Origin: Orbicella franksi
Lineage: Eukaryota
Assembly: GCA_964199315.1 (NCBI GenBank)
Contig: OZ116701.1
Span: 15,996,001-16,060,000 of the forward strand
Direction of reading: 5' to 3'
Length of the DNA stretch: 64,000 nt
Of the stretch, positions 1 to 64,000 are shown piece after piece (within the stretch, counting starts at the first letter, position 1; each line of letters opens with the position of its first letter). The notes beneath the pieces were generated by a model. That model saw only the letters and a list, made by a program, of their open reading frames with translations, was not told where the DNA came from and did no database searches. Made by a program: the position numbers and the translations under genes.

Positions 1-830
1 ATGGACACTGACCCAACGCCTAGAAGACTTGGACTATGCTGACGACCTTTGCTTACTAACACACCGACTAGCTGATATGAAAGAGAAAGGAGAAAGATTA
101 CAAGAGACTGGTGGGCAGGTTGGACTCAAAATCAACATCCAGAAAACAAAGGAGATGCGAATTGGCGTGAGGCAACAAGAATTGTTGGAACTCCATGGGG
201 AAGGTGTTGAAAGAGTGTCTGAGTTCACGTATTTGGGAAGCATCATTGGTGAAACTGGCGGAACTGATGAGGACATAACAGCCGGGATCAGGAAAGCGCA
301 ATCGACATTCTCAATGCTTATGCCTTTGTGGAAGGAAAAATGTATCAGATTGCAAACGAAGCTCAGGATTTTCAATACAAACGTGAAGTCTGCCCTTCTG
401 TACGGTTCGGAAACATGGAGATCGACGAAACTACTGACCAAGAAATTGCAAACCTTTATCAACAAGTGTTTAAGGAAGATCCTGAACATCCGCTGGCCAG
501 AGGTCATTTCAAATGAAGAACTATGGGAAAGGTCACAACAAATACGTATAGAAGAAAGCATTAGGAGAAGAAAATAGAAATGGATCGGGCATATGCTACG
601 GAAGCCTGAGAATAATATCACCCGTTGCGCTCTCGAGTGGAACCTTCAGGGGTCTAGAAGAAGAGGTCGCCCAAAGCAATCCTGGAGGCGAATTGTAATA
701 GCTGAGCTCACCAAGAATAAGCTCACGTGGATAGAGGCAAAGCGAACTGCCAGTAATAGAGTTAGGTGGAGATCCATGGTTGACGCCCTATGCTCCCCTT
801 TGGGAGCGAAGATGGCCTAATGTAATGTAA
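1..830 (+). mobile_element. 3' fragment of an RTE-clade non-LTR retrotransposon (C-terminal part of RT), inactivated
   Basis: Translation gives DYADDL...GLKINIQKTKEM...FTYLGS...KLRIFNTNVKSALLYGSETW...RRRK*KWIGH...GRPKQSW, typical of RTE RT. There is an in-frame TAG at 575-577 where W is expected, a 3' hairpin GCTCCC-CTTT-GGGAGC (792-807) and a (TAATG)n tail at 818-830. Confidence 0.9.
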
Positions 831-1140
831 AATCACAACGGCGGTCTTGACGCATTCGTTTAGAGTTTGATACGTCCAGTGTTTAACCAAGAGACTAACT
901 CTGAATTTGATTGAATTCATGGAATCGAAAGTTTGACGATCATTCGGTTCTCTTGCAGTGAAAAATGTAGTGAAAAATAAGCAAACTTCCCTCTCAATCA
1001 ACATCTCAAACACATAAAAGTTCAGATAGAAATGAAGCACCAGGATCTCTGACAAATAACTTGCTTAACTCTCAAAATAACCTCTGTAAGGCAGCGCAAC
1101 TTTCACATCCATAGATAGTGTTGACAAAATGATGTCAAAG

Positions 1141-1242
1141 ACCCACCCTCTGTGCGGATTTGATTTATATACTCAGGCACGTGACCAGCCGCAACCAGGG
1201 TACTTTCTTGAGGTAGAGAGAGGACCCTGGGAACGAGGTTGT
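1141..1242 (-). mobile_element. Fragment of a short interspersed non-autonomous element (CAACCTCGTTCCCAGG-type terminus)
   Basis: Ends in ACCCTGGGAACGAGGTTG, a terminus I recognise as a common anthozoan repeat. Only one end is seen. Confidence 0.45.
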
Positions 1243-1280
1243 TTTTGAGGGAGAAGCATTTACATAAAGTGAGCAGCGAG

Positions 1281-1491
1281 AACACGATGACGTCGCCAGC
1301 CATCTTTCGTCACTGTCAAGTGGCCCGCGATTAACGTGAGACGCACGTGACCTCCACACTTAACAAAAAACATAAACTTCACATAAACGCTACTTTTTAG
1401 TTAAGTGTTTTCTCCTGGAGTTCACGTGCGTCTCGCGTTGATCGCGGGCCACTTAACAGTGACGAAAGATTGTTTGTGACGTCATCGTGTT
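1281..1491. repeat. ~75-bp imperfect inverted repeat (arms 1281-1355 and 1417-1491)
   Basis: AACACGATGACGTC...CACGTGACCTCC is the reverse complement of GGAGTTCACGTG...GACGTCATCGTGTT with a few mismatches. Only the right arm is present in the paralogous copy near 19650. Confidence 0.8.
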
Positions 1492-2714
1492 TTGGCTGCC
1501 CACTTTATGTAAATGGTACTCCCTCAAAAAGGCGTCTATCATGCGCTCCTCACTACCATAATGTTTGTAGAAAACTGTTCAATTTTATTTATGAGCGGAA
1601 TGGATTGGTATGACTTCAATATGGATTGTGAAGATAAAAGCCAACCAAAAACAATCCAAAATAGAAAGGCAGGCGGTTCCATGAAAGGTGGCGTAACTTG
1701 TTTTTAGGTTAGGTCAAAATCGGCAACTGATGAAGTGCAATTTACTGCCAATAACAATTTGTCTCTAGGTATTGTTGTCAAGGAAAAGCTTGAGAAAGCA
1801 ACCATGGCAAAACATTGGCTCCGGATATTGAAATTATACCAGGATATATTATGCTCTACTTATTACTAAACTTCGACTAGTTAAATTTAGTTAAATGTCT
1901 ACAACCACATCTCATAGCCGTTAACCCGCAATACTATTATTGTACAATAATATACATGGACTATTATTGTAATCACACTCAAACCAACTTCTTACGCCCA
2001 ACCTTTGAGTTTTGCCGTGATAACTTAAATTTCATGGAACACCTCTACTGTAGAAGCACACTACAATTCATTTCGCAAAGCTCTACCTCTTTTATGGGTT
2101 AACAAGATTCACAGGAGGACTCAAACAAAACAACAAGCAAGCAAACAGTACGCAAGAAATCAAGCATTTATGTATTACAAGTACTGAGAATATTCTGGGG
2201 GTGTATGTTGTTGTTGTGTGTTTTTTCCACTAACGAAGTCCATTGTATCATTACTGCGTGGAACGGGTTAAAAAGTTACTGATGTTTCTGTAACCTATAC
2301 CTTCCCTTAAAAATTTGAATGGCCCATTGTTCTTCATTTTTTCCCCTAATGAAAATGCAATATTTCAGTGATTGGGTTAAGCTCGTACCCGAGCTCGTAA
2401 TGGGTATTGAAAAGTAAGCAAACAGTTTACTGCTTTACTTTGGCGTAATTTTAACTCTCATTTGTACCTTTCGATCAAGCTGAACGATTTCTTGTTGCAC
2501 GTCAATTAGTTTTTCGTTTATACTTGCGTTCACTGCAGGCAAAATGGCTGATAGACTGTCGATCCTTTCGGACGAAGTCTGTATTGCCAGCCATAGCTCT
2601 GTAGCATTCTTTTCCTAAGACAAAAAGAAAAAGAAACACATTACCTTCTAACACCATAACACCTTAAGCTTCTACTCGGTTTTAGCACTACTGCCGATCC
2701 CGGATGTAAGTCCC

Positions 2715-2804
2715 GCCCCCCCCCAACGCCCCCCCCCAACGCCCCCCCCCAACGCCCCCCCCCAACGCCCCCCCCCAACGCCCCCCCCCAACGCCCCCCC
2801 CAAC
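2715..2804. repeat. 13-bp minisatellite (GCCCCCCCCCAAC) x7
   Basis: Read directly; the last unit has 8 C. The paralogous position (20633-20650) has only a C18 run. Confidence 0.9.
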
Positions 2805-2891
2805 GCCCTCCCCTCCCTGCTGCCCACCGTTCCGACGAAAACCTAAAGCTTGTCGTAATTTCGCAGCATATTTTGAAATAACTAGTGAGTA

Positions 2892-3362
2892 CAGTGAAAC
2901 CTCTATTAAGCGAACCCCCAGTTAAGAGGACACTTACTTGGTCCCGAAATTAACGTGTTATATTTCCCTCTATTACGAACCCCTGTTCAGCGGACACCTC
3001 TATTAAGCGGACGCGGACACTAAAATAAATTGTATTTGGCGAATTTCTACTGTTGAAACCATTATTAAGCGGAAACCGTACTGAATTGACAATGTGGCAT
3101 TAGATTACGTCCTTGAAATAGTCGATTAAATATACCCGTTTTATCGTTGCTGTTTGGAAAGGGCATTATTACAAACAAATTAAAGTTGGTAATGAAAGCT
3201 GATGAACTTGAACTCTGGATAGCTTTGTAAACAACCTGGAACTTAATTAAAGTACAGGGGGACCGTTGAATGTTAATTGCTAACAAACATTGCGCAATTG
3301 TTATAAACCTTTATTAAGCGGACACCCTCTATTAAGCGGACACTTGGGAAGAGGTTTCATTG
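2892..3362. mobile_element. Tc1/mariner-like MITE (CAGTGAAACCTC termini)
   Basis: TA-CAGTGAAACCTC at the left and GAGGTTTCATTG at the right, with internal repeats of CTCTATTAAGCGGAC. A paralogous copy lies at 20726-21307. Confidence 0.65.
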
Positions 3363-4169
3363 TTTTTTAAAAGTGAGCCTCGCCACAGATCATAACTATC
3401 AATACCTACCTGATTTGTGTCTGAAGATGAATTGGATTTATTGCAATTTGCAGAAGAAATATTTCCTTCAATTTTGTTCATCTGAAATAAACCATGTCTT
3501 TTTAGTTTTTCCAAGAATTATACATAGGATATAAAAACGTAAAAAAAAGCTAAATTTAAGTAATGATACTTATGTATGCTGTAAAAATACTGTGAAAACA
3601 CGTTTTGCAAATTAAATGAAACGGTGAAAGGAAAGTCAATCTTTGATTTGCTCTACTGAAATCCGATCCAAGCTTTTGGGAAGATTTGACGAGTGAGCAG
3701 ACTCTTCATGTTAAATTTTGGAACGATGTGGATCAACCCCAGCCTCTGTCATGTTTGTGGCAAAAACAAAAAGCTTTTTTTTCTGTTTAATCATGGTTTA
3801 CGTACGCAGCACACTATGCAGATGGAAGTGTCACATCTTACTAATATACTTACTCTGATTCTGAGATTCTCCAGCTCTGCTAACACCTGCAAGAAATGAG
3901 AAATTATAATAATAATAAAATTAAAAAAAGACCAACGATTAAGTGTGACAAAAATAAATAAGCTGTTACTTTTTCCACTGGACCAAAATTATTTGAATAT
4001 ACACAGCGATCATTAAATTCCTCTTAACCTCAGCTTTTTAGCAAAGATTATGATCAATTTTTGTGTTATTTTTAATTATTTCCTGTATTAAGTGGTGCCA
4101 ATCATCTGCCAGCAGCTTAACCGAACGGTTATTTAACTGTCGAACAAAATCAAATCTTGTTGTTTTTAA

Positions 4170-4275
4170 CCCTAACCCTAATCCTAACTCGGTCTTTAAC
4201 CGCATGTAAGCATAGATAAATAAATCACAATCATCGATTATCTAACTCTAGCCCTAACCCTAACCCTAACCCTAA
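4170..4275 (+). repeat. Interstitial telomere-like (CCCTAA)n patches
   Basis: CCCTAACCCTAATCCTAA near 4170 and (CCCTAA)4 at 4252-4275. Both are absent from the paralogous sequence near 22080-22165. Confidence 0.75.
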
Positions 4276-5750
4276 GAGATCAAATTTTCCCGTAAAGCTA
4301 TGCTTCACCCTGTAAGAGAAAAGACGTATTTGCCAATATCATCCTACCAAAGATTGGATGTCCTTGATTTCCCTCAGTTCGGATGCCAGGTCTGAATTGT
4401 TTTCTTTCATTACCTTCAGCTCGGACGCCAGGTTTGCCCCTAAGACTTATAAAAGAAGCGAAGAAAATTTTGAACATTAAAAGAAGTAAGCATAGAAATA
4501 AGCAAATGGGTGAACAAACAGATAGATAGCGAAAATTATCGTGTGAACGTGATATTGGCTATGTTGTGTGGCGGATCTGGCAGAATATAGAACCTATGAG
4601 CCAAACATGTATATTCCTCCCCCATTATTTCAAGAAAATAATGACAGTTCTTTACTATCATTAGGTAAGTAGTATAGTTTGAATTTTCTTTTTTCTGGAT
4701 GTATATTCCACATGTCATACACCGTACTGTAAGATCTCGCTTTTAGCATTTTTATATTACTTCTGTTTCGTTCAAATTAAAATTCATCTTTTTCTGAATT
4801 TAATTTTTTGTGTGTGTGTGTATCTTTTCCCAGGAACTATCATCTGCTAAAAGAGATTACACAAAACTTCGACCTATTTTAAATTACTAATGTAATTTTG
4901 ACATCGATTCGATCTGATTAAAGGAAGACTGGTTCAAGATGCTTGGTATGGTCCAGAAAAAAACTATCAAGACATTTTTATAAAATATAATTTACTTTTT
5001 TCTTATCGGCATTTTCTTCACGTCAACGTGGTGACTGCTAAAGCTCATTAATTGATGCAAGAAAAAGGCTGTCTTCAGTGTTCCTCAATTTTAATTACCT
5101 ACGGAGCATGTCACTCATCTTGACCATTATTAATAAAGGGAAATGGTTATAAAACCTGGAGAAGTTCTTCGTTGCATGTTTCTTTTTAGCTATTTTAGGG
5201 GTTGCTCCTGAACTAAAACTGGTAAAATACAAAAGGTGAGTATGTATGCTCAGTCAACTAACCAATAGAAGCGTTACGAATTTTTGTCTACAACCATAAA
5301 ACAAAAGATGTGCAGGGTCAGGGTCAGGTACCTTCCAACATAAATCTTAGCCTAATAAGAAATAACACGCAAACTGCGGCACATGCGGTTTATTGCCATG
5401 TTTATCACCGCAGTTTGCGTGTTATTTCTTATTAAGCTGCGATGGCCAAAGAAAAAGAGTATTTACGACAATCTTAGCCTGTTTGTTTTCTTCTTTGATG
5501 TTTACCAGGCTTCTTAATCATTCCCTCTATTTACTATGTCTCGAGATTTGATACTTTAGCGCAATTTGGTTTGCAAATATGAAACCTCCCCCATAGCCTG
5601 CGTAAAGCGTTCCCTAGAATTGTCTTAATATTGCGACTAAATTATTTTAATCACAGCGGTTAGGAGTGAGTTGGCCGATCATCAAGTAAAATTTGCATAA
5701 ATAAGATATGTTGGTTAATGCATTTTCTCAGTATTCGTGATTTCACTCAC

Positions 5751-6081
5751 CATACATATTAGTTGAATCTTTTGAAGCAGTTGAGTTGTTTCGAGACAGC
5801 ATCATTGTTAAAGCTAAAACCAAAGTGGCAACAGCAGTCAGGAGAGCATCAGCAACGACAGCGGCTGCAACCAACAGCATTGGACGGAATGCCACTGTAT
5901 CCCTTTCTTTGAGTGGTTGTCCTTTCTTCTTTGCCTCCAGCGCAGACGTCTCAATGCTCGCTCGTTTTGTCGCCGGGATTTTGCTTTTGCTATTTCCTTC
6001 ATCGTAGGTTCTGGCCTCAGTTCCCTTTTTGGATTCCATCTCGAAATAAATGTTGTCTGTTCCGACTTCTACCTTATCCAT
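5751..6081 (-). CDS. G1 exon 1 (type A): cytoplasmic tail and TM helix of a type II transmembrane collagen-like protein
   Basis: MDKVEVGTDNIYFEMESKK...RPMLLVAAAVVADALLTAVATLVLALTMMLSRNNSTASKDSTNMY-G. Phase-1 donor G|GTGAGT; 331 nt; paralogous to 28788-28458 and 46528-46195. No downstream exons were found in the window. Confidence 0.8.
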
Positions 6082-6184
6082 CGTTGAATGGTACGGGATG
6101 TTCCTCCGCTTCGACGGTAATGGTGTAACTAAATCTCCAAACCTATGTCCCAAAAGCAAAGTATCCCCGAAAATTTTTAATTCC

Positions 6185-6277
6185 GTCATGTGACGAGCCT
6201 CTGTGACATTTGTCTTTAGTATTTGCATTCCAGATCGGAACAAGTAGAAACGCGTTACTTTTAGGAATTTCCCCGAA
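6185..6277. promoter_or_regulatory. Candidate M-box (GTCATGTGAC 6185-6194) and overlapping kappaB/GAS site (GGAATTTCCC 6264-6273; TTCCCCGAA 6269-6277)
   Basis: Exact consensus matches 104-190 bp upstream of the G1 ATG. Function is inferred only. Confidence 0.4.
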
Positions 6278-7213
6278 GCAATTGTCTGGAGACAATCATC
6301 AAAGACGTTTTGTAGCAAACAAAGATTATATGAATTCCAGTTCGAAACCAGACGGTCATTAGTCCCATAGAACTTCTTTTTTTAAATTTTAGTTCACCTG
6401 TTATTCGAATGACATGCGCTGATAGCCGTTCACTCTATATGCCAGCATAGTGTACATCAATCAACTCAGCGGCCTTCACATCTTCAACGTTTTGATTGGT
6501 CTCCTGGCGTAGGATATTTATCACTGTCGGCACAGTTTCTCAGCCAAGAGATTAATAGAAACCGGAATCCTTGTGAAAGCTTTCTGAGATAAATTCATTA
6601 AGAGAAAAAGTCTAATAAAAGTTGTAAATTATGGGCGTTCTTGTGTTTCAGAGGCAAAGTCGTTTTTCAGTTTCCGTGGCCCGGGGGCGCGGGGTACGCA
6701 GCTACGTTTGGCTCGTTCATTTGGACTGCTAAAGTACTTCTTAGTCCGTTAACGTAAATATTGCTATTTATCAACTGCCAATCAGAAAATTGCTCGTATC
6801 ATCCATTTTGCCTTATATATATATATTTTTTGGTGATTGTTACTGATACCTACAACATACAAGTCATTTTGCTTCGCTTTACTTGAATATAGTAACACGG
6901 ACTCCGCTATTGTATGCTGAATCTATTATCTCAAACCTCTTGTTAACTTCAGCAATGTGTGAGGTCCTAGCTTGACTTAAATTGACACCCGTATCTTGAA
7001 TCCTGTTTGAATCTATGATTACCACTGGCAACAGGAAACAGTGAATTGAAACCTAGTTATTTTGAACATTGTAACCACGCAAAGTGATAGCTAATAACGT
7101 CCAGGTAATTGGTAACATTACTTTCCTTGATGCCTTAAGAAGCCTTCAGTCTGGTCGATATTATTTTCCGGCTGCCCATCTAGAAATTTACCAATTTTCA
7201 ACAAACCTATTTT

Positions 7214-8262
7214 TAGTTCGTATAGTGTGATCTTCCGGGTGAGTGTAGTTCTGAAAAGAACTGTTGTTAGTGACTGACGTTTCGACAACCTGAGCGGGAG
7301 TCATCTGTTTGTGACACACCGGACAGCTTACGTGACGAAAACAGATACCTTGAACGTGTTTTCCACAAAAACAACTACAACGCTGACTTTATTAGACGAA
7401 ACATTTACCGACCTGCTGAAGCTGACGCTACAAACAGGAACCCTACACCTGTTACTACCGTGACTATACCTTACATTAAGGGCACTTCTGAGACCATCTC
7501 ACGGATCCTACAGCCCTACAACATTCGTGTAGCCCACAAACCTACAACTACGTTACCACACTTACTGACCAACGTGAAAGACAGAGACGAACCTAACGAC
7601 AGACAGGGAGCAGTTTACAAGATCAAATGCTCCGACTGCCAGGCTTCCTACATTGGTGAGACTGGCAGAAACCTTAACACGAGACTGACTGAACACAAAC
7701 GAGCCACAAGAAATGGTGATGCCGACAATCACATTGCTGTACATCATCAGTTGACAAACCACAGCATTGACTGGGACTCTGCTCAGTACTTAACCTACAG
7801 TACAAACTATTTTCAACGACTGACTCTGGAAAGGTGGTACACTAACCTAGAACGAACGCCTCTTAACAGATGTCAACAACTACCGGCGCCTTACAAACGG
7901 CTTATCCATGACAGAAACGAAACCGACAAATGGACTTCTAACAGACCGACTTAACAATACACGGACCAAAAACTGACCTGTTTGACTAACAATAGACGGA
8001 TCGAAACCCACCAATGACTGATGACAAACTTTACACGAGTCTTCCAGCCAATACCATCATGGCTATACTGACCAATCACGTTCAACGGAACAGACTTATA
8101 ACATCATCGACTGACAAACACCATTCACTTGACTCTGAAGATGACTTCCACTCAGGTTGTCGAAACGTCAGTCACCAACAACAGTTCTTTTCAGAACTAC
8201 ACTCACCCGGACGATCACACTATACGAACTACTGATACTCCTGGGTTCAAACCATTTACTGT
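7214..8262 (+). mobile_element. 5'-truncated Penelope-like element (Penelope/Poseidon-type) with inverted pLTR fragment
   Basis: ORF remnant 7310-7954 carries the GIY-YIG motif GAVYKIKCSDCQASYIGETGRNLNTRLTEHKR. 7214-7306 is an inverted copy of ~8139-8231. Confidence 0.88.
8131..8173 (+). ncRNA. Minimal type I hammerhead ribozyme motif in the PLE pLTR
   Basis: GACT-CTGAAGA-TGAC-loop-GTC-GAAA-CGTC-AGTC: conserved core, stem I GACT/AGTC and a palindromic ACGT stem III. Confidence 0.75.
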
Positions 8263-8918
8263 GAAACCTATTTTTAATTTATCAGGAGTAGAACTAAAGG
8301 AATAAAAATAGAAAATTTTATATCCGCCAGTAGCCTCTCTTAGATTCTTTATGGGCGAACGGCAAAGCAAGCAAACCTGCCGCAGACGAATTAAAAACCC
8401 AAACTTGTTGTTTGTTTCTGGTTTACTAAAAACCATTAACGTTATTCTCTCTAAGTACACAATAATTTTAAGATATTTTTCGATTAAGGAACATTTTCGT
8501 CTATTTTGTGTGAAATGGAGCTACTGTGATAAAGAATGACGCGTTTTCATCAGGTTTCATTATCTTTCTTGATATTTCTTTTAATCTCGCTCTGATTTTA
8601 ATTTGACATTGCAAAAATTCTCGATATCAGAGCACTTCAATCTGGCAAAATTAGATGATACGTTTTATGTGTAGATGCAAACTTTTATACATTTTTGGCC
8701 GTGTGACAATTTTTTTAGTGAAGTTTTACCTTTTAGGTCTTTTGTATTTTTTACTTATGTACTCTAATAACAGGTCCTCCTTTAATACCAGTGTTTATTA
8801 CATACACTGACGGGGTTTATCCTGTATAAATGTTATTATTGTTATAATTATAATTATTATTATTATAATTATTATCTCACTGCAACATAGAGAATTTACT
8901 ATATTTATAGCGCAACTA

Positions 8919-9060
8919 CAGTCGAACCCCTATTAAGCGACCACCCTTATCAGGCGGCCAGCAATCAAAGTCCCAATGATGGCTTTTCTATTGTTGCTAC
9001 CTCTATTAAGCGGCCACAGTCCATTTACCCGAGGATGGCCGTTTGGTAGGGGTTCGACTG
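8919..9060. mobile_element. Tc1/mariner (pogo-like) MITE, 142 bp
   Basis: TA-CAGTCGAACCCCTA...TAGGGGTTCGACTG-TA: perfect 14-bp TIR and TA TSD. Confidence 0.85.
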
Positions 9061-9069
9061 TATCTATAA

Positions 9070-9477
9070 AGCCTGGTCTTCACTAACGACGCAAGCATAA
9101 GCATAAGCATAAGCATAAAAGAAGCTGATGCGCTAGTGAGGACAGCCACGACATAAGGATAAGCATAAGCATACTGGTAAAAATATCAAAACCTTGAGTT
9201 CCTGTTATGCTTATGCTTATACTCATGCTTATGTCGCTATAGTGTCCAGTGAGGACATGTTGGCATAAGCATAAGCATAAACATTAGCGTAAGACTATCA
9301 GCCAATCCGCGAGCACTTTATGCTTATGCCAACATGTCCTCACTGAGCATAAGCATAAGCATAAGCACAAGAAGAAAGCTTATGCTTATGCTTAAGTCGA
9401 GGCTGTCCTCACTAGCGCACGAGCTTCTTACTGCTGATGTTTATGGTTATGCTTACGTCGCAAGTGGGGACCGGCCT
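9070..9477. mobile_element. PIF/Harbinger-like MITE with internal (GCATAA)n/(TTATGC)n arrays
   Basis: TAA on both flanks, imperfect ~30-bp TIRs (AGCCTGGTCTTCACT / AGTGGGGACCGGCCT) and internal palindromic sub-repeats. Confidence 0.65.
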
Positions 9478-9706
9478 TAAAGTGCGGATTTACAGCCTAG
9501 CCGATCGTACCTCAATGTTTCCAAGGTCATCGTTTCTGTGCAAGTATTGAGACCAATTTTCAAGAGTGCGTGAAGTACACTCTCTTTTTGTCGCGAGAAC
9601 GTCCATCTTTGCTCTCGGGGTCTGAGCATTCTACGGTTTCAGATGGCTTGAGCCTGAAATTTTAAAAACAAGGTCACGGTCGACAATAAAAATAAACGGT
9701 AAAAGT

Positions 9707-9745
9707 TTGCGACGTTTCGACCGCTCTTCGGTCATTATCAAGCAA
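9707..9745 (-). ncRNA. Hammerhead ribozyme motif, U3-A8 variant
   Basis: Reverse complement of the motif at 10460-10498. Confidence 0.65.
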
Positions 9746-10459
9746 GATGTAAGAAGTAAAATTTGCATAGATATGTATAGCTACAAAGAGGTAAGAATGT
9801 GTAAAAAATTATTAATGAAGTAAAAATATGTAAAAAGTATGTAAAAGAATTTACAAAGTAGTGCTTAAAACAATAAAAACAAGTAAAACTAATTAATAAT
9901 AAAAAAAAAAGATTATTTAAAAACTTTCGCACGAATAGAGTCAGATTGTACATTGAGACTTGGTCTCAGTTCATGAATAGAAAACATTTCAAAAATAAGA
10001 CAGTCAAACTTGGTTGTACATTTCTTTAAAATCGAAAAGTTATTAGTAAGATCTTTAGGGGCCAAAGAATGTTCCTCGCGAAAATGTTTTCCAATTGATG
10101 ACGATGGGTTTTTGTGCTCATCGACGCGTTGGTGCAAGTGCCGGCGCGTAAAACCAACATAACCTGCATCGCACAGGTCACATTTAAAATGGTACACAAG
10201 GGACTGTTGATTAACGACTGGCGGCTTGACTTCACGTGATTTCAGGTCTCGCTCAATCTTGTGGCTGATGAAAACAGGTTGGATGGTGGTGTTTTTTTAA
10301 TTTTTTTATTAATTAGTTTTACATGTTTTTATTGTTTTAAGCACTACTTCGTAAATTCTTTTACGTACTTTTTACATATTTTTACTTCACTAATAATTTT
10401 TCACACATTCTTACCTCTTTGTAGCTGTATATATCTATGCAAATTTTACTTCTTACATC

Positions 10460-10498
10460 TTGCTTGATAATGACCGAAGAGCGGTCGAAACGTCGCAA
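10460..10498 (+). ncRNA. Hammerhead ribozyme motif, U3-A8 variant
   Basis: TTGC-TTGATAA-TGACC-GAAGAGC-GGTC-GAAA-CGTC-GCAA: core UUGAUAA replaces CUGAUGA. Confidence 0.65.
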
Positions 10499-11590
10499 AC
10501 TTTTACCGTTTATTTTTATTGTCAAATGTTTTAAAAAACCCTTACTGATAAAGGTCACGGTCTTGTGGTAAATTACTCTTCGACGCGTTCAAACGGTGCT
10601 TGTATACTTCCATGTCACTATCAGGTGATGACAATGTTGGTTCCTGGTTTGCCATTTCCAAAACGTACCGGAAAAAGGTTTCAATTTCTCAAATTTTAGC
10701 GCTGGGTTTGTTTTAGTATGTTCTTAAAAACAATCCAACGTCTGTGAGATTCAAAGTTGCTAGAAAATGAGCTCTTACGAAAAGGAGTAAGAAGTTTACA
10801 TACAGATTGCATTTTGTATTATTCATATTTTAGTGTAGATATTTTAGTCTTACCAGTTTTGTATTTTGTATTAGTCCGTGTTCCCTTATTAGTATGGGTG
10901 TCTCTCAGGCTACGTGGTTTGACACCTTAATAAAGTGCTGCTGGAACAGGGCATGCGAAGTACATGGGGAGTCTTTACCGGCTGCGTTATTGTTTACATT
11001 TTGCATTATTATAGTACGACTTACACAGAAAATGTATCACGTTAGATACAAACATCAAAAAAGATTTCGAAAAGTAGTAATTTAAGATATCTTCTAGCTG
11101 TTTGGATATAACTTTTGTAAAATGATGAACACATGCATTCTTCTTGGATAGTTAATGTTGCCATGCCATTCAATATTCAGAGCAAGTTTTGTTTCTAGTT
11201 TGATAAGAATCTTAAGGCTTATGTTGAAAATATTGTAAACAATGATTCGCCGTTGAGGGAGAAAATATAGACGCAATTTAATCATAGGAAACACGCAAAT
11301 GTAAGGTCAAACTGGTTTTGATGTGTTTCCTGTGGACTTTGTGTTGCGATGACGTCTGCGTTATTGCAATTTTTGCAGAATCACTTCCCGGCCACGTGCT
11401 GTACCTCAATGTCTTTCAAGGTCATAATTTCTGTCCAAGTATACAGATCAATTTTCAAGAAAAGGAAAGGTGTGTACACTTAACCTGGGATCAGAAATCT
11501 CTGCTAGCTATTTGGGTGATCATTGCAGTAGTTTTAAATTGCTTAAAGCGTCCGTGTTTGCTGCCCTTTGTCCTTCGTGTACTACATTTA

Positions 11591-11781
11591 GGCCCCGTCC
11601 CCGCATCCGGTTATTTTTGAATCCTCAGCCTTTTATTTCCCGATACGCCTTCCCTCCACATGCATCCGGCGAATTCGGAAGCGAATCCGGATAGTTTTGC
11701 TACGTGTGGACGGGGAAATTTTGGAATCCAGAAAGAAAAAGTTGCGTATTCAAAAATATCCGCATACGTGTGGATGGGGCC
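11591..11781. mobile_element. PIF/Harbinger-like MITE
   Basis: TTA-GGCCCCGTCC...GGATGGGGCC-TTA: TIR plus 3-bp TTA TSD. Confidence 0.75.
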
Positions 11782-11931
11782 TTAAAAGGTTTAGTGCCAT
11801 ATTTTCTTAATTAATCTTAACTTTGGAGTCATATCTCTCGATGTGGTTTCTTTTGTTTCATGCCCCTGAGTCGCGGAATCAAATCAAGCAATAAGACAAA
11901 TAAGCTAGAACAGTCAACAATCATTTATTAA

Positions 11932-13727
11932 GAGGCCCTGCGCCTAAGAAACGACCGATGATTTCCGGCTAAAAAATAAAATCGGCCGATTTTTATCTCC
12001 CAAGTAGAGGTTACCGAATACTATTTAAAAATGAATTTCTTTTGTTTCAGTTTAGCTTTAAACCAAAAATATCGAGCCGCAAACTTTTTCCGTCTGATAG
12101 CAGCAAAATCAGGCCGAAAATCAGGCCCCGCAAAATACTGTTCAGAAATTACTATCGCAACGCAAAATAATGAGAAAACTACACAGTGTTGAAGAAAAAG
12201 GCCTTTTAATGCAATATCATTCGATAAACATAAAAAAACTGCCGAAGCGATTAAAAAATAACGTTTCAAATGTTGCATACTAAATTAGATGGAGCGTTGG
12301 AGTTGATTTTAAAATAATTATTTCTCAAAAGTCCAACGCTGTTGAAAGCAATCACAGTGATGAATTAGACATTGGAGGGATACACATCACGTTTCTGGAA
12401 AAACATTTTTCGGCCAAAGTATATTGATCTTGTACAAAGCGTTCGAAGTTACCGTGTTTACCGTTATCCTGCTACTTCGGCGAAACACTTCTCTTTTGCC
12501 AATACGGCCGTGGATAGCGTGTTAAACGCCACTTTAAACCTTGCTAGGCATTCAAAAACCATCCTGAGTAGAAGGATGTAGAATTGAAAGAGAAAGGAAG
12601 ATGAAAAATACGCAGAAAAAGAAAATAACTCGAAATTACCGTCTGCTAACGAAAGTTGAATCTGGAAAATGTCGTCGTGTGACAGCGGCCATTGACGTCA
12701 TTTGTCACGTCAAGTCGCAAGAGCGTGGGAAAACGAGTCTGCAATGTCCGGGCGGTCAGCGGCTAGGAATCCAGTCGTGACCCCATAACTCAGATCACGC
12801 TGCGGCCAAAACGGTGTGGCGGTTGGGGAAGTTTTTCTTTTTGAGTGACCATCATTGGTGAAAAATAACATAACATTGTTCCACTAAACGTTTTCTGGCC
12901 GGGAAAAATTGTTTCCCTATTTGTGCATTCGTTTGCATTCCGCCGCTATTTGTACAAATGATGTCAATGGCCGCTGTCACGCGACGACATTTTCCAGATT
13001 CAACTTTCGTTAGCAGATGGTAATTTCGAGTTATGTTCTTTTTCTGCGTATTTTTCATCTTCCTGTCTCTTTCAATTCTACGTCCTTCTACTCAGGATGG
13101 TTTTTGAATGCCTAGCAAGGTTTAAAATGGCGTTTAACACGCTATCCACGGCCGTATTGGCAAAAGAGAAGTGTTTCGCCGAAGTAGCAGGATAACGGTA
13201 AACACGGTAACTTTGAACGCTTTGTACAAGGTCAATATACTTTGGCCGAAAAATGTTTTTCCAGAGACGTGATGTGTATCCTTCCAATGTCTAATTCATC
13301 ACTGTGATTGCTTTCAAAAGCGTTGGACTTTTGAGAAATAATTATTTTAAAATCAGCTCCAACGCTCCATCTAATTTAGTATGCAACATTTGAAACGTTA
13401 TTTTTTAATCGCTTCGGCAGTTTTTTTATGTTTATCGAATGATATTGCATTAAAAGGCCTTTTTCTTCAACACTGTGTAGTTTTCTCATTATTTTGCGTT
13501 GCGATAGTAATTTCTGAACAGTATTTTGCGGGGCCTGATTTTCGGCCTGATTTTGCTGCTATCAGACGGAAAAAGTTTGCGGCTCGATATTTTTGGTTTA
13601 AAGCTAAACTGAAACAAAAGAAATTCATTTTTAAATAGTATTCGGTAACCTCTACTTGGGAGATAAAAATCGGCCGATTTTATTTTTTAGCCGGAAATCA
13701 TCGGTCGTTTCTTAGGCGCAGGGCCTC
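11932..13727. mobile_element. Non-autonomous foldback DNA element with 774-bp TIRs and TTAA TSD (Kolobok-like)
   Basis: TTAA-GAGGCCCTGCGCC...GGCGCAGGGCCTC-TTAA. Arms 11932-12705 and 12954-13727 are nearly identical around a 248-bp spacer. RR..YY ends; no transposase. Confidence 0.85.
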
Positions 13728-14310
13728 TTAAAGCTTTTGACACTGAAGCTTAATAAAAAAAAGTGGCGAACACGAAAACTGACCGATCTGGAATGACCTA
13801 CATCTCCCGCCAAATGCCTAAATAGGCCCTAAACGTCCCATAAGGCCCTGCAAACCGCTCCATCATGCCGTCAGAATAGTAATTTCTGACTAATTCGTTG
13901 ACACTCAATCGTAAGAAATTACATCTTGATTTTTGTTTTCATTTTGCAATGGAGTGGCTCTTTTGCATAACACAAATGTTGATTGCTTTGCATTTTATGT
14001 TTCGTGCTTGCAGGGAGTGGGTGTGATGTCCTCTACGCCTCTGTAATCCAGTCAAAACTGGAGACTTAAATGTTAGTGAGGAGTTTCATCTCGTGATATG
14101 TTTTGTAATGAGGCAGTTTACCTGACTGGTTGAAAAGAGGTTTAAATTAATTTGTCCATACATAGGATTTTCCGTGGATTAGTTGGAAAGTAGAATATCA
14201 CTTAGAGTTCATATAGACAAATGGATCGTTTTAGGATTTATCTGAATAAAGCCTAAGGGTTTATTATAGCCCTAACCCTAGGGATTTATTATATAAATCC
14301 ATCTTTATGT

Positions 14311-14550
14311 TACGAACTCACAAGGTGACCACCTCCAGTTGGCTAGATAGCTCAGTTGGTAGAGTACTGCAATGGTATCGCAGAGGTCATGGGTTCGTAT
14401 CCCGTTCAGGCCTAAAACAATTTTTTCAGGCTATAATTTCACAACTGCTCAAGTTGTGTGAATAACTGCGATGATCTGTTATATCTTCATATCATTTTTT
14501 GCAGTTCAAGTATATGATCTTTCATATATTTTCGTGTATTCTTCTCCTTC
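14311..14550 (+). repeat. tRNA-derived repeat unit (A/B boxes), with a second degraded unit at ~14987-15110
   Basis: TAGCTCAGTTGG...GGTTCGTATCC within ACGAACTCACAA..TGACCA..CCAGTTGGC. No credible anticodon arm. Relics also occur near 39640 and 53110. Confidence 0.7.
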
Positions 14551-14551
14551 C

Positions 14552-14617
14552 GCCGACCGGTTAGCTCAGTTGGTAGAGCGCCGGACTTCTGTGCGGGAAG
14601 TCTAGGGTTCGAGCCCA

Positions 14618-14658
<41 letters not shown>

Positions 14659-14986
14659 TGTGCTGCCTTTGTGATGACATCTGCAAATGGTTAGACATTC
14701 TAGTCTTCTCGGATAAGGACGATAAACCGTAGGCCCCGTCTCCTGCATCTTCACGGTTATGGTCAGCAGGGGACGTTAAAGAACCCACACACTTATCGCA
14801 AAGAGTAGGGCATGGAGTTCCCGGTGTTGTGGCCTGGTCTTGTTCCGAAATTACATTGGGGGCATCTGTAAAAATAAATCCTCATTCGTTGTAAACTGCT
14901 CAATTGCAGTCTGTCTAAGACCCCCGCAAAGTGTTGTAAAGCGCATTGAGCATATGGAAATGCGCTATATAAATACCGTCATTATT
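14552..14986 (+). mobile_element. Full-length tRNA-derived SINE with Deu/Nin-like central domain and L2-like 3' tail
   Basis: Head has A box TAGCTCAGTTGG and B box GGTTCGAGCCC. The centre CGGATAAGGACGATAAACCGTAGGCCCCGTCT...GACGTTAAAGAACCC resembles the Deu domain. Tail reads GTAAAGCGC..TGAG..GCGCTATATAAAT..ATTATT. Confidence 0.8.
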
Positions 14987-16915
14987 CTGCGGGTAGATTA
15001 CGAACTCACGAAGTGACCAGCTCCCAGCTGGCTTGACAGCTCAGTTGGTAGAGCACTGCACCGCTATCGCAGAGGTCATGGATTTAAATCCCTTTCAGGT
15101 CTGAATTTTTGGCACCTTGCTCCAGGATATTTGATTGTATCACCATGGCGATAGAAATGGTGGGTAAAAAATGAAAAATTAAGGGGAAAAAAATGATAGG
15201 ATAAGAGACTCGAGTGTAATCATAGCATTCCCTCCGACCAATAACAGTGAACTCAGATTATCCATTGAATCAACAATCCTTTAAATTCGAAGCAAATACC
15301 TTTAGCCGGCATGAGACGCGAGAAAAAGTGACCTAGTGAGTCTGGTTCCCGCAGATATATTCAAAGGAGTGGACAATGTTATCCCCTAGGTAGCACGCTA
15401 CTTAGCAGATGGCGTAGTTTGTTTCGGCAACACTTGTCCACTGAATTTCGATTTGTCCAGTCGATAACGTTATCCACCCTTTGAACAACTGGCTCATATT
15501 GGATGACAGAGTCGCGTGAATTCCTTGTTAATTGTTTAGCGTTGAAATGCAAAAGCAAACAAAATGTGAATTACTTTGCACCTAAGGGAAAACAGCTCTA
15601 CAGAAATAAAAACTTGATTGACACATGAATGTAACTGCTTTTAAAGCCTATTTCCGTATGATCGTTGGCGATCACTACAGAAAAAAAAGAAAAGTAAGCG
15701 ATCCTTGCGAACTCCGGGTTTCATAAATGATCGGCACGACTACTACAGTCGAAATAGAACTAGGAGTGCGTTTGGTGCTAGTCTGACGCGGTGTTTCGTC
15801 TCGGCCAAGATACTCTTCAGAGATCTTTAGAGTTCATAGGCAAAATTCGTTGAGCATCACGCCCAAAGTCCCGTTCGCAAATTGTTAATGTTGACAATCT
15901 GACCCTCTATCGCAAAAGGTTGGGAATCCTTCTGAGATAGAGGACCAGAATCCAATCTAAGATTTTCTTAAAGAAGCACACCCTAAGTCTGTCTCACCAG
16001 TCATTGTCGCAGAAGAGTGGTTTCCATATGATTACAGTAATTGCTGAACCCTTTTTTTTGCAGCGATCGCAGCGTTCTTACGGAAGCTAACCTTAACGTA
16101 TAGTTTAGGCTAAATAGTCAAGCTTGTCAGTGGACAATTTTCCCCAGACTAAAAGTTCCAGTCGCTTATTTTTGGCTTAGACTTTTCCTTTGTATATTTG
16201 CTCACCTTAGTAAATTTTTGAGTTGATTTTATCTTTATCGAAAAAAAAAATGATCAGGTATTTACAAACTGTTTGTAAGCTTTTCAAAATTCCGTTAGTT
16301 AATCACATACAGAATGTTCCAGGTATTGTAACAACCGTCGTTGCACCGAAAAGTTTTACCCGCCGTATCACATTATTCAACCCGCAATAATTCTTTATAA
16401 CGGAATTGGCGAAAACAAGGATTGGCCTTTGGGTTAATTGTTAGTCCATAAAGACCATAACTACTAATAAATTTTAATAATGATGGTGACTTACTAAACT
16501 CTAGTTAGGTTTAGCAAGAGAATAGTAAATCAACGTGCTAGCTTTCCATCTGAATTCATGTTTACGCATGAAATTGACAGTTTCATACAGTCTACGCCTG
16601 GGTCACAATGCATACTGCAGGAGTCATATCTGACAATATCTGCTTTTGGACCTTGGCAATGAGTGAGAAATTGAGTGTAAAGTTCGAGGTACTCACTGGC
16701 GCGCTATTTCGCAATCAAAATTGTTCAAACCATGTGTTAGTGAACTTTTAAACAGCCCTCCCGGCTGTTCTTCACTTCCTTTCTTAACGTTATTCAATAA
16801 CTCAAAGCATGTCACCGGTTGTTGTCGTAACCAGCTGCAGTTTATTTGTACTGCTTCATTACATTACTACGTAAGTCTATATATAGCCCTAACCGTTTTC
16901 CAAAACCAATATTTT

Positions 16916-17048
16916 NNNNNNNNNNNNNNNNNNNNNNNNNNNNNNNNNNNNNNNNNNNNNNNNNNNNNNNNNNNNNNNNNNNNNNNNNNNNNNNNNNNNN
17001 NNNNNNNNNNNNNNNNNNNNNNNNNNNNNNNNNNNNNNNNNNNNNNNN
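16916..17048. other. Assembly gap (133 N)
   Basis: Run of N. Confidence 1.
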
Positions 17049-17307
17049 CACACAATAAAATTTCAATGTACAGTAAAAATACTTTGATAGGGCGTGGAGA
17101 GCTAAAAAACAACCAGGCTTACAGCAGAGGCCATCTCAGTCGTTAACATATATGATTTAAATTTTTAGCCTCGTTTGGGCACTTTTTTTTAATGATATTT
17201 AATCATATTTATCTTAACCCTTGGAAGGTTTGGTAAACAAGGCAAAGTAATTATAAGCTGGATGCGATGAATGTTGCGTATCATGTTACAGATTGAAAAT
17301 TTTCAAA

Positions 17308-17609
17308 TAGAGCGGTTTTCAATAGCCCTTTTCAAGGTTAGGTTTTCTCATTTGTATTACAATGTAATCCAATGTGAATGCGACGTCGCAATGTCGAGCT
17401 GAAAATTTAAAAACCCCGAAATTGCCTTATACGCATGCCAGATTATGTTGCAAAGCAAATGAGAAAAGTTAACCGTGAAAGGGGCCATTGAAACCAAACT
17501 CAAACCAACTACTTTCCAATTAGATTACTCAACAAATCTCAAAGCTTAGTTAAACCAAGACCAAAGTAATTGCCTAATTACTTTCGACACTCAATTGAAA
17601 AGTGCTCTA
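17308..17609. mobile_element. Short TIR element (TAGAGCGGTTTTCAAT / ATTGAAAAGTGCTCTA)
   Basis: Imperfect terminal inverted repeat, probably with another small element nested at ~17327-17490. Confidence 0.5.
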
Positions 17610-17764
17610 TAAACGTCACAGATGCAATCATTCAATGACGTATCCATTTTGCAACCTACACGGTGGGAGAGGTAGTCACAGTGCCACTAGTGATTTCAAG
17701 TTGGCCTTTTTGAGTCTTTGTCAATGAACGAGTCCAACATTATGATTCATATTTCTCCTCCGTT

Positions 17765-17836
17765 TTAAGTTGGACACTCCCAGTAGTGAATGTAACAATA
17801 CATACGGGAGTCCCCTTTAGCCTGGGTACCCTTGCA
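17765..17836 (-). pseudogene. Orphan 3' remnant of the last exon of an additional paralog
   Basis: Translates CKGTQAKGDSRMYCYIHYWECPT*. It is fused directly to the G2 3' flank; the upstream part of the exon is absent. Confidence 0.85.
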
Positions 17837-18087
17837 TCTATTAGAAAAAGACCAGATTGTTCCTAGCATCTGCCAAGAGCTAAATTGAACCACAACATAT
17901 CTAATAAGAAAGGTATTTGTACACACGTAATGATCGCGATTGTCAGTTTTGGATAAATTATGGTTTTACAAATGCTACGACTATGTGTAACACATTGCAG
18001 TGGCTCGTCACTTAAAAGGTAGTAATCAAGAGAAGCTGCTACCACCGCGCCTGGATTGAATTACTTCCTCTGTCAGTTCACGATTAG

Positions 18088-18258
18088 TTATGTTGGACAC
18101 TCCCAGTAGTGAATGTAACAATGCATCTGGGAGTCCCCACTAGACAGAGTACCCTTGCATGTACACGTGTATTTTCTTTATCCACCAGATGTGCTGCTCG
18201 AAAGTGTCGCAAATTTTGCGTCATTCGAGTCACAGTTAACACCAAGAAACTTCTTACC
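18088..18258 (-). pseudogene. G2 last exon (Cys-rich domain) with premature stop
   Basis: CAG|GKKFLGVNCDSNDAKFATLSSSTSGG*RKYTCTCKGTLSSGDSQMHCYIHYWECPT*. TAA at 18180-18178 stands where all paralogs encode Lys. Confidence 0.88.
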
Positions 18259-18378
18259 CTGCAACATATAAAATATAGTCGATGAAGTTAATAAAAAGGG
18301 AATTTATTTAACATATTACATAATTTCATGTTTCATAGGGAAAAAGCCAGACTTTACTATAATTACTTTTAAACCTAC

Positions 18379-18863
18379 ATTTGGTTCAGTTTTTTGGACG
18401 ACCGCTCTAGCATACACATCCGAGGTTTTGCCAGCGCTGGATCCTTTTACGTAAGAACAAAGTGTCAGATTGCTAGAGCCAGGTGATCCGGGAGGTCCCT
18501 GAGTACCTGGTGATCCAGGAGATCCTAGAAGGCCGTGTGTACCATTGTATCCTGGTGGTCCAAGAGGTCCAGGAGGTCCAGGAAAGCCCTGGTTGCCATT
18601 GTATCCTGGTGGTCCAGGAGGTCCAGGAAGGCCCTGGGTACCATTGTATCCTTGTGGTCCAGGAGGTCCAGGAAGGCCCTGGGTACCATTGTATCCTGGT
18701 AGTCCAGGAAGGCTCTGGTTACCATTGTATCCTGGAGGTCCAGGAGGTCCAGGAAGGCCCTGGGTACCATTGTATCCTGGTGGTTCAGGAAGTCCAGGAG
18801 GACCCTGGGTACCATTGAATCCTGGCGGTCCTTTGGGACCTGGAATCTTAGTTGCGTTGATAA
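18379..18863 (-). CDS. G2 collagen exon (41 triplets including two Gly substitutions) plus start of the Cys-rich domain
   Basis: Open frame (V)[19 protein letters not shown]...[37 protein letters not shown]|GTAGGT. Branch point ACTAAC; the only AG acceptor is phase 1 (CCAAG|TT). Confidence 0.85.
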
Positions 18864-20725
18864 CTTGGATGATACAAGGAAATTTGTTAGTGGCACTCGC
18901 AGAGCAGAGAGGCTACGGCCGCCTCTCGTCCCTGAGTGTCACTAGGTAATCAAGGATTAAGACGATTATCCAGCTGGTAAAGCAAGCGAACGTGCAAAGT
19001 AGACAAGCACTCGAAGCAAGCTAGGAAGCAAATCCAGATAACAAGCTGGAAAGCAAACAAACAAGCAAGCAAGCCTTGCAGAACGTAATCAAATAAAGAA
19101 GGTACACGAGAAAGCAAGCAAAAAAGTAAACAAGTAAGGAAACACTAAAATACACACAGCGTTGAGGCAACCTCTAAGGGAATTAGCTGTCGCCACAACA
19201 CTCTGTGAAATTGACCCCTGGCTCACTTCCCGTCCAGCTGATTTCTTGTTGAACACAAGATAACACTGATTACAACTCAACTCTCCTACAATTTATTTCT
19301 CTGATCTTGCTCACGAACCATCAGTCAAATATCAAAGTAACGCTTTCTAGTAATTTAATGCAAGGATTTGCGCAGTTCATATGAATTGAAGGTACAATTG
19401 CGGATAAGGTATTAATTTGCATATTTTCTTTTTTACCATGGAAGCACTATGGAAACTGTTTTCTTTCCAAGTTTGTACCATATTTCTTGGTCACGGTCCG
19501 ATCAAAGCAACGGTAAGCAAGCAATAAAAATTGCAAAGATCATTTTAACCTTATAAAATTGAATTAATCAACAAAATTATACAAAAAACCTTAAAGATTA
19601 AACTTCAGATAAACGCTAATTTTTAGTTAAGTGTTTTCTCCTGGATTCACCTGCGTCTCGCGTTGATCGCGGGCCACTTAACAGTGACGAAAGATTGTTT
19701 GTGACGTCATCGTGTTTTGGCTGCCCACTCAGTATGTAAATGGTACTCCCTCAAAAAGGCGTTTCTCATGCGCCCCTCACTACTACAATGTTTGTAGAAA
19801 AGTGTTCAAAGTTATTTATCAGTGGAGTGGAATGGTATTACTTCAATATGGACTGTGAAGATAAAAGCCAACCAAAAACAATCCAAAATAGAAAGGCAGG
19901 CAGTTCCATGAAAGGTGGCGTAACTTGTTTTTAGATTAGGTCAAAAACGGCAACTGATGAAGTGCAATTTAATGCCAATAACAATTTGTCTCTAGGTTTT
20001 GTTGTCAAGGGAAAACTTGAGAAAGCAATCACGGCAAAACATCGGCTCCTTATATCGGAACTTATACCACAAGCAAAACTGCAAGCAAGCAAACAGAACG
20101 CAAGAAATCAAGCATTTATGTATTACAAGTACTGAGAATATCCTGGTGATGTGTGTTGTTGTTGTGTATATCATTACTGCGTGGAACGAGTTAAAAAGTT
20201 ACTGATGTTTCTGTAACCTATATGTTCCCTTAAAAATTTGAATGGCCCATTGCTCTGCATGTTTTCTCAATGAAAATGCAATATTTCAGTGATTGGGTTA
20301 AGCCCGTACCCGAGCTCGTCATGGCCTTTGAAAAGTAAGCAAACCGTTACTGCTTTACTTTGGCGCAGTTTTAGTAAATTCTCATTTGTACCTTTCGATC
20401 AAGCTGAACGATTTCTTGTTGCACGTGTATTAGTTTTTCGTTTATACTTGCGTTCACTGCAGGTAAAAGGGCTGATAGACTGTCGATCCTTTTGGATGAA
20501 GTCTGTATTGCCAGCCACAGCTCTATTGCATTCTTTTCCTAAGACAAAAAGAAAAAGAAACACCTTACCTTCTAACACCATAGCACCTTAGGCTTCTACT
20601 CGGTTTTAGCTCTTCCGATCCCGGATATAAGTCCCCCCCCCCCCCCCCCCTCGCCGCCCACCGCTCCGACGAAAACCTGAAACTTATTGTAATTTCGCAG
20701 CAGATCTTGAAATAACTAGTGAGTA

Positions 20726-21307
20726 CAGTGAAACCTCTATTAAGCGGACCCCCAATTAAGCGGGGACTTACCCTGGTCCCGAAATAGACTAATTTGGATA
20801 TACTAAAATTCAGCCTAAAACAACAGACGAGTACGAGGATCTGGGGAATTGAATACAGAGTTTGTGGGATTTATTGCCCAGAGCCTCGTTCTGAGGTCTA
20901 TTGTGTTAGGCTGAATTTTAATATATCGAAATTGGTCTATTAATGTGTTATATTTCCCTCTATTACGAACCCCTGTTCAGCGGACACCTCTATTAAGCGG
21001 ACGCGGGTACTAAAATAAATTGTATTTGGCTAATTTCTATTGTTGAAACCTTTATCAAGTGGGCACCGGACTGAATTGACGATGTGGCATTAGATTTCGT
21101 CTTTGAAATAGTCGATTAAATGTCCCCGTATTATCGTTGCTGTATGGAAAGGGCATTATTACAAACAATTTAAGTTGGTAATGGAACTTAATTAAAGTAC
21201 AGGGGAACCGTTGAATGTTAACACCTAACAAACATTGCGCAATTGTTATAAACCTTTTTTAAGCGGACACCCTCTATTAAGCGGACACTTGGGAAGAGGT
21301 TTCATTG
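20726..21307. mobile_element. Tc1/mariner-like MITE, paralog of 2892-3362
   Basis: Same termini; contains a nested insertion at 20786-20938. Confidence 0.65.
20786..20938. mobile_element. 153-bp MITE with AT TSD (ISL2EU-like)
   Basis: AT-AGACTAATTTGGATATACTAAAATTCAGCCTAA...TTAGGCTGAATTTTAATATATCGAAATTGGTCT-AT. The empty site GAAATTAACG is present at ~2947. Confidence 0.75.
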
Positions 21308-22541
21308 TTTTTTAAAAGTGAGACTCGCCAATGATCATAACTATCAATAGCTACCTGATTTGTGTCTGAAGATGTGCTGGATTTATTGCAATTTGCAGAA
21401 GAAATACTTCCTTCAATCTTGTTCATCTGAAATAAACCATGTCTTTTTAGTTTTTCCAAGAATTATACATAGGATATAAAAACGTAAAAAGAGCTAAATT
21501 TAAGTAATGATACTTATGTATGCTGTAAAAATACTGTGAAAACACATTTTGCAAATTAAATGAAACGGTGAAAGGAAAGTCAATCTTTGATTTGCTCTGC
21601 TGAAATCCGATCCAAGCCTTTGGGAAGATTTGACAAGTGAGCAGACTCTTCATGTTAATTTTTGGAACGATATGGATCAACCCCAGTCTCTGTCATGTTT
21701 GTGGCAAAAAGAAAAAGCTTTTTTTTTTCTTCTGTTTATTCATGGTTTACGTGCTCAGCGCAATATGCAGATGGAAGTGTCACATCTTACTAATATACTC
21801 ACTCTGATTCTGAGATTCTCCAGCTCTGCCGACATCTGCAAGAAATGGGAAAAAATAATAATAAAGTAAAAAAGACCAACGATTAAGTGTGACAAAAATA
21901 AATAAGCTGTTACTTTTTCGATTGAACCAAGATTATTTGAATATACAGCGATCTTTAAATTCCTTTTAACCTCAACTTTTTAGCAATGATTAGGATCCAT
22001 TTTTGTGTTATTTTTAGTTATTTTCTGTATTTAGTGGTGCCAATCATCTACTGACGAACAAAATCGAATCTTGTTATTTTTCAACGCGCGTTTTATCTTG
22101 CGAATCTCGGTCTTTAACCTCATGTAAGCGTAGCTAAATAAATCACAGTCATCGATTATCTTAGAGATCAGATTTTCCCGTAAAGCTGCGGTTCACCCTG
22201 TAAAAAAGAGAAGTTAAAGAGAACAACGAGAGTGAAACAGGTCTTTGCCAATGTCATCCTACCAGAGATTGGCTGTCCTTGATTTCCTACAGTTCGGATG
22301 CCAGGTCTGAATTGTTTTCTTTCATTACCTTCAGCTTGGAGGCCAGGTTTGCCCCTAAGATTCGGTAAAAGAAGAGAGAAAAAAAAATGAACATTAAAAA
22401 AAGTAAGCATAGAAATAAGCAAATGGGCGAACAAACAGATGGGTAGCGGCAATTATCGGGTGAAGGTGATGTTGGCTTTGTTTTGTGACTTCGGGGAAAA
22501 CGGCTGCGAAGGAGACTATTCGCCGAGTGACTTGCGCTTAT

Positions 22542-22544
<3 letters not shown>

Positions 22545-22592
<48 letters not shown>
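22545..22592. repeat. (TA)n microsatellite, left flank of the PLE
   Basis: Read directly. Confidence 0.95.
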
Positions 22593-22596
<4 letters not shown>

Positions 22597-22635
22597 TTAA
22601 ATGTAGTTCAGGACTTCAGGAGTGATTCATCGTTT

Positions 22636-22691
22636 TATTGCTACAGACCTGTTTCGTATGGTCAACAAGTGACCACACTCATCAGGTAACA
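22636..22691 (-). ncRNA. Type I hammerhead ribozyme motif (pLTR, minus copy)
   Basis: Reverse complement of 25388-25443 with one stem I substitution (TTAC for TTGC). Confidence 0.7.
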
Positions 22692-22768
22692 TCAACGAAT
22701 GACCGGTTAATTTAAATGCTGGCGGTTAAATACAAATTCAAATAGTTGCTATGGTGCTGATTATTGCG

Positions 22769-24556
22769 TTACGTTATCTTAAGGTTTTTGAGTACATATC
22801 TGTTTCTGTGAGGGCACGAAGTTGCTAATTCATTACGTTTGTTGAGGCTACATAGGTCTTTCCTGCAGATTATTAGAAATTTTTCGTAAAGACATAAACT
22901 GCATTTTTTAGTTACGTTGTTGTAAGGCTTGGATTTTCTGAGGACTTTCCATGCTATATTGAATGGTTTCTTGGCGTCTTTCAGTTTCCATACATGTTTT
23001 GACAGTTCGGTGCTGTTTCTTTTGTTGACGTGTCGGAAGGATGTTGTATGATTTCTGAAACGTTCTTTGAAGTTTGTTGCGAGTCCTACGTATGATTCTG
23101 TTTCTGTGTCGGTTGTTACGGTTGCTTGGTATACCACGTTCGTTTCAAGGCATTTACCTTGAAGGGGACATTCGTCTTTTGTTCGGCAGTTGCACTGTTT
23201 GTTGGGTTGTTGTGTTGGGGCTGTGTTGTAATCGGAGAGGAGTGTTTTGTTGTGTGACGAGATAATGGATTTCATGTTGGGCATGCAGGAGTAGCTAAGC
23301 TTGAGCGTGTGCCTGTTGAAGATCTTGTTAAGTGGGTGGTTCTTTGGGAAGCATTTGTCGACTATGTGGAGGAACTTCTTTCCTAGGTTGGTTTTGACGT
23401 TGGAGTTCCATGGGGGATTGTACCAGGTGATGTTTCTCTTGCGGTTTCTCCTCGGTGTTTGTATGGGCTGATGGTTGTATGTCAATTTGTAGGTGTATCC
23501 GCTTTCATTTAGAGCTTTTTGGTACGGGGGTATGGCTTCGTCGAAAACCTTTTGGCTTGATGAGATGCTTGTCAGCCTTTTGTTTATGTTTTCTGGGATG
23601 TTCTTTAGTAGTTGCGGGGGGTGGTTGCTCTGTCGATGGACGTATAGTAGTTTGTTGTTGGGTTTTGTAAATGGTTTGTAGGTTCCGCTTGTGAGGTCGA
23701 AGGTTACGTCTAAAAAGTTAACTGTTTTTTTGTTTGCTTCAATCGTGATTTTGAGGCCATTCGATTTGAATACATTGGTTACTTGCTGCTTTATTTTTTC
23801 TATTTCTCTTGGCATGGCTTTGCAAACAGCTAAACCATCGTCACGATAAAGTCCCACTTGATCTTTAAATTTGGCGGTGATTAGTGACAGCATGTATGTT
23901 CCCATGAGTTCGCAGGTTTCTGCACCGTCGTAAGAACCCATAGTTACGTCGAACATGTTGTCAGTGTTCTTTTTTGTCCATGGTGACTGCTGGTGGTATA
24001 GAAGTGACTTTTTGGCGTGGGTGATAATGTGGCGGTCTTGTTGGGTGATAGTGGTGAATTGGGATGCATAGTCTAGCGCTTTCATGAGGAGCTGTTCTGA
24101 GATTGAGGGATAGAAGTCGCAGACGTCAAAGGTGATGAACGCATGCTGGGCTTTTTCTGGTATGGCTTTAAACCATTCTATGGTGTTTGATGTGCTTTTC
24201 CATTGGTTCACTTTTGTTGCGTTGATTACTTTTTTGTTTATATTATCTAGAATTTGCTTGCTTATAATTCCAATTTCTGATTTGCTTGGGTTTATAAGTC
24301 GACAGGTCGGGTTGTTCAGGAAATCTGGCTTGTGGTCTTTCATGGTAATGAATGAATCTCTGTTAGCCGAAACTTCAATGCGGTCGTCTAGCCCAAGTTT
24401 TTCTGCCACTTTCTTGTCAACAGAAGTTATCATATTCGGCACATTTTGGTTCGTCTTTTTGTAGGCTTTCGTTACGTTCTTGTGTACAAGGGTCACGTAG
24501 TCTTTCGGTTCGGTCTTGTAGTGGTTGGTTGTTTTATCTGCCTTTACGTAAATGTG
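22769..24556 (-). CDS. PLE reverse transcriptase plus GIY-YIG endonuclease ORF, N-terminally truncated, no internal stops
   Basis: Provided 605-aa ORF. The first ~10 codons derive from the inversion junction; the genuine part begins near IYVKADKTTN. Confidence 0.9.
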   Translation of the reverse strand, partial: HIYVKADKTTNHYKTEPKDYVTLVHKNVTKAYKKTNQNVPNMITSVDKKVAEKLGLDDRIEVSANRDSFITMKDHKPDFLNNPTCRLINPSKSEIGIISKQILDNINKKVINATKVNQWKSTSNTIEWFKAIPEKAQHAFITFDVCDFYPSISEQLLMKALDYASQFTTITQQDRHIITHAKKSLLYHQQSPWTKKNTDNMFDVTMGSYDGAETCELMGTYMLSLITAKFKDQVGLYRDDGLAVCKAMPREIEKIKQQVTNVFKSNGLKITIEANKKTVNFLDVTFDLTSGTYKPFTKPNNKLLYVHRQSNHPPQLLKNIPENINKRLTSISSSQKVFDEAIPPYQKALNESGYTYKLTYNHQPIQTPRRNRKRNITWYNPPWNSNVKTNLGKKFLHIVDKCFPKNHPLNKIFNRHTLKLSYSCMPNMKSIISSHNKTLLSDYNTAPTQQPNKQCNCRTKDECPLQGKCLETNVVYQATVTTDTETESYVGLATNFKERFRNHTTSFRHVNKRNSTELSKHVWKLKDAKKPFNIAWKVLRKSKPYNNVTKKCSLCLYEKFLIICRKDLCSLNKRNELATSCPHRNRYVLKNLKIT

Positions 24557-25310
24557 CCAAAAAGCTCTAAATGAAAGCGGATACACCTACAAATTGACAT
24601 ACAACCATCAGCCCATACAAACACCGAGGAGAAACCGCAAGAGAAACATCACCTGGTACAATCCCCCATGGAACTCCAACGTCAAAACCAACCTAGGAAA
24701 GAAGTTCCTCCACATAGTCGACAAATGCTTCCCAAAGAACCACCCACTTAACAAGATCTTCAACAGGCACACGCTCAAGCTTAGCTACTCCTGCATGCCC
24801 AACATGAAATCCATTATCTCGTCACACAACAAAACACTCCTCTCCGATTACAACACAGCCCCAACACAACAACCCAACAAACAGTGCAACTGCCGAACAA
24901 AAGACGAATGTCCCCTTCAAGGTAAATGCCTTGAAACGAACGTGGTATACCAAGCAACCGTAACAACCGACACAGAAACAGAATCATACGTAGGACTCGC
25001 AACAAACTTCAAAGAACGTTTCAGAAATCATACAACATCCTTCCGACACGTCAACAAAAGAAACAGCACCGAACTGTCAAAACATGTATGGAAACTGAAA
25101 GACGCCAAGAAACCATTCAATATAGCATGGAAAGTCCTCAGAAAATCCAAGCCTTACAACAACGTAACTAAAAAATGCAGTTTATGTCTTTACGAAAAAT
25201 TTCTAATAATCTGCAGGAAAGACCTATGTAGCCTCAACAAACGTAATGAATTAGCAACTTCGTGCCCTCACAGAAACAGATATGTACTCAAAAACCTTAA
25301 GATAACGTAA
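24557..25310 (+). CDS. Inverted duplicate of the C-terminal (thumb/linker/GIY-YIG) part of the PLE ORF
   Basis: From QKALNES onward the 252-aa ORF is identical to the C-terminus of the 605-aa ORF. Confidence 0.85.
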
Positions 25311-25387
25311 CGCAATAATCAGCACCATAGCAACTATTTGAATTTGTATTTAACCGCCAGCATTTAAATTAACCGGTCATTCGTTGA

Positions 25388-25443
25388 TGTTGCCTGATGA
25401 GTGTGGTCACTTGTTGACCATACGAAACAGGTCTGTAGCAATA
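25388..25443 (+). ncRNA. Type I hammerhead ribozyme motif (pLTR, plus copy)
   Basis: TGTTGC-CTGATGA-GTGTGGTCA-CTTGT-TGACCATAC-GAAA-CAG-GT-CTG-TA|GCAATA: canonical core, long stem II, GUA cleavage triplet. Confidence 0.8.
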
Positions 25444-25547
25444 AAACGATGAATCACTCCTGAAGTCCTGAACTACATTTAATGAATATACTATGCTCCC
25501 CTAAGAGTTGAGAGCTTTTTGAAATCCATTCACCACAAGGAAATAGA

Positions 25548-25550
<3 letters not shown>

Positions 25551-25592
<42 letters not shown>
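25551..25592. repeat. (TA)n microsatellite, right flank of the PLE
   Basis: Read directly. Confidence 0.95.
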
Positions 25593-25596
<4 letters not shown>

Positions 25597-26070
25597 TGTG
25601 TGTACGGTGGCGGATCTGGGAGAATATAGGGCCTATGAGCCAAAAATGTATATTCCTCCCCCCGTTATTTCAATAAAATAGTGTTCATCTGTCGGTTCAT
25701 TTACTATTATTAGGTAAATAGTATAGTTTGAATTTTCTTTTTTTCTGGATGTATATTTCACTTGTCATACACCGTATTGTAAGATCTTAGTTTTAGCATT
25801 TTAATATCAGATCTGTTTCGCTGAAATTAATATTCATGTTTTACTGATTTTCATTTTTTGTGTATCTTCCTCAGAAAATATGATCTGCCAAAGAGATTAC
25901 ACCAAACTTCTATGTATTTTTAATAACTGGTGTAATTTTGACACCGATCTGATTAAACTGATTCAAAATGCTTGGTATGGTCCAGAACAAATTTTTTTAA
26001 AGATATTTTAATAAAATGTAAATTACTTTTTGTGGTTACTGGAAGTAATCGTTATGTCATCGGGTCCGTT

Positions 26071-26126
<56 letters not shown>
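26071..26126 (+). repeat. (AGTA)n microsatellite, possibly the tail of a very short retroposon remnant
   Basis: Read directly; lies at the edge of the 26030-27830 insertion that is absent from copy 1. Confidence 0.85.
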
Positions 26127-26129
26127 TAT

Positions 26130-26300
26130 ACAGTACCGATGAAATGTAAGTTGACAGTCACTCGAAACTCGAACGACTCGACTCGATCCTCGATCCTCGA
26201 AACTCGAAAACTTCGAGTATCGAGTCTCGAGTCGAGTCCTTCGAGTTTCGAGTCGAGTCCTTCGAGTATCGAGTCGAATCATTCGAGTTTCGAGTCGAAG
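26130..26300. repeat. TCGAG/CTCGA-rich palindromic low-complexity array, probably the subterminal region of a DNA element
   Basis: Repeated ACTCGA, TCGAGT and CCTTCGAGT units; no matching opposite terminus found. Confidence 0.5.
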
Positions 26301-28457
26301 TGACAAAGAATTTAGCGCTCGATTGATTTTTCCTGTACGTGTCAATCTTTCGAGTCGCGACTCCAGAGGCGGTAGGCGACTCTACATTTGTAAATCGGTT
26401 GGCTTAGTTAAATCGATTGTTTTGTCCCTCGGTTGAACTTCTTTCGATCTGGAGTTAATTATCGTTCAATTCAGAGTAACAACAGAGTAACAGTTCTGAA
26501 GACGACGCTGAGTTTCGTTTAAATCAACTGTACGAAGGGCTCAATAGAAATCAGAAACGTTAACTCTCGAGGTGCGTACGCGACTTGATATCACCAGCTT
26601 CCAATCGGTTGTTGGTTTTGACGCTTGGTATGAACACATTTCTTTCGATTCAGAGCTATCTTTAATCCATTCGCTGATGATTTCACGGGAACTTTTCCGG
26701 TCAGTTTTCAATTCGACGCTGGGTTTGTTTTTACGGCTCGATAGAAGGTGGAAACTCTCGAAGCGGGTTGTTTCCCGCAGACAAGAAAATGCACGTCAAA
26801 ATTGAAAGATCTTATCTTCCGCTGAAGTTACATGTAAGAACAATTGTTCGATTACCTATAATAATGTCACAAAAATTAAGATATATCAACTGTTAAAGCT
26901 GTTAAATAAAAAAAAAATGAATAAATCAGTGGAAAACCTTTCTGCTTCATTCAATCTAGAATTTTACTAGCCGTGAGAAGCAACGATTCTGATTGGCCAG
27001 CCTGTAATTGTAAGCCAACAAAAAGAGTCAACACAGTCTTTTCGTCTGGGATCCGTCTAGGTTTTTTACGAAGGCACACGAAGTTTTGTTTGTAGTTTAA
27101 ACCAAGTTGTTATGTTAAACATGCCTTAATGTAACAGAAGTTCACACGACATGAGTAATTTAATGCTGCCATGCAAGTTTCGCAGTTTCATCGAGTCGCA
27201 CAAACATAATCGGCGAAAATCACGAAAATGAACATTATGCAAATTCAAGTAAGTAAGGTAGTCCGTGACTTCTTGGATCTCACGAAGCGAGGCCGAAAAT
27301 ACTTCGAGATTTGCTCAAGTTCTTTTGATCGATTTTCACCTTCAAAACGCGAGTTTTCGTGAAAATGACTACTTTTACTGTTTAAAATTGCTTCCGTTTA
27401 ATTTGATATCTCTATTGGAGTGAAAAAATTGCGAAAACATAGCGTTACGGAGCATTACGAATGACTACTACGATCTCTAACCGCTGACCGCACGAAGGAC
27501 ATTGCAGACTCGTTTTCCCACGCTCTTCGACATGACGTGACATCGTTTGGATAATCATATATGTTTGTGAGTGGCCGCAATGTTTTCTTAGTTTTCCATC
27601 TTTCTTTCTCATATAACCAGACATAGCTTTCACCGAATGTGCCAAAGTATTTTTCTCGAAGAATCTTGCAGTATTTTGAGCGGTTTGCGAAAGGCTTTGA
27701 TTGGAAATACGATTGTTACGTGCCTTGAAAGCATCCATCGGGCAAATAAATGCACATTCTCAAATTGATATGTACCGTTGTGGTTAATCACTATCCAGTA
27801 ACCACATGTCTTCTCAGAGGGCTTTTGTTTCATATCGGCATTGCCCTTACGTCGACGCGGTTACTACTAAAGCTCATTAATTGGTACAAGAAAAAGCCCG
27901 TCTTCGGTGTCCCTCAATTTCAGTTACTTTTGGAGCATGTCAGTCATCTTGACCATCGTTAATAGAGGGAAATGGTTATGAAACTTAGCAAAGTTCTTTG
28001 TTGTTTGTTTTTGTTGGCTATTTTGGGCTTGACCCTGCGCAAAACCTGACAAATTAAAAAGGTGGTTATGTATGCTCATGCAACTAACCAATAGAAGCAT
28101 TGCGATTATGTAATTCATACATAGTCAATGAGAAAAAACGGAAAAGATGTGCAGGGTCAAGGGCATTCCAACATAAATCTTAGCCTCTTTGTTTGTTTCT
28201 TTGAGGTTTACCAGGCTTCTTAACCATTCCCTCTATTAACTATGTCTCGAGATTTGATACTTTAGCGTAATTCACGGTTCTGCGGATATGAAACCTCCCG
28301 AGTCGCTTGCGAAAAGCGTTCCCTAGAATTGTCTTAATATTGCGACTAAATTATTTTAATTACAGCGGTTAGGAGTGAGTTGGTCGAACGTCAAGTAAAA
28401 TTTGCATAAAAAAGATATGTTGAAATACATTTTTTCAGTACTCCTGATTTCACTCAC

Positions 28458-28788
28458 CATGCACATCAGCTGAATCTTTTGAAGCAGTTAAGTTGTTTCG
28501 AGACAGCATCATTGTTAAAGCTAAAACCAAAGTGGCAACAGCAGTCAGGAAAGCAACAGCAACGACAGCGGCTGCAACTAACAGCATTGGACGGAATGCC
28601 ACTGTATCCGGTTCTTTGGCTGGTTGTCGTTTCGTCTTTGTCTCGTGCGCAGATGTCTCAATGCTCGCTCGTTTTGTTGCAGGGTTTTCGCTGTTGCCAT
28701 TTCCATCATCATAGGTTCTGGCCTCAGTTCTCTTTTTGGATTCCATCTCGAAATAAATGGTGTCTTTTCCGACTTCTGCTTTATCCAT
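28458..28788 (-). CDS. G2 exon 1 (type A): cytoplasmic tail and TM helix
   Basis: MDKAEVGKDTIYFEMESKKRTEARTYDD...LVAAAVVAVAFLTAVATLVLALTMMLSRNN...SADVH-G|GTGAGT; phase 1; 331 nt. Confidence 0.85.
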
Positions 28789-28871
28789 CGTTTAATGGTA
28801 AGGGATGTTCCTCTTCCACAGTAATATTATATAACTAGATGCCCAAACCTATGTCAAGCCCAAAACAATGT

Positions 28872-28986
28872 TTCCCCGAAATCTTTTTACTCCGTCATGT
28901 GATGAGGGTTTTTGACATTAGTTTTCAGTATTTGCATTCCAGATCGGAACAAGTAGAAACGCGTTGCTTTTCGGAATTTCCCTGAA
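28872..28986. promoter_or_regulatory. Candidate GAS (28872-28880), M-box (28894-28902) and kappaB/GAS (28973-28986) sites upstream of G2
   Basis: TTCCCCGAA; GTCATGTGA; GGAATTTCCC overlapping TTCCCTGAA. Confidence 0.4.
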
Positions 28987-31071
28987 GCAATTGTCTGGAG
29001 ACAGTCACCAAAGGATTTTTGTAACAAACAAAGATTATGTGCATTCTAGTTCGAAACCAGACGGTCATTAGTTCCATAGAACTTTTAAAAATCAAACTTG
29101 ACCTGTTGTTTGAAAAACATGCGCTGATAGCCGCTCACACTATATGCCAGCATAGTCACGGTACATCAGCTCAGCGACCTTCACAACTTCAACGTTTTGA
29201 TTGGTCACCTGGCGTAGGATATCCATCACTGTAGGTACAATTTCTCAATCAAAAGCTCAATTAGAAACCCTGTGAAAGCTTTCGGAAAAAGACTTATTAA
29301 GAGAAAAAGTCTAATCAAAGGTGTAAATTATGGGAGTTCTTGTGTTTCAGAGGCAAAGTCGTGTTTCAGTGTCCGTAGCCCGAGGGCTCGGGCTCCCCAG
29401 CTAAGTCTGGTTCGTTCATTTTGACTGCTGAAGTACTTCTTAGTCCCTCGACGTAAATATTGCTATATCAACTGCCAATCAGAAAATTGTTCGTATCATT
29501 CATTTTGCCTTTTATTTATTTTTTTGTGATTGTTACATACCTTTTCCTGTTATTATTTTGATCTCGAAATGAAAAAATGAAATTTTGGAGGGAAAAAATG
29601 TACCGTGAATTGTCGTATTTTGTTTGCTAATGCCATTGTTAAACGATTCCAGCAAATGGAAAAAGGAATAATTCTGCAACAGGTAATTTATCTAGTTCAA
29701 GCTCAAAATCCCATACAAGTGCACGCATGATTATTTGTTAATTTTGCAAACTGTCCAAATTTAATACATATACGAATTAGGGCCTGTAGCGATTCCAGAT
29801 ATATGTTACTGACAGAGAATAACTGAAGAGTAACGTATCTTAACTGCCTGACTGGTGGTGTCGGACGAACATTCGACCTGCCTGTGGCATCCATGAAGTT
29901 CCAAGAAAGAGAAGTTTGGTACATTGTTTCTGTTGTTGACGAGAAGGAATGCCAACAGCATACAACAAGGCTAGTAGTTTTAAAACATGATGCAGTTATT
30001 GGGTGCCTAAATTGATGATGCTCGTATTTGTAAAGTGTTAGACAAGGTTTACGCTAGTAAATTTGGCACTGCAACACCCGTTCAAAATTCCTGTTAATGT
30101 TCAAAATCCACATGCAACCGATTATAGTAAGTCCGTTGAAAATGTTTTTCTAATCCGGCGCAAAGAAAAGCCTTCTCGTGAACTGTTCGCCCAAAGCAAT
30201 TTACTGTTCTACTTTTGTTGTTATTGTTACGTCATTCTATTGACTAATTTGCGCATTATGCTTGCGTCACACAAACGAGAAAGGCAGCATTCACTACCTT
30301 ATAGGAATTTAAGATTTGCTTGGGGTTCTTGGAATCTCGCTCTGCACTGTGCAAAAGACAAGCTACTAAAGGCACTGATCTTCTAAGCTACTTCACTTGA
30401 CCACAAGACTCTCATGAAGAGCTTTTCTTTTACTTTGGTACATATAAATTTATTCCATAAACGAAGAACGTTGTTTCCAGATGTAATAGTGTTTGATTTA
30501 AATTGGAACCTGAACCTATTATGTTACATCAAACGAATGAAATAAGCTGAATACAGATGCAATAGCTTTCAAAGAAACAGAGTTCTTTTTTGTGAATTCT
30601 ATGATTTAATGATGACCAACTTCTCCATTCCTCTTACCAAAATGGATGACACTGAGTTGGTCATTTTTGTGTATTTAAATTGGACGGAGCCTAACTCTCA
30701 ATTGAGGGCAATGAGTGGGAAAGTTCTGAAATACAACTGTCATGTAGCAATTCCCTGCAATAGTCTAATTATTTACAGTCCTTAGTTCCAGCACTCTTTG
30801 GCAGTATATCTGTTGTGGTTCAATTTTACCGCTGGCACAGTCTGGTACTTTCCTTTGGTTTCCATTCATTATCGCATATTAGGCACACACCAGAACAAAG
30901 AAAAAGACCAGATTGTACCTAGCATCTACGAAGAGCTAAATTGAACCACGACATATCTAATAAGAAAGTAGTTTTTACACACGTAATGATCGTGATTGTC
31001 AGTTTTGGAAAAATTATAGTTTTACAAATGCTACGACTATGTGTGACACGTTGCAGTGGCTCGTCACTTAA

Positions 31072-31683
31072 GGTGGCTCCATAGGGTAATAATTTATGCG
31101 TTGCGCGCGCAAGTGTTATGTTTTGAATGCTGTTTTTGCATTCGCTTTCACACCTAGTCCTCTCAAACTTATTACATGTAATAAGCAAAGATTAAATAGT
31201 GTTTTGCTTTCATCTCTGTTAAAATTTGGGATTTAGTCTTAAATAATAAATGCCCAAACAAAAGTGTTTTTTACTGGTTTTATGGCTTTATTTGTGATTT
31301 TCATGAATTTCCCTCAGTGAAATCTTCCAAAGTTTTTACATCACATCGCTTCCAGCGGGATACGAATTTTAAACACGAAAAAAGTAGGGGTTGTGAAGGC
31401 AGTTTTTTCGATATTTTCAAATTTATGTCTTTTACCGCTGCAAAAAATGTGGTCTTATAGATTTCCCTGAAAAACGAGCTCCGACTAAAGTAAAATATTT
31501 TCTACCAATCTGCCAAATTTTACGGAATTTCACCGTAGGAAACGCGAGAAAATTCACCGTCAGTTTTGCTTTTTGTGCTCGTGTTGACGTAATAAAATAT
31601 CGAAAAACACTGAAGTTTTCCTTTGAGCGCGCGCAGATTACTTCCTCAGCGCTTGCGCGATCGTAAAACCATAGGGAGCCACC
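31072..31683. mobile_element. Non-autonomous TTAA-targeting element (Kolobok-like), 612 bp
   Basis: TTAA-GGTGGCTCC...GGAGCCACC-TTAA. The empty site CACTTAAAAGG is present in the paralog at ~18009-18019. Confidence 0.88.
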
Positions 31684-31759
31684 TTAAAAGGTAATTATCA
31701 AGAGAAGTTGCTACCACCGCGCCTGGATTGAATTGCTTCCTCTGTCAGTTCACGATTAG

Positions 31760-31930
31760 TTATGTTGGACACTCCCAGTAGTGAATGTAACAATACATCT
31801 GGGAGTCCCCACTAGTCAGAGTACCCTTGCATGTACACGTGTATTTTCTTTTTCCACAAGATATGCTGCTCGAAAGTGTCACAAATTTTGCGTCATTCGA
31901 GTCACAGTTAACACCAAGAAACTTCTTACC
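31760..31930 (-). CDS. G3 exon 5 (last; Cys-rich domain)
   Basis: CAG|GKKFLGVNCDSNDAKFVTLSSSISCGKRKYTCTCKGTLTSGDSQMYCYIHYWECPT*; 171 nt. Confidence 0.9.
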   Translation of the reverse strand, partial: GKKFLGVNCDSNDAKFVTLSSSISCGKRKYTCTCKGTLTSGDSQMYCYIHYWECPT

Positions 31931-32050
31931 CTGCAACATATAAAATATAGTCGATGAAGTTAATAACAAAAGAATTTATTTAACATATTGCGTAATTTCA
32001 TGTTTCATAGGGAAAAAGCCAGACTTTACTATAATTACTTTTAAACCTAC

Positions 32051-32239
32051 ATTTAATTCAGTTTTTTCGACGACTGCGGTTGCATATGTATCCGGGGTTT
32101 TGCCAGCGCTGGATCCTTTTACGTAAGAACAAAGTGTCAGATTGCCAGAGCCAGGTGATCCGGGGGGTCCAGGAGGGCCCTGGGTACCATTGTATCCAGG
32201 TGGTCCCTCGGGAAGCGGAGCTTTACTTGCATTAGTCAC
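32051..32239 (-). CDS. G3 exon 4 (short collagen, ~7 triplets, plus start of the Cys-rich domain)
   Basis: TTCCAG|[63 protein letters not shown]|GTAGGT; 189 nt; phase 0-0. Confidence 0.9.
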
Positions 32240-32823
32240 CTGGAATACCAAAAGAAGTTGTTTATATGGTTGTGTTGAGCTACAGTAGGTGCTCAGTTGC
32301 AACCGCGTCTCAGAATCGAATCATGAAAGCAACTGAAAGCGAAACTTAATTGAAGCTGTATTCTTCTAATCATCAAAAGACAACTAGTTTTAGGTTTGTT
32401 AGGACAAATATATAATCGAGATGCTAAATTATGGCTCACAGCTACGGTGTATTTAGTTTTCGCAACTCATGATAATTTCAGTTTGTTTCAGCCACTGCCT
32501 CTAACCTACAAAAAAGATCTACCCTATGTAGAATAACTCTGTTTTGCACTCTGGTGTCGGCTTCTCTACTATGGTCCATTCCATCTACGAGAAGCGCTTG
32601 CAATGGTAGTTGTGCTCATCAAAACACTGCAATTGATGACTACAACTACCATGATTCCTTGAAGGTGCATCTCACTGAGGAAACTGGCCACTGACTAGCA
32701 CTACCACAAGCACTACGTTGCCACCACCACCGGCAGCACCTGCATCTGCGCCACCGCCACCATCACTGTCATTCCGTTCTTAACTTTACCATAGCTAGAC
32801 AACGCTGCTCTCGTCCCAATTAC

Positions 32824-32895
32824 CTTTTGATCCAGCTCCATGATTTGTTGTTGGACATCGATTAGCTTCTCAGTTAGACTTGCGTTCACTCCTTC
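32824..32895 (-). CDS. G3 exon 3 (heptad-like helical spacer)
   Basis: TACAG|EGVNASLTEKLIDVQQQIMELDQK|GTAATT; 72 nt; phase 0-0; keeps the frame between exons 2 and 4. Confidence 0.75.
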
Positions 32896-33528
32896 CTGTA
32901 TCGCAAACCAGAGATGTGTCGTATTTTGATCCTTAAATAGATGAAAGGAAAGTGATTCAAAAGCTGAGCGACTCAATATGTTACATGCGTAAGAGTAATC
33001 AAATAGATTGTTTACATGTCGAAACTAAGTGTTTGTGTTTGGATTTTTCTTCTGCTAGTGTGAAGAGTTTTTGTGACTAAGTAGATTTTTTCAGTTAATA
33101 ACTTTCACCGGTCGGTTTTTTTTTCAACTGTAATTCATCCTGTTATCATCTTAACGAGTTTCTAATTTCTCTCGTGATAAGGAGAGAAATTAGAAAAGGT
33201 CGGTGAAATTTTACAGAACTGTAAAATAATCTAATATTTTAATTGAGTTTTAAGTGACGTCTTAAACGCGGTTCACTTTAAGTTTCTTCTAGCGATTTAG
33301 TTTCTAGTTCCTTTACGACAGAAGAGCTTTAACCTAAATTAAAAAATGTTAGATGTGTGTTTGCATTAGCGAAAAAAAAAAAGAAAAAAAAAAACATTAC
33401 CGCCCCTCGTTAACCTTGTAAAATCGAAGTACAGTCACCTTCATCAGTGAAGAATTAAAAAAATGGCCGAGTAGGCAAAAAGGTTTACAGGGAAGTGGCT
33501 ACAGCGAATGTACTAATGTATAGCCTAC

Positions 33529-33590
33529 CATTTTATTGCTTGTCCAGAATTGAACATAAGAAATGTTGTCCTTTATTTGCTTCACCTCAG
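33529..33590 (-). CDS. G3 exon 2
   Basis: TAG|(A)EVKQIKDNISYVQFWTSNKM|GTAGGC; 62 nt; phase 1-0; homologous 62-nt exons occur at 43734-43673 and 58395-58334. Confidence 0.82.
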
Positions 33591-34032
33591 CTACTAGATT
33601 CGTCAATGACTCTAGTAAAAAAGAAGAAAAAACCAAAACGTAAATTAATAAATGAATGATTAATAGATACATGTAGGAAGACTGACAGCAATACAGACGG
33701 AGAAACAACGAAACAAATTCCTGCAGTTTGTGAATTTTATTCTTACTGAATTATTCGGAAATTCCTCGTGCTAATTTCTGCGCACAAGCATGTTCGATTG
33801 AGCAAATGAAAATCACTACCCCGTACCGGAAGTCATTGGGGGCGACACCGGTTGCATGACGAGTGGTACATGCATGTCAGCTGCGTGCTCAGCTGGCGAT
33901 CAGTATACGAGTCCAACTTTTTACGTTTCTGTCATACGTGACTTACTTTTCGGGCTGATAATCGACATGTTGTGCAATTTATAACACTGTTGCCCGCTAC
34001 ACGCAGTGAAAACAGTTTGTGATTGTACTTAC

Positions 34033-34393
34033 CATATATAGCTCCACAACCCTTCTGATCGGCTTTTGAACCCGTATTGTCGTTTCGAGACATCATTAAA
34101 GACAAAGCTAAAATCAAAGTGGCGGCGGCAGTTAGAAAAGCAACAGCAACAACTGCGGTTGAAATAAACACCAGTCGCCGAATCAAAACTGTGTCCGATT
34201 GAGAGGCGTTCCGTGTTGACCGCTTGTTTTTCTCCTTAGCTCTTCTCGTATCCTCCTCATAGCTTATCGGTTTTGTTCCATGGGTTGGACTTTCGACACC
34301 CTCCACGTCATCATAGATTCCTGCCTGAGATTCTTTTTTTGGGGATTCCAGCTCATAATAAAGGTTATCCTCCCCGGTTGTTGTCTTATCCAT
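34033..34393 (-). CDS. G3 exon 1 (type B): cytoplasmic tail and TM helix
   Basis: MDKTTTGEDNLYYELESPKKESQAGIYDDV...LVFISTAVVAVAFLTAAATLILALSLMMSRND...GAIY-G|GTAAGT; 361 nt; phase 1. The assembled G3 protein is 284 aa. Confidence 0.88.
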
Positions 34394-34912
34394 CTTTGAA
34401 TGATGCTCACAATGCGAGGAGTGATATTCGTCTTCCGCTATGTCCCTGTTCTTCTACTCAAACACCAAGGAAAGTGATAGTCCTTCAGTCACGCACGTTC
34501 CGTCATTTGATATTACGTGTCAACCTCAGTTTCTATTGTTAATGAATATTCCATTGGAACAGGCAGAGGCGGGTTAACTTTCAGTGTTGATTTATTTTTT
34601 AATTACCTCTAAGTTATCGTTTGGAGATAAAGGTATTTGAACTCTTCCCGACTTTAATATACACATTCTGACTAATGAAAACTTATTTAATCTTTAGAAA
34701 ACTTTTTTTACGGCCAGTATACCGTTGCTTAAAGTGTCTGAAAGAAAGTTTGACTTATTCGAATAGGCAATAGCGAATAGTACGAATAGTAACGAATAGT
34801 CGCCAATATTAATAGTCACCGCTTTAGTTCAGCACTAATCTGGATTCGTTGAAATTACCCCGTGGAGCAATAGCGTTTATCCGCGGACGCTGATAGATTC
34901 GACCACTGGCTG

Positions 34913-35116
34913 TAGATTGCAAGTAGTCTCTCTTTCGCTTAGACCTTCGTGCGTGACGCGAAAGAAAACCGCCAAAGAAAATGGCCGCGCGAACTCCTGG
35001 GGACGAAAAGCACGCGCGCGTCTCGCCCTCTGGATTTCACGCGACCATCTTTTTCCTCGCTGTTTATTTACGGTCTCGCTCGACGGACTAAGCGAAAGAG
35101 GGACTACTCGTAGTCC
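34913..35116. mobile_element. Short TIR MITE (TAGA(C/T)T(A/G)C..AGTAGTC..CTCTTTCGCTTAG termini); paralog at ~48895-49092
   Basis: Inverted termini GTAGTCTCTCTTTCGCTTAG / CTAAGCGAAAGAGGGACTAC. Confidence 0.6.
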
Positions 35117-35257
35117 AACCAAGCTGAAGAAATTGTATTTCATAGATATATTGTTCCCAAGGCAAGTAGTCGTTTGAATTTTATCATCTGTGCAGTTGTC
35201 GCAGTATAGTTTGTAGCTGTTATTATAATTTAGGGCGAAAAAAGTATTTCATATTAA

Positions 35258-35795
35258 GGTGGCTGAACACAGTTTTTGATACCTGTGTTTCATTCACCTT
35301 TTTCTCTAAAACCCTTGATCCCTCGGTCGCCAGAAATGGCAGCAAGCAAGTTAGCAACACAAACTTTGACTTTTTGATGGTTAAGCTGACGTATGTGCCG
35401 TTGCTATGGCAACATGAATAAATATAAACAGGCCTTTAAAATCGGTTTTGTTTATTTTAGAAAATCTAGTCATTAGATGTTCTTAATAATGTACATGCAA
35501 CAAGCTTGTAACGATTCTCACAAGTTAACACCATTTTGCTAATAATTTAACAGAGGGATCTTCAATTATCCCTTTTTGAAGGTTCACTGGAATATTTAGA
35601 ATTTCCTTTGTTAAAGTTTAATTATTTTCCATACTCCAGTTACTTATTTCCTAAAGTGTTTTCGTGCCAAATTTCGTGAAATTCTAATGGGTGGTTCTCG
35701 AAAAATAGGCGTATTTCCGAGAGTGAAATTTTTCATTCAATCGCAATTTTTTTGACTTACTACGCATGCGCTGCATTTGCAATCCTTGTGCGCGA
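35258..35795. mobile_element. TTAA-flanked insertion with only one recognisable TIR (GGTGGCT...)
   Basis: TTAA at 35254-35257 and 35796-35799. A single TTAA empty site (CATATTAAGCTATC) is present in the paralog at ~49228-49241. Confidence 0.75.
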
Positions 35796-36616
35796 TTAAG
35801 CAATCTTGGACTCATTTTTTAGTTAGGGTTCGACGTTAAGTACAGTATTTTTATAGTTTGATTTCTCAGTTTTTTTTCTTGGTTGGTTTTTCCTATTCCG
35901 TAAAGATTTTAGGCCAGCAGGCTGGTTTTCCACCGACTAGACTCGTAACTCCTCTTAATATCAGCCAGACAATTACTATTCGCTCAGATTGCAGAGGATT
36001 TCAAAGGAGATTTACGTGAACGTCATTGTTTACATTTTGTTTAATTAGCGACTTTGCTTAGAAAAGGAATCATACTATACACAGATTGACTTCAGATCGG
36101 TTGTTTAAAGAGCCTGGGAAAATTCTCAGCGAAAATTTTAGAATTTCCTGTGTAATATTGAAGGGAATATTAGGTTTAAACCCTGCACAATTCGTGTGGC
36201 AAAAAGCGCTAATTAGCTTACACAGTCGCTAGAAAATTTTGATTTTTTTAAACCCAGATCACACAAAAAGTATTAAACACATAGGGCTCAAATTTCTAGC
36301 GAAAGTTATTCTTGTCGTGTTCTTCAGTATTCAAAACTGATATGTAGCTTGAGTAGAGACTGAAACGCTTATGTCAATGAATCAAAGTTAAACACGACTT
36401 CTTACTCCACCTTAGAGAAATCAAATAAAGGCCGTGTTTTGTCCGCTGTGCTGTGCATGTTATTAACAAATTTTTCGGCCGAGGACATTTAAAACAGTAA
36501 TAGATAGCATTCATCTGCTATTATTCGCCACTCTTAGCGACTATTAGCGACTGTTGACTATTATTCGCACTATGCGAGACTATTCGCACTATTCGCACTA
36601 TTCGCTATTCTCTTTT

Positions 36617-36674
36617 CGCGATTAGTATATACCGCGATTAGTATATACCGCGATTAGTATATACCGCGATTAGT
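36617..36674. repeat. 16-bp tandem repeat CGCGATTAGTATATAC x3.5
   Basis: Read directly; single-copy in the paralog near 50085. Confidence 0.8.
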
Positions 36675-37465
36675 GCTTTTCGCGAATTCTGATTGGTTAC
36701 TCAAAGCTGGCACGGTGAAGGTCGTATGCAAAATGGCTTCCCGGTTTGCTACCGTGGCAGAAGAACAAATTTTAGCGGTAAACGAGCCGGCTGCCAGCCG
36801 TCCCTGAGAACACTTAGGGGGCTACAAAATTCGGCTTGAGAGGTTTTTACAGGTACGGTTTTATTATTCTTAGCCATGAAGTTATCCGGCCCTAAACCGA
36901 CACAAAACGATTTGTTTACAATTGCTAAGTTACGTGAAAGTTATCGTTTTGAGGTAGCGAAATTAAAGCAATGTCAACAGTGAAATTTTATAAAATATCT
37001 TACGGAATGGTTTCAAATGCAGGAAGAATTCACAACTCGCTTAGAAGAAATGTCGGCAGAGCAACTCAACAAGTGCCTTCAAAAGTTTTACCTGTCCGCA
37101 TGAAAACCGAGACGGCAGTCTTTATAAGAAGAAGTCCCTTACTGCAATTCGGACCGCTTTGGACCACCACTTGAGAAGTCCTCAGTTGTACAAACCGTTT
37201 TCTATTGTTGAAGGCAGCCAGTTTACCGTGTTTACTGTGCTGTCGTTTCACTAAACACACGAGACACGTTATGATTTCTATTTTTGATCACTGGATGTAT
37301 TATGTGACTCTTCTGACATTTTGCGCGCGAACTTACGAAAAAAAAAAGATTTTTTGCAGTCTTCTGAGTCAATTTTTGCGGATGTTTTATCCTACTGCTT
37401 TGGTATATACTTAAACAATTATTCCCCTCAGTGTCGGTGGCTAGTAGTGGATATTTACCGAGTCG
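36670..37465 (+). mobile_element. Degraded Crypton-related (DUF3504/tyrosine recombinase family) relic
   Basis: Broken frames give MASRFATVAEEQILAVNE.. and ..LEEMSAEQLNKCL.KFY... that match the paralog at 50103-50870. Confidence 0.6.
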
Positions 37466-37879
37466 GGCTTTTGCCGTCCCCCTCCCCGACCCGACAAGGT
37501 GTTACAAGGAAAATATGCCACGCCTAGTTATTGTTGCAATTGTTTAATTGTATTTTCAAATACATCATTGTAATCATGGTAGCTTGTTACATGCATGTCT
37601 TTATATATGTGTTTTATTACGCAATGATCATTATACAACTGTCTTAATCAGAGTCAATGGCCTTCCCTGTTGTTCTTTCAGCGAACGAGAAAGCGAAAAA
37701 TATGTATCTGTAGTCGACCATTTTATGTCTACAAAGCGCCAAACTTAATAACATTATTCTATCTGCACTGCCTTAAAATGTTTTTTCAGAACGTTAAAAG
37801 TAATAACGTTGTAATGCGTCATAGTTAGGCATTAACCATACGCAGTCATCAATGATTCGTATGCACTATATTCATATCT

Positions 37880-38282
37880 CGGGAAGGGGGCACTCCCTTA
37901 TATGGCCTATGCAGGGAGGCTCCGGCCGTAAGGGCTACCTTTTTCAGGCTTCAGGTATATAAAAGCGTAGAGATTTCACTAGGTGAGGCATATGAAAAGG
38001 TAGAGAAATCTGTCATTTAGTTATTTTAAAAGGCCTTTAATTAAAATTTTTTGAAAAAATGCACCTTATTGCTGTATCATTTCATTTATCAGGCACTACA
38101 TGAAAATGACAAGAAGACTTTGTTTTTGGCGATTTATTCTTAATACAGGCCAGTCTTGAAAGTATGTCCAAGGTATACGAAAGGTTCATCTTTTCTGTCA
38201 AGATGGTTTACAGAAGGGCAAGGGGCTGGACCTTGGGAGGAAGCATCCCCGTATTGAACTTTGTAGAGTAGCATCCCCTCCG
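37880..38282. mobile_element. Non-autonomous element with G-rich/C-rich termini; paralog at ~51340-51742
   Basis: GGGGGCACTCCC...GAGTA..CCCCTCCGG ends and internal inverted GGGAGGCTCC/GGAAGCATCCCC; resembles a common anthozoan MITE. Confidence 0.5.
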
Positions 38283-38662
38283 GAACTAACCGACGCATGC
38301 CACCGACCAACTTGGATTCCCTGTCCGGGCTTGAATTGCCTGTCTAATTTTCCGTAATATATTGTACGATTTCCTCCTTACAATGATTTTGGATTAACTG
38401 AATCAGATTGCTGACAGGGTAGTGCTAGCTGCAGCAGCAGAATTTATTTACATTGCCTTTACATCGCACGATGACTGACCTCTTCTCGAGATAAACTGAA
38501 TACAAATGATAGACTGTTCCAGTATTGATGACCAATTTAAAGTCCATTACGAGCTTATAAACTTATATAGACGGCACTTTAGAGGCCCTGTTTTTAATTT
38601 AAGAGGGTCTATTTTCTAGCTCAAATGAAATGATGCTCTTTTTAACAGCATTTCTGTGCCTC

Positions 38663-39030
38663 AGGCCCAGTCCACACTACGCTGGAGAAATTCGAAAACG
38701 GCGGTTTTACTTTGAAGACGCAGAAAATGTTTTCCGTCCACACTAGGAGAAATTTGAAAATGCAACAATCACCGGCGGAAGAAATGCTTGGCAGCAACCT
38801 TGAGGTTATGGGTTAATCACACGATTATCGTGACGATATCGTTTTCGAAAAGCTTTGTTTTCAAGATGCTCGCCGTTCAAACTTAAACTTCAAATTCCTG
38901 TGAATGGCAGAGAAGTTTCGAAAGCTCTGTTTTCCGTGGTCAGTTTCTCGGAGTTAGTGTTGACGGTGGGCCTAGTCGTAGAAATAAAGCTTCCTTCTCA
39001 AATTTCTCCAGCGTAGTGTGGACAAGGCGT
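38663..39030. mobile_element. PIF/Harbinger-like MITE; paralog at 52123-52491
   Basis: AGGCCCAGTCCACACTACGCTGGAGAAATT / AATTTCTCCAGCGTAGTGTGGACAAGGCGT TIRs. Confidence 0.7.
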
Positions 39031-39301
39031 TAGTTTCCACTGAAGGATATTTCGATCCATTCCTTGCGAACAACAAAATGGCCTATTGTGCGTATCTTGA
39101 TTAACTTTAAGTTTGTTTTAGTAAATACGTAATACGTTAAGATTGTGGGGGTATATCTAAAAACAAAGACATTTTAACTAAAGAGATACGCCCACTATGG
39201 TGGTGTGGGCTAATGCGCCCCTGGTGCGTTGTTCCTCTGTCCCATGTAGGGTTACAACAGTGATTTTTTGATGCTGAGGTTAAAACATGATTTCTCTCGT
39301 T

Positions 39302-39472
39302 TTAGGCTGGACACTCCCAGTAGTGAATGTAACAATACATACTATGGTCTCCACTGGCGATACCACCCTTGCAGGTACAAGTGTAAGTTCTCTTGCCACC
39401 AGAGATGGTGCTTGAGAGCAGCACTGTTTTAGCGTCATTCGAGTCACAGCTGACACCAAGAAACTTCTTTCC
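39302..39472 (-). CDS. G4 last exon (Cys-rich domain)
   Basis: CAG|GKKFLGVSCDSNDAKTVLLSSTISGGKRTYTCTCKGGIASGDHSMYCYIHYWECPA*; 171 nt. Confidence 0.9.
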   Translation of the reverse strand, partial: GKKFLGVSCDSNDAKTVLLSSTISGGKRTYTCTCKGGIASGDHSMYCYIHYWECPA

Positions 39473-40593
39473 CTGCAAAAAATAAATAAGTTTATGCAAT
39501 TACCTTTGCGAGTTGATCAAAATAATAGTATTGCATTGGTTAGTCAACAAACATGCCTCTTTCTCCGCAGTTCTAATATATGATCTACCAGATATTCACT
39601 TGTACTCTTTTCTACAGGTATACACATTAGGAAGAAATTACGTAACCAGCTCCTAGTTGGTTTGGTCCTGAGGTGGTGACTTTCCCTTTTCTTATCTTAC
39701 TATGTCAGGAGCACTACCTATGTATAGTTTTTATCTGTACAATTTATATACATTTTTTTGACACTCTTATACATTCCTAGATAGTTTAGTTTAATATTTA
39801 TAACCAATTGTACATAAATTTTTACTTTGTTACTTTGTTTCCTTGGCGCACCTGTAAACTAGCTGGTGCGTCCTGTAGACTCTGCTTATCATATCTATGG
39901 GAAGCACCGTTACCATAGCTAAGAGTGTGGTCCAAGTAAAATAAACTGTCTGTGTCTATGTCTATGTCTATACACAAGAGCGAAACCATATTCTACCGCG
40001 CGTGCACTAGACCTTTCCTATCAATAAAAATATTTTTCAAAATGCTGATCAACTGAGCCTGACAATACTAATTGTTAGTATAGAATTATTGTATTATTGA
40101 ATAGTGTTGTAAATAATGTGCATTCCAATGATAAAAAGAAAAGTTTGCATTTGCCATTTCCTCGGCTCTTGGCACGGGCTGCACGTGCCATGCAACAACT
40201 TATCATAACTGAAATTAGCATAATTTGGTAAGGAGTAATGAAGATTGATTTTCCTCTGTTTGTAATTAATTAGTAATCTAGTTTCCATTGGCCTCACTAG
40301 TAAGATTTTCGGTTAATTTAGTTCCAGGAAACGCGATACTCATCTACCCTAAACTCCATTGTGCCACTAGAACTATAAAAATGAAAAAAAAAAAAACTAC
40401 TACGCCCATACGAAGATAAACCAGCACATCGTATTCTCGGTAATGGACTGGAACTAACTTGCAATAGAGGCTCCTGCGGGGGAATATTATTAAAAAGAGA
40501 TGAACGTCATTTGCATTAGAAAAGATTCCTCGCATTAGCTTCAGTTGTAAGCTAGTGAAGAATTTGAATATGGCCTATTACTTTGTGACGTAC

Positions 40594-40875
40594 ATTTGAT
40601 TCAGTTTTAGAGATCGATTGACGCGCATAAGCCGGATCCGCAACAACGCCAGAGCTGGCTCCTGTATTGTAAGAACAAAGACCCAGATTGGCAGAGCCAG
40701 GTGTCCCGGGGGATCCAGAGAAGCCCTGAGAGCCATTGTATCCTGGTAGGCCGGGAGGACCAGTGAGGCCTTGGGTACCATTGTATCCTGACGGTCCGGG
40801 AGGTCCAATGGGGCCCTGGGTACCATTATATCCTGGCGATCCCTTGGGACCTGAAATGTTACTTATGTTCATTAA
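40594..40875 (-). CDS. G4 collagen exon (18 triplets)
   Basis: TTTCAG|[20 protein letters not shown]...[38 protein letters not shown]|GTACGT; 282 nt; phase 0-0. Confidence 0.9.
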
Positions 40876-43672
40876 CTGAAATGAGAAAAAAAAAAAAAAA
40901 AAAAAAAAACCATGTCAGCTGCGAAGTGAGCCCCCTTTCAGCTGCATAATAGTCTGAAATTGAATCTAGTTGAGAATGTGGTTGACCAGAAAACCTGCAC
41001 TGTCAATGGGCCCTTTGCACGATCCAATGACATACTACGGAATTGATTATGCTGGGACGCAAGTTACACAGTGGGACTCTAAAAAAAAAGGAAAGTTGGG
41101 CTGGGCTGGTACGAGTTCCTTTGTTTTGGAAGTCCTACTCACGGTGTAAGTTGTGTCCCAGCATAGCTAATTTCGTATCATGGGACCGGATCGTGCAAAG
41201 AGCCTACTATTTTAAGGTGTCTAGTAACGGTTTTAAGCACTAGCAGCACCTATACTTTGATGGATCACATAGCTACTCTTTCTCAGTATGTGCCAGAATA
41301 ATGGGATCCAGCAAATCCCCATGCATTTATTGGCAAGCAAGTTCCGGTCATTTTCTGGCATAATAGGTTACTATAGCAACCGGGGTACAATTTCAATCAT
41401 CTGCAGTTTTAACTTTACTAGCTTTTCACCCAAATCAAGCCCGTATAAAGATTTTTGAACTATTATTTTCCGCCTACTTCTGATGTTTTTAACAGTCTTC
41501 TCCCTCTACCTTCTCTTCCAGCTGTAAATTTTTTTATCGAAGAGCCTGTATTGCGAGCCAGAGGTCTCGTGTATTTTGTTCCTAACAGTAGAGAACGAAC
41601 AATCTATATCGAGATATTCAGATGTTCAGTGAGGGGCAGCATAAATATGAATTTATTTTTACAAATCATATTTGGACCGTTCGAGGGCTTTCTTTTAATC
41701 TCCTGTATTTCTCTTGTTGATGAGGCAATTTAGGTCTACTGCTTTACCAAGTGGACAAATTGAGGTTACTCAAATTAAGTTTTGAGATGTCCAATTCTCA
41801 CCAGCGAACCAAAATTTCTTATCCCTTATTACCCTGTTAAAGCACGGTTGCCTCCATTAACGAAGAATTTTAACTATTTTAGCGATTAGATCGATAAGTA
41901 AACTAAAAGAAGTGTGACAGGGGAATGGTCACAGTAAATGTGTTACGAAGCTCCATAATTTTATAGAATTCAGTATGTTTGCATGTTGGTTCGTGACCAC
42001 CAACTCTTTATTTTTCGGCCGACACACTCATCGTCTAATCCAGTAGGTAATGAACACATTCTAAAATATCCTATATGGTAGGCATGTGTGGGCACACCCT
42101 GGACGATTAAACACTGATCCTTTAGGAATACTTACCCAAACACGTCTATGCGACCTTCAGAAGCGATCCTTATGAAATTTCCAGATTGAATCCATCGATT
42201 TATTCGGGGTCTATTTTCTGAGTTTGATCGGTTCTTGATTTGGGAAATCGACAATAGCGTAGAACTGATTCATTCAGATTTGTGATTATTTTATAGCGAA
42301 CGAAGATTTTCTCATTGGTCATTTCCGAGCAAAACTTCCTCCAAATTATTGGCACTCTTTCAGAGAAAACCAAATTCGCAAAGGACTGTTTGCTTTGAAA
42401 GTGTAAGGATATCTTAGCTCTTAGCCTTTGTCCTTTTATCCTTTGCCTCCAATGTGACAGACGAAGAAATTATTTTATAAGTTAATGACTGAAAGGTAAG
42501 CTTTTGACTTCTGACTTGATTGGACGTTGCCTTTATCAGCTGCAAGAAAACTGATCATTCATTCATTTATTTTATTTTAATTACTGACAGGAAATATGGA
42601 TTTAACAGCCAAGTGGACCTGCATTTTTTTTTGCTCCACGTTGAAGGCTTCTGTCAATTACAAACTAGATTGGCTGTGTCTGCCTTGTGGCTGCTCGTTG
42701 TTTTTGTAATGTTGCTGTTCTTGCAACTCGTTTCGAAACGACTGAGTACTCTAAGTGCCCTATCGAGCCATAATTGCGGCCGAGACACGCCGCATCATTG
42801 TATAGCACAGGCTATATTTTGGTAACAACAACCAACCAGGTCGCTCACGATGAAGAAAACAAAGACCCCGTCATGATTGTTGAACTGTTTCCCTTTTTCT
42901 ACGTTTCATTACCTAGCTTACTACCTAGCAGTAACAGTATACTTTTGTTAATTGTGGCATGGTTTGGAATTAATTCATTTTGTTTCTTTGATTGCCTTGT
43001 AGTATTCTCATATTTTCCTATTGTTTGGCATGGACAATTTACTTTGTTTTGTCAGATGTCTATATTTTTGTCCTTCTAATTCACTCGGTGCCTACGTAAT
43101 TTTGTCTGTCAAGTTTGTTACGTTTGAAATCTCGGCAAATATACATTATGAGTAACCCTCATTTTGTTTCTTAAGCATCGCTACGATGCTTAATCTAAGA
43201 AGAGGGACATGTCATGAATCCATTAATCTTCGTAGAATTAAGTATTTTTGGTTTGTGATTATCAGTTGTTAACCATTTTGTAGCTACCGCCTTAGTCTGC
43301 CCGCACAGAAAACTTTAGATTGTTTGTCTTAGTTCATTAAGAGCGCTCCGCTCCGCTCCGAACAAAGACCTCCACTGAATGGTTATGTTCGGGTTCGTCT
43401 ACTGGCCTTGGTCTGGATCTCGAAAGGAAGATCGTCAACCTGTTCAGGTTTCTCGTTCTGTAAACTTAAGCGATTATTGGTTGTTTCAAGAATTTCAGCT
43501 GCAGTTCGCTTCTGAAGATCTCGTGAAAGTGTTTGTGGTCACTGGCTAGGTAGATTAGATGATGATTGTGTCAGCCAGAAGCCTGTTAAAATAGAAAAGA
43601 CTGAAGTCTACTTTCCCGGTCTCTCTTCGTTCGACAGCAGTAAACCAACACATGTTCTAAATCATAACCTAC

Positions 43673-43734
43673 CATTTTGTCACTTGCCAAGGACTGGACA
43701 TGAGAAATGTTGTCCTTCATTTGCTTCAGCTCAA
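43673..43734 (-). CDS. G4 exon 2
   Basis: GGCAG|(V)ELKQMKDNISHVQSLASDKM|GTAGGT; 62 nt; phase 1-0. Confidence 0.8.
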
Positions 43735-44722
43735 CTGCCAAATCCGTTAATGAAGACAGAAAAGAAAACAGAAAGCAAAACGTCTTTAATGAATGAATGA
43801 CTGAATGTTAGGCTGTTATGACCCTGTCAACATCAAAGGAGGTTCGTATACTTCTTCAAATGATACGAAAGCCGAATTTGCCACAGGAAACAAAACATCG
43901 AGCCGTGCTTTCTACTATCCAGCTTCTATTTTGGATGTTAAAATAATTCTTGCATAAGCTATTGAGCACCAAAAAACATCATGCGCAACCTAACGGTGAG
44001 AAAAAAATTTCGTGCCCTAAAAAATTGCCCAACCTTGTCAAAAAAATAATGGTCCTTTGCTAACATGCAGCGGCTTTCGCTGCGAGAGTTCGCTGTGAAT
44101 TGTGAAAGTCAATGAATTTAGTATCAAAGCTTCTTCTTTACTTGATATATCAATGATATCAAGGATTTGATTTCGCTTAAGATGCTCTTCTAAAAGCATT
44201 TGAAATCCTTTAATGACTTCTCAGTGGGTATTCTCGATGTCTTTTTCAGCCATTTATTGGGCTATTTCGTCTTCGCTAAACGTTGAAATCTTTCATGCAA
44301 ATTTTCTAGCCTCCTGTTGCGTGATGCCAATCGTGGACTAATTTTTATTTATTATCACGCAATTTGTCAGTCGTTTAGATAATAATGAAAATTGTAATGT
44401 CCCAATGATGTATACATTCCAAATTAGCTCAGCCTTATGTAGCGTAGTCTAAACGAGACCAAACGATGATAACGAAACGGTTTTAATAAAGCTCATAAAA
44501 GCCCGTCATTACTAGCCGTAATACAACAACAACTACATCTGGGATACATCTCACTCTAGCTACTGCGCAAGCCCGAAGGGACTATGACAATATAACATCG
44601 TTACACCTTACTTCTAAAAAACTCATCGGGCGATCTCGACAATCATATACGGGGAATGAATAAATATACCACAAACTGCGACGATCAGGTCACAACATCG
44701 ATTACATCTTGACCATCTTTAA

Positions 44723-45705
44723 GGGGTAGGATACCCTCAAATGGACCAAAAAGTTTGTTTAAATATGGTGAAGAAAGATCAATTGTGTGCTATTGCGCTC
44801 AAGAAGAGAAATTAAATTTCTAGAGTTTTACTCAAAAGGGTTGCTATGGAAACCAGCCACAGCCTTTTGAGGTAGTGTTTTATAGTATTAACGCCAACAC
44901 TCCCTGCTCTTTTACGAAACAAGATTTGACTGTCAAATAAGCATATCGTGTAAGTTTCTGTTTTGTTCTGTGCAATGAACCTAAGTTTTGACAGTTAACT
45001 CTTATCTTCAGTGCTTTTTACAGGCTTTATTTGGAAATAACCTTATTTTTTACCACACCCAGAGGAAAAATCATCTCATGTCACATCACGACACTATTGG
45101 TCTTTGATGAGCCCAAGTTTCGGGAATTCTACTTAAAAACCTTGCAAAGTAGAAATGTTGGCGCGAAGTCAGTCGGTACAAAAGTAAACTTTTGAGAAAA
45201 ATGCACTTTAAGTTTCTTACACGAAGTATTAAGCATTTAATAGCAAATAGCGGGGGGGGGGGTGCAGATTGGCTCTCGGGGGAGGGGATGCAATGGTTGT
45301 TCTATTTTGTAAAAAGTTACCGCAGTTGTGGGAAATATTCCTTTTCATAAGGGAAATGAATGAGCCTGTGATGGCAATTTGAGGCAATGCTTTTCACAAA
45401 TAATTATACCAATCGAGTTGTGCATGTCTTAAAAGTTTTTTCTAAATAGTCTCGTTCATATAAGTTAAAAATAATCTATTTTTTTGGTCACGTTCTTATA
45501 GTAAACAGTCGTTGCTATGGCCGTTGCTACGTGAAAAAACTTATACCACTGTGTACTTTCCTTAAATTTCACACTCATCTGGAAGGAAATTCGGCAAGAT
45601 CGTTTCAGAGTTTTTTTGACAAGTCCTCAAGGGTCTTAAGCCTGGTATTTCCAAGATAATTGAATTTTTCATGAACATCGCCGTATTTTAAGGTATCCTA
45701 CCCCC
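44723..45705. mobile_element. Non-autonomous TTAA-targeting element (Kolobok-like), ~983 bp
   Basis: TTAA-GGGGTAGGATACC...GGTATCCTACCCCC-TTAA. The empty site CATCGTTAATAGAGG is present at ~27955-27968. Confidence 0.85.
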
Positions 45706-46194
45706 TTAATAGAGGCAAATGGTTATGAAACCTGGCAAAGTTCTTTGTTGTATATTTTTGTTGGTTATTTTGGACCCTGCACAAACCTGGCGAAATAGAA
45801 AGGTGGTTATGTGTGCTCATACAACTAACCAATAGAAGCATTGCGATTATGTAATTCATACATAGCGAATGAGAAAAAAGGGAAAAGTTGTGCAGGGTCA
45901 AGGGCATAAATCTTAGCCTCTTTGTTTGTTTCTTTGAGGTTTACGAGGCTTCTTAATTACCATTCCCTCTATTAACTAAACTTCTTTAAATTTGGTACTT
46001 TAGTGCAATTTGTTCGGCGAATATGAAACCTGCCGAGTTGCTTGCGAAAAGCGTTCCCAAGAATTGTCTTAATATTGCCATCAAATTATTTTAATTACAG
46101 CGGTCATGAGTGAGTTGGTCGACCATCAAGTAAAATTTGCATAAAAAAGATATTTTGGTTAATGCTTTTTCTCAGTACTCGTGATTTAACTCAC

Positions 46195-46528
46195 CATGCA
46201 CAATAGTTGAATCTTTTGAAGCAGTTGAGTTGTTTCGAGACAGCATCATTGTTAAAGCTAAAACCAAAGTGGCGACAGTTGTCAGGAAAGCAACAGCAAC
46301 GATAGCAGCTGCAATTAACAGCATTGGACGGAATGCCATTGTTTCCGGTTCTTTGACTGGTTGTCCTTTCTTCTTTGCCTCCTGCGCAGACGTCTCAATG
46401 CTCGCTCGTTTTGTTGCCGGGATTTTGCTGTTGACATTTACTTCACCGTAGGCTCTGGCTTCAGTTCCCATTTTGGATTCCATCTCGAAATAAACGTTGT
46501 CTGTTCCGACTTCTGCCTTATTCATCAT
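46195..46528 (-). CDS. G4 exon 1 (type A): cytoplasmic tail and TM helix
   Basis: MMNKAEVGTDNVYFEMESKMGTEARAYGEV...LIAAAIVAVAFLTTVATLVLALTMMLSRNNST...IVH-G|GTGAGT; 334 nt; phase 1. The assembled G4 protein is 282 aa. Confidence 0.85.
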
Positions 46529-46609
46529 TTAATGGTAAGGGATGTTCCTCCGCTTCCACAGTAATGTTGTGACTAAATCTCCAAACCTACGTCAAGTCAA
46601 AAACAAAGT

Positions 46610-46724
46610 TTCCCCGAAATCTTTTGATTTCGTCATGTGACGAGGCTTTTTGACATTTGTCTTCAGTATTTACATACCAGATCGGAACAAGTAGAAACGC
46701 GTTGCTTTTCGGAATTTCCCCGAA
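46610..46724. promoter_or_regulatory. Candidate GAS (46610-46618), M-box (46632-46641) and kappaB/GAS (46711-46724) sites upstream of G4
   Basis: TTCCCCGAA; GTCATGTGAC; GGAATTTCCCCGAA. Confidence 0.42.
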
Positions 46725-49700
46725 GCAATTGTCTGGAGACAGTCATCAAAGGTTTTTTTTGTAACAAACAAAGATAATGTGTATTTCTGTTCGAAACCAG
46801 ACGGTCATTAGTCCCACAGAATTTTTAAATATTTATATGACCTGTTGTTTGAAAAACATGGGCTGATAGCTGTTCACTCTAAATGCCAGCGACCTTCACA
46901 ACTTCGACGTTTTGATTGGCCTCCTAGCGTAGGATATTCATCATTGTCGGTACAGTTTCTTAGGTAAGAGATCAATAGAAAACGAAATCCCTGAGAATGA
47001 TTACGGAAAAACATTTAAAGAGAAAACGTCTAATCAAAGGTGTAAACTAGACGCTCTAAGAGCGTTGACTCGGGCTTCCTACCACAGTATCAAATCGTAC
47101 TTTACGAAAACGCCTATTGGACACCGTGTGACAATACAAGCAAACTAAAGAATCAGGATATTTTAGCACAAAAGTTCCGCTTAGATATTTGCTATTCAGG
47201 TTGCTTCGTTTAGTATCCTCCTCATCCTACCGCAAGTTGTGAGTTTAAACCATTTTGGTTCAAGAATGAAGCACAGCTGTCTACGCATTGATGGAGAAGT
47301 TGTTCGCAAAGAATTTACGAGGTCTTTTTACAACTTATGGCGATTACTTTGCACATGTTAGCAGAAATTGTACGAAGTTTGTTTACTGGTCTTGGCGATC
47401 CGAGTAAATTGTGTAGTTGAACATATTTGCCGTGTTGCGATCTTAAACCCTTTTCAAGAGTCATATCTTCTTTGGAGAGCGCACAATCCCTTTCGAGAGA
47501 GCCAAAACGAATCATGATAAACTCCTTCGCGAAAACAACAGTCCTGTGAATAGGCTCAAATTGCATTGCACATAATTTGCATAAACTTTCAAGTTGTGTA
47601 TTTTGCGGATAACTTCCAAGAATGTGCGAACCTTAACGCAGTTTATGAAGAAATATTCAAGCTACAAATTTTTATTGAATCAAGGCAAGAGTATTTTTTA
47701 AAAACGACTCTCATTTTTAAGGGAAGATGCGGCATTCTGTTTTGCTATTTATTTTGGTTTCATGCTCGTCTAGTTCATGTCACGCAACATGATTTTCTTT
47801 TACAGTCAGACACAGTTTTTTAAAAGAATTGGCGATTGCTAATTAAGACTGCTAAATATATTTGAACTACTAGTGAAATAACTGGCTAAACTATTGTAAA
47901 TGCAGATTTTCCTTAGGACTTGGCAAGAACATTGGTTCGTCAATAATCCCGCACAATTCCCCGCACAATCGAAGGTTTAATTCTCCCGCACAATGTGCCT
48001 CCAAACTCACACGTTTTTTTTTTTTTTCCTGCACCCTACTTGAAAGCCAACTAACTAGGAGGTAAGATATTTAACTCAAGTTACCGAAAGTCTTATCTTT
48101 ACAACATTGGAGATCGACATATTTTGCGCGGTGCAAGAAACAAGTCGTATGTTTTTAATGAGCTACGAGTCCAAAAACGTTTTCGTATTTAGCTCGTTTT
48201 ATTGCAATATGATTTGTTTTACTGCAATGTTCTAAATAATAACAGCAGTAGCCACATACCGTCATTGACTGCCTATTTTTTGCCAGTGTTTTCGTAGATT
48301 GAACTCATACCGCAATCGGCTCAGTTGATTGTTATCTCACGAGAACGTTTCGAACGTGAACTTTGCTTACCTGGTTGGCTTTCAAGCAATATAATTCGTG
48401 GACCGATTACAATCATGCTTTTTTGATATACAAATAGCATCGGGTCTTCAAATGTACCGCTTATTAATTGTGACCTAAACAAAGCTTTTGTTTGGAGCTG
48501 ATCGCGCGCTTTCATTTTCGTTTTATTATGGTAGGATAAAATCTTGTGTGAGTAACTGGGTAATAAATATGTTGCCTTTGTATGAACAGCAAATTAAAAT
48601 GGCTGCTTCAAGATTCTCATCTGACGTGCTGGAATTGTCTCATGGATCAATTTCGCAAGAAGAAAGCATAAAAGTAAAGAGTCCACTCGAGCCTGTAAAT
48701 GGCTGTGAGAGAAAGAGAGTAGCGAATAGGAAATAGTCGTGAATAGCGAATAGTACGAATAGTGCGAATAGACCGAATAGAGGCTAACAGTCGTCAAAAG
48801 TCACCGCTTTAGTTCAGAACTAATCTGGATTCGTTGAAATTATCACGTGGAGCAATAGCGTTTATCCACGGACGCTTATAGATTCGACCAAGCTGTAGAC
48901 TGCGAGTAGCCTCTCTTTCGCTTAGACCGCCTTGAGTGACGCGAAAGAAAACCGCGGGAAAAAAAAAAAAATGACCGCACGAACTCGTGGGGGCGTGCGT
49001 CTCGCCCCCAGGGTTTCACGTGGCCATTTTTTCGTCGCAGCTTAATTACGGTCTCGCTCGACAGACTAAGCGAGAGAGGGACTACTCGTAGTGTAACCAA
49101 GCTGAAGAAATTGTATTTCATAGATAAATTGTTCCCAAGGCAAGTAGTCGTTTGAATTTTATCATCTGTGCAATTGTCGCAACATAGTTTGTAGGTGCTA
49201 TTTTAATTTAGGGCGAAAAAAGTATTTCATATTAAGCTATCTTGGACTCATTTCAGTTAGGGTCCGAGAATAAGTACAGTATTGTTAGAGTTTGATTTCT
49301 CAGTTTTTTTCTTGGTTGGTTTTTTCTATTCCGTAAAGTTTTTGGGCCAACAGGCTGGTTTTCCCCCTGGCTGATATTAAGAGGAAATTACAAGCCTAGT
49401 ACAATTACCATTCACTCAGATTGCAGAGCTGAGAACTACAAAGGAGAGGTGTAGGCTGATTTATTTGAACGCCATTGTTTACATTTTGTTTAATTAGCGA
49501 CTTTGCTTAAAAAAAGAATTATGCTATATACAAATTGACTCCAGATCGGATGTTTAAAGAGTTTGTGAAAATTTTAAGCGAAAATTTTAGCACTTTCTGT
49601 CTAATGTTGAAGGTAATATTAGATTTAAACCCTGCACAATATGTGGCAAAAGCGCTAATTAGCTTACAGTCTCTAGGAAATTTTGATTTTTTACAAACCC

Positions 49701-50102
49701 AGGTCACAAAAAAGTATTAAACACGTAGGGCTAAAATTTCTAGCCAAAGTTATTCTTGTCATGTTTTCAATATTCAGAATTGATTTGTAGCTTGGTTAGA
49801 GACTGGAACGCTTATGCCAATGAGTCAAAGTTAAACACTGAAGACTTCTTATTCCACCTAACCGAAATCAAATGAAGGCCGACTTTTCTCCGTTGTACTG
49901 TACATGCTAAAAATAAATTTATCAGCCGAGGACATTTAAAACAGCGATGGATAGCATTCATTTGCTATTATTCCCCACTATTCGCGACTATTCGCGACTA
50001 TTCGCGAGTGTTCGCGACTGTTTGCCACTATTCGCACTATTCCAGACTATTCGCACTATTCGTACTATTCGCTATTCACTATTCGCGATTAGTATACACC
50101 AA

Positions 50103-50870
50103 ACCAGTGGATAGTGCTTTTTGCGACTTTTGATCGGTTACTCAAAGCTGGCGCGGTGAAAGTCGTAAGCAAAATGGCTTCCCGATTTGCTACCGTGGCA
50201 GAAGAACAAATTTTAGCAGTAAACGAGGCAGCTGTCCCTGAGAACACCAAGAAGGCTACAAAATTCGGCTTGGTGTTTATTACAGGTACTATTTTATTAC
50301 GGCCTAAACCGACACAAAACGATTTGTTTACAATTGCTAAGTTACGTAGAAGTAATTGTTTCGAGGTAGCGAAATGTCAACAATAGGGAAATTCTGTAAA
50401 ATATCTTGCAGAGTGGTATCAAATGCAGAAAGAATTCACAACTCTTTTGGAAGAAATGTCGGCAGGGCAACTCAACAACAGCCTTGAAAAGTTCTACCTG
50501 CCCGCAAGAAAACGAGACGGTAGCTTTTATAACAAGAAGTCCCGTACCGCAATTCGGCCCGCTTTGGACCACCACTTAAGAAGTCCTCCGTTGTACAAAC
50601 CGTTTTCTACTGTTTAAGGCAGCCAGTTTACCGTGTTTACCGTACTGTCGTTTCACTAAACACACGAGACAAGTTATGATTTCTCTCTTCGATCACCTGA
50701 TGTATCACGTGACTTTTCTTACGCTGTTGGACATTTTGCGCGCGAAATTGGGAAATAAAAGACTTTTTGCAGTCTTCTGAGTCATTTTTTTTTTTTGCGG
50801 ATGTTTTATCCTACTGGTTTGGTATATTCCCCTCAGTGTCGGTGGCTAGTAGTGGATATTTACCGAGTCG
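50103..50870 (+). mobile_element. Degraded Crypton-related relic (paralog of 36670-37465)
   Basis: ORF pieces MASRFATVAEEQILAVNEAAVPENTKKATKFG and LEEMSAGQLNNSLEKFYLPARKRDGSFYNKKSRTAIRPALDHHLRSPP resemble the N-terminal part of Crypton/DUF3504 proteins. Confidence 0.65.
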
Positions 50871-52771
50871 GGTTTTCCGCCCCCCTCCCCGCCCCGACAA
50901 GGTGTTACACGAGAAAATGTTTCGCGCCTAGTTATGCTTCTGTTGCAATAATACTGTACGTGAAAGTTATCATTCAGTTCTTTACAAAGTTGCACTTTTT
51001 TAATTGTGGTTTCAAGTATATTATTGTAATCATGGTAGCCTGTTTCATGCATGTCTTTATATATATGTTTTGCTAAGCAAAAATCATTATATAAATGTCT
51101 TAATCAGAGTCAATAGCTTTTTTCTCTGTTGTTCTTTCAGCGAACGAGAAAGCGAAAATATGTTTCCATAGTTGACTATTTCATGTCTTCAAAGTACTAA
51201 ATTTAATAACATTATCCTATCTACACTGCCTTAAAATATTTTTTAAAAACGTTTAAAATAAAAGCGTTGTAATGTGTCATAGTTAGGTATTAATAATACG
51301 CAGTCATCATTGATTCGTATGCACTATTCTCATATCCCGTGAAGGGGGCACTCCCTTATATGGCCTATACAGGGAGGCTCTGGCCGAAAGGGATACCTTT
51401 TTCATGCTTCAGGTATATAACAGCGTAGACATTTGACTAGTTGAGGCATATGGAAAGGTAGAGAAATCTGTCATTTAGTTATTTTAAAAGGCCTTTAATT
51501 AAAATTTTTTGAACAAATGCACCTTATGGCTGTATTATTTCATTTATCAGGCACTACATGAAAATGACAAGAAGACTTTGTTTTTGCCGATTTATTCTTA
51601 ATACGGGCCAGTCTCGAAAGTATGTCAAAGGTATACGAAAGGTTTATCTTTTCTGTCAAGATGGTATACAAAAGGGTAAAGGGCTGGACATCGGGAAGAA
51701 CCATCCCCGTATAGAACTTTGTAGAGTAATACCCCTCCCCCGGAACTAGCCGACGCATGCCACCGACTAACTTGGATTCCCAGCCCGGGCTTGAATTGCC
51801 TGTCCAATTTTCCGTGATATTTTGTACGATTTCCTCCTTACAATGATTTTGGATTAACTGAATTAAATTGCTGACAGGGTAGTGCTAGCTGCAGCAGCAG
51901 AATTTATTTACATTGCCTTTACATCGCAATATGACTTACATCTACTCGAGATAAGCTGAATACAAATGATAGACTGTTCCAGTATTGATGACCAATTTAA
52001 AGTCCATTACGAGCTTATAGACTTATATAGACGGCACTTTAGAGGCCATGTTTTTAATTTAAGAGGGCATATTTTCTAGCTCAAATGAAATGATGCTGTT
52101 TTTAACAGCATTTCTGTGCCTCAGGCACCGTCCACAATACGCTGGAGAAATTCGAAAACGGCGTTTTTAGTCTGAAGACGCAAAAAATGTTTTCCGTCCA
52201 CACTAGGAGAAATTTGAAAACGCAACAATCACCGGCGGCAGAAATGCTTGGCTGCAACCTTGAGGTTATGGGTTAATCACACGGTTATCGTGACGATATC
52301 GTTTTCGAAAAGCTTCGTTTTCAAGATGCTCGCCGTTCACACTTAAACTTCAAATTCCTCTGAATGGCAGAGAAGTTTCGAAAAGCTCTGTTTTCCGTAG
52401 TCAATTTCTCCGGGTTAGTGTGGACGGCGGGCCTAGCTGTAGAAATAAAGCTTCCTTTTCAAGTATTTCCGGCGTAGTGTGGACAAGGCCTTAGTTTCCA
52501 CTGAAGGACATTTCAGTCCATTTCTTGTGAACAACAAAATGGCCTATTGTGCGTGTCTTGATAAACTTTAAGTTTGTTTGTTTTAGTAAATACGTAATAC
52601 GTTAAGATTGTGGCCGTATATCTAAAAGCAAAGACATTTTAACTAAAGAGATACGCCCACTATGGTGGTGTGGGCTGATGCGCCCCTGGTGCATTGTTCC
52701 TCTGTCACACGTAGCTGGGTTAGAAATGTGATTTTGTGATGCTGAGGATAAAACAGATGATTCCTCTCGTC

Positions 52772-52942
52772 TTAGGCTGGACACTCCCAGTAGTGAATGT
52801 AACAGTACATATTATGGTCTCCACTGCTGATACCACCCTTGCAGGTACAAGTGTAGGTTCTCTTGCCATCTGAGATGGTGCTTGTGAGCAGCACTGTTTT
52901 AGCGTCATTCGAGTCACAGCTGACACCAAGAAACTTCTTTCC
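52772..52942 (-). CDS. G5 last exon (Cys-rich domain)
   Basis: CAG|GKKFLGVSCDSNDAKTVLLTSTISDGKRTYTCTCKGGISSGDHNMYCYIHYWECPA*; 171 nt. Confidence 0.9.
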   Translation of the reverse strand, partial: GKKFLGVSCDSNDAKTVLLTSTISDGKRTYTCTCKGGISSGDHNMYCYIHYWECPA

Positions 52943-53219
52943 CTGCAAAAAATAATTAATTCATGCAATTATCTTTGCATGTTGATCAAAATAATGGTAT
53001 TGCATTGGTTAATCAACAAATATGCCTCTTTCTCCGCAATTCTAATATATGATCTATCAGATATTCACTTGTACTCTTTTTTATAGCTATACACATTAGG
53101 AACAAATTACGTGACCAGCACCCAGTTGGTTGAGTAACTCAGTTGGTAGAGTGCTGAACTGTCGATTTTCCCTTTTCTTATCTTACCTATGCATAGTTTT
53201 TATATGTACAATTTATATA

Positions 53220-53220
<1 letters not shown>

Positions 53221-53253
<33 letters not shown>
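53221..53253. repeat. (ATT)11 microsatellite
   Basis: Read directly. Confidence 0.9.
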
Positions 53254-54083
53254 TTGATATTCTTATACATTTTTAGATACTTTAGTTTAATATTTATAAC
53301 CAATTGTGCATACATTTTCACTTTGTTATTTTTTTTTTCCTTGGCGCACCTGTAAACTAGCTGGTGCGTCCTGTAGACTCTACTTATCAAGTCTATGGGA
53401 AGCACCGTTACTATAGCTAAGTGTGTGGTCCAAGTAAAATAAACTGTCTATGTCTAGATCTATGTCTATACGCGAGAGCGAAACGGTATTCTACCGCGCG
53501 TGCATTAGACCTTTCCCATGAATAATAATATTTTTCAAAATGGTGATTAACTGTGCCTTGCAATTCTAATTGTTAATATATAATTATTGTATTATTATTT
53601 AGTATTGTAAATAATGTGCGTTCCAATAATAAAAAGAAAAGTTCGCATTTGCCATTTCCTCTGCTCTTGACAGGGGCTGCACGTGCCATGCAACAACTTA
53701 ACATAACTAAAATTACCATAATTTGGTAAGGAATGGTGAACTTTGATTTTCCTCTGTTTGTAATTAATTAGTAATCTAGTTTCTATTGGCCTTGCTAGTA
53801 AGATTTTCGGTTAATTTAGTTCCAGGACACGCGATGCTCATCTACCCTAAACTCCATTGTGCCACTAGAACTATAAGAATGAAAAAAACTACTACGCCCA
53901 TGCGAAGCTAAACCAGCACATCGTATTTTCGGTAATGGCCCGAACTAACTTGCAATAGAGGCTCCTGCGGGGAGTATCATTAAAAAGAGATGAACGTCAT
54001 TTGCATTTGAAAAGACTCCTCGCATAAGCTTCAGTTGTAAGCTAGTGAAGAATACGAATATGGCCTATTACTTTGAGACGTAC

Positions 54084-54365
54084 ATTTGATTCAGTTTTAG
54101 CGATCGATTGACGCGCATAAGCCGGATCCGCAACAACGCCAGGGCTGGCTCCTGTATTGTAAGAGCAAAGACCCAGATTGGCAGAGCCAGGTGTCCCGGG
54201 GGATCCAGAGAGGCCCTGGGAGCCATTGTATCCTGGTAGGCCGGGAAGACCAGTGAGGCCTTGGGTACCATTGTATCCTGGCGGTCCGGGAGGTCCAATA
54301 GGGCCTTGGGTACCATTATATCCTGGCGATCCTTTGGGACCTGGAATCTTACTTATGTTTATTAA
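54084..54365 (-). CDS. G5 collagen exon (18 triplets)
   Basis: TTTCAG|[20 protein letters not shown]...[38 protein letters not shown]|GTACGT; 282 nt; phase 0-0. Confidence 0.9.
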
Positions 54366-55469
54366 CTGAAATGAGAAAAACAAAAAAAAGAACAAAACAA
54401 AACAGAACAAAATAGCGCTACAACGTGCCACTCACTGAAACCATGTCACCTGCGAAGGGAGCCGCTTCTCAGCTACATAATAATAAGTCTGAAATTGAAT
54501 CTACTTGAGATTTTGGATGACCAGAAAACCTGCACTGTCAATAGGCCCTTTGCACGATCCGGTGACATAGTATGGAATTAACTTTGCTGGGACGGAAGTT
54601 ACACAGTGGGACTTTCAAAACAAAGGAAAGTCGGACTGTACTGGTACGAGTTCCTTTGTTTTGGAAGTCTCACTCACGGTGTAACTTGTGTCCCAGCATA
54701 ATTAATTCCGTATCATGTCACCGGATCGTGCAAGAAGCCTGTTGTTTTAAGGTGTCTTGTAACGATTTAAGCACTAGCAGCACCTATACTTTGATGGATC
54801 ACATCGATACTCTTTCTCAGTATGTGCCAGAATAATGGGATCCAGCAAATCCCCATGCATTTGTTGCCAAACAAGTTCCGGTCATTTTTCTTGTATAATA
54901 GGTTACTATAGCAACCGTGGTACAATTTCAATCACCTGCAGTTTTAACTTTACTAGCTTTTCACCCAAATCAAGGCCGTATAAACAGTTTTGAACTATAA
55001 TTTGTCGCCTACTTTTAATGTTTTCAACAGTCTTCTCCCCCTACCTTCTCTTCCAGTTGTGAAATTTTTTGTCGAACAGCCTGAATTGCGAGCCAGAGGT
55101 CTCGTGTATTTTGTTCCTAAAAATAGAGAACGAAAAATCTACATAGAGATATTCAGATGTTCAGTGAAGGAAGCAGAAGAACCGTTAAACCTGTGCAGAA
55201 ATCATGCTCTATGTACAATTGCTTTTTGGGAAAGTATCTCCTACGTCTATTGAAAAATTACTTAATGGTTTACTTGTATGTAACTTCCATTTGACGAGTT
55301 ACTGCTGCCTGCAGAAGATACCTTTCCTTCAATCCCCTGCATCTGCAAAAAGAAGAGAATGTCAGGGAAACATTTGAGGACACTTATGTTCAAGTGAAAA
55401 TAGATAAATTGAGGGTTTTGTGTTCAATGAATTCCTGGACAATAGAAATCCCTTTGCCCTCAAATAATG

Positions 55470-55580
55470 AAAAGAAGAAGAAGAAGAAGAAGAAGACGAA
55501 GAAGACGAAGAAGAAGAAGATGCAGAAGAAGAAGAAGAAGAAGAAAAAGAAGAAGAAGTACAACAAGAAAGAAGACAACA
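55470..55580. repeat. Imperfect (GAA)n microsatellite inside a ~1.1-kb segment (55168-56294) absent from the paralog
   Basis: Read directly; the paralog at ~41627-41640 reads TCAGTGAGGGGCAGC without the segment. Confidence 0.85.
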
Positions 55581-58333
55581 AAAACAACCAAAGAGCAATA
55601 CAAAACAAAGCAAAACAAAGAGCCCATCTTGACTATTTTTTAGAAGAGTTGATTGAAGAGTAATAACCACTTATAGAACAAGATATATCTTTTGCACTAC
55701 AGTAAAGCGTTGCATTTTCCTTGCCATACCTAAGTAATTATATATTTAAATAAACTTACTTTGGTTTTCAGCTTCTCTAGCTCTGCACTAACCTGCCATA
55801 TATAGAAAAAAAAAAAATGAACCAATTATTGTCAACACAATAAAATTATTATGCTGCCCCTCAGTTGGTGTTTAAAGTTGACTAGTTATGCGTGGCTAGA
55901 GTATCCCAATGGGATGAGGCATTCTGTGTTCAGACATTCTGAGAACCATATGGCCAAATTTTCTTTGTTATGCGGTCTTTGGACACGCATTCGTAAATGA
56001 TGTTGGCATCCGCGCCATGCATTCATTTTCTAACGCCCCTCACCCATACCCTAGCCGCGTGTTCTTTTCTCTGTTTGATGCTACCGATTTTTTGCCCTCA
56101 CCTTTTCTTGGTAGTGTCTTCCATTAATCTGTGTAATTAAAATTGGATCGAAACGTTATTAAAGCAGCTATGTGGCCAGCCACATAGCCAAAGTTTATCC
56201 AAAGAAGACTCTATATCTTGTTGATAACTTCTCCGAGGAAACAGAATACGCTCAAATGATAGTGTTTTTTTGGATGCTATATCGAAGTTGCAGAGGGGCA
56301 GCATAAACATGAATTTATTTTTTCAAATCATATTTTGACCGTTCGAGGGCTTTTTATTATTTCCTGTATTTCTCTTGTTGGTGAGGCAATTTAGGTCTAC
56401 TGCTTTACCAAGAGGCCAAATTGAGGTAACTCAAAAGTTTTTAGATGTCCTATCCTCACCAGCGAACGAAAATGTCTTATCCCTTGTTACCCCATTAAAA
56501 TTGAAGCACGGTTGCTTCCATTAACAAAGAATTTTAACTCTTAAAGGCGACTAGATAAGTAAACTAAAAGAAGTGTGACAGGGGAATGGTCACAGCAAAT
56601 GTGTTATGAAGCTCCATAATTTTTATAGAACTCAGTATGTTTGCATGTTGGTTCGTGATCACCAGCTCTTTATTTCTTGGCCAACACACTCATCATCTAA
56701 TCCATAAGCTTATGTGAGCACGTTCTAAAATACCTTATATGGTAGGCATGTGTGGGCACACTCTGGAGGATTAAACATTGATCCTTTATAAGAACTGTGA
56801 CTTACCCAAACATTTCCATGCCACCTAGATTGAAACCATCAATTTATTTTGGGTCTATTTTCTGAGTTTGATCGGTGCTTGATTTGGGAAATCGACAATA
56901 GCGTAGAACTGACTCATTCAGATTTGTGATTATTTTATAGTGAACGAAGATTTTCTCATCGGTCATTTCCGAGCGAAGCCTCCTCCAAATTATTGGCATT
57001 CTGAGTTTCAGAGAAAACCAATTTCGCAAAGTACTGTTTGCTTTGAAAGTGTAAGAATATCTTAGCTCTTAGCCCGTGTCCTTTTATCCTTTGCCTCAAA
57101 TGTGACAGACGAAGAAACTATTGCATAAGTAGGATTTAATGACTGAAAGGTAACCTTTTGACTCTCGAAGCTTGATTGAACATTGCCTTTATCAGCTGCA
57201 AGAAAACTGATCATTCATTCATTTTATTTTAATTACTGGCATTCCAGGAAATATGGATTCAACAGCCGAGTGGGCCTGCATTTTTTGCTCCACGTTGAAG
57301 GCTTCTGTCAATTACAAACTAGATTGGATGTGTCTGCCTTGTTACTGCTTTTTATGTTTGGAATGTTGCCGTTATTACAAATCGTTTCTAAAGGAGTGCT
57401 CAAAAGTGCCCTATCGAGCCCTAATTGCAGCCGAGACACGCCGCGTCAATTTGGCTAACAACAAACAACCAGGCTGCTCACGATGAAGAAAACAAAGATC
57501 CCGTCATGATTGTTGAACTGTCATGTTGAACTGTTGAACTGTTTTCCTTTTGCTACGTTTCATTGCCCAGCTTATTACCTATATGCGGTAACCGTATATT
57601 TTTGTTAATTGTGGCATGGTTTGGAATTAATTCATTTAGTTTCTTTGGTTGTAATGTAATATTTTCATATTTTTCCTATTGTTCGGATAATTCACTTTGT
57701 TTTGTCAGATTTCTCTATATTTTTGACCTTCACTCAGTGCCTACGTAATTTTGTTTATCAAGTTTGTTACGTTTGAGATCTCGCCACATATATACCATGA
57801 GTAACCCACTTTTTGTTTCTTAAGCGTCGGGACGATGCTTAATCTAAGAGGAGAGGCATGTTATGAATCATTAATCTTCGTATAATTAAGTATTTTTGGT
57901 TTGTGATTTTAAACTGTTTACGATTTTGTAGCTACCGCCTTAGTCTTGTATTTCTAGGGTCCCACTGCACGCACAGAAAACTTCAAGTTGTTCGTCTTAG
58001 TTCATTAAGAGTTCTTAAACTCCGAACAAAGACCCCTACTGAATGATCACTTTTGGGTTCGTCTACCGGCCTTGGTCTGGATCTCCAAAGGAAGACCGTC
58101 AACCTGTTTAGGTTTCTCGTTCTGTAAACTTAGGCGATTATTGGTTGTTTCAAGAATTTTGCAGTTCGCTTCTGAAGATCTCGTGAAAGTGTTTGTAGTC
58201 ACTGGCCAGGTAAATTAGATGATGATTGTATTAGCCAGAAGCCTGTTAAAATATTTAAGACTAAGGACGCTAGTTTCCCGGTTTCTCCTCGTTTGACAGC
58301 AGCAAACCGATAAATGTGCTAATTATAACCTAC

Positions 58334-58395
58334 CATTTTGTCACTTGCCAAGGACTGGACATGGGAAATGTTGTCCTTCATTTGCTTCAGCTCAG
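58334..58395 (-). CDS. G5 exon 2
   Basis: GGCAG|(A)ELKQMKDNISHVQSLASDKM|GTAGGT; 62 nt; phase 1-0. Confidence 0.8.
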
Positions 58396-58446
58396 CTGCC
58401 AAATTCGTCAATGACGCAGGTAAAAGAAGACAAAAAACAAAATGTC

Positions 58447-58517
58447 AATGAATAAATGAATGAATGAATGAATGAATGAATGAATGAATGGATGAATGGA
58501 TGGATGGATGGATGAAT
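58447..58517. repeat. (TGAA)n(TGGA)n compound microsatellite at the exon 2 upstream intron
   Basis: Read directly; much shorter in the paralog near 43790. Confidence 0.85.
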
Positions 58518-59960
58518 CAATGTCCGTGTACTTTTTTCAAATAATACGAAAGCCGAATTTGCCATGGAAACAAAAGACCGAGCAAGTGATTTCTCAGTAT
58601 TCAGCTCCTATTTTTGATGTTAAAAGATTCTTGCACAAGCTATTGCTCATCAAAAAAAATCATGCATGACCTAACGGTGAGAAAACATTTCATGCCATAG
58701 AAAATTGCCCAACTCCCGTCCAAAAAATGATGGGCCGTCTCTAACATGCAGCGGTTTTCGCTGCGACTCCGCTCTGAATTGTGAAAGTCAATGAGATTAG
58801 TTTCAAAGCTTCCCACCCTCCTTCTTTACTTCATATATCAAGGAAATCAAGGATGTGATTTCGCTTGAGATGCTTTAATAACCCTTTAATAACTTCTCCA
58901 CGGGTATTCTCGATATCTTTTTCAGCCATTTATTCGGCTATTTCGTCTTCGCTAAACGTTGAAATCTTTCATGCAAATTTCTAGCTTTCTGTTGCGTGAT
59001 GCCAGTCGTGGACTATTTATTTAATATCGGGCAATCTGTCAGTCGTTTACATAATAATAAACATTTTAATGTCCTAATGATGTATACATTCCAAATTTGG
59101 ACAACCTTCTAAGAAAATTCATCGGGCGATTTCGGACAATCACAAACGGGGAATGAATAATAAACCACAAACTGCGACAATCAGTTCACAGCATCGATTA
59201 CTAATTGCGTGGTGAAAGGTTTCATTGAAACCAAGCACAATTAACTCCAGTTCTTGCTGGGGCAAAAACAGATTTAATAATCTCCAAATAAATAAATAAA
59301 TAAATAATGATGATTGAGTCTGTTATGTGTGGCAACGCTTCCTGGTTTGCTGTCTAATAATTTATCATTAATTTAACTGTAAACTGTGCTCCTACGAAAT
59401 TTTAGCGGCAACAGCAGCCGCAAACAGTGCCTTCAACTAGGCAGTTAGTAATTTGCATTTTTTGGCATTCTTTGGGGTCATCATCGGGCGCAAACCACGA
59501 TAGCAGACGAAGTAGCAGAAATCCAAGTATTTCTTATTCTATTTTTGTTTCTTACCGAAGTCCTCCGCGAAAGCAGCATGATCATCACACGGCCCTGCGT
59601 GTTTCTGCGTATATGCATGTTCTATTGTTAATGTTTTGATTGAACAATGTAAGTCCCAATGTAAATTATTGATTGAGCTTGGTGGAGTCGTTTTTACGCA
59701 GTTCCATGTCTTATAATCTTTTATCTGACACAATTTTTTTTTACCTCCATTTCCCACTCAAACCACTTATTATTGTTTAAAAGACAGAGTCATGGGGAAC
59801 GAAAACTGTCGTGCAACCAGTCAGATCTCAGTCAGGCGGTGATTACTCTTCGAGTCTTACATTTTTCGCCCCTAAAGCTCTGGGATATTAACTAATCTAT
59901 TTGGGCCTCGTTCAGTTATAACATCGCTATCTCGTCAAATCAGTTTATGACTCTACTTAC

Positions 59961-60324
59961 CGTATATAGCTCCACGATCCTTCAGATTTTTTGAGGCCTC
60001 ATTGTCGTTTCGAGACATTATCATCGTTAAAGCTAAACCTAAAGTGACAACGGCAGTCACGAAAGCAAAAGCCGCAACAACGGCTGAAATGATCACCATT
60101 GGCCGAGCTGTAAACGTGTCCGAGTGATAGGCATTTTCAGACTCTGCTGACCACTTTCTTTTGTCCTCTTCTTGTTCTGAACTCTCCTCAAAGCTTGTCA
60201 GTTTTGTTGCAGGGCTGATAACTTCAATAGCTGTGGGCACATCATAGATTCCTGCCTCTGATTCTTGTTTGAGTGATTCCAGCTCGGAATAAAGGTTTTC
60301 CTCTGTGGAATGCTTCTTATTCAT
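59961..60324 (-). CDS. G5 exon 1 (type B): cytoplasmic tail and TM helix
   Basis: MNKKHSTEENLYSELESLKQESEAGIYDVP...MVIISAVVAAFAFVTAVVTLGLALTMIMSRND...GAIY-G|GTAAGT; 364 nt; phase 1. The assembled G5 protein is 292 aa. Confidence 0.88.
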
Positions 60325-62012
60325 CTTCCAATGCTAACAAACTAAGCGATTGATATTTCTTTTTCTCCTATACGAGACAGCAATTTTATTCCAACTAGAG
60401 AAGAGATAGTTTGCTCGTCACACATGTTCCGTCATGTGATATTCTTTGTTGACCTTCAGTTCTATTGTTTAGTGGACATGCACCAACGTCTGCATCCTTT
60501 GACTGATCGCGTGGAGACATCCATCAAAGGCGTCGAGTATTTTAAAGATATATTTGATCTGAAACAGAAACATTATTGACTTGCCCACACTCACTCTGCA
60601 ATGTCTGTTCAGTTGACTGACTTGGGAAAACTTGTACAATCTCAAAGCTTTGACCTGGCTTAGGACAATTTATGGAGCGGACTAGTAGACTCTTGACCTA
60701 TTGGACTGTTGGACTGTTTTTGGACGGTTTTTCTGTTTTTCCAGATTACTGTTACAAGTGGTTTGTTTTAATTCAAGGCAAATGTTTTTTCGGTCTTTTT
60801 TTTCGGCACCACATTGTTCTGACTAGTTCTTTTCAAGGCATACTGTAGCTGTTTTGTTTTGTGGGTTAAAGACACCATCTCTTTAAATTTTCAATACGCC
60901 GTTCTCAAGACACCACCTACATGAATCAGTCACACACCCAAGGAACTTCGAGAATACCTTTCGGTAATCGATTATGCTAATGAATTCGTAAACGATGCCG
61001 ACTCCAGTCAAAACACTCCAGGCAGTAATGGATGTCAGTCGCTGAGAGAAGAAATCCAGAAGAAAAGAGCCTACAATATCTAGATGATTTAAGGTCGGTC
61101 CTGTTTTGAGGTACTTCCAACTGAGAAATTCGAAACTCCTGGGCTTTATTACTAGTACGCATCTTTATTGCTCATCTTACCACTTCCAGACACGACATCA
61201 GCGAAAGATCTCTTGTCCATTCTCAACTCAAGCACAAACGATTTAATCTGTTGAACTCTTTTCAAAACGTTCGCTTGTACACGTTCGCCTCAGTTTACAA
61301 GTGAAACATAAACCTCCAGCTTTGAAATATTTTTCATGGCTTGCGACAGAAGCGTGACGATTCTGGTCTGTAGTACGAGTCTATTTTTTAAAGGATGGTC
61401 GGGAGAGGTGCTGGGAAATATATTCCTTCGTTTATATCACCAAAATTCTTCTTTGCACCGCTCCGTATATTTTTCTAATTTTTTTTTTTTCTATTGGGCT
61501 TTGGCCTGGTCTAATTTTATCTCTTCTGTTTTACTTTTTTTGGCCACCATTATACCACTTCAAGGCTTTTAAAAATTAAAAAGGATTAACAAATGTCCTA
61601 GTAAAGAGAACGTGATAAAATGCACATTTACTCACCTAGAACGTAAATGACCCCAACAAAGACTGACATTGAGAAAAAAATCAACACTGGTTGCCGATTG
61701 TATTTCAATAGCACCATTTGAAAAAGTTGTTATTCAGTTGCAATTTTTATGCTTTGAAAAAAATATCCTAACCATCTAACCTGTTGAAATTTGAGACTAT
61801 ATTTTATTGTAGAATAATCAGGATAGCAATTATATGTTAACCAGAGGACCAGTAGAACAAGCGCTACAAATCGGTTTCGGCGAGGCCTCCGGTCGTCGCT
61901 CGAGATGTGTAAATAACCATACGTGTACATCGTCTTGACAAAATTATGTGTGCCTATATTCAAAGTTCAAATTTTACACGCATACCCAACCAGACAGATA
62001 ATTCTTCTGATG

Positions 62013-63356
62013 GATCGTGACTAAAACACCACACGAGTACATATGAGTAACATACGAGTACAAACGAGTAACTGATACGAGTACATACTAGTACATACGA
62101 GTACACACGAGCACATACGAGTACATACGAGTACATACGAGTACATACGAGTAACATACGACTACAGTACATACGAGTAACGTATGAGCACATACAGACA
62201 AGTACGGTAATATAAAGGTTATATACGAATACACTACGAATGCATAGGAGCAACAATCGATGGCAGGAGGGTAATAAACATGAAATGTACCATCTTAATT
62301 TACATCATGATTTTGTTATTGTATAGTCAATAAAGTTCATAACTTTTTCTTTTTTCAATCATGAGACAGGTTTTCATAGCGTTATGTTTTGTTGCAGTTC
62401 TCGAGTACATCTGGTTACAGTTACCCGCCTAACGAATTTATAGGTTGTTGTTCAATTATCAATATACATTGGTTAATGCTTTGAGAAGTAGAAAATTCAT
62501 TTCAAAGTAATGTTGTTGTTTCCAGGCTTTATTTACCCGTTTTCTGACTTGCACTATGGAAGGGTATGTTATTGTACATAACCAATAAATCTAGATTAAA
62601 ATATATATGGAATTTTAATGTGCTTATGTAAACTGAATAACCAAAATTTGCAAATTTGAAAGAAAGTTAGACTGTTTTAACCTTCGCTTGAGGAAAGAGG
62701 GTTCAATTCATTGGATGAAAAGATACCCCTCCCCCCCTTCCCCGCAACTGCACGCCACATACACACACCCCGAAGCTTTTACTATGCTATCACTTCGAGG
62801 AAAATAATTCTATGAGACATTTGCACGCGCTAAATCTTGTGTGCTTTCATCGTAATCTGCGTATATTTGACGCGCAACGTCGCATCATATCACATCAGCG
62901 CTCAGGTTTGTTTGTGCGTGTGTGGCGCGTATGGAACGCGTACGGAGAACGTATGTATGTGCCGCAGGCACATGTGTGTGGTACGCGCGCGTGTGTGGCA
63001 CTTGCGCGCGCTCGCGTGTGTGTGCAAGACATGAACTTCGCTCATGTAAGATGAAATGTAAAGAAAAAAATGGTACATTTCATGTTTATTACCCTCCTGC
63101 CATCGTATGTTGCTCCTAGGTATTCGTATGTAACCAGTGTATTCGTATATAACCTGTGTATTACCGTATGTGTTTGTATGTACTCGTATGTTACTCGTAT
63201 GTAGTCGTATGTTATTGGTATGTACTCCTATATTACTCGTGTGTACTCGTATGTTACTCATATGTTACTCGTATGTCACTCGTATGTTACTCGTATGTTA
63301 CTCGTATGTACTCGTATGTTACTCGTAGGTACTCGTGTGGTGTTTTAGTCACGATA
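62013..63356. mobile_element. Non-autonomous MULE-like element with ~300-bp imperfect TIRs and (CATACGAGTA)n subterminal arrays
   Basis: GATCGTGACTAAAACACCACACGAGTAC / GTACTCGTGTGGTGTTTTAGTCACGAT termini; 9-bp near-duplication CTTCTGATG (62004-62012) / CTTCTGACG (63357-63365). Confidence 0.75.
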
Positions 63357-64000
63357 CTTCTGACGCCCTTTTTCACAAGCGCAGGCAGACTTTTCGTTAC
63401 AGTCTCGCTTTTCTTTTCATATTCTAACCAGTTCCACAAACTTAAGCACGAAATTGACCTTATTCTATCCGTAAGAGCCGGTTGATGTGTAAATGTTAAT
63501 TGTTGTAATATGTTTAGTGGAGGTTATAACTGACTCTGTCAATTTGTATATGCATTAGGTGCAATAATACCAGTAACATGCACACTAGCATTTAGTTAAA
63601 CTACTTCAGTTGCCCCCGCTGAACTTTTTCCTTGCTTTGTTTATGGGATATTTATATTTTTAAAGATAGTGCATGGACGTGCCCTCTCATTGGTCGATAG
63701 GTATAGGTGTGGTTAAATGAGAGTATGTAAATACGGTTGTGAAGAGAAATATTCTATAAAAGCGACAGAGTACTTTTTTTTTCGTGTTTACACAGCGTCA
63801 TCTAAACAGTCGGCTGGTTGGGAGAATTCTCAAAGGTTACGTTGGGTGTTCGGGTTTGCATTACGGTGTCAAATTTTCTCTACTCCCCTCGTGTTTAGAT
63901 GAGGCTCTGTAAACACGGAAAAAGTCCTCTAACACTTAAATAAGTAAGTTCAATAAACGAAAAGCGTTTTTCTATCGCTGTGGTAGTAGCATTTATTTAC

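Follow-up and report, generated by a model that had tools for sequence, protein, structure and literature searches.

A chimeric gene in a tandem coral receptor cluster combines a type A first exon with type B ectodomain exons at a base-resolved intronic breakpoint

The window (the whole 64-kb stretch of DNA analysed here) holds five tandem minus-strand genes of one coral membrane-collagen receptor family (G1-G5), and the fourth of them raises the question of how a first exon like those of G1 and G2 came to stand before exons like those of G5. The original prediction was that recombination had put a type A signalling tail and promoter with a different head. We located G4 with five exons, the same number as previously implied, together with its type A and type B relatives:

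39302-46550, minus strand: G4, five exons.
46195-46550, minus strand: G4 exon 1, type A, recognised by its open reading frame and GT donor; positions 1-356 of contig L005 align to it at 95.5%.
43673-43734, minus strand: G4 exon 2, type B (VELKQMKDNISHVQSLASDKM), 100% amino-acid identity to G5 over 20 residues; junction in L005 CATG/TTGAGCTG.
41510-41581, minus strand: G4 exon 3, of 72 nt and phase 0-0; the window assembly has an in-frame TAA here, at 41536-41534.
40594-40875, minus strand: G4 exon 4, match to Pfam PF01391 (E=7.6e-11), 91% amino-acid identity to G5.
39302-39472, minus strand: G4 exon 5, 93% amino-acid identity to G5 and 79% to G3.
52772-60324, minus strand: G5, the intact type B relative, exons 60324-59961, 58395-58334, about 55792-55760, 55342-55274, 55116-55045, 54365-54084 and 52942-52772.
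5751-6081, minus strand: G1 exon 1, type A; intron 1 continues without a break across 5115/5116, the site equivalent to the breakpoint.
28458-28788, minus strand: G2 exon 1, type A; intron 1 continues without a break across 27944/27945, the site equivalent to the breakpoint.

Exon 1 of G4 carries coding sequence at 46528-46195 (111 codons plus 1 base, phase 1) behind a 5'UTR of at least 22 nt, and its product is a cytoplasmic tail with Y12 and Y26 plus the membrane anchor. At the amino-acid level this exon is 82% and 76% identical to those of G1 and G2, and 41-42% identical to those of G3 and G5. The C-terminal Cys-rich domain is divided between exon 4, which encodes its first half along with the collagen Gly-X-Y repeats, and exon 5, which supplies the second half and the stop codon. 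The type A genes possess intermediate exons of their own, including a type A exon 2 (about 4440-4345 in G1 and about 22350-22260 in G2, with transcript P0064 as guide). All first exons end in phase 1, as had been proposed, so the join in G4 is in frame.

Self-BLAST of the window and base-level alignments bore out the proposal that G4 matches G5 intron 1 on the left of the breakpoint (to 59201 in G5) and type A intron on its right. Window positions 43000-44425 and 44611-44705 match G5 57657-59097 and 59106-59201 (82-89%), and 45706-47046 matches G1 at 5130-5279 plus 5470-6628 (78-85%), giving the following segments:

34761-44705, minus strand: type B unit, G4 against G5 (48741-59201), colinear BLAST blocks at 82-90%, left boundary aligned.
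44705-44706, unstranded: B/A recombination breakpoint in intron 1, placed by base-level alignments and spanned by contig L004.
44706-44722, minus strand: type A intron, 17 bp, separating the breakpoint from the inserted element; identity in register 16/17 with G2 and 15/17 with G1.
44723-45705, unstranded: non-autonomous element, 983 bp, with TTAA duplication and terminal inverted repeats.
45706-47049, minus strand: type A segment right of the element, 85.1% to G2 27959-29327 and 84.6% to G1 5470-6628.
47050-48740, unstranded: segment X, separating the type A promoter piece from the G5 downstream region.

The type B unit begins in distal intron 1, contains exons 2-5 and extends 4.5 kb into the intergenic DNA downstream, and is either copied from G5 or shared with it. 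To the right of the element, the type A segment runs from ~520 bp of promoter through exon 1 into the first ~490 bp of intron 1 (ENA contig L001 covers 45889-47461 at 98.5%), such that G4 44706-47049 as a whole is ~85% identical to the promoter, exon 1 and intron 1 start of G1/G2, with the element as the only interruption. Boundary alignment placed a sharp upstream end of this segment at about 47049. Segment X has no homologue elsewhere in the 64-kb window by sensitive BLAST, and only its positions 47788-47957 match L006 and L007, two type A genes from a related coral (78%, inverted relative to the gene). The succession of the sharp boundary at 47049 and segment X is fitted about as well by a three-junction capture model, set out below.

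At the join, the breakpoint had been described as base-resolvable at 44705, and alignment places it at 44705/44706, ambiguous by a single shared C (1 base of microhomology). G4 reads ..CATCGATTAC/ATCTTGACCATCTTTAA, then the element, then TTAATAGAGGC, with G5 reading ..CATCGATTAC/TAATTGCG at the same site and G1, G2, L006 and L007 reading ..GTCA(C/G)TC/ATCTTGACCA...TTAATAGAGGG with the TTAA empty. These four type A introns run uninterrupted across the breakpoint-equivalent site, so the earlier observation that G1 and G2 continue leftward with type A sequence extends to the related coral. Beyond the one base, no similarity between the A and B introns was detected at the join, which is thus non-homologous. 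An origin by non-allelic homologous recombination (Lepore-type homologous unequal crossing-over) was considered and ruled out, as the crossover does not lie within similar sequence.

The insertion lies exactly where it was proposed, at 44723-45705; TTAA flanks it at 44719-44722 and 45706-45709, and its terminal inverted repeats, GGGG(G)TAGGATACC, are 13-14 bp long. Given the target-site duplication, the inverted repeats and the empty site in relatives, it is probably a piggyBac-like MITE. Its sole tested ORF (45031-45195) has no Pfam match, and self-BLAST found no second copy within the 64-kb window. The last four bases of the 17-bp type A stretch are the TTAA target site, and the register of this stretch matches that of the homology resuming past the MITE; because these 17 bp match type A in register, the B/A junction lies in unique sequence and not at a repeat edge.

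Taken together, G4 is very probably a true chimera, in which a type A promoter, 5'UTR, exon 1 and the first ~507 bp of intron 1 would have been joined by non-homologous repair to a body copied from G5 (exons 2-5 and the 4.5-kb 3' flank). Because the join falls inside a phase-1 intron, it leaves the reading frame undisturbed. The simplest history would require two junctions (44705 and 34761): a copy of the G5 body and downstream region would have taken the place of those of a resident type A gene, either through a replicative template switch or through illegitimate unequal exchange followed by deletion. Later changes to G4 were the loss of two stalk exons, the insertion of the TTAA MITE at a distance of 17 bp from the junction and, in this assembly, the nonsense codon of exon 3. 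A tail may have been moved onto a head, or a head may have been copied under a resident tail and promoter.

Alternatively, G4 could be a plain duplicate of G5 whose 5' end captured a 1.36-kb type A fragment (promoter, exon 1 and intron 1 start; 44706-47049), the capture being either a templated insertion made at the duplication junction or an ectopic patch, with three junctions (44705, 47049 and 48741) and the same product. We regard this as possible but somewhat doubtful. The type A segment is indeed short and sharply bounded on both sides, and segment X adjoins it, after which the G5 downstream region starts exactly where the G4/G5 unit begins. However, capture costs one junction more than the body-replacement history described above, and sensitive BLAST found no homology between X and the region upstream of G5 that would support a conversion patch, which excludes a simple patch with homologous flanks. 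The 47049 boundary may moreover represent an unrelated indel, since the homology between the G1 and G2 upstream regions itself ends only about 215 bp further on.

Whichever way the chimera formed, it is expressed. The 988-nt transcript-like JGI contig L005 (Ga0099803_1543990) contains exon 1 (A), exon 2 (B), exon 3 and exon 4 in spliced order, with the exon 1-exon 2 splice falling exactly at 46195/43734, the junction that had been predicted. Its identities to the four G4 exons (95.5, 96.8, 98.6 and 97.8%) are higher than to any other copy. G4 is thus transcribed from the type A 5'UTR. L005 retains intron 4, and no complete mature mRNA that includes exon 5 was observed.

This transcript also bears on whether G4 is merely a dead by-product, a chimeric pseudogene without function. 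Comparison with G5 placed the scar of one loss:

41631-41632, unstranded: junction of a 1.13-kb deletion relative to G5 (55167-56292), from BLAST comparison; L005 splices exon 2 straight to exon 3.

The deletion removed two small stalk exons (33 and 69 nt), and this loss, the premature TAA in exon 3, the two nonsense codons of the neighbour G2 and an exon 1 dN/dS of about 1 among type A copies (no sign of tail constraint beyond the invariant residues) would all suit a pseudogene. Yet the lost exons total 102 nt, which keeps the frame, and L005 has CAA in place of the TAA (its only mismatch in that exon) and an open frame through exons 1-4. Exon 3 is a symmetric 72 nt, such that skipping it would also keep the frame, and in G4 all splice sites and the head cysteines in exons 4 and 5 are intact. 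The ectodomain dN/dS is 0.44 against G5 and 0.54 against L005, and the gene is transcribed from its type A 5'UTR. We consider a functionless G4 unlikely, while the particular allele in the window, with its TAA, may be null or a pseudogene.

Phylogenies of the two parts gave strongly supported discordance. The exon 1 tree grouped G4 with type A genes (clade support 100/98), and an AU test rejected placing its exon 1 with G5 (p=0.004); the ectodomain tree grouped it with G5 (100/100), and placing the ectodomain with type-A-tailed genes was rejected (p=1.3e-14). Trees, AU tests, breakpoint and L005 thus agree with the original prediction of a type A tail and promoter recombined with a different head, the word "signalling" being suggested by the two invariant tyrosines. 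With respect to polarity, it is very improbable that the G4 arrangement is ancestral and that G5 became the recombinant by taking on a type B exon 1. Pairwise homology alone does not give polarity, and G3 intron 1 has diverged so far that it shows no continuity with G5 across 59201. But the G4/G5 and G4/type A homologies stop at one and the same base, which is accounted for by a single junction in G4 and not by a rearrangement in G5, and because four type A introns from two species read on leftward in type A sequence, G4 is the derived form. G3 and G5-like transcripts moreover pair B exon 1 with B exon 2, as proposed earlier for G3 and G5, and A exon 1 stands with A-type exons in G1, G2, P0064, P0070 and Oculina P0066; the full-length transcript P0064 and the outgroup P0066 both pair an A tail with an A-like ectodomain. 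The recombination event itself is old: synonymous divergence amounts to about 0.09-0.11 on either side of the junction, and the chimera is common to a relative diverged by 2-5%.

An assembly error or haplotype switch at a repeated MITE is hardly credible: although the junction is only 17 bp from a 983-bp repeat-type element, the MITE, with its proper TTAA duplication, is flanked by type A sequence left and right, which puts the join in unique sequence, the independently assembled JGI metagenome contig L004 (Ga0126338_10114110) equals window 43663-44845 at 99.24% with 8 mismatches and spans exon 2, the junction and the MITE edge (the left 123 bp of the MITE), L005 joins exon 1A to exon 2B, and the two halves are each 10-18% diverged from every other copy in the window. 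Support from other samples takes the form of assembled contigs. L003, one of two matches to a 21-mer junction pattern, was a chance match with no other similarity to the window. Exact look-ups of two ORFs near the junction (45701-45907 and 44041-44199) returned no match.

The G4 chimera is an ordinary kind of event, namely illegitimate recombination in a tandem array. Hybrids formed in tandem arrays include haemoglobin Lepore and anti-Lepore, glycophorin GYPA-GYPB, and the KIR and Ly49 hybrid receptors. As in these, G4 takes its 5' part from one paralogue and its 3' part from a neighbour, with one breakpoint, a kept frame and one promoter driving the other body. Unlike these products of homologous unequal crossing-over in aligned similar sequence, the G4 introns are dissimilar at the join, with one base of microhomology, and both parental types persist, so the event was duplicative. 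In Drosophila, some chimeric genes arose by tandem duplication and exon shuffling, and G4 resembles them in fusing a partial gene copy to the 5' end of another gene at a non-coding breakpoint with an expressed product, but differs in that its partners are diverged members of one family, such that homologous modules (tail versus ectodomain) were swapped rather than unrelated domains (PMC5460883, PMC2211543).

The family has so far been found mainly in stony corals, its relatives being scleractinian and its closest named proteins coming from Oculina patagonica; we found no description of it, or of the G4 chimera, in the literature searched. Its members are predicted type II membrane proteins, with an N-terminal tail and a ~28-residue hydrophobic stretch and without a signal peptide. 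The tail, which carries two invariant tyrosines, is followed by a single anchor, then by a short coiled stalk and a short collagen triple helix, and finally by a Cys-rich beta-sandwich head of 88 residues. Their automatic names point to class A scavenger receptors and membrane collectins. Similarly to SR-A1, MARCO, SCARA3/5 and collectin-12, they combine type II topology, a short tail, a coiled stalk, collagen (PF01391) and a small globular C-terminal head, and are presumably trimeric, but the coral head is neither SRCR nor C-type lectin: its AlphaFold2 model (pLDDT 92) matched neither domain, exon 5 and the family members gave no Pfam family at the C-terminal head, and the head has no sequence match in PDB. 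The best fold matches were weak (PCSK9 C-terminal module, Z 7.0, VIA; resistin/RELM, Z 5.3), with all Foldseek E-values above 0.07 and Z 7.0 within the range common for unrelated models, such that a resistin-like fold is a lead only.

In the tail alignment, Y12 and Y26 are invariant, type B tails reading (E/D)(E/D)NLY-x-EL ... IYD(D/V)(V/P) and type A tails DN(V/I)YFEM ... Y(G/D)(E/D)(V/G). A hemITAM is YxxL/I after acidic residues, and an ITAM comprises two YxxL/I 6-12 residues apart. In the coral tails, the second motif has V, P or G as its last residue, the two motifs are spaced by 10-11 residues, and M occupies +3 in type A. A signalling role is suggested by the two conserved tyrosines, and the A and B tails might differ in it.

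Tails fall into three classes (A, B and C), A and B being homologous and C unrelated, and across the whole family their history is decoupled from that of the ectodomains. No type C tail exons (as in P0076, P0071 and P0091) occur in the window, so the C-tailed transcripts derive from other genes. In vertebrate paired immune receptors, similar ectodomains sit on different signalling tails. The coral family is alike in that closely related ectodomains occur on three tail classes with decoupled phylogenies, and unlike in that there is no evidence of opposing (activating versus inhibitory) signalling and the A and B tails are homologous and share both tyrosines. We tentatively suggest that G4 could be a caught-in-the-act case of a family-wide process: the three tail classes would be older than the split between Oculina and the window lineage, with ectodomains clustering by lineage and not by tail, implying repeated ectodomain exon replacement or homogenisation under different tails and promoters, a modular arrangement resembling that of paired receptors but evolved independently in cnidarians.

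G4 represents a base-resolved natural exchange of exon 1 (promoter, tail and anchor) between diverged paralogues in a coral cluster, for which L005 proves in-frame splicing of the new exon combination. Non-homologous repair in a phase-compatible intron would then suffice to re-pair a receptor head with another tail and regulatory region, and, with the family-wide discordance of tail and ectodomain, this suggests how corals diversify apparently coral-restricted trimeric surface receptors. G4 and G5 form a concrete experimental pair, with nearly the same head on different tails (YFEM versus Y-x-E-L).

Evaluating this 64-kb window of eukaryotic DNA (G+C ~39%, one assembly gap at 16916-17048), we found five related genes (G1-G5) arranged head to tail, all on the minus strand. 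Most of the relatives named in protein databases are proteins of stony corals (Oculina, Desmophyllum, Pocillopora, Stylophora, Porites, Orbicella, Acropora), with one Nematostella protein among the weaker matches; the automatic names they bear include MARCO-like, scavenger receptor class A-like and collectin-12-like. G1 and G2 carry type A tails and G3 and G5 type B tails, while G4 joins a type A tail to a type B ectodomain. We modeled G4 from its splice sites and then checked the model against a transcript contig (L005, see below).

G4 exons and conserved head (window coordinates)
46528-46195, minus strand, exon 1, 111 codons plus one base
43734-43673, minus strand, exon 2
41581-41510, minus strand, exon 3, symmetric, 72 nt
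40875-40594, minus strand, exon 4
39472-39302, minus strand, exon 5
40594-40700 and 39305-39472, exon 4 end and exon 5, conserved Cys-rich head (alignment A4)

Exon 1 encodes both the cytoplasmic N-terminal tail and the single hydrophobic anchor, followed by a short heptad-like stalk and a collagen Gly-X-Y run (Pfam PF01391, E=7.6e-11). The C-terminal head of the family comprises 88 residues with invariant cysteines and an HYWEC motif (C..C..CxC..C.IHYWEC), which AlphaFold2 confidently modeled as a six-stranded beta sandwich (pLDDT 92). No Pfam family matched the head and none of its structural matches was significant, the best being a PCSK9 C-terminal module (Z 7.0) and resistin/RELM (Z 5.3), both weak and in the range that the comparison tool calls common for unrelated models.

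Self-BLAST revealed that G4 34761-44705 is colinear with G5 48741-59201 (82-90%), and that 45706-47046 is colinear with G2 27959-29327 (85.1%) and G1 5470-6628 (84.6%). At the join, G4 reads ..CATCGATTAC|ATCTTGACCATCTTTAA, next a 983-bp insertion and next TTAATAGAGGC, while the equivalent site in G5 reads ..CATCGATTAC|TAATTGCG and that in G1, G2 and the type A genes L006 and L007 of a related coral (both on one 191-kb ENA contig) reads ..GTCA(C/G)TC|ATCTTGACCA..TTAATAGAGGG with the TTAA empty. The sole base common to both parents at the join is a C. Flanked by a TTAA duplication and ending in inverted termini of 13-14 bp, the insertion (44723-45705) is best read as a piggyBac-like MITE; the one ORF tested in it has no Pfam match. 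Because 17 type A bases separate the breakpoint from this element, the B|A join lies in unique sequence and not at a repeat edge. Together, self-BLAST and base-level alignments confirmed to the single base the originally predicted breakpoint at 44705 and the TTAA insertion beside it. Separately, L006 and L007 (ENA ERZ25067546, contig ctg57774) hold an identical 160-aa ORF over type A exon 1 at two sites ~59 kb apart, and upstream the exon 1 region recurs in partial copies (about 4856-5500 in L006; about 2808-3453 and 4998-5643 in L007), indicating that type A promoter and exon 1 fragments multiply independently in that coral.

Scanning JGI metagenome contigs with a 21-mer spanning the join returned Ga0126338_10114110 (L004, 1184 bp), which matches window 43663-44845 at 99.24% (eight mismatches) and runs from exon 2 through the type B intron and across the join to the 17 type A bases and, beyond them, 123 bp of MITE sequence. 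An ENA contig (L001) matches 45889-47461 at 98.5%, a stretch in which the type A segment has its upstream end. Each half of G4 is 10-18% diverged from all other copies in the window, such that stitching from G1, G2 and G5 reads is impossible; with a separate contig crossing the join, this rules out an assembly artefact and contradicts the misassembly or haplotype switch against which the original prediction had cautioned.

The chimera is also transcribed. A protein search returned P0073 (263 aa), encoded by JGI contig Ga0099803_1543990 (L005, 988 nt), which is colinear with 46550-46195, 43734-43673, 41581-41510 and 40875-40377 (95.5, 96.8, 98.6 and 97.8% identity) and thus contains the anticipated splice 46195->43734. 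Its exons 1, 3 and 4 are nearer to G4 than to any other copy (short exon 2 is about equally close to G5), its exon 1/exon 2 joint is CATG|TTGAGCTG with TT as in G4 versus CT in G5, and it skips the two small exons lost from G4, which together identify it as the product of G4 and exclude a hybrid made by the assembler. The contig begins 22 nt before the ATG, within the type A 5'UTR, and retains intron 4. Differing from the window by 2-5%, it derives from a divergent allele or sister species, making the chimera older than that split.

The two parts of the gene have discordant trees, as had been expected. For exon-1 peptides, G4, P0073 and two metagenomic variants form a clade (99/98) nested within the type A clade (100/98), which also holds G1, G2 and transcripts of these genes, with an Oculina A-tailed protein (P0066) just outside and G3 and G5 elsewhere; forcing G4 with the G5 group was rejected (AU p=0.004). 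For ectodomains, G4 and P0073 fall inside the G5 clade (100/100), and holding A-tailed genes together was rejected (p=1.3e-14). As to polarity, G5 homology and type A homology stop at the same nucleotide in G4, and in four type A introns from two species type A sequence continues where that of G4 stops, so G4 is the derived form. Guided by P0064, a related full-length transcript of type A, we found that type A genes have an exon 2 and additional stalk exons of their own, and the Oculina A-tailed protein likewise has an A-like ectodomain, and not the pairing of type A exon 1 with this exon 2 that might have been ancestral.

These observations support recombination of a tail and promoter onto a different head, as originally proposed, and the gene probably arose by the simplest history, with two junctions. 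Intron 1 of a resident type A gene would have been broken, and repair would have copied the neighboring G5 from mid intron 1 through the body and 4.5 kb of downstream DNA, rejoining at 34761, in a patch of CGAATAGN-type repeats just upstream of the G3 promoter. A possible three-junction alternative, in which the G5 body was duplicated and the copy acquired a 5' fragment of type A (1.36 kb), would fit the sharp end of the type A segment at about 47049, followed by 1.7 kb unique in the window, at the cost of one more junction than the two-junction repair. The join is non-homologous under either history, which rules out a classical Lepore-type crossover.

Synonymous divergence is 0.085 between G4 and G5 in the ectodomain, and 0.089 (G4-G1), 0.111 (G4-G2) and 0.096 (G1-G2) in exon 1; being similar on both sides, it places the join at about the age of the G1/G2 split. 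dN/dS is 0.44 in the ectodomain and ~1 in the tail among type A copies. G4 lacks 1.13 kb of G5 (55167-56292; deletion joint 41631/41632), and with it two small exons of the stalk, 33 and 69 nt long. In the window assembly, exon 3 holds a TAA at 41536-41534 versus CAA in L005, the only difference in that exon, and this allele would be truncated unless the symmetric exon is skipped.

Aligning the tails revealed two invariant tyrosines common to all A, B and other related tails, set within N-x-Y-F-E-M in type A and most other family members and N-L-Y-x-E-L in type B. Different SH2 domains favor YxxM and YxxL, each of which is in addition a sorting signal of the Yxx-hydrophobic type. From its sequence we infer that G4 pairs a G5-type head and a shorter stalk with the promoter and tail of type A. 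C tails form a third class, unrelated to A and B (P0076, Oculina P0071 and P0091; 52-69% identical among themselves), and occur in proteins that each sit in a different ectodomain clade, beside A- or B-tailed proteins. In the ectodomain tree, holding C-tailed (p=3e-38) or B-tailed (p=4e-5) proteins together was rejected, with groups set by tail type and tests run after the tree was seen. As C-type exons are absent from the window, the pattern is not explained by alternative first exons at this locus. Tails appear to predate the split from Oculina, while ectodomains cluster by lineage, which suggests that bodies were repeatedly replaced or evolved in concert across the family, G4 being the sole case with a readable joint. 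This kind of event is well known, and what is added here is transcript proof, a nonsense allele, exon loss and family-wide decoupling of tail and head.

Elsewhere in the window, the 3' part of G2 (17843-18498) is 93-94% identical to G3 (30899-31071 and 31683-32170) across the collagen exon end, last intron, last exon and 3' flank, against a background of ~75-85% between gene types, probably reflecting recent gene conversion between neighbors with different tails; G3 has 612 bp extra at 31071-31683. G2 carries in-frame stops in the window assembly (TAG 22289-22287 in type A exon 2; TAA 18180-18178 in the last exon), and a G2-like transcript of another sample (P0070) is open past the first and ends before the second. 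A partial second last-exon copy (17771-17878; ..CKGTQAKGDSRMYCYIHYWECP) lies just downstream of the G2 last exon, beside the assembly gap. The G2 collagen exon (18503-18829) contains an expanded tandem array of ~45-bp GYNGTQGxPGPPGPP units, giving it a triple helix far longer than those of G3, G4 and G5. Three long near-perfect inverted repeat pairs, one inside the long intron 1 of G2 (22586-23525 vs 25494-24554, 99.7%) and two between G1 and G2 (11928-12705 vs 13731-12954, 98.3%; 9682-9910 vs 10523-10293, 95.7%), probably represent recent insertions of transposons, or foldback elements. Upstream of G5, 62014-63355 contains short tandem and inverted repeats with a period of about 45-55 bp and 78-85% identity.
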